Positions 1 to 64,000 of a DNA stretch of 64,000 nucleotides are shown here, in pieces. A program made the translations under genes and the position numbers. The stretch is taken from the NCBI GenBank assembly GCA_973895155.1, contig OZ316895.1, positions 16,658,170-16,722,169 on the forward strand, in the 5' to 3' direction. The DNA is from Marsupella aquatica (Eukaryota; Plantae; Marchantiophyta). Under the pieces are notes generated by a model. That model saw only the letters and a program-made list of their open reading frames with translations, ran no database searches and had not been told where the DNA came from. The stretch's first letter is position 1, and each line of letters begins with the position of its first letter.

Positions 1-3000
1 GCCTCTAAGCTTTTAAGACATTGTCACTTCAACATTCACGATACAAAGGAAATAGTTGACAACCTCATTGGAGCTTGCAAGCTCTGTAGCACCCGCAACT
101 TCCCTGCTTTTATGAAGACATAGTCCATACTGTATACAACTTTTAAAGGAATTTTCAAAATTCAAATGTGCCTGCCCTATATGACACCTCCTTCAGCAAT
201 TCTGCCATCCAATATCTTGGGATGGTTCTCAACATTCTTTTGATCCCTCATATGTTCTTGTGTGTCTTGTGTTCTTGCCCTCTCATGATAGGGGGCATTG
301 ACCTTCCAAATATCACCTCTGGTCCACAAATGCATTAAGTCAATGTCCTCCATGCCTGACACTCTCCCTCTAAGCATATTGTGTACACATTATTTAGGGG
401 AGGCAGTGGAAACACTCACTTCTCTACCATGCGAGCTTACACACAGAGCATGTGCATTAGAAAACATGTAAATGACAGGATGTGTAAAAGTTCTTTAACA
501 TGTGTGATTTGGCAAGTACTCCTCTGAATATATTGTCAAGAATGTATTTGGTTCAAGATATAAGCATATTTAGCTTTTATATGCCTGTGTATACGCCAAG
601 GTTTACTCCAAACGCTAAATTGTTTGATGATATATAATATAATACATATGTTATACATGGATGTCAAAGTCTACACCACTTTGTATATGTTGTGGTCACA
701 CGATGCCCCATGGTATGCGAATGAGTATAGGGTCTTATTGGTTTCAAAGAACTCAAGACTTTGACAATACTTACATGGAAGAAGTGTAAGTTTCAAATTT
801 TAGAAAACCATTAGTACAATTACTTATTATAACTTTCCAAGGGTGTCAGAAAAAGTCTGACCTGTCCATTTGATGTGGGTGCCTCCAAATTGTGAGCCCC
901 TGAAAGTGTCAAGACGTGACGTGGTGCAATGTCGTACTAGACGACGTACATTTTGGTAAAGTCGTGCTGCTCAACAATAAATGAAAACCCGACGTCGTAA
1001 AATGTAGTTGTGGACTTTGATCGATGCCCAAGTGACCCTTGTGCTGACAACTATTCGTAGACACTCACACATTACCTTGAGACCTCCACGGCTGGTGTCC
1101 CTAGCAGTTGCAGAGGTGCAGGGGACACCACAAATTCAAACACCTGGGTACAAGCACTGATTACCTCCGGGATTACCTCTGGAGGGCTCTTTTGCCAACT
1201 CTGTTCCTCTCTCACTCATCATTTTGCCTTGCGCACAGGAGAAACAATCAAAGAATTATCCATCTAAAGCTCTCATTTTGCTCAGGAACTGTCATAGCTC
1301 TCCCAAGTGAGTTGTCAAGTTCAAGTGAGGATTCGTGAAAAGTGACAATAATTCAAACTCAAAAAATAGTGAACCTAAATTGAGTAATTTCTCTAGAACT
1401 CAAGCTTCCATGGATTGCAATGGGTGACAAGTTCAGAAGAAATCTTGTACCAATAATTTTGAAATGTAACTTTTACTTTGACATACCTTTATCAAACTGC
1501 TTGGTCCATTCAAACATTGTGGTCCATCCTAGGGTCCATCTCCCAATCCAGTGAAGTAGTGTACTAGGGTAACCATCCGCTTGAAGGGGTCATGGAACTA
1601 ATACGTACCGTGCAGAGCCCCAGTATTTTGAGTTTGTGTATGACTAACAAAATCTATATGACTAATTGCAATAAGAGGCTAGAGTGGGGTCTAGGCTTCT
1701 GACTAGAGTGAAACCGCTAGACTCGTGCCCCACCAAAATTTACATGGATGGAAAAAGGCATAGGACATTATGTAAGTCAAAATGATGATGATGATTTTTG
1801 TCGTCATTCTATTATATTCAAAGAATGGGCATTCAGGCTCTTATCACTAAAACTCTTTGTGTAACCCATGTTTGAATCCATGATTCTCACCCCTATTAAT
1901 GATCTCCATATCCTTGATCTCATTGTCAAGGATAAACCTTACACTAGACATAAGGCTTCTGCACATGCTAACATCCTTATCCGTTTACTAGAAATGCAGC
2001 TTGGCAATAAGCTCTCCATGCCCCCTAGTTTGTTTGGCAAAATTAAAACAGAAATGCAAAAGGACTATTAGAAAAACCTAATCAAAATTCAAGTCAAAAC
2101 AGACGATTATACTTGTTAGATATTGCTCTAGTCTTGTGACTCATGAGCTAACTACAGTTAGGCTAACTCGGGTTAGAACTTAGCTATTGTTAGTGCTAGT
2201 GCTGTTGTGTATATAGCCAGGGCTGATGCCAGACCCTGGTGAAACTTAGGCTCATTGTTACGGAGCTAGTTGAGAGATAGGGAGAGCTTGTGCTGTGGAT
2301 GCTTGGTATGGCCGGTCGGCCTAGAGTGCAGTAAAGCTCTTGTGTGTTCCCGTGGACATAGCCTCATGTGGAGGTGAACCACGTATCTCTCTGTGTCGAC
2401 TATTGTGCGTTGGATGGTTCATGGGCTTGCCGTTAGGAATGTCGTCTATGCTCAACAATACTCCCATAAACAGTCTCAATCTCATACTTGAGGGAGTAAT
2501 GTCAATTGCTTCCAATGCCCCAGTTACTATGGATTTGGTACCCGGGTAAGGTTGATGCTAAGTACAACATCTAGGCGCAAACATGAGACTTCAGGAGGAA
2601 GCTTCATTGTGAGAAAGCTAGCTTCAACACAAAATTTCTTCCCAAAGGACATTCATTGATGAATATCGAGAGCTTGAACGTTTTGTGACATTGTGGTTTT
2701 GGGTCCAAGCTCGAGCCTTTTGCACTTGCACATCCTGGCTCTGCTTTGATTGTTGGGGTGTTTTGAATCAATGAATGAATGATTCAATTAATGCAGTTTC
2801 ATGTCTGTTAGGGCTTAGGGTTTAATGGGCTGACAGAAATAGCTAAGGAAATCTGTCCTAACTTCTCATTGAGGGTTGTGGTCCTGTGATCACTTCCTTC
2901 TTGCCGTGTTTGTCAAGGGCTTGCTTGAATCCTCTTAGGGGAGTGCGCTACTCGTCTCTTTCTCTACAAAGATCTACTTTATCATGTTTCCTTCAGTCCT

Positions 3001-3561
3001 CATGAGCTGTTGGTTCCTTCACACGTCCATTTGGTTCATGGTATGAGAAGTTCTTCTTGGAAACTTATATGAGGAAAGGGGATAAGTCCTTATCATTGGA
3101 ATGAATGTCACAATGAAAATTCATTTCAACTTAGTAACTCTCTACTCCATGCTTTTGAGCATCCACTTCATGTACGTCCATCCAGGCAGACTGATCCATG
3201 CAGTGATCAATGACACTAGTGAACTAGTTGTCTCAATGCCCATTTCAATTTGCATGAAGAATATTTTGCAGCTTACTTTAAGGTTGCTTGGTTTGAAAGA
3301 CCTGATACAAAGTGAAAGAAATTTCCTAAAACAAACTCTTTAATCTAGCTAGATGATGCCACTGTACATAAGTATGATGTGGTGATAGACCCTAGTTGTG
3401 TTCCAAGTGGAATGGGGACCCAACTTCAGACTCGTGCTGTCATGGGCCAGATAAGGAGGCAAATTAGTTTCGCTTCACCAAGGTCAAGGAAATGGCTACA
3501 TGATTATGCTGTGTGCATGTTGCCAGTAATTCATGCCACTTGAGGTGAACTAGATACTACT

Positions 3562-3925
3562 TTTGTGTTTACATTGTACAGCTTTTAACTACATTGTTAC
3601 TAAATATGTCCCAATTCATAATACTACCATTGTTTTTATTATGTATAAATATGCTATGTTTTTGTATTTGGTTACATTATTGAACTTGTGGTCAATGTCA
3701 CTAATAATGTTTGTTGCCCCAGGCCTCCTCCTTCAATTGAAGCTTTGTGTTTACATTGTACAGCTTTTAACTACATTGTTACTAAATATGTCCCAATTCA
3801 TAATACTACCATTGTTTTTATTATGTATAAATATGCCGTGTTTTTGTATTTGGTTACATTATTGAACTTGTGGTCAATGTCACTAATAATGTTTGTTGCC
3901 CCAGGCCTCCTCCTTCAATTGAAGC
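3562..3925 (+). repeat. Near-perfect direct tandem duplication, 2 x 182 bp
   Basis: tttgtgtttacattgtacagc...cttcaattgaagc occurs at 3562-3743 and again at 3744-3925. Only about 2 substitutions seen (gctatg vs gccgtg). Confidence 0.95.
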
Positions 3926-4940
3926 ATTTTGGGTGCGATTAATGGATTAATCCCCAAAATCCAAGCTCGTATGGATCTTATTTGGTCGGGATTGCCGTTC
4001 ATTCTGTCGGACATTTCAAATGATTATTTCATGAAATTTGTAAGTGTGAAATTTACAGTGTTTTTCCCTCCTGTCAATCTTTTGTGCTTGTAATTTGTAT
4101 GTATCTTTTTATACTCCTTTGCAGAATAAAAGTGAACCACCACTCTCTTCTGATGAGTAGTTGTGTGGATGTAGAACCTTCAATCCTAGTACCCCAACGT
4201 CGAAAGGAGCAGTAAATAGCAATTTTCAGTATACTAGTGGCACAAAGTTTCCCTACAGCTTAGCAGCAGTAAATAGCGATTTTCTGGATACTAGTTTCTT
4301 GCAGCTTAGCAGTAGAAAATAGCAATTCTCTGGTTCCTAGCGGCCCAAAGTTTTCCTACAGATTTACGGTTGGCAAAAAGCCACTTAGAACAATGAGAGT
4401 TAGTCGATGAGATACCACACGCCAAGTTTTGGAAATCTTCACTCAATCATGAAATTAATCAATAATACAAAGCCAGACTGGACAGCTCTGTCCACAACAT
4501 TGGCTCCATCATGTGTCTTCTTTAGAAGTTTTACTCCTTTTGGCCCACGAGACCAACTTTGGACAACAATTTCAAACATCTACTCTCATTAGAAGCTCAA
4601 ATCTGTCCAGTCATATAATCAGTGAGAGCACTGCAAATCAGTTGCAATGGCTCTCTTATTAAAGCCAACTACCAATCCTTTCCTCCTGCACCTCGTTCGA
4701 TGCAAACAATGCTTCTACAACTGAGCCAATCTTTGAAATAAACACTTCCACGACATGAAAGGGGGCCTGTATCGATGAACGCACCAGAAGTAGAGCCTCG
4801 ATACAAAAACACCCTGTACATGACTCAGAGTACTTGATTTCGGAATAAATGGCAAGTCGTTTCTATGCAACAATGGTTGCACTCTCTTGAATACATAATA
4901 TACACAAGTAAATTTCTGCGGCTGAAGGAAACACTCTGCA

Positions 4941-6728
4941 TCAATTTGCAGTATGCTGCTTGCACTTGTTCAGACCAAAATGCCCTTCACCCCTGCGCAC
5001 CATTTTGTTGCAGACGCCACAGTAATGATTTTGACAAATCCAGCAAAAAATATGGTTGTTTCCTCCGTGCTTGTAGTTTACGTGCTTGCAATTCGGACAA
5101 GGCCGTGGTCCACCAACGTCCCACGCCCTGCGGGGGTTCTGGGGCACCAGCCGCTGCTCCTGCAACTCCCGAAGCTGTAAATTGAATTGGACCTCCCAAC
5201 GATTGATTTCAATCTGGTCCAAGAGCACACACGAAGCATTGTCCCGAAAATGGGAATAACTGGTAATGTTTTGCCCGCATTGGAAGCAGAAGTAACTCCC
5301 ACAATTGATGCAGGTCATCTTGTTGCAACCCTCACTCTTCTGCACCGCCATTTTGCAAGTAGGGCATTGCTTAGCCTCTTTCTGGATGTAACTCATGTTC
5401 AAGCACTCGTTTATGAGCTCCCTCTCCTGCTTCTCCGTCTCCTCTCCCGTCGCCCTTCCCTGTCGCCGCGCCTGGAGAATCCGGAGCTTCGCTTCCGGAG
5501 TCATGCAGTTCTGCCCGGGATGCCAATTCGCCAGGCACAGGCTGCAAAAGCTGAACCGGCACTTGCTGCACTGTACGAGATGGTCAGGGTCTTCAATGGA
5601 AGGAGTTCTACATTTGGGGCAGTAAACTACATCTGGCATTGAATCTAATGTTTTCTGTAACAAGAGCTCCTGCCATCTCTCCAATGCTTCCTTGTCGAGA
5701 AGCTCCTGAAGAATTGCTGGGGGCACGGACTCCTTGCACGAGCTATCCGGGCAAGTCAGGCTCATGACGGTGCCCTCCTTCACGTGAATGTTGCAATACT
5801 GCTGCATGCAGCCCTTGCAGAAATGGTGCTGACATGGGAGTCTAGAGAAGCCAAAACCAGGGAATTCGGAGAAACAGATACAGCAAGATTGCACAGATTC
5901 CAAAAAATTCTTGTTCTTGACCTCCTCGTTGTACCGAAGCACGCGGAAGATATCCACATCGAATGACTCCGATCCTGAAACAGCACGCTTATCGAACCCT
6001 GACCCCTCTTCAGTGCTCCTCTCATCACTCCCCAACTGAAGCTTTTCAGATGCCCCCACATGGTGCAGCGTCTCTGATCGCAGCCATTCCGACCATGTGT
6101 AGACCACGACTTCTGGAGCTGTTTCGGCCCAGACGGTGTCGAGGGAAGTGCAGAGGGAAGACAGCCCCTTGGAGCTCAGCCACAAACACGTGAGTTCGAA
6201 CAGAGGTGCCGAGTGCGATGGATATGTCGGAGGGAAGACACAGAGGAGAGAGATCGGAGGAAGGGCTTGGACAATAAATGAATTGTCCTCGTCGTCGTTG
6301 CGTGGGCTCCCCGAGGGACCATTGCATCCAAGTGATTGAGATGCCTCTGCCACAACTTTGATGCCGTCTGGGATCTCCAGGTGCACATTAATCATAAAAG
6401 CCGTAGGACAAGCACCGCCTTCGTCAATAGACACATAATCAGTCCCGTAGATTGACTCCAAAACTAGTGCCTCGTCTTCCTGTTGCTGTCTGTTGCTTTC
6501 CAATTCCACTTGAGATAACAGAGAAGCGTCGATAAGTGTTGCTTTCTTCTGGAGGTTCTTCACTCCTACCTCCTCCTCCTCCACCTCGTCGACCTCCTTC
6601 TCGCCAACCCTAAGCTTGAATCCATCCCCAGCGCCCGACTTTCCCATCACAATATGGGAAGGACTTATGGGAACTTCTTGAGGATCGTTCTTTAGAGTCC
6701 TCGCTAAAGATGTCGGATCTTCTCGCAT
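4941..6728 (-). CDS. RWD-RBR (RING-IBR-RING) E3 ubiquitin ligase, RNF14/ARA54-like
   Basis: 595-aa ORF with RWD domain (QQEDEALVLESIYG...LPPISLLCVFPPTYPS), RING1 (CCICFSE...CQHHFCKGC...CPDSSC), IBR (CPKC...CSKCRFSFCSLCLANWH), RING2 (CPTCKMAVQKSEGCNKMTCINCGSYFCFQC) and an extra C-terminal Cys/His cluster. Single coding exon; UTR exons probably lie upstream, up to about 8500. Confidence 0.95.
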   Translation of the reverse strand: MREDPTSLARTLKNDPQEVPISPSHIVMGKSGAGDGFKLRVGEKEVDEVEEEEVGVKNLQKKATLIDASLLSQVELESNRQQQEDEALVLESIYGTDYVSIDEGGACPTAFMINVHLEIPDGIKVVAEASQSLGCNGPSGSPRNDDEDNSFIVQALPPISLLCVFPPTYPSHSAPLFELTCLWLSSKGLSSLCTSLDTVWAETAPEVVVYTWSEWLRSETLHHVGASEKLQLGSDERSTEEGSGFDKRAVSGSESFDVDIFRVLRYNEEVKNKNFLESVQSCCICFSEFPGFGFSRLPCQHHFCKGCMQQYCNIHVKEGTVMSLTCPDSSCKESVPPAILQELLDKEALERWQELLLQKTLDSMPDVVYCPKCRTPSIEDPDHLVQCSKCRFSFCSLCLANWHPGQNCMTPEAKLRILQARRQGRATGEETEKQERELINECLNMSYIQKEAKQCPTCKMAVQKSEGCNKMTCINCGSYFCFQCGQNITSYSHFRDNASCVLLDQIEINRWEVQFNLQLRELQEQRLVPQNPRRAWDVGGPRPCPNCKHVNYKHGGNNHIFCWICQNHYCGVCNKMVRRGEGHFGLNKCKQHTAN

Positions 6729-9700
6729 CCCTTTGACTTAAACTACATGTAAAATTGCCACTGATCAAGGCGTCCTCTTCATTACAAAATTCCTCTTCCA
6801 CAGACTTTTGGGAAGACTGGCCGAGTCTGTCACGTCATGAACTGCTGATCACAGAGATTCAGGATATAAAACGTATCTCGTTAGAGCAGTTGGCGATCCA
6901 TGCCGAGTATCTGCGTACGACGACTAAATGCTGGTAACAAGGCTCTCCGCAATCGACTAAGCTCTTAGCTCATATGAGTTTTACTAAAGCGTGACAGAAC
7001 CACTTCGAGTTAAATGACAGCAACATCACAACATTAAATTACGCTTCAATGAATAGAGATCGGCCTCAAATCGAATATTCACTGTGTGCAGATGATCCAC
7101 GGTAAAACTGCTCACTTGAAACTCAGCGATTTACTCCGTCTGTTGGACAACTACTCACGCACCGGGCTAGCTCTTTCTCCGGTCCATTATCGCCGCATAT
7201 CTTCTGGTCGACAGCTATCCTACCGAATTGCCATCCACCTGGAATTCAAGACAAGCCCAAAAACGATTTCCAGTTTAAATAAATCGATTCCGATTGTCAG
7301 TTCAGAAATCACACCCACCCAGAATTCATAAGGTCGCCCAATCTTAGGCCAACAACCCCACCAATTCACCGCAAGGTGAGCATCGTTTGACTTAAAAGTC
7401 ACCGAACTCGATAGATCATAAATCCTAAACCCTCAGAAAAGGGCAGCATCGCTCAACAGCCGGTACAGTAGACTGGAGTGGCTGACTGTGTGACGAAATA
7501 TGTTGCGCCAGCTTAAATCACATGGAAGAATTTATCAACGACAATGACTGACTGATCATCGCTCGGAAAAAAAGAGTCTCGACATAGCTTCTGCAAGTGA
7601 CATTTTGGGAACAGTCCGTGGATATCTGTCACTACGCCACTGTGACGACATATCTGATCAACTGTGCAACTTTCTCCAGCTGAACTTGGTTCTGAGCTCA
7701 TCCAAACATCCGCTTTGGAAACAGGCTCCAAATCAATTCCGAAATCAGCTCCAGAAGAAATGTTTCATAACTACCTCCTGCCTGTCACCGATTTCGTCTT
7801 CTACCCTGGAGGCCGAAAACCCACACTGTACGCATACCATCTAACTCGATCAGTGTTTTACCGATTGAACAGATCCCAATCATCGGATAGTGTCAGATGT
7901 CTAATTGGACACAAGTGCGAGTCTGTGATGCTCCAACCTTCAATCCTGTCCACGCTCATCGAGAAGAGGAAAGCGGCAACGCCTCGAAAGGGAATTATCA
8001 TGCTAACGAACATTACAAGGTCTCTAGTTGGCAGGCAACCTGCTTCCATGTTGCAACAATTCAATTTCTAGGTTCTTCGGAGTGAGAGACTCAGGTTCGA
8101 CATCTAAGTCGGCATTTAGGTCAACGAAATAAAAAAAGTGCTTTGTTCGAAATCTCACAAATCACAGGAACTCGTGAAGAACTGAAAAACTGAACGAAGT
8201 TTTCAACGGCGACCCAATTGAAGGAACTCGTGAATGAAACAAATTCATAACGACCACAATCTACTCTTCGATCGGACGATTCTCACAGGTTTGCGTTTAC
8301 CTTCAGCAGCTGGAGATGGCCGTGCAGCTCTTTCATGTCAAAGCCGAACACATGGATTGCTAAAAATCCCCGAACAGTACAGCAGGATTCGAGCGCTTCA
8401 GCTTCAGCACCGATACGAGGTAGTAAATTAGAAATTGATCAGCTCATCAACAGCCTTGAAGCACAACTCGCTGCTCTTCCCCAGTGTCCAATTTGTCTTT
8501 GGGCTGAAGGAATCCGAAAGAAGGAATCATACGGAAGTGAATCATACGGAAAGAATCTAGGCCAAGCGATCAAGACAGTCAAAATTAAAGCCCCGATGGA
8601 CCTCTAGGTTTGCCACAATTCTTGGATATACCTTTCTAACCCAGATAGATCACAGAAAAAACCTTTTGTTTGCTCATATAGTATAGATTAGAGACCCAAT
8701 CAAGGGGAGCCACGGAGCCCTAAGGAACTCAGCCCAGCAAAAGCCAGAAAATTGGTAGGTGTCTCACTTGTCAACGTAGGTATGATTAGCTACTGTAGTT
8801 GGAATGTTTCTCAAATCCTAACTAACCCCCAAAATGGTATTCAATTGGATATTGAGGGAGACAGTGAATGTCAAAGTTAGCTTTAGGTGCTCAAAAACTT
8901 TTTGCAAGGGTAAAATGTGGGCAGCTGGAATCACCTTTAGAAATTCATTTCTGTCAAGTTTTCATCAAAATCTGAAAAAAAATTCAATGGGGCTTCTAAC
9001 TAGCCCAAGATGAACCGTCAACAGAGATATTGAAATTTTGTTCTTTGAAATGTTTTTGGAAACAAAAGGCAAGTCAAAAAGTATAAATTGAAAGTGTCAA
9101 TCTCCATGGGAGTTGCATGGTTCACGAGCTCAGTCTACGGGAGCATCATTCCATGCCAGTGAGTTTTGATAAGCTGTTAGGGGTTTATTTATTTATTTAT
9201 GTTTCTTTTAACAGCATACTTTGTGGAAGTTGAAGCTCAGATGGACACAACCGGCTGTAGGGCTCTTTGATGTCAAAGACTGTCACATTGGTTTGACACA
9301 CTCAAAACTGTGATGGACTCGAGGAAACATCAAAATTACTTGTATAGCATGTTTGTCATTATGTATGCACTGATAAGTGTTTACATCAATATACTTAGAA
9401 AATTCCTAAAATTTTACATCACAATATCCTTTGGAGGTTATATTTTGACCTACGTTTCTGTCATCCCATGTGAGCTTGTAGAGGCCCTTTGTCATCACCA
9501 GAAGAGCGTTGTTTGCCATCTGAGTTTCCCAAAGAAGACCTTAGCTTCGTGCTGGCCCCCAAAATGTGCCATTTTACTGAAACTTGCCCCCCACATTAGT
9601 ATTCCACAAAATTCAGCCTTATTTTGCATTCCAAATTTTATATTTTCATCCAAAATTTAGATAGGATCTTGGAAATGTATGGCCTATAGAGCTACGGAGC

Positions 9701-10444
9701 CAGTCCTACATTGAGCATTTCATGGTCACATACCAAACATCAAATTGTCAAAACAAATATACCAGACTGCCAAAGAACAAAAAATGCAAAACCCAACAGG
9801 ATCCCAATGGCAAGAGACCCAAGTCGAAAAATACAAGAAAAACCACAAAATGTCAAAATGGTGGTTCATCAATGGCAAGAGACTCACGAGAGTGGAGGAG
9901 CTATTATTATTATTCTAACCGGCACCACCGTCGCGAAATGCCCGTCTGTAGCACAGTTCCCGGTCACCATTCAGATGTAACGTCGATCTCGTCGAGATCC
10001 AGGGCTCAGATCAGATTGATCTTTGAGGAACTGCCGATTGCCGGTAACGAACGGGCCCCTGGTGACCGGGAACAGAGCGCGAGGAACATTCATTTGAGGA
10101 GAGAGAAGAAAGAGAGCGAAAAAGAAGAAGACTGAAATGGAGCGAGGGAGCGAGGAGCGAGGTCGATCGACGATATGGACTCGACCGAACGAAGAAAAAA
10201 TCACAAGCTCTAATTTCAATTTCAATTTCAATTTCCGAGCGGAAGAAGAAGAACAGCCAGAGAAAGTAAATTGAAGAAAGACTGAATCGGAGAGTGTGAA
10301 ATCGAACAGAACAACAACGAGAAATGAGAAAGAAATGGGGAATGAGAATGAAGGCAGAGTAATCTAAACTCTTGAGGAATTGCTGTGCTGTGAGTTGTGA
10401 GGAGGAGGAGGGGGGGGGGGTGAGGAGATTGCAACCTGGAGGTG

Positions 10445-10776
10445 ATGGAGTCGATGGAGGACGAGGATGAGGTGAGGTTGTTTGTGTGGAGGATGTAGGA
10501 GTGTTGAATGAAAGAGAAGGTGGGAATTGTTCTCGGCTTGGCTTCGTTTGCTAACCGCTTTTGAGAGGAGACAGGATTACGGTTGGAGGATCTTGGCGAG
10601 GGGGAATGATGCTGCTGCAAAACGAGAGGGAAGCAGGTAGGCGGAGGGGCGGAGCGGACAGACAGGCAAGCGAGGTAGGTCTTGATGTCATTCCTGCAGG
10701 AGAGAGAGGAAAAGTTTATGATGAGGGAGTCGAGGGGAGGAGCAGCAAGAGGAGGAGTTGGAGAAGCAGGAGGTAG
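10445..10776 (+). promoter_or_regulatory. Three consecutive uORFs in the GA-rich leader of the trihelix gene
   Basis: ATG-initiated ORFs 10445-10498 (MESMEDEDEVRLFVWRM*), 10508-10564 (MKEKVGIVLGLASFANRF*) and 10606-10776 (MMLLQNERE...RSRR*) lie just upstream of the main ATG at 10831/10864. The transcription start site is unknown. Confidence 0.5.
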
Positions 10777-10830
10777 GGTTTGCTCTTGACTTCACGGAAG
10801 ACTGTAATTAATCGGAGGCGTTGTGCTGCA

Positions 10831-13488
10831 ATGACTGGCGTTTGTTTGAGAGAGGCAGACACGATGATAGGCGAGGGTCTGGCGGTGATGGCCCCGCTGC
10901 CGCTGCAGAGTTCTCCCTCTGTAGTAGGTCATCCACTTCTGGTAATTTTTTTATTCTCGACGCCGTTGGTCTGGTCTAGTTTGCTTTCTTGGAAGGAGGG
11001 AGAAGGAAATCGAGTTGGCGAGATGTTTCCGGGTCGCGTACTCTGCGTTTGTTGATCTTTCTAGGCGATTAATAATATCAAGACAGATTGATTGATCTAG
11101 ATGATTGATGCTCGTAAAAGGAGACGAAGGAACGAGTGAAATGTAAATTGCTGCTTGGGAGTTGTGTTGAATGGATCAAGCAGAGAAAAAGCTCCGAGCC
11201 AATTAGTCAACTTTGAGGCTCGTGTGCTTCTTATGATCCTGTTCATTCGAGTGACGAAGGGAGATATTGCAAGGGGAGAATCTATCTTGCCAATTCTGCA
11301 CACTTTTAGTGTGAACGAGGCGCCCGCCTCATTTCGAGACCAGTCCCTCCTGATAACGGTCGAGCGGAAAGGAAGAAAGTGTGAACTCTCTCCTCCTCGA
11401 GCTCCTCACTGGCACAAATTGATCCAAGTTGGGGACACTCCCTCCCCTCTCTCCCTCCCCTCTCTCCCTCCCCTGTCGTACAAGAAGGTTCATCTAGTCT
11501 GTTCACAGAGAATTCGATCGGCTTTCCTTCCATCCGTGTGTTGCAAACATTCTTTCTCAGGGTGCTCCCGTTACTGTAATTACCACACGGCTTCCCGCAT
11601 TTCTCATGTCCTCGAATTAAGCGGTCTGGTTGCCCTCCCGTAGATCCTTTCACCCTGCGAGTTTTTGTTTCCCGACTAGTTTTGAAAATCTGATTAAGTA
11701 TCGGCTCCCCTGTGTCATTCCATCTGTCTCGCGTTGCCTCAGCAGGTGACTACTGGTGAGATTGCGGCAGTTACCCCAGGGCGTGGGCGTAGGAAGGAGG
11801 ACCGGATTCCGCAGTGGGGCTACCACGAGACCAAGGAATTCATAGCCATTCGGGCGGAGCTCGAGAAAGATTTCACCCAGACCAAGCGGAATAAGACACT
11901 ATGGGAATTGATCGCTGGCAAGATGAAGGAGAAAGGGTTCCGGCGGAGTGCAGACCAGTGCAAATGCAAGTGGAAGAATTTGGTGAATCGCTATAAGGTC
12001 TGAACCATGTCTCTATTTATTTCTCCTTGCCATTATTTTTAATGCACCCTCTTTTTACTTCTGTTAAACAACGATTCTTGGGACACTAATTTGATGAAGT
12101 CTCCAGGGCAAGGCATAAGCATTACTTTCCGGTACTACAGTTCTTTCAAAGACCCTCAATTCATCACACTTTCACAGGACTACATTCCTAACAAGGTGGG
12201 CGGCAAACGTTTGGGAGAGCCTTTCTGCAGCTGCGATTTATTGCCTTACTGCAACTACAGTTTATTGCCTTCAGATTGACTAACCGAAGCCAAGATCAAT
12301 TCACAATCGGCACTGTGGACAGTCCACCTCCTTAAAGACACATAGCTGAACAGTTTAGTTGAGTATTATAGTTGTGCCCGGCAGATTTCGCCAATCGGTG
12401 GCAAAAAAATCCGGATGATATCGCAGCCAAGGCAGTTGAATTTCGGAGCGCAGCTGCATTTTAGAAGTGAATAGATTGGTAGGTGTCTCGATATGAATGA
12501 ATGTTGAGTTAGAATGAATGGATGGAGTCAGATTGTAGCGTCATTTGATTGTTCTCTCTCCTTGCGTTATTTTCTAGGGTTTTGATGAGGCGTCCGACTT
12601 CTCTCCAGTCTCCCAGTTGTCAGCACGCGTTGATGATGAACTGGCGAGTGGACCTTGTGTCATCGTGAGTATTTTCAAAGGCGATGACCACGACACATAA
12701 TTGACGTCCTTGACTGACATTAGTTGTCTCTATATGACACGAAATCAATGAATTGATAACTCATGTCTTCTGTTGTTGCGTCTCTTCCGTCCTTGGATGG
12801 CCAGGTTTCGCTCCTTCCTGCCTGCCTCTCTTGCGCTGAAGAATCTAGAACATCGTCGTCAATCTATCACAATGATTCTCATGGGTCGTCTCTTTTTCTA
12901 CGGCAGGGCAAGGAGACCTCTGAAGTGGACAACGGGCGGCAGTGCGCATTCTTTGAAGAGCTAGACGCCATTTTCAAAGAACGGGCCAAGAACATGGATA
13001 GGCTCCTGCTGGAGTCTGAGTCCGGGTCCAGGCCCAACAAGAAGAAGGCCAAGCGGGTCAAGCGAGTCCTGGGCGGGGTGAAATCCTCGGAGGATGACAC
13101 CGAGGACGACGAGGATGAGGAGGCGGAGAGCGAAGACGAGCGTATGGTAAGAAGGAAGAAGAGGAAGGCGGACAAGGAGAGGCAGCGGGTCACAGCCGAG
13201 AAGTATCGCGCCAACAGCATGCAAGAAGTGTTGGAGGATTTCTTCCAGCAACAGCAGCGGCTCGAAGAGCAGTGGCGAGATGCTATGAACAGACGCGAGC
13301 AGGAAAGACGACTGAGGGAGCAGGAGTGGCGAGACGCCATGGAGAAGCTCGAGCAGGAGCGGATCACGAGAGAGCAGGCCTGGCGGGAACGGGAGGAGCA
13401 GAGGCGGGCGAGAGAGGAAGCTCGCGCCGAGAAACGCGACAACCTTTTCGCTGCTCTCATCAACAAACTGGCTCAAGAAGATGCTTAA
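10831..13488 (+). CDS. Trihelix transcription factor, GT-1 clade (GT-3b-like)
   Basis: Exons 10831 (or 10864)-10941, 11743/11746-11997 and 12907-13488 join in frame at GT-AG sites. Trihelix motif PQWGYHETKEFIAIRAELEKDF...LWELIAGKMKEKGFRRSADQCKCKWKNLVNRYKG...CAFFEELDAIF, followed by a C-terminal coiled coil (EQWRDAM...RREQERRLREQEWR). Confidence 0.93.
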
Positions 13489-16379
13489 CACACAAGATTT
13501 CCACCAAATGGATCTAGTACTCGCTCCGAAAGTCTTCGAAATGAAAGACTGGAAACACTCGCATCCGCATCTCATCACGTCAATTTTGCGGAAATCCATT
13601 CAATCCGAGGAGGAAAGCCGAACGCCTGTGCATGAAATGATCACAATTGCTTTCATTTGTGTCAAAATCCAACCAAAGCACGTACTGTACATGAATGGAT
13701 TCCGTTTCAATCAGTCAATAGCCAGCCCAGACCCACTAAGTCCTTACTAGTTTAATTAGACCGGAGACTATTCCATCTCTTTGACTGCATTTTGTACAGC
13801 AATTGGGATGGACTTGGCTTGGCCTAACCTGGATGCAGAGTCACCCACCAGAATAATGTTCCAAAGAGATAGCTCCCTTTCATTTTCTTGGCACGGGGTA
13901 ATAGAGCAGCTGCAGGAGGTAGGCAGGTAGGAAGATGCAAACTCACGGGATAGTCTTGAGGGAAGGAGGTTCCTTCCCAACCAAGCGCATGTTCATCCCA
14001 ATGTATTCCTGCAACGTGAATCTATTGATTCGGATTTGTATGTGTTCCCTACCGCAGCCAGAGCTTCATACATGACTAAGTTTGTCAAGTTTTTCAGATC
14101 GGAGTTACGCTGCATTAGTCACTACACGAGATAGTGAAGTTCGGAGCTTAGAAAGATAGTCACCATATGGGAATTTGTCACCTATGGTAGCCCGAGTTTC
14201 GTACATGATTAAATCTGTCATGCTTTTCAGATCTAGCTTCCATTGAATTAGTCACTACGTGCCATGTGTATCCTGAAGAGCAGTCAAACAAGAGGACTGC
14301 ACTCTCGACTGTGTCATTACATCTGGTCCTCATAGAACTATGCAGTTGTCACCATAAGCTTTCGGATTTTTCTCTTCTTGTTTCTTGCTTGCCAGAAGAC
14401 TGTCCTTAGGTTCGGGATAGCAAATGAGACGACGACTACAAAATTGTCGCAGATCTCACATCTATGTATGGTCGCTGTATTTTCTTTTGCCTTTCTTTTT
14501 GCCTTTCTTTTGCCTTGAGGATCCATTCACAAAGACATAATACAACTGGTGACCCAAATGGCAACAGGGGGGGTGGGGTGGTAAAAGTGCCTAAGAGGGC
14601 CTGCACTAGGATAGATGTCAAGCTTTCCGAAAGAAAAACAGCCAAACAAGTTATTTAACTACTGCAGCACGAGAAGCACAATCCATCAGACTGGCCAGGG
14701 GCACAGGAACCTGTTGGGTCCATCCAATGGGTTCTAAGCAGCGGATGTCCTATGAAAGAAGGAAGAGGTGAGATGCAACAGCAGTGGGGATGTTACTACC
14801 ATGCAAACAAATTGTTTTGCTGTTCCCAGGAGAACTTTTCCTCTCAGTACCCTACTTTTAACTCGTATCATGAAAAAAACCCTGAATATGTAGCAAACTG
14901 AGGGCTCAATTAAACTCATGGCATCATATTATAAATTGAGGGTTTTCATGCCTGAATCCCCTCCTTAGGCAGACCTGATGGCAGTTAAAGTTGAGATCCA
15001 AGGGCCCTTGAGGTTTGGATGTGTGAAACTTTGGTTCGGAGTTGTGAAATCTGAAGAAAACAAACTGACTTCATGGCACTAAAGCCTGCCCCCATGACAG
15101 GTAGCAGTAGCGTTTAGGGAGAAGTGAGGGTGGCGAAAGAAAGGGCCGTCTATATGCAAGGCAGCCCTTAGTCCATGGCTAGCCAAAACTTGGTTTCAGT
15201 TAACATCTTAAATTTTGTGTCATTTTCTCATAAAACCCAATTTGGGGGACTCCTCTTATGGCTACCATAGCTGATCCACTGGCCATATGGAGTCCTAGAA
15301 ATACAAAATTCAGCCAAAATCAAAACTCATTAAAAATCACAATGGTGACTTGCTAGCTAGCAAAGATGCCAGTTGCTCACATCCTAGAAACCCTCCACCA
15401 GTGCAGAGCCAATTTTTTAAGGCTAGTTTTGGGTCAATAGATATACTTGCCTTCTTGTTTGCTCACATCTTAAAAACCCTCCACCAGTGGAGAGCCAATT
15501 TTGTAAGTCTACTTTTGGTACTTAAGGTTTCTTTAAATGGCGGGCTGACAACGCCATTTTCTCAATGAACCTCCCTACTTCGTGGAGGGTGGGAATGCTC
15601 TAAGAGAAACCCCTTCGGAGGCCAGCATAGTCTACTATATTTGAAGATTACAGCCCCCCCAAAATGCACAATGTATAGTAGGCACAATCTTGTTTTCCAT
15701 TGGTGCTGAAAGCAAAAGCTAAGAGTTGCAAATGTTCTCACTTTGAATAAAAATATTGACATGGATGACAAGTGAGGCATGACATTGATCTGTTAAAATT
15801 ATTTTAAATTAGTGGGACCCCCTCCTCCCGTCTCCCTTTAGCATTTATTAAATTCAATAAAAGAGGCAGGTCCCTGGAAATATCTCAAGCTGTATTCTCG
15901 GTTGTATTCAAGTTGTGTCCCCTGTTGCATGAGTCTTGCATGACCACCTATGATCATGTGAAGAGAGCATGCGAGATCATGGAACAACCTGGACGATGAA
16001 GCCCATTTGGATGAGCTCACTGAACAACCTCAAAGATGAAGCCATTTGGATCTCAATACTAGCTAGTGCTCAACATGCTTCTCCCTAATTCTCAATTACT
16101 TCCACTTTCATTATCATTGAAGCTAATTGCTTGGATCAACTTCAATCTTGGATTTTCCATATTGAGATCTCAAGCTCGTCTCCAAATGACAGTCTAACTA
16201 TGAAGTCAGCTCAAGCATTCCACTATGGTGTCATTGCTAGTTTCTTTGTCTTTATTCCTTTCAACATTTTATAGTACTTTACTCAGAAGTCAAAGTCTAG
16301 ATGGCCCTAAACCCATTTCCAACTCCTCCCTTGTCTATGGATGAATTATTGGGTGTGCTTAGAATCCTTAGAAACATTT

Positions 16380-16770
16380 TGGAAAGAGCTTACCAATGAG
16401 CCCAACATTGTCAAATATCATGAGGTATCAAAGAAAAGACAAATTTGAGAATTTAGGTGCACTTCCTTGACAGTCTAGCTATGGCACTAACAAAAAATAA
16501 TATCAAATTGGGAACCTTGCAATGAAAGATTTTGCGCTTAGAATTATTAGAATTGTTTTGAAAACATATTTCCAATGAGCCTAACATTGTCAGATTTTGT
16601 CAAGTATTGAAGAGCTTACAAATTGCTGAATTGTTTTAAACTTTCTTAAATATCTAGCTATGTCATTAGCAAAAAATGATTTCCAATTTCTAGCTCCCTC
16701 ATCTCTTGACAAAACCTTTCATGCTTTTTGAAAGAGCTTTACAATGAGTCTAACATTGACATTTTTTGTG
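16380..16770 (+). repeat. Three degenerate ~180-bp tandem units, probably transposon subterminal repeats
   Basis: The motif caatgagYcYaacattg with similar flanks (gaaagagctt..., ...tctagctatg) recurs near 16390, 16570 and 16740. Confidence 0.55.
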
Positions 16771-17311
16771 GGGTTTTTTTTTGGGGAGGGGGGGGGGGGG
16801 AAGGGGGGAAGCGACAAAGCACAAAATCAACCAGCGGGGGAAGAAAAAGACAAGCCTGAGAGGCCAGAGCACATGCCAACAACCCCGGGGGCAAGGTCAC
16901 CAAAACTCCGCAACAAAGGCAATACAGCAAATGGCCCCCCATGCACAAACTAAATGACCTTGGTCAGTGAGTGAACTGAGATCAACCAGCTGATCACAGA
17001 AATGAAGTGAATCCAGTAACTAATCCTATTAATAAGAGTAGTGTGCTGTCCCTCCAGATCTGGGGGTATCTAGTATAAGTAGTCCTAGAATGCCAAAAAT
17101 TGTGAAGATTGTCAAAAGGACCATGCTCCTCCAAACTAAACTTGTGGTCTAGTACTGTAGTTTGTTTTGCTGCCTGCCATCAGGCTCACACTCAGGCATC
17201 TCAAGACTAGAACCGTATCTGTAAGTCTCATAACAGGTAAGAAAATGCTGACAAATTCTAGGACTGGACTTATTCTAGGACTGGACAAATTCTAGGTGGA
17301 TTATGTGGTGT

Positions 17312-17534
17312 AGGGTATAAATTGCATACACATGGTATGTATACTTGAATATGGCTTAACGCGGGAGTGCCACAGGTGCGAATGAAGGTTGACATATGTA
17401 GGAGGAGGCTAGGGACAGGGTTGCAGGGTATAAATTGCATACACATGGTATGTATAGTTGAATGTGGCTTAACGCGGGAGTGCCACAGGTGGGAATGAAG
17501 GTTGACATATGTAGGAGGAGGCTAGGGACAGGGT
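17312..17534 (+). repeat. Direct tandem duplication, period 113 bp
   Basis: agggtataaattgcatacacatgg...ggctagggacagggt starts at 17312 and again at 17425, with few substitutions. Confidence 0.9.
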
Positions 17535-19187
17535 ATGTGGGCGTCTTGGGGACTGCTGATTGAGGAGTTCCACAGAGTACGTTTGTCAGATGCATCAGAC
17601 GTAGGGACTAGGGGAGGCCGAGGGGCAGGTGGCAGGTAGCAGGTTTCCACTGGGGGTTGCCTGGGGCGGGTATGGGAGGCGAGGATGTAACTAGGGGCCT
17701 GCAGGGAGGCATACGGGTCGCATGTACGAGGGCAGTCCCCACCCCAGCAGCAAAACCCAGCAAGGAATGGCCCGTGGTTGCTTTTTGAAAGACCTCCGAA
17801 ACTTTGACTTTAACTGCTGGGATAGCCATAGCCTTTGAACTTGTTAGTCTAGTCTGACTTGATTGATACGAGCAGTTTAGCCTTTTGTAATGAATGCTTT
17901 TTGGGTCAGGCCTCGTACTACCTTTCTGAGCCGGGCTTTTAGGATGTGAGGCTCACCCGTCTGTTTTTTTTTCCTTTGTATATTATGGAGAATTTTCACC
18001 CATAACCCCTTGGTGGAGGCCCGTAATAACAACCTAGCCAATTTAGAGTTCTCCCTAAATGTCCCACCAGGAGGTGAGTCCTCAGCTAAATTACCAAATA
18101 TAGGGTTGAGATAGGTTCTCTGCCTTGTGAAATACTCCACATGAAATAGATGATGACAGTCCTTTCTGTCCTCCTAAAGTAGGTTAAGTCACCATGAGTT
18201 AACACTCATGGGCTGAGCCTCATGGGATTATTGAACAATGGAGGGCTCACCTTCATCTCAATTGCAGAGTATATTTCTTGGATCACACCATCCCCATCAG
18301 AGCCTTTACATGTTGAAGTTATCTTGTTGTGGTACCTCCCTTTTCTGGCTCAAAGAGGTTACTGGTCTTCCACCTCATCCATCTTTTTTACAGAAAACTC
18401 TATTATGTCCCCAAGATTATGAAAATTTCCAGTAAACCACTTTGTGAATTAAGCTTTACCCATTCCCTCTTGGGGGCTCTGCCTTGTAACCCCCGAGGGC
18501 AATTAGCCTCATCCGACAACGTATGACTGTGGGGACGAGTTACCCTACTCAACCTTGAGTGCCCCTAGTGAATGCCGAACGATACACCGCGTCGGCACTG
18601 TGTTGCCGCTGGGCAGAAACCTATCATCAAAGTTGGTGACTCGGTGAGACCCACACTTGCAGACAGGTGTTTTGCCGGGACGAAGTATACCCTGGCCCTT
18701 CGATACAGAGAATGGTACAATTGGGAACTGGTACCCCAAATTTCTACACACTGGCGTTAATGCGACCTTTTCCATGAAACCGCTGCAGATCACGGATCTT
18801 TGTGGGTTTGTGGGGTTGTCCTGCCCGCGGTCGTAACCTTTTTCTGTGTGTCTGCCGAGGAATGTCACTCCATACCCTCTGGGGATGTTTTGGGAATGGC
18901 GGAGTTCTGAGTGGTGACCGGTGAGATCGATCGATCACCCATCAGTTGGTGTTCAGACATTCTGACAGCACGATTTGGTGTCATTCATCTGCATGTGCTT
19001 TACAGGCTCCTTTCGTCAGTAAGTTTGTAACTGCTTAGTAGACTAGTAACCCCCCCGTAACAAGTGAATCAGCCAGAGACGAGGCTCTGCTCTCGGCCAA
19101 GAAAAGCAGAGCTGAGCTGAGCTGGGCAAAGGTTCCGACTCTGTTATCATTTCGTTGCAGCTGGTGCTGGTGCTGTTGTTGCTGGAG

Positions 19188-23060
<3,873 letters not shown>

Positions 23061-23865
23061 GAAATACAACTCCTATCTCATCTTGCAATAGGATTTGTTC
23101 TCTCTTTCAACGATTGGTTCTTTACTCAACATTCTTTGAAGACTCAGTCTTTGTAGTTAGTCATTAGAATAGAATACTGTAAGATCTGTCTGTACTCCAA
23201 ATCTGAAGATCATGACGAACATGACGAACATGACGCACATGACGAACATTCTTCTTAGGGATTGATTCTGTTAGATCTTGGTATCATCAGTTCTTGGATC
23301 TTTCATACTGCATACACTCTTTTCCCAGTCCACTATGAAGTTCACAATGAACACTTTTCTTCTGACCTGCTCAACGAGTTAGCAATGTATGATGCACTGT
23401 ACAGTTTGCATTCAGTGTGTCGAGGAATTTCATGTCAAGTCCTCGAACTAATTATAGCTCACAATGTACACGGAATGGAAGGTGAGTTTCCACCATGATT
23501 GGAGAGGTGGAAATGGACCCTTGCCACAGGATGACACGCAAGTGACCTTCGACTCTTGGCCAAGGAGGTGATAAGAAGGTCCTGTGATCTGTGCAGTACA
23601 CACAGGTGAACAAAATAAAATTCTGAACAGTGGGTAACATTTCGTAGGCTTTGGCGAAGCATGGTGCGTGCTCTCGAATGGTGATGTGTGATTGCAGGAT
23701 GCCTATTATCCCTGTCAACCATCGTGCATCTCTCTGCACCCTAAGTACCTCCGAGAAGGGTTTTCTGTCCCAACAAATTCTTAAATTCTTCAATCTTTTA
23801 TAGAGGAGTAGCCCAAATTTTCCTCTCGATATGAAGCGGTCGTGTCCTCTTGGAAACGCAAGATC

Positions 23866-24172
23866 TAATGGAGGCTGTAGACATCTAGAGGTTGAACTCA
23901 TGGGTCATGTTCACTGTAGTTCGGCTTGAGTGGTGTGATTTGTGTGCTCCTCTCTTGTAATGGAGGCTGTAGACATCTAGTGGTTGAAGTCATGGGTCAT
24001 GTTCACTGTAGTTCGGCTTGAGTAGTGTGGTTTGTGTGCTCCTCTCTTGTCACTTTTTGAACTTGCAATTAAGTGTAATGAGGAGTGTTTGTGTGTGAGT
24101 AGTGTGGTTTGTGTGCTCCTCTCTTGTCACTTTTTGAACTTGCAATTAAGTGTAATGAGGAGTGTTTGTGTG
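23866..24172 (+). repeat. Two overlapping tandem duplications (~92-bp and ~77-bp units)
   Basis: taatggaggctgtagacatctag...ctcctctcttg x2, then gagtagtgtggtttgtgtgctcc...gagtgtttgtgtg x2. Confidence 0.85.
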
Positions 24173-24192
24173 CTCTTCTGGTGGGAAACAAT

Positions 24193-26019
24193 AGGGCATC
24201 TCAAAGCCCGGCCATTAGAGAAAATTACGGATTTGTGATATATCCCTTTGTGGTATATCCCATAACTCAAGTTAGGGGACCTAGTTATAGAATTTAAAAA
24301 GTGGGGGGAGGTAACATTGACTTGCCCCATAAGGCAGGAGTTACGGCCTCACCTGTCTCATAGCATATATCATTTTTTCCTCAATTCTTGATCAGTCGCT
24401 GCCTCAAATGCAGCAGCGAACATCACGTCAGGAGCAAATCCCATGAGCCTTCAGTCGCGGCTTTCCAGAATTCCGGAGTCCTAAATTTTCAGATTTCCTT
24501 CTAAAGTTGCAGGAAAGTTACAGGTTAAATGTTGAGTCACGGGCTTTCCTTACAGTAGTCAAAGATTGACTCCCACAACTTTTACGAGAGTTCCCATAAT
24601 ACTTGAGTTATGGGAGGGCCTTATCTTGTTAAGGCCAAACTTTGAGACCCTAATGAATTAGGCAAGGAGAAAACACTACTAAAAGGTGTCAAATGAAACA
24701 CAAGTTTAAAAAAGGGTGAGTGTCTTGGGTTAGGCGCTTCTGTGTCATATTTGAACTTGCAAATAAATGAAATGAAGGGGTCTGTGTGCTCTTCTGTTTT
24801 GCCTTGAAAACCGAAAGTAGGCCCGTCCAACAGGCATCCTCTGGAGCATGCTATTTATTTAGGGTAACCACAAGGGGACAATACCCCGGGATCCAACAGG
24901 GACCCAGACCAGGAGGGAGAGAGGGCTGAACCAGGGCCCCAAGCGGACCAGCTAGGGGCTCAGGAGAATCCAGGACTCTCACCACTACACCCCACCTCAC
25001 ACACACACCCTCCACACCCCTTGCATGTGAGAGGGGATTGAAACTGGGACCTCTTGGTTCTAGGCTAATCCCCTGGCCCAACTGACCATAGCCAGGTGGT
25101 AGGCAATAAATGAGTAGGGGGAAGGAAAAGCACTACAAAAACAACTTAAAGGTGTAATATGAAACACAAGATATAGGATAAAATTTTAAATTACAAGGAG
25201 GTTTACTTCCAATTTCACATATATGAATTACAAGGGGAAATAACAATTGATTATTATAGATCAATAAATGAATGTTATACATGAACCTGGACCTTAATAA
25301 TGTTCTCCTATGAAGTGCTTTCTGGTGAATTGCTTTTAGTTTGCAGGTGTGGGGGGTCTCTTGGTGAGACTTGCAGGCTTTTTGGCGCTTTGGTCCTTGG
25401 TTATTTGTGCAGTTTTCTCCCTTTATTGGGTCTATTGCCTTAGTTTGGGGATCTTGTCCCTGGGTGTGGGGCTTGGGCAATGTGTTATATACTATGATAA
25501 GGTAATGGTAACTTTGTCAAAATCCCATCCCAATGATAGGGGAACGGTAGCTTTGTCAAGATCCAATTCCATTATATCTTTGGAGCTTTGGCAGTGTGTT
25601 ATATATACCTTGAGCCTGAATGCTCATTCTTTGAATAAGTGGGACCCCCTAATAGGGCATGTTACAACACTGCCATAAACTAGGTCTTACGGCTGAATTT
25701 TATTGGACGTACCATACATACGAGGCACACATTTAGGTTGCCTGTAACAGTTTTCTCCCGGCCATAAAAGTTATGGTTTTAACTCAGTTTTCTCCTGGCA
25801 ATAAAAGTCTGTTATGTCCTTTGGCTTTAACTCAATGACCGTCATGTTTTGACTTGCCTAATAGGTGTGTCAAAGCACAGCTATAACAGGACATACAATA
25901 TTGTTATGGTCAGGATAAAATCACTATGAGCTACCAAAATATGTACCCCATAAAAATCATACATACAAAACAATAAAACTGTGAAACACTCTGGTAAGGG
26001 GAGAACTTTGACACGCCCT
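24193..26019. mobile_element. Non-autonomous Pangu/PHIS-like element(s) with AAT target duplication
   Basis: AAT|AGGGCATCTCAAAG at 24193 and CTTTGACACGCCCT|AAT ending 26019 form a 12/14 inverted match similar to the TIRs at 43130/48795. An internal junction TTTGACTTGCCT-AAT-AGGTGTGTCAAAG lies at about 25848-25875. Confidence 0.65.
24853..25098 (-). mobile_element. tRNA-derived SINE-like repeat (copy 1)
   Basis: The minus strand begins with a tRNA-like head (tggtcagttgg...cctagaaccaagaggtcccagtttcaatcccc, box A/B-like), then a GT-rich body and an A-rich end. It is homologous to 49376-49611. Confidence 0.65.
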
Positions 26020-27305
26020 AATGGTTCCATACACATCTCAGGTCCCATCCTCAGACTATCCTCCCACACTGCAAAATACCGTGGGCTCTGGGGCGTGGGC
26101 CACCGTACACTGCAAAATTACCGTGGACACTTGGCCTCACAAAACCGAACTCCGCCGCTTATCAGTGTTTGACAAAATTCAAAAGTTCGCAGACTGCTCA
26201 ACGGCTCTCTCCCCCCTCTCTCTCTGTCTCTCTCTCGTCCCGCTCTTCCCCACTTCGTCACGAAGTTACTCCCTAGGACCAGAGGCGCTCGATGCGATTG
26301 CCCCTTGACGATGATTGTTGCTTCATGCTGCGTTTCTCCGTCGGCAGAATGATGATGATGATGCTGTGCTTCTCCTTGGGCGGTGATTGATCCACTTTTC
26401 GCTTCTTATTCGGCCGTGATTGCTTCTTGCTGTGCTTCTCGTTCGGCAGCTTTCTCCTCTCCTCTCAGAGCTAAGCGCGGAGCTTTCGTTTGGAGGGGTT
26501 TCCACTGCCTCGGGGTGGCGCGGAGAGTGACAATGGAGAAGAACGGATCCAGGAGTTCGCCGTCTTCATCGACATCCGTCGGCTAGTCGGCTGGTTAAAG
26601 TACGAAATCTATCTTCGTCCTCGCTCGGGTGCATTCTACTTGGTAGACGACGTCCTGACCTGTTTTCGTGGTGGTTGTTGAGAGCATTAGATGGAAAGGA
26701 AGACAAACAGGGATCCGACGAGCATTAGGAGGTGCGTACTGCATGTGAAGTGCATGGTGGATCATATTAGTGGATGTAGGAGGGAGACAGGATGAGCTCC
26801 GAGGAAAGGGAGCTGGACAAACTGTCCGTACTGAGGAGAGATCATTATACTCGCGGTTTCCTTCTGCAGTGCTTTGTTGATGATCAGAGACGGCGATGAG
26901 GAGGATTTGGGTACGGAGAGGGTGGATCACTCACTTGCAGGGCTGAGAAGCTTGATGAGAGGCTCAAACTCTGTTGGAATTTGGCTTTACACGACAATAA
27001 CAAGCACATTCTGACTCTGAGTCGTTTCGCAGGTGATGGTCAAAACAGAGAGATATGAAATGTCCCAAAGTATACAGATCGCACCATTGGGTGGGCGGAT
27101 GAGCTGGGAAGGAATTGCCGTTGCACAGGTGCAGGAGAAATGAGAGTCCTGCAATGCTCATGATTTGCAGCCGGGACAAGATTCTCAGTCAGGTGTGGGA
27201 GGGCGTTGGAAAGGAGTCGAGGTTTCGGGGGTTCTGGTTTAGGCAATAACTCTGATTTGAACAGGCAGAGGAAGGGACGAGCTGACTGAAGCTGGAGTAG
27301 CCAAG

Positions 27306-30300
27306 ATGCCGAGACCAGGCAACCCTCCGGTTATTCGATGGAGGAAGGGGGAGATTATCGGTGCGGGAGCTTATGGTCGCGTTTATATGGGGATGAACGT
27401 TGATACAGGAGAACTACTGGCCATAAAACAGGTCCGTTCTTTATATGGTAAAACCGTACTCCGCGGGTTTCCCTATATTTGTGAAGTCTGTCGAACAGCC
27501 AACTGGGAAAGCAGGATCATGTTGCCGCACCCTGACGGTGTGGCCGTTTGTTTTAATCATTGAACCATATTATGTGAGTACCATTGCCCTAGTGAATTTG
27601 AGCTAAAGGTCTGATCTCTGGGTTTTGTCATACGCAGGTCCTTATTTCTGTCAACAATGTGACGAAGGAGAAGGCTCAAGTGAGTGGCCGTCATGGGACA
27701 ATTGCTTGCCTTCCTCCTCTACAGAAGCCGTGTTTATCGCTTGGGAATGAAATTTCGCTTTGCTTCAGTGCCTCTTCCACTTTTTACCCCCGCTTTTAAA
27801 AATTCATTTTGCTCGTCAAGTGAGCCACCAAGAGTTCTTACCCCGGTCGCGTGCAGGCTCACATAATGGAGTTGGAAGAGGAAGTGAGACTATTGCGCAA
27901 CCTATCCCATCCGAACATAGTCGTAAGTATATCCTCAAGCTTTGCTCGTTTGCATAGAAGAAAGCTGGAATTTTTGGCTTTAAGGCGGAAATTTGGAGGA
28001 AATATGGTTGCTGACCTGGAGTTCCGAATGCATGTATTCGCTGTTCAAGTTAGTCGTAATCAAAATATATTTTCCGGACGATCTTACAATACAATCTGGT
28101 CCGGCACAGCGCTATTTGGGGACCGCTCGAGAGGAAGAGGCCCTCAACATTCTTCTCGAATTTGTGCCTGGAGGATCAATTGCTTCACTTCTCGGGAAAT
28201 TCGGATCCTTCACTGAACCGGTATCAAACCATCATCAATCCGGGATCACTCCCAAAAAGCTTGCTCTGTAGCACTTCTCCGGTGCATCTCATATCTTGTG
28301 TTTTATGTATGGCCCAAGGTTGCTTGTGAAGTGGAGTCCCTGACATTACCATATCTCAAGCTGGAAAAATAATTTGCCTGAATGTCAGGTTTTCCTTTTG
28401 CTTCTGTGAAAGATTCTAGAGCTGCGCATGAAGTATAGATCCTTCGATCCTGAAGAAAGTACTTTCCGGTGTCCAATTTTCTAGAAAAGAAGAGAATGAG
28501 ACTTCGTACTAAGCCATTGTTAGAACAGGTCATACGTATGTACACGAAGCAGCTTCTACTGGGCTTGGAGTACCTGCATAGTAACAACATCTTGCACCGA
28601 GATATCAAGGTGAGATTCCAGCCTAAAGGTGGTGCAGCTTCTGTGCGGAGCCAACTCTACTGGCAGAGCTGTATATTCAATTGAAATTCTGTCATTTGTG
28701 TTGCCACTCTTCAATTCGGTACATTGCCTGTTTAGCGCTGGTACCCATTGCGCACCTTGCTTTGGACTCCTCTAAGGAGAAAATACAGCTGCACAAGCCT
28801 GTCGTTGCTTTTCTACAAATGAAACACTTAATCTCATTCAGTTCTTTCCGTCCCGCCAGGGTGCAAATATTCTTGTCGACAACAAAGGATGCATAAAACT
28901 TGCCGACTTTGGAGCATCAAAGAAAGTCGTTGAGCTGGTATGACTATTAAATATATCTTCGTAGAGGGAAATGTTTTCCAGGAGTGAGGTCCTAATATCA
29001 TGGAAACTAGCTATGGGGGTCATGGGAGGTCTATGGGAGGGAGAGAGTATGAGACATTTGTTGACAATGTTGAATCATGAACTTTAATGAACTTGCCTCC
29101 CAGCGTTTTTTAAAGAAACAACTAAGACTAAAAAATAACCATGTTATGTTATGAATGAAGTGCACCCAAAATATTGCATTTACATCTTTTCTACCGACTT
29201 CAGTGCTTTAGAGTTTGGAGTCGAGCTGGAAAACCCTTTGGAGCAATGATGTTGCTAATAACTTGTCTGTGCGATACAGGCAACGATATCTGAGGCTAAG
29301 TCAATGAAAGGGACTCCATATTGGATGGCCCCAGAAGTTATTCGACAAACGGGTCACAACTGGTAAGAATTTCTCGTGGTAGTTTCTCCGTCTTCAGCTT
29401 TCTATCGTCAGTTTGTCACGGCAGATGTTTAATTAATTCGCTCGTGGGTTACATCTTTGGGAATTTCCATTGCTTCTAATCTTTCGTGTGAGCGCCTACG
29501 GGATTTGATGAGAACATTTGATATCTTTGCCCGGTCAGGCAAGCAGACATTTGGAGCGTTGGGTGCACTGTTATTGAAATGGCGACAGGGAAACCACCAT
29601 GGAGTCAACAGTTCCAAGAGGTTGCTCCCATACCATACATAATCTCTTTGTCCACGTTGGCTCAGATTGAGCTGGGTGTTCACAGTGGGAGAATGTAGCC
29701 TCCTCCTGTGCAGTATTATTTGTCTAGCGCGAAGTAATGCAACCATGCACAGAAAAAGTGCTGTCTGTATTCGCTGCCGTGGAGTATATTTTTGTATGAA
29801 CTTCCGAGGCTCATTCTGCACTCTTTTAGCTCTAATGTGACGTCCCAGCCTCCCTTTTGTCGAGTTGTTTGTTTCACTGTGTTCGCACTGCCAAGTCTTC
29901 CGAAATTGGTCTGCAAGGGGAGTTCTCTTTTGGTAAAGATTGCTGACTTGAGCGCGGATTCAACAAGAATGCATGACCATACAAGGAAAGCGGGTTGCTT
30001 GCTTTTGCCTATAGTGAGGCGAAGATGCTATTCAATAAAGTGATGACTTCGTGTTTTACCTGATTTCGATGCGCTTGTCTCCTTAATATTGTATTTGTGT
30101 AGATTGCCTGGTGGACTGACTTCGGTTCTTGCCTGATCCCTTGTATTTATAGGTTGCAGCGTTATTCCATATAGGGACAACCAAATCTCACCCTCCAATT
30201 CCCGAGCATCTGTCACCGCAGGCCAAAGACTTCCTTTTGAAATGTCTGCAAAGGTGTGGCCATCATAGAGAGTTAACAGCGTCATCAGTTTACATGTTAT

Positions 30301-32843
30301 ACAAACCTTTGTGGTCTGAAAGTAGGTCGAGGATTACGGTCTGATTCATCTTAGTTTGAAATATTGTCCATATAAACCTAACATACAAATGGACATCTGG
30401 TATGTTCGTCAGGGAACCCAAGCTGCGACCCAGTGCAGCCGAGCTCTTGAAGGTACGAACTGATTCTTTTGTTGTCCTTCTCATACAATGACATCACCTT
30501 TGCTCAAGCTATTTTGATTTAGAATCAACTCACCAACACCGTGTGTCCCTTTGCACCACAGCACCCATTTGTGACTGAGCGCATCCCAGATGGACCTGAT
30601 GGCAACAGAACCGTACAGCAATCCTCCGCAGATCGAAACTCGGTAGGCATGTTACACATTTGCCAAGTCAGTCCTTTCTTTGAGTTTGAACATTCTGAGT
30701 TTATCCTAACAATTGCGTCGCTGGTAGGTACGAGGGAGTGATTTGGCTTCAACCGTCGGCAAGAGTAATTGCAACACCTTGTGAGTTGTCTTCCCTGTTG
30801 GACTTAGAAGCATGGGATCTTCCTCGTCTCAGCCTTGCATGATTTCTTTCGCGTATTTATCTTTTCTAGATGTTGCGTTTATAAAGATTCGTATCGTTAG
30901 GACATCTGCGACTTGGTAGACGAACTAAAAATAAGTTGTCATTTTACTTCTTGCAGGCGTAATCCGTCCTTCAAGGCTGGCCAATTCTCTTGGGCACGGA
31001 GGGGGCCATTGACCATGAACGGAAGTCCGAGCTTAAAGCCTTCGGGAGAACTTCAACCTCGAGATAATGGGCGACAAGACACGTCGTTCAGAGAGGACTC
31101 GAACTGCTCAGTTAGACTTGATTCGATTCGGAACGACAGCCTGGGCGGCCCAGTGGGACTTAATTCAGTTGTACATGATCATCAGAACTGTTCAGTTAGA
31201 CTTGATTCAGTTCGCAATGATTACGAGAACTGTTCAGTGAGACTTGATTCACCAAATTGTTCAGTGCGACTCGATTCTATTAGAAGTGACTATCCAAGAA
31301 CTTCATTGCGTTTCGATTCAGTGAGAAACGGTAACGCCAATTGTTCAGTTAGACTTGATTCTGTGAGAAGCGACTACCTGACGGGTGCCGGAATACCATC
31401 CTTGAGAGAGGTGCAAACGCCCCCCTTTTAAGTGCTCTGTAATGACTGGTTGGCATGTAGCTGGATAATCAGGACGTCATCTGCTGTTCCCATTCTTCAG
31501 TCTGCCCTACTAACTGAGACCCTTTTGTTAAACTGTTTCAAGCAGAGTTTTAATCCGATCTCTGAGCCGTCTTTCGAAAATGGAAACACTTGGGACGATG
31601 CCAGAAGGGGCCCGGACCTGACCCTCAGAGCGGGTGACAAAAGCAATACAGCTGGAGCTTTGGAGGACGAGAGAGGAGGCGAAAGCTTGCAAGACGATGA
31701 TGATGTCACAGAATCCAAAATAAGGGCCTTTTTGGATGAAAAGGTAGTGTACTTCAAAGATGATGTACTGTCACGCTTGCAAATGGGACGAATTAGATAG
31801 ATCGTGCCGTCGGCACTACTCACGTTTTCGCTTTCGGGTTAGTGGGTCTTCGCTTTTTGGGTTAGAGGGATTTAAGTGTCGGTTGAATGTTCGAAGACAG
31901 GGGTTAGCGTAAGGATAGTGGTAAGGGTTTAGGGTCGTCAATCAGGTGTGTAAGCTATCATAGTTTCTTGGGATTTGAATCTGAGCGTAGTACTCCTGAC
32001 CGTGCTGAATTTTACAGGCTCTGGAGCTAAAACGGTTACAAACCCCACTGTATGAGGAGCTTTATAATATTTGGAATACCGCAAACGAAAACGGGCCATC
32101 AGAAAGCTTTATTGCACCCTTGAGTCCTTCACCTGCCAAGCTTCAAGCAGCAATAAGCAGTCGATCACCAAGCAAAGCCAACAGTGTGAGTGGGCGCTCC
32201 GTGGGCATGCGGAGCAGTCGGGACAGTGAAATGAGCATAGGTTCTGGCAGCCCAGGTGGCGCTGGGTTTCCTAGTGGCAATTGCTCTCCTCTCCTTGAGA
32301 TCCCGTCACCAAAGCTGAATGAGTGGAAAGGACTCCTACATGATGCCCAAGCTCAACACATGCTCCCACCTCCAAGCCCCGGGTACGTCTATGCATCCCT
32401 TCCAAATCTTCCAAGGAGACACTGATGAACTAGACAATGCAAAGAATTTGTATGGTATGAATATGAACCGATGTCTAGCTCGACTAATTGTACGTTGCAT
32501 TGGGAATGTAGCCTGAATTCGGAACGCCAGAAATTGTGGAAAGAAGAACTGCAGCAAGAGCTCGAAATGAAGAGAGGTACAAGAGATTTCATTTGGATTT
32601 AGTCGATCATGGAAGTGTTTTCAATCTTTTTTTGAATCTGTTGTATTTGCCATATGTACATTAAAGATGTAGTCTGCAACTGACAGGTGTTCGTCTTGAA
32701 TGTGCTGTGTTTCAGAGGAAAAGAGGAAGCTCACACGAACCGCTAGCACTCTAATTAACACTACCCAATCGCCCAATAAAGACAAATCTCTGCAAAGATA
32801 TGGCAGCCGTCTTGTCAGCTCCACTCCTCCCACACCTAAGTAG
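27306..32843 (+). CDS. MAP kinase kinase kinase, NPK1/ANP-like, multi-exon
   Basis: Exons encode [87 protein letters not shown] and [17 protein letters not shown]. The regulatory tail has [35 protein letters not shown] and [20 protein letters not shown]; stop at 32841-32843. An additional upstream coding exon cannot be excluded. Confidence 0.95.
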
Positions 32844-33584
32844 CTTTTCATTTCACTCCTTCCACACCGAAGCAGCTGATGTTATTTATCATTTTGTGAT
32901 GGTGCTTGTACCTGAGCTACTGAGCGTCTCGGATATGATTATAGATAGACGCCTTACCAGTCTGACTCTTCTACTCAGTTTCCCCTGCGTCACTTGCTAC
33001 AGGCCAGTACTTTATACATCAGCCGTCCCATTGTTCCTTTTCGTTTCTCCTGAGTGGAAGGGGTACACGCTCATGAGAAGCTAAGTTAACACCTTAACAT
33101 TTATCCCATGGAATAATTACTGAATGTTGTGGTAAAGGACGTAAAAGAAGTCCCTTGTCTGCTGCGTGGTTTGTTGACTTCTTTCTTCGTTACACTTATG
33201 ACCTAGTTTGTGGTCCTTGTTGAAAGGCCATTGGCCAGTCGAACACATTTACCCGGAGTTGTGGAGACAGGACTGATTTGGTGTTTTGGGTTTAGTTTTG
33301 TTTTCTTAGTCTAATGGAATCCTCTTACTAATTTGAATAGAAAATCCCTAAACTACTCAATATTTCAATATTCAGGAATTGACCTGGAACCCCAATAGAC
33401 GACATTTCCTGAAATCTCATCTATATAAGAAATGCCAATGAAAACAAATGACTGTTTATGCACACTACAACATTGAATATTTGAAACTACCTTCATGAAG
33501 GCTGTATTAATTTGCAGTTGTTAGTTTGGTTGCTTAATTGGTTCCATCCTGCAAGGAAATGTGGGAGCAAATGGTGAACTTCTA

Positions 33585-34059
33585 CACTGATTACCGTAAT
33601 TAATCTCACACACAGTATTTGGGAACAAAGGTTTTTGAAAGCTGTCACTGTAGTTAATGTGTGTGAGACTATATAAGAAGTGAGACTAAATACATGTTAT
33701 TATAAATTAGAGTAAGTGAGATTATTTTTGGTGACACTCAAATAGTGTGTGATGAACACATTATGTATATAGCTTATGAAAAGTACAAATATTTCTAGTA
33801 GTAAGATATATTTGTGATGGCATATAAAATTAAAAATGAATGTCAATTGAAATTCAGATTTCATTAAAGTATGATGAAATGACAACCAGGTTATAAATAC
33901 AATCAAAATTAAATTAGAATGAATGACAATAGACTGAACTCTCTACTTGTACTAATATTTATATTTTTTCAGATTTGTAGTCACACCCTGATTAGTGTGT
34001 GTGATACTATTTATGCAGGGAGACTATATAAGTTATGATACTAATTACGGTAAACAGTG
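33585..34059. mobile_element. MITE with TA target duplication (Tc1/mariner-like ends)
   Basis: TA|CACTGATTACCGTAATTA ... TAATTACGGTAAACAGTG|TA is a 17/18 inverted match. The 475-bp interior is AT-rich and non-coding. Confidence 0.8.
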
Positions 34060-34339
34060 TAGATATTTGAGAAGAATGTGTAGTCTCAGTGGACTATTAC
34101 ATGACAGCTGTCATATATGGTGTTATTGTTGTATATCATATTGACATCTACAAGCCATATGAAATAGAGTACATCCTTATGTTAAATTTTCCACCATTGG
34201 AATAATTTCCCCACTTGAATATATTGCCATCAAGCTTTGCTTCTTGATCAAAAAAGAACTCAACCAGGGTTTCCTATTGTCTTTTGATACACTATTCTCA
34301 TTACAATAGAGAATTTGTTTTGTCAACCCGACACCTTTT

Positions 34340-34680
34340 GTTCTCACCTCTATTCATGTTCAAAGAATTCAAAGAATAGAACGGGTGGCACACCAGTAGT
34401 TGGGCTAGTGTAATTATCATGTTTATTTATGTGGCTCACCTGTTTTCATGTGCAATGAAGTTTAGAACGGGTAGCCCACCGGTAGTTGGGCTAGTGTAGT
34501 TATCAAGTCTATTTAGGAGGCTCACCTCTATTCATGTATTCATGTTGTTCAAAGAAGGGGTAGCCCACAGGAAGTTGGTCTAGTGTAGTTATCAAGTATT
34601 ATGTGGCTCTCACCCCTATTCATGTATTCATGTTCAAAGAAGGGGGGGTGGTTGGTCTAGTGTAGTTATCACATATTTAT
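34340..34680 (+). repeat. Four degenerate ~90-bp tandem units, each ending in ...ctagtgtaRttatca
   Basis: Units contain ctcacct..ttcatg...gggtagcccac...gttgg(g/t)ctagtgtagttatca near 34400, 34490, 34580 and 34660. Confidence 0.75.
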
Positions 34681-35375
34681 TTACATTCTGTCTAAGTGCA
34701 GGATCCGGGGATAACACCCCAAGCCTGCAGTTATCCACTTTATGCACTTCATCATAAGTGCATGTTGCACTTCTCCATATGTGTCTGTTACACTTTCCAA
34801 TAAGTGCCTATGAAATCACTAATGTACTTCCACAAATGTCTGGTCAGGTCATATACATAGACTTCTCATACCCAGAATATTCATAGTGCATGATTGAACT
34901 TAATAAGTGCACTTATCAATAAATGTTTCTAACATATGAGTTGCAGTCATTGATTAATGCATCTGTACTCTATCTGTACTCTTACAGACCTAAAATGCCC
35001 TTATGTATTTGTACTTTAGTGATGGACAACCTGCATTTTAAGAAGGGTGCATTTTTTGGTGCATTTACAAAAGAATTTGCTGTATTATTGAGGGATTACA
35101 CGACCACCCTGCAGTTACCCACAGAAGACCACCCTGCAACCCTGCAGTCACCCACGGAATGCACTTACACACGGTAGACTGTATGTGGCTAGTCTAGTTA
35201 TCACATGATGATGAGAATGTTGAAGTTGAGGAAACATCCGCTAAGGGCTGGCTAGATGGCTAGTCCCAACTTTGAATTGTCATCATGCATAAGTGAAGGG
35301 TTCATCGTTGATGAGTACAGTAGCTGCATTTCGGAACGCCACATTATGTTCCATTTGCATTATCTCTTCTTACTG

Positions 35376-36115
35376 TACTTTCTATGGACGAGCTCGTTCG
35401 GGAAGTTCGTCGCTAGCTCAGTATGAAGGAGATCTGCGAATGGGCTGCCTTAACAGTGCCTCGATCATTCTGTGCGACTACCCTACTTTCTATCGACGAG
35501 CTCGTAAGGGAAGTTCGTCGCTAGCTCAGTATGAACGAGATCTGCGAATGGGCTGCCTTAACACTGCCTCGATCATTCTGTGCGACTACCCGAGTAGGAC
35601 TATCCGCTGTGTATCGGGAGCACCGGAGCACCGGAGCAGCCATGAGCCTTGGGCCCCGGACGTGCAATCACTCCAGACTCAGCTGACCTCTTCCCAAGCT
35701 CGCAGCAACAGCGTGTTTGGAATCCCGTAACACACAAGAAGGTATTCAAAGCCAGTGCTGAACCGCACCACAAAGTCAGTGCTACACCACCTGCAACAAC
35801 CTCGACCCGAAGCACAAGTAGATACATCGTGCTCGTTCCGACTTCTCCCAAACGACTGTGTGGACTGTCATTGGTAGCAGCTAGCGACAGCATCATTTGC
35901 AACGACGACTCTCTTACGCCAGCGGACAGTCCTGCGAAGGGTAGTCTAGTCTCTCTACAGCTGTAGATGCAAGAGCTCTTCAGCATCATGCAGTCCTTAC
36001 TACTTTTCCTTACTACTTAATTGGACGCGACGGACAAACTTATCAACCTTCCCGACGAGCTCATAAGGGCAGTTCTTCACCTAAGTATTAAAGGGATCGT
36101 GCGAATGGGGCTGCC
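35376..36115 (+). pseudogene. F-box gene remnants, including a 2 x 108-bp tandem duplication
   Basis: 36021 onward reads LDATDKLINLPDELIRAVLHLSIKGIVRMG (F-box-like LPDEL motif). 35376-35483 and 35484-35591 are duplicated related fragments (DELVREVRR*LSM...LRMGCLN) with stops and frameshifts. Confidence 0.6.
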
Positions 36116-36272
36116 TTCACAGAATATAGAGTTCCGAAATGCAACAACTCATCTCTTCGTTATGAGTCGCTGCATTTCGGAACGCACATTCTGTTAAGAC
36201 AGTTAGTTCGTGGTGGCTCACGACAGCGGACAGTCCTACGAGGGTAGCCACGATACAGCTGCAGATGCAATA

Positions 36273-36787
36273 GAAGTATCTGTGGAGCAAGAGATGCAAT
36301 GTAGATTAATGGCTATGAAAGCTCCGCACTTCTGAGAGCGAGACGCAGCCATTCAGATTGCTATGAAGACTCAATTCTGAGCAAGAGGTGGAATGTACGT
36401 AGGTTGCTATATGTATTTTGCACGTCTGCAAAGGAGTGATTACAATTTGATTACAATTTGCAAGCGTTCGGTCGGATTCCACGAAAGCACACGTCATGGA
36501 GCTCAGTAGTGCCGAAGCCTGAATATTGAATAGAGATCGAATGTAGTACAATCGTAATGTTGAAAGAATGAGGAAATATAGCAGTGGGCTAGCTACATAA
36601 CCGATCGGCTTACTGAGCGGTACTGGGAGTTCAATTCGGCTCTAACGACCAACGGGAAGCTGGCCGGTAAGTAACGATTTGCTTGTCTGGCACCGTTCAG
36701 GGAAGCTCCTGAATGAATGTTACTTACGTACTTGCGTCTAGGATTTTCCACGTCTCTACTCTAGATTGTTGCACCATCGGCCGAGAA
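36273..36787 (+). repeat. ~510-bp dispersed direct repeat, copy A (degraded coding-like sequence)
   Basis: Aligns over its whole length with 39848-40353, e.g. gcaagcgttcggtcgga.tccacgaaagcacacg and tagctacataaccgatcggcttactgag. It abuts the MAPKKK pseudogene. Confidence 0.9.
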
Positions 36788-38880
36788 CAATCCTCCGCAG
36801 ATCGAAATTAACTCGGTAATCATGTTACTCATTCCAAGTCAGTCCTTGCTTTGAGTTTTGAACCTTCTGATCTTATGCTAATATTGCGTCAATGTGTACA
36901 GGTACGAGGGAGTGATTTGGCTTCAACTGTCCTCAAGAGTACTTGCAACACCTTGTGAGATGTCTTCCCTGTTGGACTTAGAAGCATGGGATCTTCCTCG
37001 TCTAAGCCTTCATGATTTCTTTCCCGTACATATCTTTTCTAGATTTTGCGTCTATAAAGATTCATATCTTTAGGACATCTGCGACTTGTTAAATATACTA
37101 GAAATTTATATGTCTGTCACGTACTTTTTGCAGGCGTAATCCGTCCTCCAAAGCTGGCTAATACTCTTGGGCAAGGACGGGGCCATTGATCATGACCATG
37201 AACTTACAGGATTCCGAGCACAATTAAAGCCTTCGGGACAACTTCAAAGCCGAGATAATGGGCGACAGGCAGCAACCACGTCGTTCAGAGAAGACTCGAA
37301 CGGCTCGCTTAGACTTGATTTCGATTCGTAACGACAGCCTGAGCGGCCCAGTGGGACTTGATTCAGTTGTACATGGCCATCAGAACTGTAAAGTTAGACA
37401 TATATTTCAGTTCGCAATGATTACGAGAACTGTTCAGTGAGACTTGATTCACCAAATGGTTCACTGCGACTCGATTCCATTAAAAGTCCGTGATTATTCG
37501 AGAAGTTCATTGCATTTCGATATATTCGGTGAGAAATGGTAACGCAATTGTTCAGTTAAACTTGATTCTGTGAGGAGCGACTACCTGATCGACGAGTGCC
37601 GGAATGCCATCCTTGAGAGAGGTGCAAACAATGCCACCCTTAAGTGCTGTGTAATGACTGGTTGGCATGTACGTAGCTGCATAATGAGACGTCATCTATT
37701 GTCCACATTATTTAAGTCGTGTCTACTTACTGCATGATCGAGACCCTTTTGTTAAACCGTTTCAAGCAGAGTTTTAATCCGATCTCTGAGCCGTCTTTCG
37801 AAAAGGGAAATACCTGGGACGATGCCAGAAGGGGCCTGAACCTGATCTTCAGAGCGGGTGACAAAAGCAATACAGCTGGAGCTTTGGAGGACGAGAGAGG
37901 AGGAGAAAGCTTTCTAGACGACGATGATGTCAGAGAGTCCAAATAAGGCCCTCTTGGATGAAAAGGTAGTGTACTGCAACGATGATGTATTGCCAGATTT
38001 TATAATGGGACGAATGAGATAGATCGTGCCATCAGCACTATTCTATCTGTTTGCGCTTTCTCAGGTTAGAGGGGTCTCATTTCAGTCCGAGGGATTTCAG
38101 TGTCGACTGACCGTTCCATGCGAGGGTTAGCGCGCGTGTGGAATGTGGTAAAGTAGGTAGATCGATGAGGTCTGAGGGTAGTTCTCCTGACCATGCTGAA
38201 CTGTTCAGTGGCCTCTAGAGTTAAAGCAGTTACAAACCCCACTGTATAAAGAGCTTTATAATACTAGACCGCAAACGAAAACGGGCCATCAGAAAGCTTT
38301 ATCGCACCCTTGAGTCACCTGCTAAACTTCAAGCAGCAATAGGCAGTCTTTCACCAACCAACAACAGCCATGCAAGAGTGTGAGTGGGCGCTGCGTGGGC
38401 ATGCGCGCGGAGCAGTCGGGACAGTGAAATGAGCATAGGTTCTGCAGCCCAGGTGGCCTTGGGTTAATTTCCTAGTGGCAATTGCTCCTTGAGATCCAGT
38501 CACCAAAGCTGAATGAGTGGAAAGGACTGTCGTCCATATGATGCTCAAGCGCAACACATGCTCCCACCTCCTGGCCCTGGGTACGTCTATCCATCCCTAT
38601 ATGATATCTTCCAAATCTCCCAAGGAGACACTGATCGATTAGACAACGCAAAGAGTTTCTATGCTACGATCATGGTTCCATAGCTAGCTCGACTAATTGC
38701 ACGTTGCATTGGGAATGTAGCTTCAACTCCGAACGCCAGAAATTGTGGAAAGAACTTCCGAGAGAGCTTGAAATGAAGAGATCGCGAGGTGCAAGAGATT
38801 TCATTTGTATTTTGTCGGTCATCGATCTTGAAAGTTTACATGCAAGTGTTTGCAATCGATCTTTGTTTCAATTGGGTATC
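36788..38880 (+). pseudogene. Unprocessed partial duplicate of the 3' (regulatory) half of the NPK1-like MAPKKK
   Basis: Colinear with about 30620-32650, including introns (caatcctccgcagatcgaaa..., [11 protein letters not shown]..., cgccagaaattgtggaaagaa). It has many frameshifts and no kinase domain. Confidence 0.95.
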
Positions 38881-39847
38881 GTGACATGACATCGATCAGG
38901 TGAGTGTGAAATCGATCCCAATCTTCATTGTCCATCTAAAATAGTACACAATAGTTCATGATCCATTAGAACTTAAACAGCAGAACAATAGGACAAGAGT
39001 GAACGATGAATCACTTTCAACTATTCACTTCTTGAACATTACATCATGATCATCATTGATCAACTACGTACATAGGATTTGTGATTACTTGTGCACATCT
39101 GCAACTGTTCAGAATTTTAGATTTAAATTTCCATTGCATTTTAGCCACACACCATTACAAGACTGGTGAACACTAAACATTGTCGGCATCAACTGTGGTG
39201 CGCAATGAAGGTTATCCTAGTGTCTGAACTTATTTACAAAGATTTGATCGACTAGGAGAATGTATTGCCATGGCTGGAAACAATTGATTTTTCTAGTCAA
39301 GTTTTTGTAAATCAAGTTCACCTGACATAACTGCCAAAAGATGTGAGCACGCTCGTTGCGTGTTAACTTTGCGTCTCAACTTTTCGTTTGTCAAAACATC
39401 TCTAGAGTCTCATACATCAGCAAATGGTCTTCAAGCTCTTATGAATTATCTCAGCGCGATTTTAAGAGATGCCGACCGTCGAAACATGTAATGGAGCTAG
39501 TGTTGTACAAAACCAAGCAGTCGTGAAGCTTTTAAGCCAGCATAGAACAAAGAGCTTTGGAACATATTAGCTAGACCAAAAATCTAGTCTTACTGGTGCA
39601 TGATAACCACATTACACTAGAGTTTTGCAGATATCAACCAGCTAGGGCTGAGGTGTGTCTTACTTATTCTACTTACTAATCATAATTAGAAGGGGACAAA
39701 CAATATGTAGTTGAGCTCGCAACGAACATAATGATCATCCAGCACTCTTCGAGTTTAGTGTGGTACTAGGCCAGACAGCTACATTAGTCAGTCCCGCCAG
39801 TGTATATGAAGTATTTAAACTTTCAAGTTTCTTGTAAGACAAATCAG

Positions 39848-40353
39848 GAAGTACCTGTTGAGCAAGAGATCATGCAATGTAGATTGGTATGAAGATTCCG
39901 CGCGCACTTCTGAGCAAGAGATGCAGCGATGCAGATTCCTACGAAGACTACACTTCTGAGCAGGAGATGGAACGTAGGTTGCTATGAAGATTTTGCACGT
40001 CTGAAAAGGAATGATTACAATTTGCCAATGCAAGCGTTCGGTCGGACTCCACGAAAGCACACGGCATGGAGCTCAGTAGTGCCCAAACCTGAAAATTGAA
40101 CAGAGGTCGAATAGAGTGCAAAACACAAAACTGAAAGAATGACCGAATATAGCAGTGGGATAGCTACATAACCGATCGGCTTACTGAGAGGTACTGGGAG
40201 TTCAGTTCGGCTCCACCGATCAACGGGAAGCTGGTCGGTCAGTAACGATTTACGTCTCGGGCACCGTTCAAGGGAAGCTCCCGAATGAACGTTACTGACT
40301 TGCCTCTAAGATCTTCCATGTCTCGACTAGATTGCTGCAACATCGGCCTAGAA
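39848..40353 (+). repeat. ~510-bp dispersed direct repeat, copy B
   Basis: Homologous to 36273-36787. Confidence 0.9.
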
Positions 40354-43300
40354 TATGAAGGAGTCGTGTCTTAATTGTACCGTCCAGTCACGAGCATATT
40401 AACCATTTTTAGTGGTCGAACGAAAACTACTACCAGCGAATGCACTCTGAAAGTGCGATTCAAACTGCATCCAAGTGTTGAAAATCAACAATGTGTTCTC
40501 ACTTCAAATCTATATTTCGCCCGACGCAAATCAGAGAGCACCTACCTTAATTACTAGCCCCCTCTGGAGTCTGAGCCCCCTGCACACGGTACGCTTGCCA
40601 ATCTTGTTTTTCCAAATATCCATGGAGGCCTCAAAATCTCTCCAAATCAACAGACTGACCGTAAGAATACCGTCAACTTTGCAGGAGATCGTCCATGCAG
40701 GAGACACCACAAGTCCAGGCGCCTTTCAAATTGATCGAAACGTAGAGGTAAAATACTTCGGAAGTCTAATTCTAACCCCGATTCTAACTGCTTCTCATAG
40801 ACTCACCACTTTAAGATCTTCGTTTGCCTTCCAAGTCGTCTTTAGTTTGCTCTTTGAATTTGCATCAGATTGCTAAGCTCAACATATGTGTTATCCTCTA
40901 CGTGGAGAAATCAACCCCCCTTATGCCAATCTTCTACAGGCCCAATAGGTTGAATCCCACAAGAAATTGTTACTAACACTAACTTTGTATATATATATTC
41001 AGCATACTACACTAAATGTGAATGATTCATTTATGAAAATCAGCTTAAACTATTTGTGGTAGGAAGAGATTGATCCCAAAAATGTTCCACGTCGTACTAA
41101 ACCATGAATATGGTCAAGTTTAAGTCACACCATTTTGAATATGGAAAGTGTTACTGAAAGCAGGAATTGTGGACAATAAATAACATGGACAAAGAATGCA
41201 TTACATCAAGCCAGCCCAAGTCAGCCACTACATTCACAAATTTTTTTACTATAATAAAATATTTAGTTGTCACAGGAATCATTGATTTTAGTATTATGGT
41301 AGTATGTTCCATACTTAGTGTTATTTGAGCTACTTAATGTCAACAATACTGCTTGAAAATTTTCTTATATCTATAAAGATCACTCCTTCAAGAGGCAATA
41401 CGTGTCTCCACCTATCAATTATTTATATTGAGAATAATTCCCCAAAGACAAAGAAGCCAGGATGTGTGCCATATATTGACAGATACCTTGGAGGGACAAT
41501 GCAACCCAGATGGACTGTGTTCAAACATTTCTTTGAACTTAAATAGTATCTTTCCTTTGTAAAACTAGTCAAACTTTTGGGACTAAAGTTGCTAGGCTCA
41601 TCTGAGTTCAGATTATACACATTGTGGTCCATCCAAGGATTCATTTCTGCACATCCTAATCTACTTCAAAATAACTCACAACAGAACAGATCTACACAAC
41701 CAACAGTCACTGACTTTCATTCCTCCCGGCATTCCTCTAACATGTAAAATATTGCAAAGGACAAAAGGGCTTATACCAGAGACATGATCCAAAGGGCAAG
41801 AAACCCAATAAAGGGGGCAAAACCACAGGAAAATTGGGAAAGAGCCCAAAAGCCCAAGGAAGAATCCCTAACAACAGCCAAAGAACTAGCAATAAGAGCC
41901 TTTCTAAAACCTGGTAATGTTTTGGAATAAACAGCATAAGAGGATCACAAAGAAAATTTTGACCAGAAACCCTAAAACCAATCACCTGGGCCCCATTGAA
42001 GGATAAGGAAAGCCCAACACCCCCTCTAGCGAGGGCAAGCAGTATGGAGTGATAAAGTAAGTCGTCACTTGGGAATCTCCCCAAAACAAAAAATTCCAGG
42101 AAAGAATGGAGATTCTTCGGACCAGGAATCATAAAGTGAGTTACAAGTGGACAGTAGTACTACTCTAGTGGTCTGTTTCCCAAGTAGGTCAGGATAGGAT
42201 TCCTCCTGAGGTGGGGCCCTATTTAGTGTCCATGATGATAACCATTTTTTTTATTGGACACGGGGTGGCCAGAATATCGCACTCATTGGGCCTAGGGAGT
42301 TCCAGGATGGATTCTGGGTCTTGTCTAATGGACCACCAGGCCAACTTGTAACTATGACTGTAGATCTCAAAGATAATTAACTAATGTGTTAAATGTTTCC
42401 TTTACCCATCTTCAACCACAGATTGTCCCAAAGTGTAGGTGTGGGAAAGGGCTGCTGTGTGTTCTCATGGACGTAGCGCTGACTAAGGTGAACTCCTATC
42501 TCTTGGTGTCAATGTGTGTATGCTTGCTGATTGTTTTCGTGGTTGTTTCGTGATGGTTTTCCCAATAGGATGTTATATCTGGTTAGTATAATCAAATTTA
42601 ACCCAACCCAGATACAATTTGATGGTTAGCCTGACAACTAAATTAAAACTGAAGGTAAATTAGTAATTTCTACCATTCTTTGTGATAGAATCGTGGAATA
42701 AAACCGTATTGATATATCTCAACCATGATGTGTTAAGACCTTTTTAGAGCCAATTCTCTCAAAATGAAGGACCACCGATTGGAACTGCAGAAGCAGGTTC
42801 TTGTCCTGTTCGCAGCGCTAAATAATGAGATGTGCACTTTTATTATTAGTAGACCCAACAGCCCAAGAAGATCCGCCCCTACAGATCGCGGCACATTGTC
42901 CTAGCCAATCGTAATCCAGCCCTTCAGCCACAATTGGCGTTTGGTTGTCGGGACTGCCAAACTGGCTGTCATCTCACAATAACTCTCACAATGACTCTCC
43001 TATCTTCACGGGCTCCTCCTTTCCGTTCAAGCCGGCAGCTGCTATGCCAAACCGACGACAACTGTGACCGTCTGTCATCTCAGCACAAGTGAGAAATGGA
43101 GTTAAGGAGGTAATACGGTAGTAGTAATTAGGGCGTCTCAGACCTATGAACACGCAAGTTAAGGGTAGTTGTTAACCCCGCAGGTAACGACTATCCCGTA
43201 ACTCAAATGGTATGCCCACAACGTGCTCGTTAACTTTTGGCCGCGGGAATAGTCCATTGCCCGTGGCCGTTTACGTGAATAGTAGAGTGTGGCCACGCCA

Positions 43301-43521
43301 ACCTTATCCCGACACCGATTTGAACCATACCTCGCGACAGTCCACCATACCTCGCGACAGTCGGCAGGAGGAGAGGAGAGCAGACCGTTTACGTGTCGGA
43401 GCGCGAGCACAATTTGGAAGGGAGCAGCGCGAACACCATTTGGACAGTCGGCAGTTGGCAGGAGGCGCGCTAGCACAATTTGGGGTTTATGGTTGAAATT
43501 GAAGGTCGACATTGCTGCTGA

Positions 43522-44722
43522 ATGACGTCGAGGTAAAGCAGTCATTTCTTCGTACGTGAAGTCTTCTTGACCTCATCGCAAATAGGATTGTGAAGGTGGG
43601 CAGTGCACATACGATTTACAGCACGATTGTCCATAGTGAGCATCGTGGAGCACGGATTGTCCATTGCAGCTGGTCGTCGACGTTGGTGCAGAGTCGCACC
43701 TGGGAGTCGTTGCTGCGTAGCAGAGTTGCTTCTGGCCTCGGCGTTGGACAAGCTGAAGTAGTGGGGCCTGCACAAAGTCTTTTCGACCTGGTAGCAATGA
43801 ATGTACGAATAGTGTGGAGGTGGAGTTTGCAAGTCAGCTTTGGATCTCGGAATCGGATCCGGAAGCAAGATCAGCCTCTGCAATTGTGATTTGATATTCA
43901 CTGCTACCGTGACAAAAATTGAGTGAGTAGTCTTTCATCATCCCACTACAATTCTATTTACACAATTTTTGAAATGAGAATGAGGCAACAATTTCATGTA
44001 TGTTTTCGTACATTTGCAGGGCAGAGGATCCATTTTGTCAGGATGGTGCCATACACATCGTTAGCTGAAGTCGAAGATTGTAGGGTGAATGGACATTCAA
44101 TTGTTCAAGGCCCTGCATTAGCTTACGTAGGCAACTTCGTTGCTGCAAATCCTTACCCTCGTAAATTTTTGTACATGTCCTGCCTAGCACTGATGCCAAC
44201 AGGACGACTGTGTGGGAAGTCATTAGAGTTTGGTCAGAATTGCGAGCATTCATCCTTGCCTGGAAAACCTAAATTCAGATTTCAGCTGGTTTTCTTTGAT
44301 GCTGTTTACGGAGGGGTTCCCCCTATCTGTGCTAAAATATGGGATGCAGGAGGTGTCTTCTTCGATTGCTCTCCATCTGAGTTTTTGAGTTGTTCAGAAT
44401 CTGAGCAGCTTGCCTATTAACTCAAGTATCACATGTGGTTGAGGTTCTCTTCAGAATCGTTGATCATGAAATCCATGTGAAGAGGATTACCTTTGTGGAT
44501 GCCACACCCAGAGTGCCCAAGCCACTCCCTCTGCATTTAGCTAGGAGTCAAAGACCAAGTGAACATGTTCAACATGCTGGCCAATGTAGTCCTGGCGAAA
44601 GTAGTTTCAGGCCCTCAGCTGAAAATGTCAACCCAAAACAGAGGCCAAATTTTTCTGGAAAAGCCATGGCTAAACTTATTAGAAGGCTGCAGGATGAGCT
44701 CAATCTAGATGAAGAAAGCTGA
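43522..44722 (+). CDS. Putative third spliced gene inside the transposon, unknown product
   Basis: ATGACGTCGAG|gtaaag (43522-43532) splices in phase to tttacag|C ACG ATT GTC (43622). Further open frames lie at 44020-44420 and about 44409-44722, ending ...MAKLIRRLQDELNLDEES*. The middle junctions are not cleanly resolved. Confidence 0.35.
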
Positions 44723-44887
44723 TTTATTCTTTTACCGGTCCTATCCTGAAAGAATAGCATGTATGCTCCATTGCTAAATATAATCACTTGTTGGTGTACG
44801 TCTTGTTCGACTCAATTTGATTTCTTGTATACTTGCATTGTTCAGTTTCCTCACTGCATCATGTTTATTGCAAATCTAGGGTTCACC

Positions 44888-46405
44888 ATGCCACGTGTTT
44901 CAGACAGACAGAGGGTGTTGAGCGAAGTGAAGGAGGAACTCTACCTGTCCATTCTGATGGAAAGCTCAAGTATTGATAGTGTTGAGTCCATTAGCAACTC
45001 AACCTCTTCAACAATGGACCTCTGTAGCGATGCACAGCTTATTGTCAGTCAATCAGACCTCGAATATGAATCTGATAGTGATAGTGGGGTTGGAGGTGAC
45101 CCATTTGATTGTGTGCCAAAGCCTGCTGAAATCATGGAATTGTATTTTGTCATGGACAATACTCGGTATTTTGTGGATAAGCCTATGACTGCTAAGTCCA
45201 GGGACTTTGCTGAGAATTTTTTTGAAAATCTCCCACATAAGTTGTTCAGGCAAATGACACGCATGGACAAAGATTCTTTCTTTACACTAGTGAGTATGAT
45301 TGAATCACACCAGGTCTTTATGAATGATTCTCCTTACGAGCAGGCTCCAGTTTGCTTGCAGTTGGCAGTCACCTTGGACAGGCTTGGCCATGATGGCAAT
45401 GGGGCTTGCTTGAATCATATGATTCCCACTTGGGGTGTTAGTAATGGCTCGTTGTGCAATTTCATTGCACGATGCTTCACGGCTTTGGAGGATGCTTTGG
45501 TTGTACATTTGCAGTGGCCAGATGAAGCAGAACGAGCACGAATATCAGATGAGTTTGCACACAAAGGATTTCCCGGGTGTGTTGGCCTCATCGATGGCAC
45601 ACTTATTCCACTCTCTCAACGCCCAAAGGATTCGGGAGAATGTTATTTCGACACAAAGAGCAGATACTCAATCAATGCTCAAGTTATTTGTGATGATAAA
45701 CACAAGATCTTGTACCTGTATACTGGTATGTACACTGCCTATCTTTTGCAATCTGGTTTGTATTTACATGAGCAAAGTGACAATTGCATATTAATACGTA
45801 CCCAAAATCTGTCTCTTGATTGATGTAGTGGTTGCTGGTGATCAGGAATGCCTGGTTCAGTGTCTGATCTCACTTTCTTGAAAAGAAGCAAGCTATGGAG
45901 AAGATGCAGTGAGAATGAACAGAACTTGTTTCAGCAGGGGCAATACTTGTTGGGCGATTATGGGTATCAAGCATCCGAGTATTTTGTTGCTGCCTTTAAG
46001 AAATATGACACATCTGTGGATAAGGAGGATTTCAATTACTGTGTGGCAAAAGCTAGAGTTACAAACGAGCATTGCATAGGTGTTTTAAAGTCTCGTTGGT
46101 TTTCTCTCAAAGAAATCAGAATTCAATTGAAAACCACCAAGGAACACTTGTGGATGGTGAGGTGGATAGGCATTTGTGCACGGTTGCACAACTATGTGCT
46201 TAGCAGGAATGATATATGGAGTGAGGAGGATGAAGTGATTATACTTGAAGGGTCTGAGGTTGCTGAAGAAGAAGGGCCTCAACAACAGACCTTCAATCGC
46301 AGACGTCCAGCCCCTAATCCAAGTGCTCGACTTCAGGCTGTCATGGCAACTGCCTTGGCATTTCATAGACAGCCAAGGGGTTGTCTGTGGTCTGGTGCTG
46401 CATAG
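44888..46405 (+). CDS. Harbinger-type DDE transposase (HARBI1/DDE_Tnp_4-like), 2 exons, ~465 aa
   Basis: Exons 44888-45725 and 45846-46405 join in frame (YT G|GA MPGSVSD). Motifs: FRQMTRMDKDSF, QLAVTLDRLG (HTH region), GFPGCVGLIDGTLIP, YSINAQVICD, YLLGDYGY, FNYCVAKARVTNEHCIGVLKSRW, CARLHNY. Confidence 0.93.
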
Positions 46406-46823
46406 GATTTCAGTTTGACTTACCATGTACACTTGTGTTCAACATTTGAACACGTTATAATAAAGTGTTGGTTTTCTATATAAAAAGTTCATGGAATTCT
46501 CTCTTGTCATCATTGATGTAGCATCTTATGTTTGAAAACGAGTCATGAGGATATCTGTCCGAAAGCAAATGAGGTAAGTTGATTCAGACGGTAAGAGACT
46601 AGAATTACAGAATATAGATCGGAGCAAATCATTGAGTTTCATAACAAATGAAGTCAATTTCCTTCAATTATACATTTTAGGCAGATGTATGTTTGCACAA
46701 AGCTACGGTTACAAGTGGCACAACAAACCTTTGAATGTTGCTACAAAAGTTCTAAACGTCACCAATCCCTAAAAGTAAACATCTGCACACCTAAGCACTC
46801 ATCTCCCGCTGCATGCGAGTACA

Positions 46824-48200
46824 CTAATCTTCAACAAGAGCCATGAGAGCTTTAATCTGTTCATCAGTTTTGTTACTTCTGCATAACTCAATCAACATCT
46901 GAGACCTTCTCTCTGCTCTAGACATCTGCCATTGGTGGTAGCGATCTTGGCAGGCCTTTTTCTCAGCATTAGCAGCACTTGCATTCTCCAACTGCAATTG
47001 ATGCTTCCGCATTAACCTATCTCGCTTTGCTGCTTCTTGAGACGAAGAAATTCGAGCTTGCTTCTTTTCGTCAAGCTCAACCATCTTCCACTTCTCCCGA
47101 GTTTGGAGGAGCTCCTTTTTGTAGTCAGCCTTCTGCAACAGCCTCTCAGCATAAATTTGTGCAACATTGGGCTTCGGAGGTGTAGGCTGCTTATCGTCAC
47201 CTGTCTTTGCACGTGTCTTCTTAGGTGGCTGGTTCTCCTTGTTAGCCATTCCTGCACCTGCTTGCCTGGGAGTGGGTCGATTTCCCACAGGTGTGACAGG
47301 TGGTGTTGTTGTGTGTGCTGGAATTCTCCCAAAAGAACCACTAAAATTGTCCCTGGATGGAGCATCGGGAGAATTTTGCCCATTCATAGGGGCCTGTGGA
47401 TTGTGAGCTCTTGAGGGAAAATTCGTCGCTGAATCATGGGCAAGGTGTTCTGTGGAAATGCCAATGAGGTCGTCCTCCCAGAATTCAGGTGAATTGAATT
47501 CTACTCCATCCTCGACACCTGCCGGTCCTTCTACATTGAATAAAACATAACTATGTGTGAGCAATATAATTATGATTGAATCAGGCTATTTCAATCGAAA
47601 AAAACACCATAGTAATTGCGAAACTACCATAGACATCGTACCAGTGAGGATGATTGCGGGCGAGTGAGGAACAGCTGCAGCATCTGGCGGGTTAGATCCA
47701 TCTTCATGTGGATCAAAACTTGTGAATTCGTCCTCGTCTATCCCAAAATCTCCAGTACCTCGAGGTGCTACATTAGGCCGGCTTCCGAACAGAGCATGCA
47801 TCCTCTCGAAATGAGGACACATCCTCTCTAGCTTGTCCTCCAGAGTCAGGCCAGACACAAAATCATCCTCTGTTAGTCCACCCCCACTCGACATTTTCAA
47901 TTCACGAGCCTCTTTGTACTTGGCAACATACCTTGCAAATCTTTTGCTGAGATTAGGCCCGCTGATGTTCCTTGGGAAGTTATGTGCCTGCAAGACAACA
48001 AGCATTTGTTTGAAAACGGTAGCCCTGCTCATGGGACGGCCCTGGATTTTTGTCTTTCCGCCACCATGGATGAGGTTGAAGTTATCTGGATTCTCCAGCC
48101 AATCAACGATCAATCCGTAGTCAGAGTACTTCAGCCTGAATTTCTCCCCACCTCCAGCGCCACTCATGCCAGCACCGCTTGCAACATTCCTCGGAGCCAT
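46824..48200 (-). CDS. Transposon ORF2, Myb/SANT-like DNA-binding partner protein, 2 exons, ~421 aa
   Basis: Exons 48200-47642 and 47530-46824 join in frame at GT-AG sites. The N-terminal domain (LIVDWLENPDNFNLIHGGG...YVAKYKEARELKMSSGGGLT...LERMCPHFERMHALFGSRPNV) and the basic coiled-coil C-terminus fit PHIS second ORFs. Confidence 0.8.
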
Positions 48201-49375
48201 GTCTGTGTGGAGAAGTTTGCTAGTGACAGCAACTCTGGGGAGTTCAGAATCGACGTTGGTTGTCGCTGCACTGAGAGAAGTAGAACTGATTTTGGGGAGA
48301 TTAGTAGCAACTTCACTTGTCCATACACAGGGAGCGAAAGAATCAAGATTGGCTACCGACTGTCCTTTGAATTCACACTTCACCGTTTTTGGCAGAATGA
48401 GCAATGGGATGCCAATCTGCACAATCCTCTTATCAGTTCATCGCGCACCTGAGCCTCCTCTCCATGTTTGAATTTTGTGGGCGCCATGTTCAGGACCTCG
48501 TGATTCGATAAGTGGCATAAACGACACAACAATTATGCCCAGAATACGAATTCAAACGCCGACAATCTCTCGCGATCGAGCTATCGTGGACACTTTCCTG
48601 CCTTGCCATCGCGGACGTTTTGGAGCATGAGCGCCAGCTTTGAGTAGGCCGCTTCCCGCAACAGGTGCCTCATGGGACGGATCAAACCCCGGCTCCCCTC
48701 TCTGGTCCAAACCCGTTTAATGTGGCCGTAACTGGAGTTAAGGCCATATGTGGTTTCCCGAAACTTTTGGGACGGCCGCAGGTCTGAGATGCCCTATTAG
48801 GCTATTATTGGTGCAACAACAACAACCAAAACAAAATGGCGTCCAATGCAAAAATGCGACATTCCAAAACTAATACGAACAGTAGGCTGGAAAAATATGA
48901 GCATCATTTTGAGAAATGGAGAACAAATTAACTTTTAGACACTAAAGTCTGAAAACTTTATGTGATGTGAAATGCTGTTGAAATCGGCCTTGAACACATG
49001 TTTTGGATAGGTGTTGGAGAAATACCCAAAATAGTAGTTGGCTGGGAAAACTTTTAATGGCCACAGCCAACAGTATGGGAGCAAGTTTAAATAATTTCCC
49101 ATGTTCAAGGATTGAGAACCAAGTTACCACTATGTTAGGGGTTGGCCCACCTTTTCCTGGGATGTGCTACTCTTGAATGTTTGACCTCAGAAACAATGTT
49201 CACAAAAGAGGGGTGGGCTGGGCACAGCTTTGAAGTGTGGGATTTGAGGCAGCGCAAGTGAGGTGTAGTTGGGCCATGGCCAGTGACCAAAGCTATGACA
49301 CAACTCACAGTCCAGTCTGGCCTCATTGGCCTGGCTCAATGCAGAGATTGAAGGGCAAAGTCTGGAAAGCCTCTT

Positions 49376-49611
49376 CGCCTTGACCTCCCAATTGGCTAAG
49401 GGATTTGCTTAGAACCGAGAGGGGTCAGGTTCAATTCCCCCTGGTGTGTGTGGGTGGGATGGGTTTTGTGGGTAGTGGATTGGAGTTCTGATTATCTGCT
49501 CGGCCCTTGGTTGCCCACTTTGTGTCCCTAATATAATACTCTCTCCTTCCTGGTGCGGTTCCCTGTCGGATCCGTTGGGGCTCACCCTAGTTTGGGTTCC
49601 CTACAGAAAAA
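49376..49611 (+). mobile_element. tRNA-derived SINE-like repeat (copy 2)
   Basis: caattggctaaggga...cttagaaccgagaggggtcaGGTTCAATTCCcc (box B-like). The body (ctctctccttcctggt...ccctgtcggatcc) matches the reverse complement of 24853-25098 and ends in an A-run. Confidence 0.65.
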
Positions 49612-51344
49612 GTGTCACATTGGTGAATAAGCCTTGCCCAGCTGACATGTGGCAGCACCATAAATCCCTGAAGTCTTCTTCCTGGCAATTTAGGACATTT
49701 AAGGGCCGAAAATATAGTGGCCGGTTACATGTGACAGCCCTCAAAGTCTGAGCCTCTGAGGGGAACTTTTTGCTGACAGCCGCCAGCCCCACAGTCAAAG
49801 AGGGGAAGTAAAATTCCTCGAACCCTTCATCTGAACCGTCAGAAGCAAACGTTGACGGCTGTAGTTTCTTTCTCCGTTCACGATAAGAGAAATTGACCCT
49901 GGAGCCATTTTTTTAACGCGACTTGAATTTCCAGGTCAGCCCTTTGGACTCGCGCTCACTGGATTGGCTTAGCCAGTCTCATCCAGGTTACCATAATATT
50001 CTGGATAACGAGCAACGAACTCTCTCAGCTCCATCTCAACCGCCCATCGGAACTAGTTGACGGTTCAAAACGTTCCGAAATCTCCGGCACGCAGAAAAAT
50101 AATGTCTGACAACTACTGGCAAGGTACATTTGGTGTTTTGATGATTTGACCAGGTGGAATGTTTGTTTATATACAATTTCATTTCACATTACGAAACTAA
50201 TCATGTGTGAGGAATTTGATTAGTTTTAATCAATTTTTAAAGTATCACACTACAAGATTAGTCAGGGGTAAGGATTCTGATTAGCGTTAATCAAGGGTAC
50301 TAGAGTCCCGTGTGGAGTCAAGTTCGAAGCTCGAGAGAGCAAAAGCTATGGCGGACTTTGTGGAATGGAGGCTACCACGAGAGCGCGAGCGCACGAGGAG
50401 GAGATCTTGAGGACCGAGACCACGAGAGGATTCAACACGAGGGGCAAGCTGCCAGTTCGTTGGCGGACGAGAAATTGTATTTCTGTTCATGCACAGAACG
50501 GGCGGTGTGCCGCTGAGCGTAGAGCCCATGAGGAGCTGTTCGAAATGCGCAGCAAGCCCTTCCGGCTCGGGTGACTGGTCGATGCTGATGCGGATGTAGA
50601 AAACTAAATTAAAAATAATCGGGCGGAAAGTAGATACGGAGGTGTCGTGATGATGGCTCTGCAACTCCAGAGAAGCGGGGCGTGGAGCCACGACGCATTG
50701 CAAGTGGTGTTCAAGCCGCCCTGGAGGAGAAACACTGAGGTGTGCATTTTTTTCGATGGGGCTCAGTTTCTGTATTTCGACTCGCCGATTGGGTGCTTCT
50801 GAACTCGATGGAAACTTGGAATATTATGGCGTCTTCAACTCAAGTTTTCTGTGAAATTTCCTCTGAAATGACGATAACGAAAGGAGAAACTCTCGTACAA
50901 TTTGCTAGGCATGTGGAATCGTGTTGTCGGACACATGATCTCTGTTGTTTTCTTTCCCACAGTAGCATTGTCAGTAGCAGGTCAAGGCGAGTTGGGTCCT
51001 CCTCATCCGGCTCCCCTTTGTTCGCACGAGCACAATCTGAAGTGAATTTCCCGGAGCTTAATTTGGTCGGCTCCACGTCTTTGTCTGAGCACAAATGATT
51101 CCATTGAGCGTGAGGATTGCTACCTCCGTGCTATACAGTTTTAGATTACAGCCCACAAATGCTAACATAGTGAAAGAAAGAGTTGGATGGACCAATAGCT
51201 GGACCAAGTATGAGCTGCTAATGTGTGAGTTTTTATTCATGTTACTGACAAGGTTTGCAACGTGTGATATTCGGGGGCCATTCCTTGTGATGATGACAGC
51301 CTGCACATAAAAGACACCCGAGAGCCCAATCCACTGACAAAAGT

Positions 51345-53895
51345 TTGAGAGTGAGTTCGATCGATGATGAGTCGGCAAATGGGAGCAATAGTAAATTGGC
51401 ATCGGCAGCAGATCGGTGGGAGGGAGTTTCGCCCTGGAATTTCGTTGCTTCACCTCGATATTCTTCTCTGGTGAAGCTGAGTAGGCGAGGGCGTCACGAA
51501 GCGAGGATGCGGACGAAAGACAGAGTGTTCATGTCGATCTCAGATTGGGTGTTCCGACGAGTGCAGGACCCACTGGTTGAAATTGATCCTTTGACTGTGA
51601 ATGAGGCCATCTTGGCCGAGAAACAAGCAGACGAGAATGAAGCAGACTCAACATCAACTGTCCCAACCACGACGAGTCCCTCATGGTTTGGTTATCTTCC
51701 TCCGGGCTTTCCAAAGGGTGCGGATAAGGCAGCTGTAGCCGCTGCAGTAGTCTTACTCTTTGCGGCTCTTGTCACTTGGGCAATTCTAGCGTTGCGAGGA
51801 AAGAAAAATTCAGGTTCTGTTCCAGTTGTGGCCTCAGGACAAGACGCAAATGGATCGGCCACAAATGGGGGTGCGAGACAGGAAATGGAGGGTGATAGGT
51901 CACTAGGTTGGCAAGAGCCCTCAGTGAGCGACCAGGCAGTGAGGAAACCGCCGGCTCCCATTGTAACATCGTCCTCTGAAAGCCAGACCGCTGCGATAGT
52001 ACCCATCCCTCAATATACTACTGCTCTTGTCCCGTCAGACCTTCCCTTACCTCCAAATTTAGAAGCCAACACGAAGGAACAGAAGATTGATTCTCCTCCA
52101 AGTGGAGAAATTGGCAGCAGCCCAGACGACGAACTTGTGGTACCTCCCCTGACCCTCCAGAGTGATAGTGTGGCTGATGCAGGTGATCATCACGCCCCAC
52201 CTGTAGAAGCCCATGAAATGGCTGCAATTGATGAAGAGATCATCAGCACCAATGGGGTAGTGAAAGGGGATAGCCCGCTTGAAGAAGTCGCTGCTGAGCT
52301 TGAATCTTTCGCCGATGAGGAAATAGCCGCCTCTCCTTTGCTGGAAGAGCTTGCAACAGTGGCAACTGGAAGTCAAGAAGAGTTAGGTCCCGGATCCATC
52401 TCTGAGCCTGTTGTCTCTGGAAGGCTTCCTTCTGCATCACAATCACTTGAACAAATATCTGTCGACGAGGAATACATGCTTATTGGGGAGTCACATTTAT
52501 TATCATCCATAGGGGCCCTTCCCGCCCCAGCTGAGCCGATTGCGGCACTTCCAGCTAAAGCTGATGTCGGAGTTCCAGTGGATTCAATTCTATATGATAA
52601 CTCCGCTGCTGACCCGATTGGGGCACTTCCGGCTGAAGCTGATGTCGGAGTTTCTGTGGATTCAATTCTAGATAACAACTCCGCTGCTGCTCAACCTCCC
52701 TCTGACAAGCTATCTTCTGAAAAGATTGATGAAATCCTCACTTCAGTTCAGGAAGAAAACCCAGCAGCTGTTTCCACTCCACTGAAGGAATTTCAAGTTG
52801 GTTCTGATGCAGGAGTAAGTTATTTGTATTCCGCATTGAAACGTGACTTTCAGAGAAGTCTTTCAACTGCAAGGGCTGTGATTTCCGTTCTCAATTCTGT
52901 AGGTGGAGACATGGTCGGATAGTGGGAAGAACTGGAGATAAATTGAGTTACACGCTCCATCTATGTATTTATGGGACTTACTGGAGATGGATTCTCGCTC
53001 AACATAGCAAACTGTCAAGGTTATGCTTGAAATTACCGGGAGATCCTTTCTGAGGAGCAATGCACAAAGTGCAATCCAGCAAGACTACTAACTTTATCTG
53101 AGTGCATTCTCACTTTATGTACTCCTGCTGCAGGTTGTCGAAGAGAGGCGTAAGGAATATGCACAAGCTTTAGAGAAAGTACTCCCAGCCGTGTCAGTTG
53201 GGGCTGGTGTAGCAGCTTTCAGCTCTTTCTCTGGAGGTAGAACTCTGTGACAGTGCCTTCTCATTTGTTATTAGTTTTTGAAGCTGCAAATAGATCTCCT
53301 ATCGGAGAACCTAGCTAGTCTGTAACTTTTTCCTTTCCCAGATAGTAAATTTTTGATGTTATCATCATCTGTCTCACGGAATGCCAGGTCCTTCCAAAAC
53401 AGTTCCCTCCTCTCCCCTATATCTCCGAACGGGGACTGTTTTTCCTCGTCTTGGAATTTGTATGAAGAGCCTAGACTTATATTTGCAATTAATGAGATTG
53501 AATTCTTATTCTCTTAATGTGAAAATGTCATCCCGTACGTTCAGTCGATGGAGCGCTTCAGGTTGTGGGCGCTCTTGCTGCTGTAAGCTTCGTAAAGGAG
53601 TATATATGGGCACGTCCAAGGTGTGAACTTATGACCCAATTATTCAATATTGTAGTGCATTGTTGAGACCATTCCAAGCTAATTTACGCGCAGTATCCAC
53701 ATAGGCAACTTCAAAACAGAGTAGAACACTGAAGGCGTTGTTTCTACAACGAGGGTCATCATGACGCTAAAGTTCAAATCTTCCGTCACATGCAGACAAC
53801 AACTCCTTGATGAAATTAGCAACATCAAGAGTCACCAGCAGCTCATGCAATTCCTGAAGGACAAGGATATTCTTCCACGATCATGGAGCCACTAA
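51345..53895 (+). CDS. Uncharacterised membrane protein: long acidic/Pro-rich linker between TM segments, C-terminus reminiscent of TROL
   Basis: A large open exon (about 51345-52814) contains TM AAVAAAVVLLFAALVTWAILALRG. Downstream GT-AG exons give VVEERRKEYAQALEKVLPAVSVGAGVAAFSLFSG|VDGALQVVGALAAVSFVKEYIWARPR|QQLLDEISNIK...WSH* (stop 53893-53895). The true start is probably in upstream exons (about 50350-51200) and is unresolved. Confidence 0.7.
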
Positions 53896-55409
53896 GGCAA
53901 GCCTCATAAATGACCACGATAATCTATTTGTTCTTGCGCCCACTTGAGTGTGGGAGAAAGATTATTTTCTTCGTCACGGTTTTGACCAATAGCTTGTAGA
54001 TATATGTAACGATGTTTTATCCAAGTATCCCAGTTGACGGAGTGTCTGACTTCTTTTCATTGTTTACTAAGGAAACGGTTCAGGCCAACGTTTCCATGGT
54101 TCGTATATTGAGATGCAGCTTTTCCTGTAGACCATGGCTACTATTCTGTAGAAGAGTTTTTGTTTTTGCCAGAGGTTCAATTACTTGTTAGACGTGTCAT
54201 ATTGGACCTACTATTGTGAGTGATCTCGTAGTGAGTGCATTTATCAATCCTTTCTACCCATTGTACAAGCTTTGAATTTGGATGTCTTGAAATCTTTAAG
54301 GAGTGCAATTATCTGACAGGTGCCTGAGAAGTCCTTCCATCGTTGATTGTTCTACTTGTAACGAATTGCTTTCTGGTTGGCGTGTTGCACTTGTGCGGAG
54401 TCTGTAAATGAACCTGGTTAACTGAAATTATGGCACTCGAGCGTTTTAACTATGGAAGACGTGATCATGGAAACTAGTGTGTTCATGACCACTGCTCTTT
54501 GAGATTAGCAGAAGCAGTAAGGGCTCAGGCTATCCCCGATTTGTTTGCATTAAAACACCAAACGGGTGTGTATATCTACAGGCTTGCTTATTATTTCTAT
54601 AAAATTCTATACCCTGTATTCTTTGGAATGTACATGAAAGCATTGTGAATGTCCTTAGACGTGCCTCCGTCGCAGCGCAAATGCAAATGTTGTTTCCTCT
54701 CAAAACTGAAGATATTCGAAAATGGATATTTTGCCTTGGCCCCTAATTGACATTTGTAAGTTTCATGCTACCAACCTGTGCCTCTAGATCTCTCTAATCT
54801 GGGATAAAGTAGTTCGAAACTTGAATGGTTCCTCAAGATTTTTTCTTTGTTTGTTAGAACTTTGACCCGTTACTAGTCTCTGATCTAATTTTATACGAAT
54901 TCGAGTGGCTGTCTTGGAAAGAGAGTACAAGTTTTGCCCAGAAATAAGGGTAATGTATCATCGGAGGTGATTGTTGGAAGATCCTTGGACGCAAAGTAGG
55001 TGAGGTGCTTACGTAGAACGCTTGAACTCCAGAAATCTTTGCCTGCATGTGCAGGTTGTAGGCGATTCCATGCACATCTAGATGGATGTTCTTCATTAAT
55101 GTTTGGAGAACTCTTCTGTTATCAAATTAAGCGCCGAACTTCCCCACCTCGATCATGGAGATATTTAAATAGAGTTAAAAAGCGGTTTGTCGATTATTGA
55201 CTTTCCAATGCAAATAATAACTACTTGAAACTAAAAGATAGGTTACAAGTTTCTGCGCTGATGTTCACATCTGTTCCTGTGTACATGTGTACATAGATCC
55301 AACTTTATGAAACACAAGGTTGGCAGGCTAGACTGTGAGGCAATGGGCATGATCATCAGTGCGTTACTCTTGTAGCTGGACACGGCCAATCCGAAGATAT
55401 TTCCAATGG

Positions 55410-57110
55410 TCACTCCCACAAATAAGGATGAAGATTCCTCGCAATATTTGCTAGACAACAGTGAAGGATTGCCAAAGTGATTGCATATGTGGTTTGAAAG
55501 GACATCATGAATAATGTAGAAACTCAGTGAGACTGGTTGGCACTCACGTTTTCGCCACAGGGAGACATTCAGATCCGTAGTCACGAAAAGTACTCCAAGC
55601 CTACAGGAGCCTACAGGCAGTACAGTTGACTTTGCAGATCGTAAAACAAAGTTACCTTTGTCCTTGTGGCCCTATGCAATTTAAATCAAATCTCCTTCGC
55701 ATTGTACAGTAACCATCTTGGATATCCAGGTACTGCGGCAATTAGTGCATGGCCATTGCTTTCGGACTCTCCTCTTGATGCAAGAAAAGAAATGAAGATG
55801 ATATTATGTAAGAAAGGTTTTAAAGTAGTTTCGTGACATCAACTTTCCAAAACTGGACAACACAGTATGTAAAAACACTCGCTTAAATCGCTTAAACAGG
55901 CTCAAGACTTTTGTCATAATGTGTACCGCAGATATAAAATGCCTTCTGATATGACGAATCTACCAACTAGTCATTATTCTGAAAGAGAAACTCATTGCCA
56001 AAGCCAATGCATTGCAAGTCTGCTGCACCATCTCTGGCCATACATATGAAGCATTAAATTACAAGGCTAAAGTTCTGAGCACGCTGCAAATGTCTCCAGA
56101 GCAGAGAAACTTAGCCCGTGAAATTAGTTACTGTGGAGCAAACTGTGAAAGTTTCCATCAGAAGAAAGCAGCCTGGAATTCAAAGAATAAATTCTAAAAA
56201 AGCCAATTCCCGTTGGAGCATATGAACACTTCGGAAGTGAAACATCCCCGTTAATGGAAAAAATTTACATAATAGACTGGCAATTGTACATTATGTGCAT
56301 GCGATTATCTCACATTGCCTAACTCGATCTACAAGCACTCCAATCAACCTTCTTGTCCCTGATCCTCAATTCCACTTTTCTCCTATTTGACCTTTAAGAA
56401 AAAATATGAAACGATGATTGTATTGAAAATAATTAAACCCTAGCTTCATCACAACTTCTGTTCCTAGGTCTTGTCCCTGCAAAACTGAATTGAGGCTCAA
56501 GGAGTAATTTACTTACACTATACTCCGAGCATTTGTGAAAAGACATCGATAGGGAGGGGAACATAGGTACTGTACGTCAAGATCTGCATCATATAGATGG
56601 CAGTCTGCAGCGCCATGCCGCAGATTAAATCTTCATTATTTGAATGATTTATGTCAGGCTCATACCACAAATACTTCTCCTGTAGGGGATCCTACGATCA
56701 ATTTGGTGGTAGTGACAACTGACTGCCACAACCTCAGTGAAGTTGAGCAAATAATAGTTAGCTATGATACAAAGTCCATAGTAAGGACTTGCTTCCCTTT
56801 AACCAAGCGATAAATGAGTTGGATACTATTTCCAACGCGAAAGAGTCCAGGTCGATCAGCAAAGGTCGATCAGCAAAAGAGCAGTTAAATCATCCGCTTG
56901 GAGAATTTACGCTCCACACTGCTACCGAGCTTTGGAGCCAAGAATGTCCGACTTTTCAAGTCCTGACACCTTTCGCTGTATCTCCTGAGAAACGAATTCA
57001 GAGCAAAACTTCAGGTGAGATTTCTGCTGAACAGTTCTGTGAATAAACTCAGCCTAATATCTCTCTTTCAAAGGCCGTCAATGGTGAGCCAGTTTTCTGT
57101 TCCTGAGCAT
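55410..57110 (-). CDS. Probable small-exon gene missed by the ORF track, unknown product
   Basis: The last three exons join in phase at canonical sites to give YLDIQDGYCTMRRRFDLNCIGPQGQR|LGVLFVTTDLNVSLWRK|PNIARNLHPYLWE* (stop 55410-55412). More AG/GT-bounded open segments lie upstream (GQDLGTEVVMKLG|SNRRKVELRIRDKK; SVVTTTKLIVGSPTGEVFV; EIQRKVSGLEKSDILGSKAR). Confidence 0.45.
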
Positions 57111-57800
57111 AAAACAAGAGCAAAGAATTCAGGTAAGAATTCTGATCAGAGGGAAGAACATTCAGGTATATATCCTATAATCTTCGTACCACAATCACGT
57201 GAGAAAGATCAAAAGAGGGACCACCCCTCCACGTATGCTGGTAAGGCTGAGAGAAACGTTTTGAGATAGACTGTCTGAGCTATTTGAGAATCCAATTTCT
57301 GATGAAGAACTCGAAGTTAAATATATATGGGAATTGGATCAAGATGGGGGACCACAATAGATTCATCTGGGAAGAGGAAACTGTGTTCGGGTTGTTGCTG
57401 CCGTGCTGACCTTCAAGTCTTTCATCAAACTACACTTAAGCCAACAGGTAGACGATCCTTCAAGGGCGATTCAAATGATAAACCATTCTGCAAAGAAACA
57501 AAATGCCTATCAACCGGGAATGGTCTGCACGGTATGTCAACTAAAGGCCAAGATCCCCTGATTGAAAGGTAACACTAAAAGCTCAAACTAAAAGATCATT
57601 ATCTAACTATGGCTACTCCCATTGACAAATGAGTGATACTTGGAAAGTACATGAGACAGTGTCCTGCTGAAGATCGATGCTGACGAGACAAACAGCAACT
57701 TAGATCTCTCCTGTCTAATGGTGCATTTTCATTTACAACTTTCTCATCATCATCCACATTGAGTCACTCATTTCGAGGTTTTGTCGCCATACAGTAGACC

Positions 57801-60800
57801 TCAATAATCTACACTGAAAATGCACATCTCCTAAATTAATCCAACCCTGCGATCAGAAATTAAGTACAAAGATTCCACTTGGAGAACTGGCTACTGGAAA
57901 ATACCTGTGCCATCTTGCTCCGCAGTTTCGCATTTTCGGACTTCACCAGCACTTCCCACTTCACATCCATGGAATCATCTGGCGAGCTGTAATCCAGAAA
58001 CTTCTTTGGCTTAGGACCTTGCCAGTTTGTTCCCGTAGATGGTGGAACTAGTGGCTTGACTTTGAAAAGCCATGATTCTGAAGGAGACTTGGGGAGCGGT
58101 GGTTGAAGAACGCTCACTGGTGAATACTTCTCGGCCGAGGGTTGCTGAACCGTCATTGCAAGGTTTGTGGGAGACCGCAGGGAGCGTTCAGAGACAGAAG
58201 AGAAGGAGGCGTCCTTCGAATCTGAGCTCGGAGTCCTTGTATACAGGTGTTGCACTCTCACTAGAGGCCAACCAGAAGTGTGCATCCCTTCGCTGGCAGA
58301 CTCCGAATTCGAGTTACTGCATGTAAGCACCTTCCCTGATCGATCGTAACTCTCAGACGCCACAGGGGACTCACGAGCCGACTCCCAAACCTCATCATTG
58401 AGACTTTCAAGAGATCTCCCCGACCCCCCAGATGGCTCGGCGACCTCTTGCCTGATGAGGTTCACCTTCAGGTGCCTCGGATAGCCCTCATCTAGGACGA
58501 CCGCATTACCCGGATCGGACGGCTTCGTTGATGAATGATTGGCACCGTAGGCCGATGACATTGCTGAAGCTGCAGCCATGCGTGCTGGATTGTTTCTATG
58601 GTGATTCAAGATGGAAGACGGAGGTATTGGTTCCTGCGCTACATTCGCTACTGCTGCTTGAATGGCTGCTTGAGAAATCCTGCCGAGATCCCGGCTCTGC
58701 TGCTGTGTAGTCCTCAGCAAGGAACCGAGGCTTCCAGAGAATACCATCTCAGGGGATCTTCTTCCCAGATTTTCCAAATGTCCACCCCTGTTGTCATCCT
58801 GTGTTGCCGTCTCTCTGAGTCTGTCGCTTGGAACACCCGAAGAGGCTCTATAGCTAGACTCATTACTTCTGCCAGAATGCTCGCTTTCGTAATCGGCAAT
58901 GGCTGATTCTCCAATGGCACTAAGACTTCGATTACTGTCACGATAAAAATCGGAGTCTTTCGAAAGTTGTTGTATCCTGTGAGTAAGTACACTCGGACTA
59001 GACTTGGTTCTGGACCTGGGCGGTAAGCCTCTCTCTTCGAAGCTACAGAGATTGTCACCTCTAGGTGTAGCGCTTCCGTCTGATTCCTGATGACCATAAA
59101 AAAAACAGTGGATATCGTCAACACAACTCATTGAGAAGGTAGAGTTATCGCCAAATCATGAAAGCTTTCGTCATGATTACAAGGGTATGATTTAATTTTG
59201 ATGCTTGGAGACCTTAAACGAACATGCTCCACAAATAAAATATGCGACAACAACGAGGTGACTAGATTGTCCATTAAAAAATGCTTTTGAACAGCTCATC
59301 TCTCGAAATGGTTCCAAAGACTTATTTCGAATGGATGCTGCGGAATAACTCACTACAACATTCGAATTGGGATCAATCTGTAGAAAGACTATCGATACAC
59401 TACTCACTGGAAAAGAGATCTGCGAAGTCATCAACTTACCGTATAGATCCAAGCTGCATCTTCATGCTGACCGTCAGAAAACGGTCTGGGTGAGGACTCC
59501 TTACGGTTTTCTAAAGATGTTGTAGGCGAAGGTGAGCATTTGTTATTCGCAAAAGATGGAGAAGGCGATTGTTCGGCACTTCCAGAATCAATACGATTGG
59601 TAATTAGAGGCACACCGGACGCTAAAGCTCCCATCTGCCATGGAAACTTGCACTTAAAAAGTAACTCAGGTTGATCAGCTTCTTCATGCTCCTCTACCTC
59701 GGCAAAGCGGTCCTTGAAAGCAAATCTCGAGCGCCCAAGCACGGACGATCGGCCATTTTTCCGTGTAGGAGACACCAAAGGAGTTTCTTGAGATGATCTC
59801 CGGTCCATACCATCAGATGTCTCTGTCACCATAGCTTTGGCTGCAGGCAAGAACCTCTCCATGATGAAATCACGAGCGCGGGGGTCGGTGTGTCTGCTCG
59901 ACTCATGCTGGTCGCCATCTATGATACTGACTTGGCAACGTACATCTGGATCCCTCGCGTTCATTTGGGAGAATGAGTCGCCTAGTTCGGTCTGGTCACC
60001 GTCATCGCTGTGACTGCCAGCCTCAGAAGCAGAAGCACTGTTGGGCCGAGTGGGCATGCAGCTGTTCGTTCCTCGAGTTAGATTCCCGCTGTTAGGAACT
60101 GAGGTGGGTGCCGAGTGCCTCTCCGATTGGTAAAAATCCTTCACCACAGCTGGAGATTGAGATTGGCGCAACCTCGCCGAGATATACTCATGGTTTCCTC
60201 TACTGAGATGAAGGGGAACACCTTCATCAGAAGAAGGCACAAAGCTCCCCGCACCAAGTGGATCCGTGCGAGGAGTTAATTCCTCATCCTTACTCGGGAT
60301 ATGTAACATTGAGGCAAGAGAAGAGTGATGACGACGAGAACCATCTTTTGCCACGGGACCCTCTTGGCCACCTCCCTTTTTGGCCGTCCGGCGATTTGAT
60401 GGTTGGTCATGGACTCCGTTACGTGAGAGAAGTGCACTGCCACCGTTATGATGGGAGGGCTGAGATACGGATGCTGATGTATTCCTTCGTGGCTGAGGAG
60501 GTTTGTCACCTGATGGTAGCAAAGGTACAGAAAGAGGTGGTTTGCTTTGAGTTGGCTTTGGTGGAAGATGATAATTAGCTGTGGGGGGATGTGACCTGCC
60601 TGTCTGTGCTGCTGGGGTGTCCGCTGGTGATGCTACAGCTATTGCTTCTGTTGGGGGGAGCTTACCGTTATTTGAGAGATGGTGGAAAGACCTGCCGTTT
60701 GATTCTGTGGCTACTGCAAGGGGAGACTTTGGGACCTCCACGGAAGACAATTTGCTGGAAGGTGGGGGAGCTAGAACTTGGGGTGGAACAGGGGACTTGG

Positions 60801-61044
60801 AATCAATTTTCTCTTGTTCAACCTTTGAACGCCCAGGCTCTTTTTCCCAAGAGAAAGCAACTCCTGCATCGTGCATGAGATCCGCATCACTGGGCCTCGC
60901 TGGATCATCGTCAAAGTCCTTCTGTGGGTCATACTGTTCAATCTTCGCCGCACGAACGGTACGCACAGATTTGAGAGGTTGGTTGTAGTTGATTCGACTC
61001 GTCATGTTTTGATGAAAGAGTGCCGTCACGACGTCCACTGACAT
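57801..61044 (-). CDS. DUF688-family plant protein
   Basis: Exons 61044-59440 and 59086-57905, plus a tentative last exon 57830-57801. Family-type motifs: INYNQPLKSVR, GVAFSWEKEPGRSK, DFIMERFLPAAKAM, PPLPKSPSESWL, KWEVLVKS. Confidence 0.8.
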
Positions 61045-64000
61045 GGCTTAGTACCAATCCACGCTATCCCTGCCAATAGTTGGTGACCAACACCATTCTT
61101 AAGTAACGGGTGCCTGGGAAGGATTCCCAAACAAAACAATTCAATACAAAGAGAATCTCACTATCATGCCAACTATTTCGGCAAACTAAAGGCCAACTTC
61201 TGGGCATGAATTCAGCCACCTCGTGGCATTCTAAAGATAAGATCCTGTGAAGCATTCCATCTTGTAAGAAAAGCATTCCATCTTGTAAGAAAAGCAAACC
61301 TCGTGTAAAACGGCATATGACAGCTACTGCCAAATAATGCAACTCTACTCAGGCAGTACAGTTAGGACATAATTTACTCAGGAATTTCAATGGAAATTTT
61401 ACGAAGGGAAGTACGCCGACAGTCTGTGGGGTACGGAAATTAAACACAGTCCTGCACCGACGAGTGCTGACTGTAGTACCATCATTTCTTCTACCACTTT
61501 CCGTAGCTTCCAGAGACGTCCACTGTCATTCGCTGTGAAGTACTTCGCACCCTTATTCTCATCAACACGGAAAACTGGGAACCTTTGGGGTTTACAAAGA
61601 ATCCACGAGATTTGATTTTTCAGTCTCAGTCGTTCTCTGCTCGAAGAGACACTCTACCTGTACCGTTCTAAGGATAAGACATTCTCCCTGGACTTGAGAA
61701 GTGGTACTAACGCTGGTATCCAAAGAGATCATAGATTCGTTGCGAGAGAGATCGATAGGAAGCCACATTGTACTGGATCAACATGGACAGAGAACTGCGA
61801 TCTTTTACTTACCCGGTAGGCTATGCGGCATTATTCAGATCTGCTGTTAGTACCGAATTATTCACCGGACGAAATGTACAAGCCAGTCCAGACAGTTCTC
61901 TAAATCCTAAACCCCAGTATGGCAATCCTGATGCTCTTGTTCTCACTCTAAACCGTTCTCACGTCACGGCACGGCATAAAGAACCAAATTTGCGTCACAA
62001 GAGCTGATTCACTAAACCGATTATAAGACAGTGGAGTTTCTCTCCAAATGGAAGTTTGAAGCTAACAAGCACGCAGGGGTGAACAATGGGTGAGTACATA
62101 CCATTGTCTCGTCGACTGCCTCAACCATTGTCAACGTCTCATCAGATCCATCAAAACCGGATCAGAAAAAAGCTACAGAAGTAATCTTGATCTCCTGGTC
62201 CAACCTTCACAAGCCATCTCCACTGCATGCGCACGACGACTTCGTTCTTTTGTTTGACATTTCTCGTACCTCCTCCATTTACGAAGAAACCCACAAATTC
62301 GCAGCTCACTTGTTACAGCAAACCAGTAGAGACTCCCATCTGCGATCGCTGTTCCTGTCTTGAGATCACGGCGGTCTTGAATGGCGGCCCGCCTATGCCC
62401 ATAAGTCAATGCTGGCCACGAATCGTAAACCTTTCCCTGTCCTCGCAAATCTGGAATCCACCGCACCACTCCCTGCAAATTCCAACCCTGCGCCACACCG
62501 CATTGCTCCCGTTCCTCGTCCGCGAAAAATGCTAAGCTGCCGACGAGTAGATCTCTCTCTCTGTGTCCCTCGCTACCGCAAAAATCTGCGGCGCACACGT
62601 TCGTTCTAGTTTGATTTGCTCGACCGTAACATTCCCTTGATTGGATTTCCCCTTCTTCGACCACTGCTACGCTAATCTCGATTCTCTACTGGAGATCCCG
62701 AAAGTGCGCACAGGTCATTCCTACGAATTGTGGCTCACTTCGGTCTCTGTCCGCGACGTTCTTCAATAAAACAATAGAACATCGTCGTCCCCAACTTCTC
62801 TCCGCCATGCCCTCACTCCCAACCTGCGGCTGACTCAATTATACCTCGATTCAATCCACTCACACGTCTTCTCATTGAATGCCGACCAACGCCCTTTCCG
62901 TCAAATATGAGCGCCTTTCAAACCAAATGCACTCAATAATCACTCACTCCTCAGCTCACGAAAGCACCACCCCGGACATACATTCCTTCCGCAGCTACAA
63001 CCTCAGTCACGCATTCGTGCGTGCGTGCTTGCTTGCGTCCTCTCTTCCGCAACCTGCCGCTGTCTGTCTGTGTCTATATCTACATGAGTGAATTCTATCT
63101 TTGGAAAACGCCGAACTCCTCTCCAAGCAGACCGTCCTCCGCGCAAAGCAGCAATGCTCAATCACGGCTTGGCACACGCGCCAACTGTTCAATGCCGTGG
63201 ATCTCTTTCTCGATGTACTTTCTTTCTCGATCGATCTCTCTCGCTCGCCTTCAATCCTCCTCCTCCTCCACGCCTCTCGATCATCAGCTCGGCAGACGCA
63301 AGCTGTGGCAGTGTGGCACCCGAATTCACGAAGGCGTGGAGAGCTAAAGTCTCAAAACGTTGCGACTGCGTTGCTTATTAGGTGATCGACAGTCATGCGC
63401 GTTCCATAACTCTCTGGGGCTGCTGCCCACGCCACTTTGCTTTTGGCTGCCCGTGCCTGACCGTCTGTTGCTCGCCCCCCACTTTTCTTTTGTCAGTCAT
63501 GGCTGCCCGCGCCTGACCGTCTGTTGCTCGCCTCTACTTTACTTTTGTCTGTCGTGGCTGCCCGTCTACCCGCTCGTCTGCCGTACCGTTATACCCCATT
63601 AGGCCATTACAGTGCGCAGTACGGGCACGCGCGACTTTTAATGCATTAATTCGGGGAATTTATCTGGATCTACCGTACTGACATCAATTTTGTGAGTAAA
63701 TCGGGGGATTTAGCGGCTTGGACTTATTGATAAGTGCAATAGCTTGAGTTAATCTAATCCGAGGGTGTTCCAATTTTAGACGAGCGTTGGTTTTGTTTAT
63801 TGGATCTACTCATTAATTCCTAATAATGGAAAATGATGCTCCCATTCTCACAATTGAGTTTAACTATAATAATTTGATTTTCGAAGTTGAAGCCCAGACG
63901 GACCTTCAAGTTCGATGAAATGCTCCTATGGACAATTGCAACTCAGATGGACCATTGCAAAATGTACTCATGGGTTCGGATGACACACTTTACACTTCCG

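Follow-up and report, generated by a model that had tools for sequence, protein, structure and literature searches.

Hairpins at the DNA ends that flank an excised element are established for hAT, Transib and MULE transposons and for RAG (PMC5499845). They have been described on the donor side for hAT (PMC2803484), and flank hairpins leave palindromic footprints of the P-nucleotide type (PMC5873905). Artemis opens hairpins mainly at position +2 and often also at +1 (PMC2175297), and elements that duplicate 2 or 3 bp of their target occur in the CACTA-Mirage-Chapaev-Transib (CMCT) group of transposons, for example Plavaka and EnSpm (PMC12730594).

In a 64,000-nt stretch of the genome of the leafy liverwort Marsupella aquatica (the window), a broken copy of a protein kinase gene carries short palindromic insertions in which a word X has become X.rc(X).X, where rc(X) is the reverse complement of X. 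There are 12 exact gains of this form in the copy, with an X of 2 nt in 11 and of 3 nt in one. In all 12, a single X of the parent corresponds to two X in the copy, and what has been inserted is the flank next to it in reverse-complement form.

A broken kinase gene copy and its insertions

The parent is a many-exon gene for an NPK1/ANP-type MAP kinase kinase kinase on the + strand (27264..32843), located by tblastn matches to queries from Calypogeia fissa (P0121/P0122), Marchantia (ANP1, P0123) and Riccia (P0124), and its reading frames are open across the duplicated part. The copy, a 3' fragment derived from about 30619-32650 of the parent, lies on the same strand at 36788..~38880, as placed by alignment and tblastn. 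It has kept its introns and contains frameshifts and stops, bearing out an earlier interpretation made from the letters of the window (the sequence-only reading), which had called it a pseudogene. Copy and parent differ by substitution in 9.0% of exon columns and 15.4% of intron columns, and exon CpG decay in the copy amounts to 8/56 versus 2/66 for GpC (P=0.04). The DNA of the window is nuclear and of plant origin. The leafy liverwort Calypogeia fissa is the source of the closest named proteins, with a 92% match for one exon of the parent gene and an 85% match for the RBR E3 ligase that is encoded by a single long ORF at 4941-6737; the window also contains a Myb/SANT-domain (trihelix-like) gene (11698-13488), class I tRNA synthetase exons (20191-20752) and a DUF688 ORF (57860-61047).

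Over 30550-39100, sequencing runs X3 and X4 contain two haplotypes, and run X5 contains the divergent haplotype only, at a depth of about 5 or less. The divergent haplotype (runs X3-X5) also has copy-like sequence, with 32 differences over 37771-38162, and the duplication therefore likely predates the haplotype split. A 6-nt gap at 37268 was not counted among the gains of the copy because contigs of runs X4 and X5 have six extra letters at the parent's site (31076). The Calypogeia protein is also longer at this site, matching the copy, and it is likely from these comparisons that the parent lost 6 nt whose counterpart survives in the copy, in the second haplotype and in the protein of Calypogeia.

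Seven of the exact gains are in exons and five in introns. Among the exon cases, AA became AA.TT.AA at an exon end (36806..36811, present in a zero-difference contig of run X1), and TGA became TGA.TCA.TGA, the sole example of a 3-nt X (37187..37195, X1 contig), where the insertion is absent from both the parent and the orthologue. AT became ATATAT (37520..37525, X2 contig) and TT became TT.AA.TT (38464..38469, X1 contig), while the alignment places GA to GA.TC.GA at 37587..37592, CA to CA.TG.CA at 38369..38374 and GC to GCGCGC at 38403..38408. The intron cases comprise GT to GT.AC.GT (37669..37674, from the alignment), an overlapping pair within an 8-nt gap that was split by hand (TG to TG.CA.TG and GA to GA.TC.GA, 37731..37741), GC to GCGCGC (38130..38135, X3 and X4 contigs) and TC to TC.GA.TC (38856..38861, X1 and X3 contigs). 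Slippage could also account for ATATAT and for both GCGCGC sites. The X words are varied (AA, TT, AT, GA, TC, GT, TG, CA, GC and TGA). In the exons the parent's open frame and the orthologue set the polarity, placing the insertions in the copy as had been claimed, and in the introns polarity was read from the shape of the insertion.

The sequence-only reading had listed 12 insertions, 11 of them exact, and all were recovered at the positions it gave. Its remaining case (38782), in which GA became GATCGCGA at 38780..38787 according to the alignment, is a palindromic gain of 6 nt and an inexact triplication, as had been implied. The list was nevertheless incomplete, since it missed the exact CA.TG.CA at 38369-38374 that brings the exact total to 12. 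Three candidates with one mismatch within 37103..37491 (AATTTA at 37103, ACTTAC at 37202 and GTCCGT at 37486) were left out of all counts, about 25% of random insertions yielding one mismatch. Gains in the copy that do not fit include 4-nt gains at 37220, 38362 and 38529, which were scored as misses, and inserts of 11 and 19 nt. A filler-like 12-nt inverted match links the insert at 38820-38842 to 39816-39827, 1 kb downstream.

Global alignment of parent 30619-32613 with copy 36788-38825 (223 substitutions in 1924 columns) gave 30 copy-side and 18 parent-side gaps. The copy-side gaps are of 1 nt (six), 2 nt (three), 3 nt (three), 4 nt (13) and 6 nt (two), with lengths of 8, 10 and 11 nt occurring once each. 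Exact X.rc(X).X accounts for 8 of the 13 four-nt gaps on the copy side and for none of the three on the parent side. The null for an exact fit is 1.3% for random letters and 3.1% in its most conservative version, and the probability of at least 8 of 13 is about 7e-10, confirming by formal comparison with chance an excess that had been proposed from alignment by eye. A second gap setting made 7 of 10 four-nt gains exact, plus the 6-nt TGA.TCA.TGA case. When the compound 8-nt and 10-nt gaps were split by hand and the tail site was added, 11 of 17 four-nt gains fitted, and 8 of 14 did so without the three dinucleotide-repeat cases (ATATAT and GCGCGC twice; P=2e-9). Tandem duplication of the adjacent 4-mer was found in none of the 13 copy-side 4-nt gains, and control forms among these 13 numbered zero for the reversed word, two for the complement (homodinucleotide X, for which the string is the same) and three for the repeat. 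These counts uphold the earlier claims that slippage cannot explain most of the insertions and that a few, here 3 of the 12, are ambiguous.

Logan contigs with zero differences span at least six of the 12 sites (36806, 37187, 37520, 38130, 38464 and 38856), and among the matches listed 38130 and 38856 are also covered by contigs of a second study. The first study is a possible source of the assembly, its contigs being nonetheless derived from reads. Agreement letter for letter with read-derived contigs at these sites speaks against assembly artefact, which the sequence-only reading had raised as a concern. We conclude that the insertions are real and non-random and that a stereotyped break-repair process is required.

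Concentration in a CpG-rich block

Motif counts along the window show that the scars are concentrated in a CpG-rich, low-copy, non-coding block at 35300..40400. With self-complementary X excluded, the block contains 40 six-letter motifs versus 18.7 expected (P=1e-5), and there is no excess in the flanking high-copy repeats (8 versus 7.4 expected) or in a Harbinger-type element (10 versus 15.7 expected). The observed/expected ratio of CpG is 0.81-0.98 within the block and 0.88 for the block itself, versus 0.18 in the flanking high-copy repeats. The earlier proposal that the process acts on silenced DNA is not supported by this distribution, with the caveat for labelling the block "unmethylated" that the copy shows a moderate rise in CpG decay. 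Outside 35300-40400, the window contains 161 motifs versus 141 expected (1.14-fold, P=0.056), which within this window does not bear out the suggestion of a dominant lineage-wide process. Since the motif excess is confined to the block, the process is demonstrated there alone, and heavily silenced DNA gives no sign of it.

Pfam gave no match among the block ORFs scanned, and Rfam gave none over 33000-43200. A repeat unit, R (36273..36787, +), abuts the copy and has a twin, R' (39848..40353, +), that is 82% identical to it. The comparison of this pair, made without an outgroup, has four 4-nt gaps, of which three are exact and one has a mismatch: relative to the twin, R has GT.AC.GT (36395), AC.GT.AC (36726) and the one-mismatch TTAATG (36306), and relative to R, the twin has CG.CG.CG (39899). 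Within the block there is also a CA.TG.CA at 35985..35990 for which at least three contigs of run X3 are without four letters, CA remaining.

Several further observations were made along the window. A hairpin at 36131-36183, with 22-nt arms that are 91% complementary and a 9-nt loop, is related to 35310-35349 and is without an Rfam match. A 14-bp inverted repeat (13/14 matching, starting GGGC and with AA outside both ends) roughly brackets the block (35245-41217); this pair could mark a cargo-carrying element or could be a chance pair. The region 48800-64000 has a weak motif excess (49 versus 36.9 expected, P=0.03 uncorrected), and runs such as GATCGAT, TCGATCGAT and CTAGCTAG, at 61750-61760, 63228-63236 and 53311-53319, are possible scars of the same sort in non-coding DNA near genes.

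Candidate mechanisms

Any mechanism has to account for the spacerless palindrome, the whole second X and the fixed length of 2. A break with flush flank hairpins and X on both ends explains all three features, because the tails rc(X) and X pair. Target duplication is the known way to put X on both ends and amounts to 2 bp in Mirage, and RAG nicks flush with its border. In our judgement the scars were probably, if only by a modest measure, left by the excision of a transposon that duplicates 2 bp (rarely 3 bp) of its target and leaves through flush flank hairpins. Such an element, which we infer along with each enzymatic step, would insert at X to give X-element-X, and the transposase would then cut it out and close both flanks into hairpins that end exactly at the element border, as RAG does. 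A host nuclease would open each hairpin 1-2 nt beyond the tip, so that the left end would gain rc(X) and the right end would gain X on the lower strand, and annealing of these complementary tails followed by fill-in would yield X.rc(X).X. Hairpin opening in plants is assumed here, by analogy, to follow an Artemis-like +1/+2 rule. Repeated visits over millions of years would accumulate in unconstrained, little-methylated DNA, and in a working gene the insertion step would be purged before the excision step. The sharp length of X suggests a fixed enzyme stagger, and the variety of X words fits an element that does not select its target by sequence.

A toy end-joining model, which serves only as a check of logic and consistency, produced X.rc(X).X from a 2-bp duplication and flush hairpins in 100% (+1/+2 openings), 74% (+2/+2) and 49% (+1/+1) of trials. 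The share fell to 0% when the duplication was absent or 8 bp long and when the hairpin tip lay one base into the flank. With +3 openings the form appeared in 4-25% only, which counts against the footprint interpretation. Intron events number five in the copy versus zero in the parent (one-sided P=0.03, from five events whose polarity is read from shape). This asymmetry suits a two-step route in which the first step is a large insertion that is harmful in a working gene, although a chromatin difference could be an alternative cause. Also against excision is its need for about six visits per kb with none retained (0/12, giving a retained share below 22% at 95%).

None of the joints and loose ends listed for runs X1-X5 showed an X-element-X filled site, and the window yielded no element with a variable 2-bp duplication. 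A scan of terminal repeats with short duplications returned about 95 pairs, mostly chance-like and with no clear candidate among them. Pfam scans of 28 and 149 ORFs of the window detected no CACTA-type transposase domain; the scope was 149 of the 179 intergenic ORFs of at least 62 aa, with 10 more included in the 28-ORF scan and 20 left out. The sole transposase domain among the window ORFs scanned was DDE_Tnp_4 (Harbinger-type), on the + strand at 44870-46405, within a Harbinger/PHIS-type transposon with long open frames (43130-48795) that has further long ORFs on the - strand (46824-48437), 16-bp end repeats (15/16 match), an ATT duplication and relatives in Calypogeia and Riccia.

Ends of the forms CAC..GTG, TGT..ACA and CATCA..TGATG were sought and one element was found (33585-34059). 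It is high-copy and CpG-poor, runs from CACTG to CAGTG between flanking TA, and may be EnSpm-like with a duplication of 2 bp. TA is not among the X words, which speaks against it as the source of the scars; a single metagenome match to its end motif, without further similarity to the window, was taken as chance. Another high-copy element (34689-35181) is truncated at its left end. The start of its family, obtained from listed loose ends, is CAGTCTACCG preceded by TA and matches the right end in inverted orientation, like a Tc1/mariner MITE. Harbinger-type elements excise precisely (PMC4561436), and Sleeping Beauty, of the Tc1/mariner type, leaves TA-flanked footprints on excision (PMC2874221). 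The events recorded here have a variable X that is in no case TA, which sets them apart from PIF/Harbinger and Tc1/mariner excision. Neither the neighbouring Harbinger-type element nor the TA-flanked elements were accepted as the source, since they duplicate different target lengths or words and are known to leave different excision products.

Two mechanisms had been offered by the sequence-only reading, hairpin opening and very short-range template switching, and the first is now favoured over the second: the spacerless palindrome, the 2-nt X in 11 of 12 cases and the lack of any excess of microhomology for priming (matches at 5 of 32 flank bases versus 8 expected) fit hairpin opening better. 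Under template switching, a polymerase in replication or repair would copy X, then rc(X) from the opposite strand and then X again ("4 before 1"), a forward-reverse-forward four-point path that X.rc(X).X fits by construction. Switches of this type occur in apes, although their median length there is 12 nt, by a method blind to 2-nt events, and the lengths here are sharply 2 nt (PMC7954356). No element is needed, which explains the absence of retained inserts, and templated repair in the block is suggested by the 19-nt insert near 38820, in which 12 nt reproduce, in inverted orientation, a sequence lying 1 kb off (chance probability about 0.004). Nevertheless, microhomology at the switch points was limited to 1/16 and 4/16, with none on both sides, and a one-step gain of 4 nt should also reach the parent introns, where no event was found versus five in the copy. 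Nor is there a match in scale to the small inverted triplications of FEN1 mutants, which are about 150 bp long with a 30-bp spacer (PMC13334657). We consider template switching unlikely, if still a contender to be reckoned with. Fold-back priming requires a loop, and the palindrome here is spacerless.

A geometry identical to that of the excision model would arise without any element if a host or abortive nuclease made a 2-nt staggered break, fill-in duplicated X, and hairpin-capped ends were then opened and joined. The candidates are SPO11/topoisomerase VI, which makes a 2-nt stagger, and a transposase failing at strand transfer. This route dispenses with retained elements and would favour open, little-methylated DNA, as seen in the block; however, if ends were simply filled in, direct duplications of 2 nt should be numerous, and only three copy-side gaps are of this length. 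It also leaves the lack of parent-intron events unexplained, and we know of no report of such nucleases hairpin-capping filled-in ends; we regard this route as quite improbable. Ordinary slippage, chance, or assembly or polishing error would suit the three dinucleotide repeats among the exact cases, but these explanations are already largely refuted by the excess that persists without those repeats, by the lack of duplicated 4-mers and by the read-derived contigs from two studies, and we give them almost no weight. The remaining probability is assigned to unforeseen causes.

Meaning and comparison with known systems

If the scars are excision footprints, a neutral sequence of about 2 kb was visited at least 12 times with only 4-nt scars left behind, at about 5 for every 100 substitutions. 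A tally of the elements still present would in that case fall far short of past transposition, whose activity could be traced from indels alone, and there would be a sequence-level handle on how elements that duplicate 2-3 bp cut DNA. The idea, going back to maize work in the 1980s, that transposon footprints are the source of much small-scale plant diversity would become directly testable. Each 4-nt scar brings a frame shift and a new palindromic motif. If no element is involved, the repair route is one that we did not find described. More speculatively, and as a possibility that we ourselves hold to be doubtful, leafy liverworts may have an undescribed process that makes X to X.rc(X).X, with X fixed at 2 nt, the commonest insertion in unconstrained, little-methylated DNA, either as a dense fossil record of hit-and-run transposition, with many more scars than elements still present, or as a transposon-free, hairpin-capping repair. 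Were this true, the stagger of the enzyme could be read off from the length of the word in any genome.

With the footprints of Ac/Ds (hAT), the scars share short, flank-templated palindromic insertions at an empty donor site, attributed to hairpin opening and end joining (PMC5873905). In Ac/Ds the palindrome has the complement of the element-adjacent base at its centre and is accompanied by 8-bp duplications and by deletions (PMC5873905), whereas the scars of the copy have no central base, a 2-nt X, both X whole and one dominant outcome. Assignment to hAT was rejected, since X is 2-3 nt and the offset-tip geometry gives 0% in the toy model. V(D)J P nucleotides, which involve RAG-Transib hairpins and Artemis, share spacerless palindromic additions of about 2 nt (PMC2175297, PMC5499845), and opening at +2 by Artemis predicts the size seen in the copy (PMC2175297). 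V(D)J ends, however, have no common duplicated X and hence give no triplication, and the reaction is programmed and somatic whereas the scars are inherited and scattered.

The target duplications of CMCT elements (CACTA/EnSpm, Plavaka) equal the lengths of X found here, at 2-3 bp (PMC12730594), and CACTA elements leave small rearrangements on excision (PMC3193017). The scars may be CACTA/Plavaka footprints, for which the length matches and the element was not found in the window, although the plant CACTA element described in these sources duplicates 3 bp (PMC12730594, PMC3193017) and the mode of X here is 2 nt. The literature searched yielded no description of flank hairpins or footprint sequences for CACTA-type or Plavaka elements, and no footprint sequences came from PMC12312487. 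Short-range template switches (PMC7954356, PMC5453318) allow the same outcome to be written as "4 before 1", but the known switches are longer (median 12 nt) and varied (PMC7954356), whereas the scars have a uniform length of 2 nt and form the commonest class of insertion. The small inverted triplications of FEN1-deficient cells share the direct/inverted/direct architecture, with units of about 148/160/148 bp, a 30-bp spacer and 6-bp junctions versus 2/2/2 nt without a spacer here (PMC13334657); this assignment was rejected because the units in the copy are 2-3 nt and spacerless. A 2-2-2 triplication as the main class of insertion was not found described, in a search that stopped short of most subscription papers and of the older maize and snapdragon footprint literature. 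Hairpin footprints are already known, then, and their complete 2-2-2 form at such density did not turn up in that search. With the responsible element unseen, the scars are best filed by their behaviour, which is that of hairpin or P-nucleotide footprints.

Follow-up and report, generated by a model that had tools for sequence, protein, structure and literature searches.

A two-gene PHIS transposon at a duplicated ATT in the liverwort Marsupella aquatica

Described relatives and the ends of the element

Pangu elements, as defined by Han 2015, duplicate ANT on insertion, have terminal inverted repeats (TIRs) of 11-40 bp starting with AG or GG, and carry two ORFs, one for a DDE transposase that falls in a Pangu clade next to IS5 and a second without known motif, with Myb_DNA-bind_4 listed for 2 of 34 families in Table S3 (PMC4482050). 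None of the 15 Pangu genomes in that table is from a land plant, and our search of the literature for Pangu in bryophytes or land plants found no report. One of the families, Pangu-2_MLP (Repbase Harbinger-3_MLP), comes from Melampsora larici-populina and is 4,295 bp long, with ORFs of 438 and 451 aa (Table S3, PMC4482050). Passages of Han 2015 (PMC4482050) and Kojima 2025 (PMC12730594) equate core Pangu with Repbase Harbinger2, and a section of a further study describes ANT-type elements of Ectocarpus as having tail-to-tail genes (PMC12477816).

The window analysed here is a 64,000-nucleotide stretch of the M. aquatica assembly, and it contains a 5,666-bp PHIS element (43130..48795) with two tail-to-tail genes. 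In our judgement this is probably a full-length transposon that was inserted at ATT by a two-protein cut-and-paste mechanism, duplicating the site, and that is likely impaired in its present copy. The left TIR (43130..43145, plus strand) reads AGGGCGTCTCAGACCT and the right TIR (48780..48795) reads AGGGCATCTCAGACCT on the minus strand, each 16 bp long with an AG start; 15 of 16 letters are identical, the sole mismatch being at 48790 (CG vs CA). ATT stands on both flanks, at 43127..43129 and 48796..48798. These features, together with two open convergent genes and the DDE residues, had been listed in the earlier note and were all seen again, the splicing being modelled. A TIR pair with a matching 3-mer is weak evidence taken alone, as such pairs were found in 3 of 10 shuffled windows; with ends limited to [AG]GG[GC], the element was the only match in the window and an ANT-flanked pair occurred in 0 of 20 shuffles.

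With GGGC ends and a TWA target, the left flank reads TTA and the right TAT, so there is no duplication in that framing. The target, GTA-ATT-AGG, is neither the CWG of NuwaI nor the C|TNA|G of NuwaII, and the traits of ISL2EU and Spy are absent, the duplication being 3 bp rather than 2-bp AT or none, with no YqaJ match in the window. Since the flank beyond the site starts with AGG, like the element, a longer duplication with asymmetric ends is formally readable.

Strong evidence for insertion at ATT comes from the empty site. In each of the sequencing runs X3 and X4, a single 334-nt contig links 43132 to 48806, and the X3 contig reads ...GTAGTA ATT AGGC, which is the single-ATT empty allele that the earlier note had named as a check. 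The filled right junction is also present in X3 and X4 with 0 differences. The empty-site haplotype departs from the window at 26 of about 333 letters, and the presence/absence polymorphism therefore need not be recent; the insertion would postdate the divergence of two haplotypes that differ by about 8%.

The site preference extends to other elements. Two MITE-like relatives lie in the window, each with AAT on both flanks: one of 459 bp (24193..24651), whose left end equals the first 11 letters of the main right TIR, and one of 366 bp (25654..26019), whose ends start with AGGGC. An ANT pair of this kind arose in 1 of 50 shuffles. Among 80 related loci, 7 had a TIR score of at least 13 and a 3-bp duplication, and all 7 duplications were ANT (2 ATT, 3 AAT and, at one site, 2 ACT) with no TWA; 5 of 240 control loci had a TIR and a duplication, with mixed triplets. 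Two of the seven, L003 and L014, have a transposase of the element's type and, tail to tail with it, a gene homologous to the element's partner gene (E 2e-13 and 1e-21). AWT is duplicated by all three window elements and by both same-type loci with ends, and TWA by none. The ATT flanks, the single-ATT empty site, the AAT-flanked MITEs and the ANT loci thus make the element Pangu-type by target site.

The transposase and its partner

The transposase gene lies on the plus strand and matches Pfam DDE_Tnp_4 in both exons. Exon 1 (44888..45725, codons 1-279) holds catalytic D236 (45593-45595), and exon 2 (45846..46405) holds D317 (45956-45958) and E354 (46067-46069), so that the complete DDE triad is present in a protein of 465 aa free of internal stops. 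The modelled intron (45726..45845) is 120 nt long, GT-AG and in phase 1. The next open splice choice loses the conserved PGS motif, and proteins of Calypogeia and Riccia run uninterrupted across the intron position with YTGMPGS or similar. The intron sits after YT-G, whereas 6 of 15 metagenome loci tested have one in the RK-RYS motif. By eye, the catalytic block reads RYS.NAQVICD...TGMPGS..D. A sequence comparison with solved structures gave no relative of the transposase.

The second gene, on the minus strand, encodes a protein of 421 aa without internal stops under the splice model. Exon 1 (47642..48200) specifies a helical N-domain (about residues 20-140) with a predicted DNA-binding fold, and exon 2 (46824..47530) a low-complexity linker followed by a conserved charged helical C-terminus; the modelled intron between them (47531..47641) is 111 nt and GT-AG. 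Several alternative in-frame splice choices exist, and both modelled exons match the homologues P0031, from Calypogeia (61% identity), and P0032. A Pfam scan of the protein gave no family above cut-off, and a Foldseek search with its model gave nothing that reached E 0.001. The best fold matches were Sap1 (Z 7.8, rmsd 3.5, 96 aligned), Zeste (Z 6.7, rmsd 2.8, 71 aligned) and the GT-1 trihelix (Z 6.0, rmsd 4.4, 81 aligned), all with Z-scores under 8, and the homologous partner at L003 matches Myb_DNA-bind_4 at 26.8 bits against a cut-off of 27. The partner is thus likely a divergent Myb/SANT-trihelix DNA-binding protein, as predicted from the model, which would give the "motif-less" second ORF of Pangu elements a likely identity.

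How might the two proteins work together? A two-protein mechanism is expected from parts of the literature on canonical PIF/Harbinger elements (PMC2836001, PMC9710019). By analogy with Ping/Pong and Harbinger3_DR, the N-domain of the partner may bind the element ends and bring the transposase there, and the transposase would excise the element and insert it at ANT with a 3-nt stagger. Repair of the staggered site would create the duplication, excision would leave one ATT, and the same two proteins would move short AGGGC-ended elements. A candidate binding region for the partner is the CpG-rich left subterminal region (43146..43900, CpG o/e 1.03), where short repeats in direct orientation occupy 43324-43362 and 43398-43483 and a CCGTAAC lies at 43196.

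Affinities and origin

Of the traits that Han 2015 listed for Pangu, the element has an ANT duplication with an empty site, a TIR of suitable length and start, and two ORFs, one for a DDE transposase and one without motif. It thereby fits the published definition by target site, as the earlier note had proposed, and it adds land plants to the hosts of ANT-targeting PHIS elements. The earlier label "Pangu-like" holds for the ATT/ANT target site; the transposase lacks the core Pangu/Harbinger2 motif. With core Pangu the element shares the ANT duplication, a short TIR with an AG start and two genes, but PDG...GP..G..D, found in 11 of 14 Pangu rows of Fig. S3, is missing, and only 7 of 40 residues (by eye) are identical to Pangu-2_PInf. 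The nearest row of that figure is Pangu-2_MLP, which Han filed as Pangu and which was not among the sequences in our trees. It resembles the element in its AWT duplication, two ORFs and similar size, in the middle catalytic block, where 22 of 40 residues agree (Fig. S3, by eye), and in being the only row of 34 with NEH at the catalytic Glu, as in the element; it differs in its host, ours being a land plant, and in a TIR of 24 bp rather than 16 bp. ANT duplications occur with three distinct transposase types among the related loci, so a Pangu group defined by its target site may not correspond to a single clade.

It is very unlikely that the element is an ordinary canonical PIF/Harbinger transposon that merely happened to insert at a non-TWA site. 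Like PIF, Ping/Pong and Harbinger3_DR, it has a DDE_Tnp_4 transposase with RK..YS and GxPGS..D motifs, a likely Myb-like second gene and MITE derivatives, and core identity is 28-33% to canonical-type transposases vs 21-24% to those with the core Pangu motif. However, it duplicates ANT rather than TWA, as do the two MITE-like relatives in the window and the related loci with clear ends, and its partner falls below the Pfam Myb cut-offs. The window transposase groups with neither the three canonical-type rows nor the one Pong-like row, in trees with poorly resolved deep nodes.

From 278 input sequences, 140 covered the core, and 7 without a recognised first-Asp motif and 18 near-duplicates were removed; the careful trees held 43 and 48 hand-picked rows, with no published reference or IS5 rows included. 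Scans of viral and prokaryote contigs gave no transposase relative, and the tree therefore has no IS5 outgroup. The liverwort clade is supported at 100/100 and the window plus Calypogeia rows at 100/98, with identities to the window over the tree region of 53-71% for Calypogeia and 35-55% for Riccia; the oomycete and rust lineages lie beyond these. It is these relatives of the transposon, rather than host genes, that mark the host as a likely liverwort in the analysis. The nearest named relatives are DDE Tnp4 proteins of Calypogeia fissa, Riccia sorocarpa, Riccia fluitans and Phytophthora spp., labelled hypothetical, and it is likely that genes annotated "DDE Tnp4" in Riccia and Calypogeia belong to transposons of this kind. 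A tree that sets the lineage apart from core-Pangu-motif, canonical and Pong-like rows is not rejected (p-AU 0.4), and one with liverwort and Phytophthora rows as sisters is neither supported nor rejected (p-AU 0.36). A liverwort plus rust/mildew grouping was rejected (p-AU 0.025).

The earlier note saw a link to fungi, and both proteins do have fungal relatives: Basidiomycota partner-like clusters stand at rank 2-3, the rust and mildew transposases retrieved are 35-37% identical to that of the element, and the closest of Han's references comes from Melampsora. Yet grouping the window with rust and mildew rows, away from the liverwort rows, is rejected (p-AU 0.0005), and a direct fungal origin of the element is not supported. 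An X1 contig that spans the junction between host flank and element, with 0 differences, is a further point against contaminant fungal DNA. Recent transfer from a fungus, or contamination, is accordingly highly improbable, and we reject a recent fungal origin on the sequence comparisons; an ancient transfer into liverworts may have taken place. The best explanation is a lineage of the Pangu-2_MLP (Harbinger-3_MLP) type that has long been resident in liverworts. A broader reading, possible but rather doubtful, is that ANT targeting does not define a single clade and that the element belongs to an unnamed ANT lineage, with a canonical-type core and a divergent trihelix partner, common to liverworts, oomycetes, rusts and mildews; an ancient transfer, with some filamentous associate of plants as the donor, would have brought it into an ancestor of Riccia and Calypogeia, and competent copies would still be making MITEs and presence/absence differences in liverworts.

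Condition of the copy

The earlier note took the element to be young and potentially active, which the evidence supports weakly. It had overlooked T256 and Y318, two residues at conserved positions. At position 256 (45653-45655), Arg is present in 140 of 156 relatives (89.7%) and Thr in none, and Arg is present in 15 of 15 close relatives. R256T is private to the window copy; sibling copies in X1, X3 and X4 have the Arg codon. At 318, beside catalytic D317, Ser is found in 73 of 98 relatives and Tyr in 1. Both changes are real, since an X1 contig covering 45577-46025 shows 0 differences from the window. CpG o/e in the transposase gene is 0.37, vs 0.62-0.91 in five host exons.

We consider it unlikely, though worth weighing, that the copy is both young and competent as an autonomous element, with T256 and Y318 tolerated and both proteins still supplied. 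Its frames are open, its DDE triad, TIRs and duplication are well preserved, and haplotypes differ in its presence. In addition, the transposase agrees with its relatives at all 30 columns that at least 90% of them conserve, R256 lying just outside that threshold, and it departs from only 3 of the 124 positions conserved in the clade, where 15 relatives depart at 2-22. The open frames, intact triad and few departures indicate a copy that is not generally decayed. Against competence stand the private R256T, the CpG depletion, the divergence of the empty haplotype and the lack of any evident full-length near-identical sibling in X1, the best run, near-identical copies being what the earlier note had suggested looking for; related copies in the sequencing runs are several, at 83-95%. 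Because its transposase has lost a nearly invariant Arg, this is likely a worn copy and not an active one, and, judged from its sequence, it is likely impaired now despite its open frames. As a source for a tool, it is a poor candidate, and an Arg256 sibling would be preferable.

Depth of X1 contigs with zero differences is 15.5-18.5 inside the element, similar to the 14.2-17.6 in the flanks, and a 106-nt X1 contig of depth 31 points to another copy whose right end is nearly the same, contig depth being a poor measure of copy number; the analysis covered 57% of X2. Exceedingly unlikely is co-domestication of the two genes as host genes, for which pairs such as HARBI1/NAIF1 and ALP1/ALP2 are described in part of one source (PMC9710019). 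Both frames are open and have introns, but the TIRs and duplication are intact, the other haplotype lacks the element, and diverged related copies exist.

A 165-aa ORF at 43923-44420 has no Pfam match and was left out of the gene count, and Rfam and ARAGORN scans of the whole window gave no matches. The subterminal motif CCRTAAM has 27 matches in the window, 8 of them in the two MITEs and 3 in the terminal regions of the main element; it was picked post hoc and shows no enrichment across the window (27 observed vs 22 expected), and its presence at the ends of elements is a lead only. The window also contains a match to DUF688, which we take to be plant-specific.

Element architecture and the empty site

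The transposon at 43130-48795 is 5,666 bp long and is bounded by 16-bp terminal inverted repeats (TIRs) alike at 15 positions, with ATT flanking both sides. It carries two genes arranged tail to tail, a transposase gene (44888-46405; one 120-nt intron; 465 aa) with D236, D317 and E354 and with Pfam DDE_Tnp_4 in both exons, and a partner gene on the minus strand (48200-46824; one 111-nt intron; 421 aa), for which a Calypogeia protein and one further protein each match both exons. The ends and the two open, spliced, convergent genes are as an earlier note had described them. Since 3 of 10 shuffled windows also yielded a TIR pair flanked by identical 3-mers, the ends required independent proof.

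Four public sequencing runs (X1-X4) were compared with positions 41000-51000 and with the right end of the element. In run X1, from organism A, the sequence continues across both junctions between the element and its flanks, with 0 differences. The empty-site allele with a single ATT that the earlier note had proposed to seek was found in organism B, where one 334-nt contig in each of X3 and X4 connects 43132 to 48806; the X3 contig reads ...GTAGTA ATT AGGC. Against the window, this contig shows 26 mismatches in about 333 letters as well as gaps. The filled right junction is also present in X3 and X4, with 0 differences to the window and at a depth similar to that of the empty junction (76 against 80; 36 against 27.5), so organism B has two haplotypes, as in a hybrid, a polyploid or a mixed sample. 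Since the empty haplotype is about 8% diverged, the insertion postdates that split and need not be recent. The right flank starts with AGG, as does the element, so the junction position can shift by three letters; it is placed at ATT by end symmetry and by the other elements. Across 41000-51000, one haplotype in X3 and X4 is identical to the window and the other is several percent diverged at similar depth, and it is possible that organism B is an allopolyploid or hybrid.

Target-site preference and family placement

A second copy in all four runs aligns up to 48799 and then diverges into different sequence; judged by its right end, the one covered, it fits an ATT following the element. Two MITE-like elements (24193-24651 and 25654-26019) have ends related to those of the transposon and AAT on both flanks, and a comparable ANT pair of any kind arose in 1 of 50 shuffles. 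The same 1.8-kb patch (24190-26022) contains a third end (CCCCCT followed by AAT, 25645-25653) that adjoins one of the two back to back; ANT-type ends may be preferred places for new insertions. In a survey of 80 metagenome loci encoding a related transposase (39 were at least 2.5 kb long), 7 showed a clear TIR together with a duplication of 3 bp, and the duplication was ANT in all 7, as against 5 of 240 shuffled flanks with mixed triplets. Together with ATT at the transposon itself, this upholds the Pangu-type duplication claimed before. The seven loci comprise three transposase types: that of the transposon (L003 and L014; ATT and a homologous tail-to-tail partner in both), that with the core Pangu motif (L073 and L074, one site; ACT) and a third (L043, L045 and L049; AAT). 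The third type, which was matched to no named group, also includes L060-L063, L068 and L079 as decayed copies within longer contigs; AGAG ends and AAT are intact in L043, L045 and L049.

Han et al. 2015 (PMC4482050) define Pangu by ANT, by TIRs that are 11-40 bp long and start with AG or GG, and by a pair of ORFs of which the second is motif-less; every point is found in the transposon. Unlike 11 of the 14 Pangu rows in Fig. S3 of that paper, which have one motif in common, its transposase lacks this motif and fails the Harbinger2 motif test; in Kojima 2025 (PMC12730594), Pangu is equated with Harbinger2, and canonical Harbinger together with Nuwa is kept separate from it. Middle-block identities, counted by eye for 5 of the 34 Fig. 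S3 rows, are 22/40 to Pangu-2_MLP, 17/40 to NuwaII_TRub, 15/40 to NuwaI-4_DRer, 12/40 to Pangu_CGig and 7/40 to Pangu-2_PInf, and Pangu-2_MLP is the only one of the 34 rows to share NEH around the catalytic Glu. Over the core, the transposase is 28-33% identical to three rows of canonical type and 21-24% identical to three rows with the core Pangu motif. Transposase trees leave the deep nodes open (p-AU 0.4). The transposon thus behaves like a Pangu element, fits the target-site definition and belongs to the Pangu-2_MLP type; the trees give no placement in the Harbinger2 clade, whose motif it lacks.

Origin and the partner protein

The earlier note had raised a possible fungal origin. The nearest named transposase relatives are from Calypogeia fissa and Riccia; in a 48-row tree the transposase groups with the Calypogeia rows (100/98), within a clade of 11 rows (100/100) in which every named member is a liverwort, and outside this clade lies an unresolved group (94/90) including Phytophthora, rust and mildew rows. 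Grouping with rust and mildew apart from the liverworts was rejected (p-AU 0.0005), and with it a recent fungal transfer; grouping with Riccia apart from Calypogeia was also rejected (p-AU 0.021). No other land plant is named among the matches listed (150 of 3,116, most without a name). The lineage may have entered a liverwort ancestor by ancient transfer or may be an old inheritance with losses. Judged by these relatives, the host is likely a liverwort. No report of Pangu in bryophytes or other land plants was found in the open literature, nor did the liverwort and Marchantia titles surveyed mention this lineage; it may already be catalogued in Repbase or in subscription journals.

Ping/Pong and Harbinger3_DR, according to PMC2836001 and PMC9710019, need both proteins, the Myb-like one binding the ends and the transposase, and excise precisely as a rule. 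By analogy, the partner protein would bind the element ends and the transposase, with a similar division of labour. Its N-domain is helical in the predicted model (pLDDT mostly 70-90 across residues 20-140), and its top structural matches are the DNA-binding domains of Sap1, Zeste and GT-1, followed by Myb-type domains, all with Z < 8. The L003 partner homologue scores slightly below the Myb_DNA-bind_4 cut-off.

Competence of this copy and other repeats

The transposon had been thought young and potentially active, a view that residues 256 and 318, CpG depletion and read depth in X1 do not sustain. Position 256, Thr in this copy, is occupied by Arg in 140 of 156 relatives and by Thr in none of them, and the Arg codon occurs in other copies in X1, X3 and X4; at position 318, which adjoins the catalytic Asp and is Tyr in this copy, 73 of 98 relatives have Ser and 1 has Tyr. 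Both residues of this copy are borne out by an X1 contig. The CpG o/e values of the transposase gene (0.37) and the partner gene (0.52) lie below those of the element ends (0.84-1.03) and of five host exons (0.62-0.91), which may reflect long methylation. In X1, contigs that match the interior exactly are about as deep as the flanks, giving no sign of a near-identical full-length sibling in that run; the pieces listed from other copies are about 5-17% different. The frames are open, and the transposase departs at 3 of 124 clade-conserved positions, compared with 2-22 in relatives. Judged from its sequence, this copy is unlikely to be competent; the transposon is real, and this copy is probably not the active one. 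At 48719 the window has A and every X1 and X2 contig has C, a private change or assembly error.

Organism B carries a variant of the interior (43745-48689) whose depth is very high (X4, about 1,000-2,200 against 27-47; X3, about 3,500-27,000 against 45-80), with an about 2-3 fold difference between the samples after scaling. It ends before both TIRs, with an additional T behind 44917 and without 47274-48051. The strong amplification of a broken fragment that lacks the ends, and its sample-to-sample difference, suggest that it forms a tandem array, sits in an organelle or is carried by another element. A joint of 43286 to 48500 in X1, X3 and X4, skipping 5,213 nt with 27 letters on its short side, is possibly a 450-bp internal-deletion derivative. 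A dispersed repeat of very high depth, at 49394-49573 and about 24890-25080 (67% alike), contains GGTTCAATTCC, which we take to be a B-box-like word, and is possibly a SINE. A partial duplication (30726-32545 and 36900-38754; about 6.2 kb spacing, 84-95% alike, with internal 42-nt repeats) covers the 3' part of a putative kinase gene. Short tandem duplications of 77-182 nt (85-100% identity) lie at 3562-3925, 17309-17534, 23866-24172, 34372-34597 and 35371-35586.
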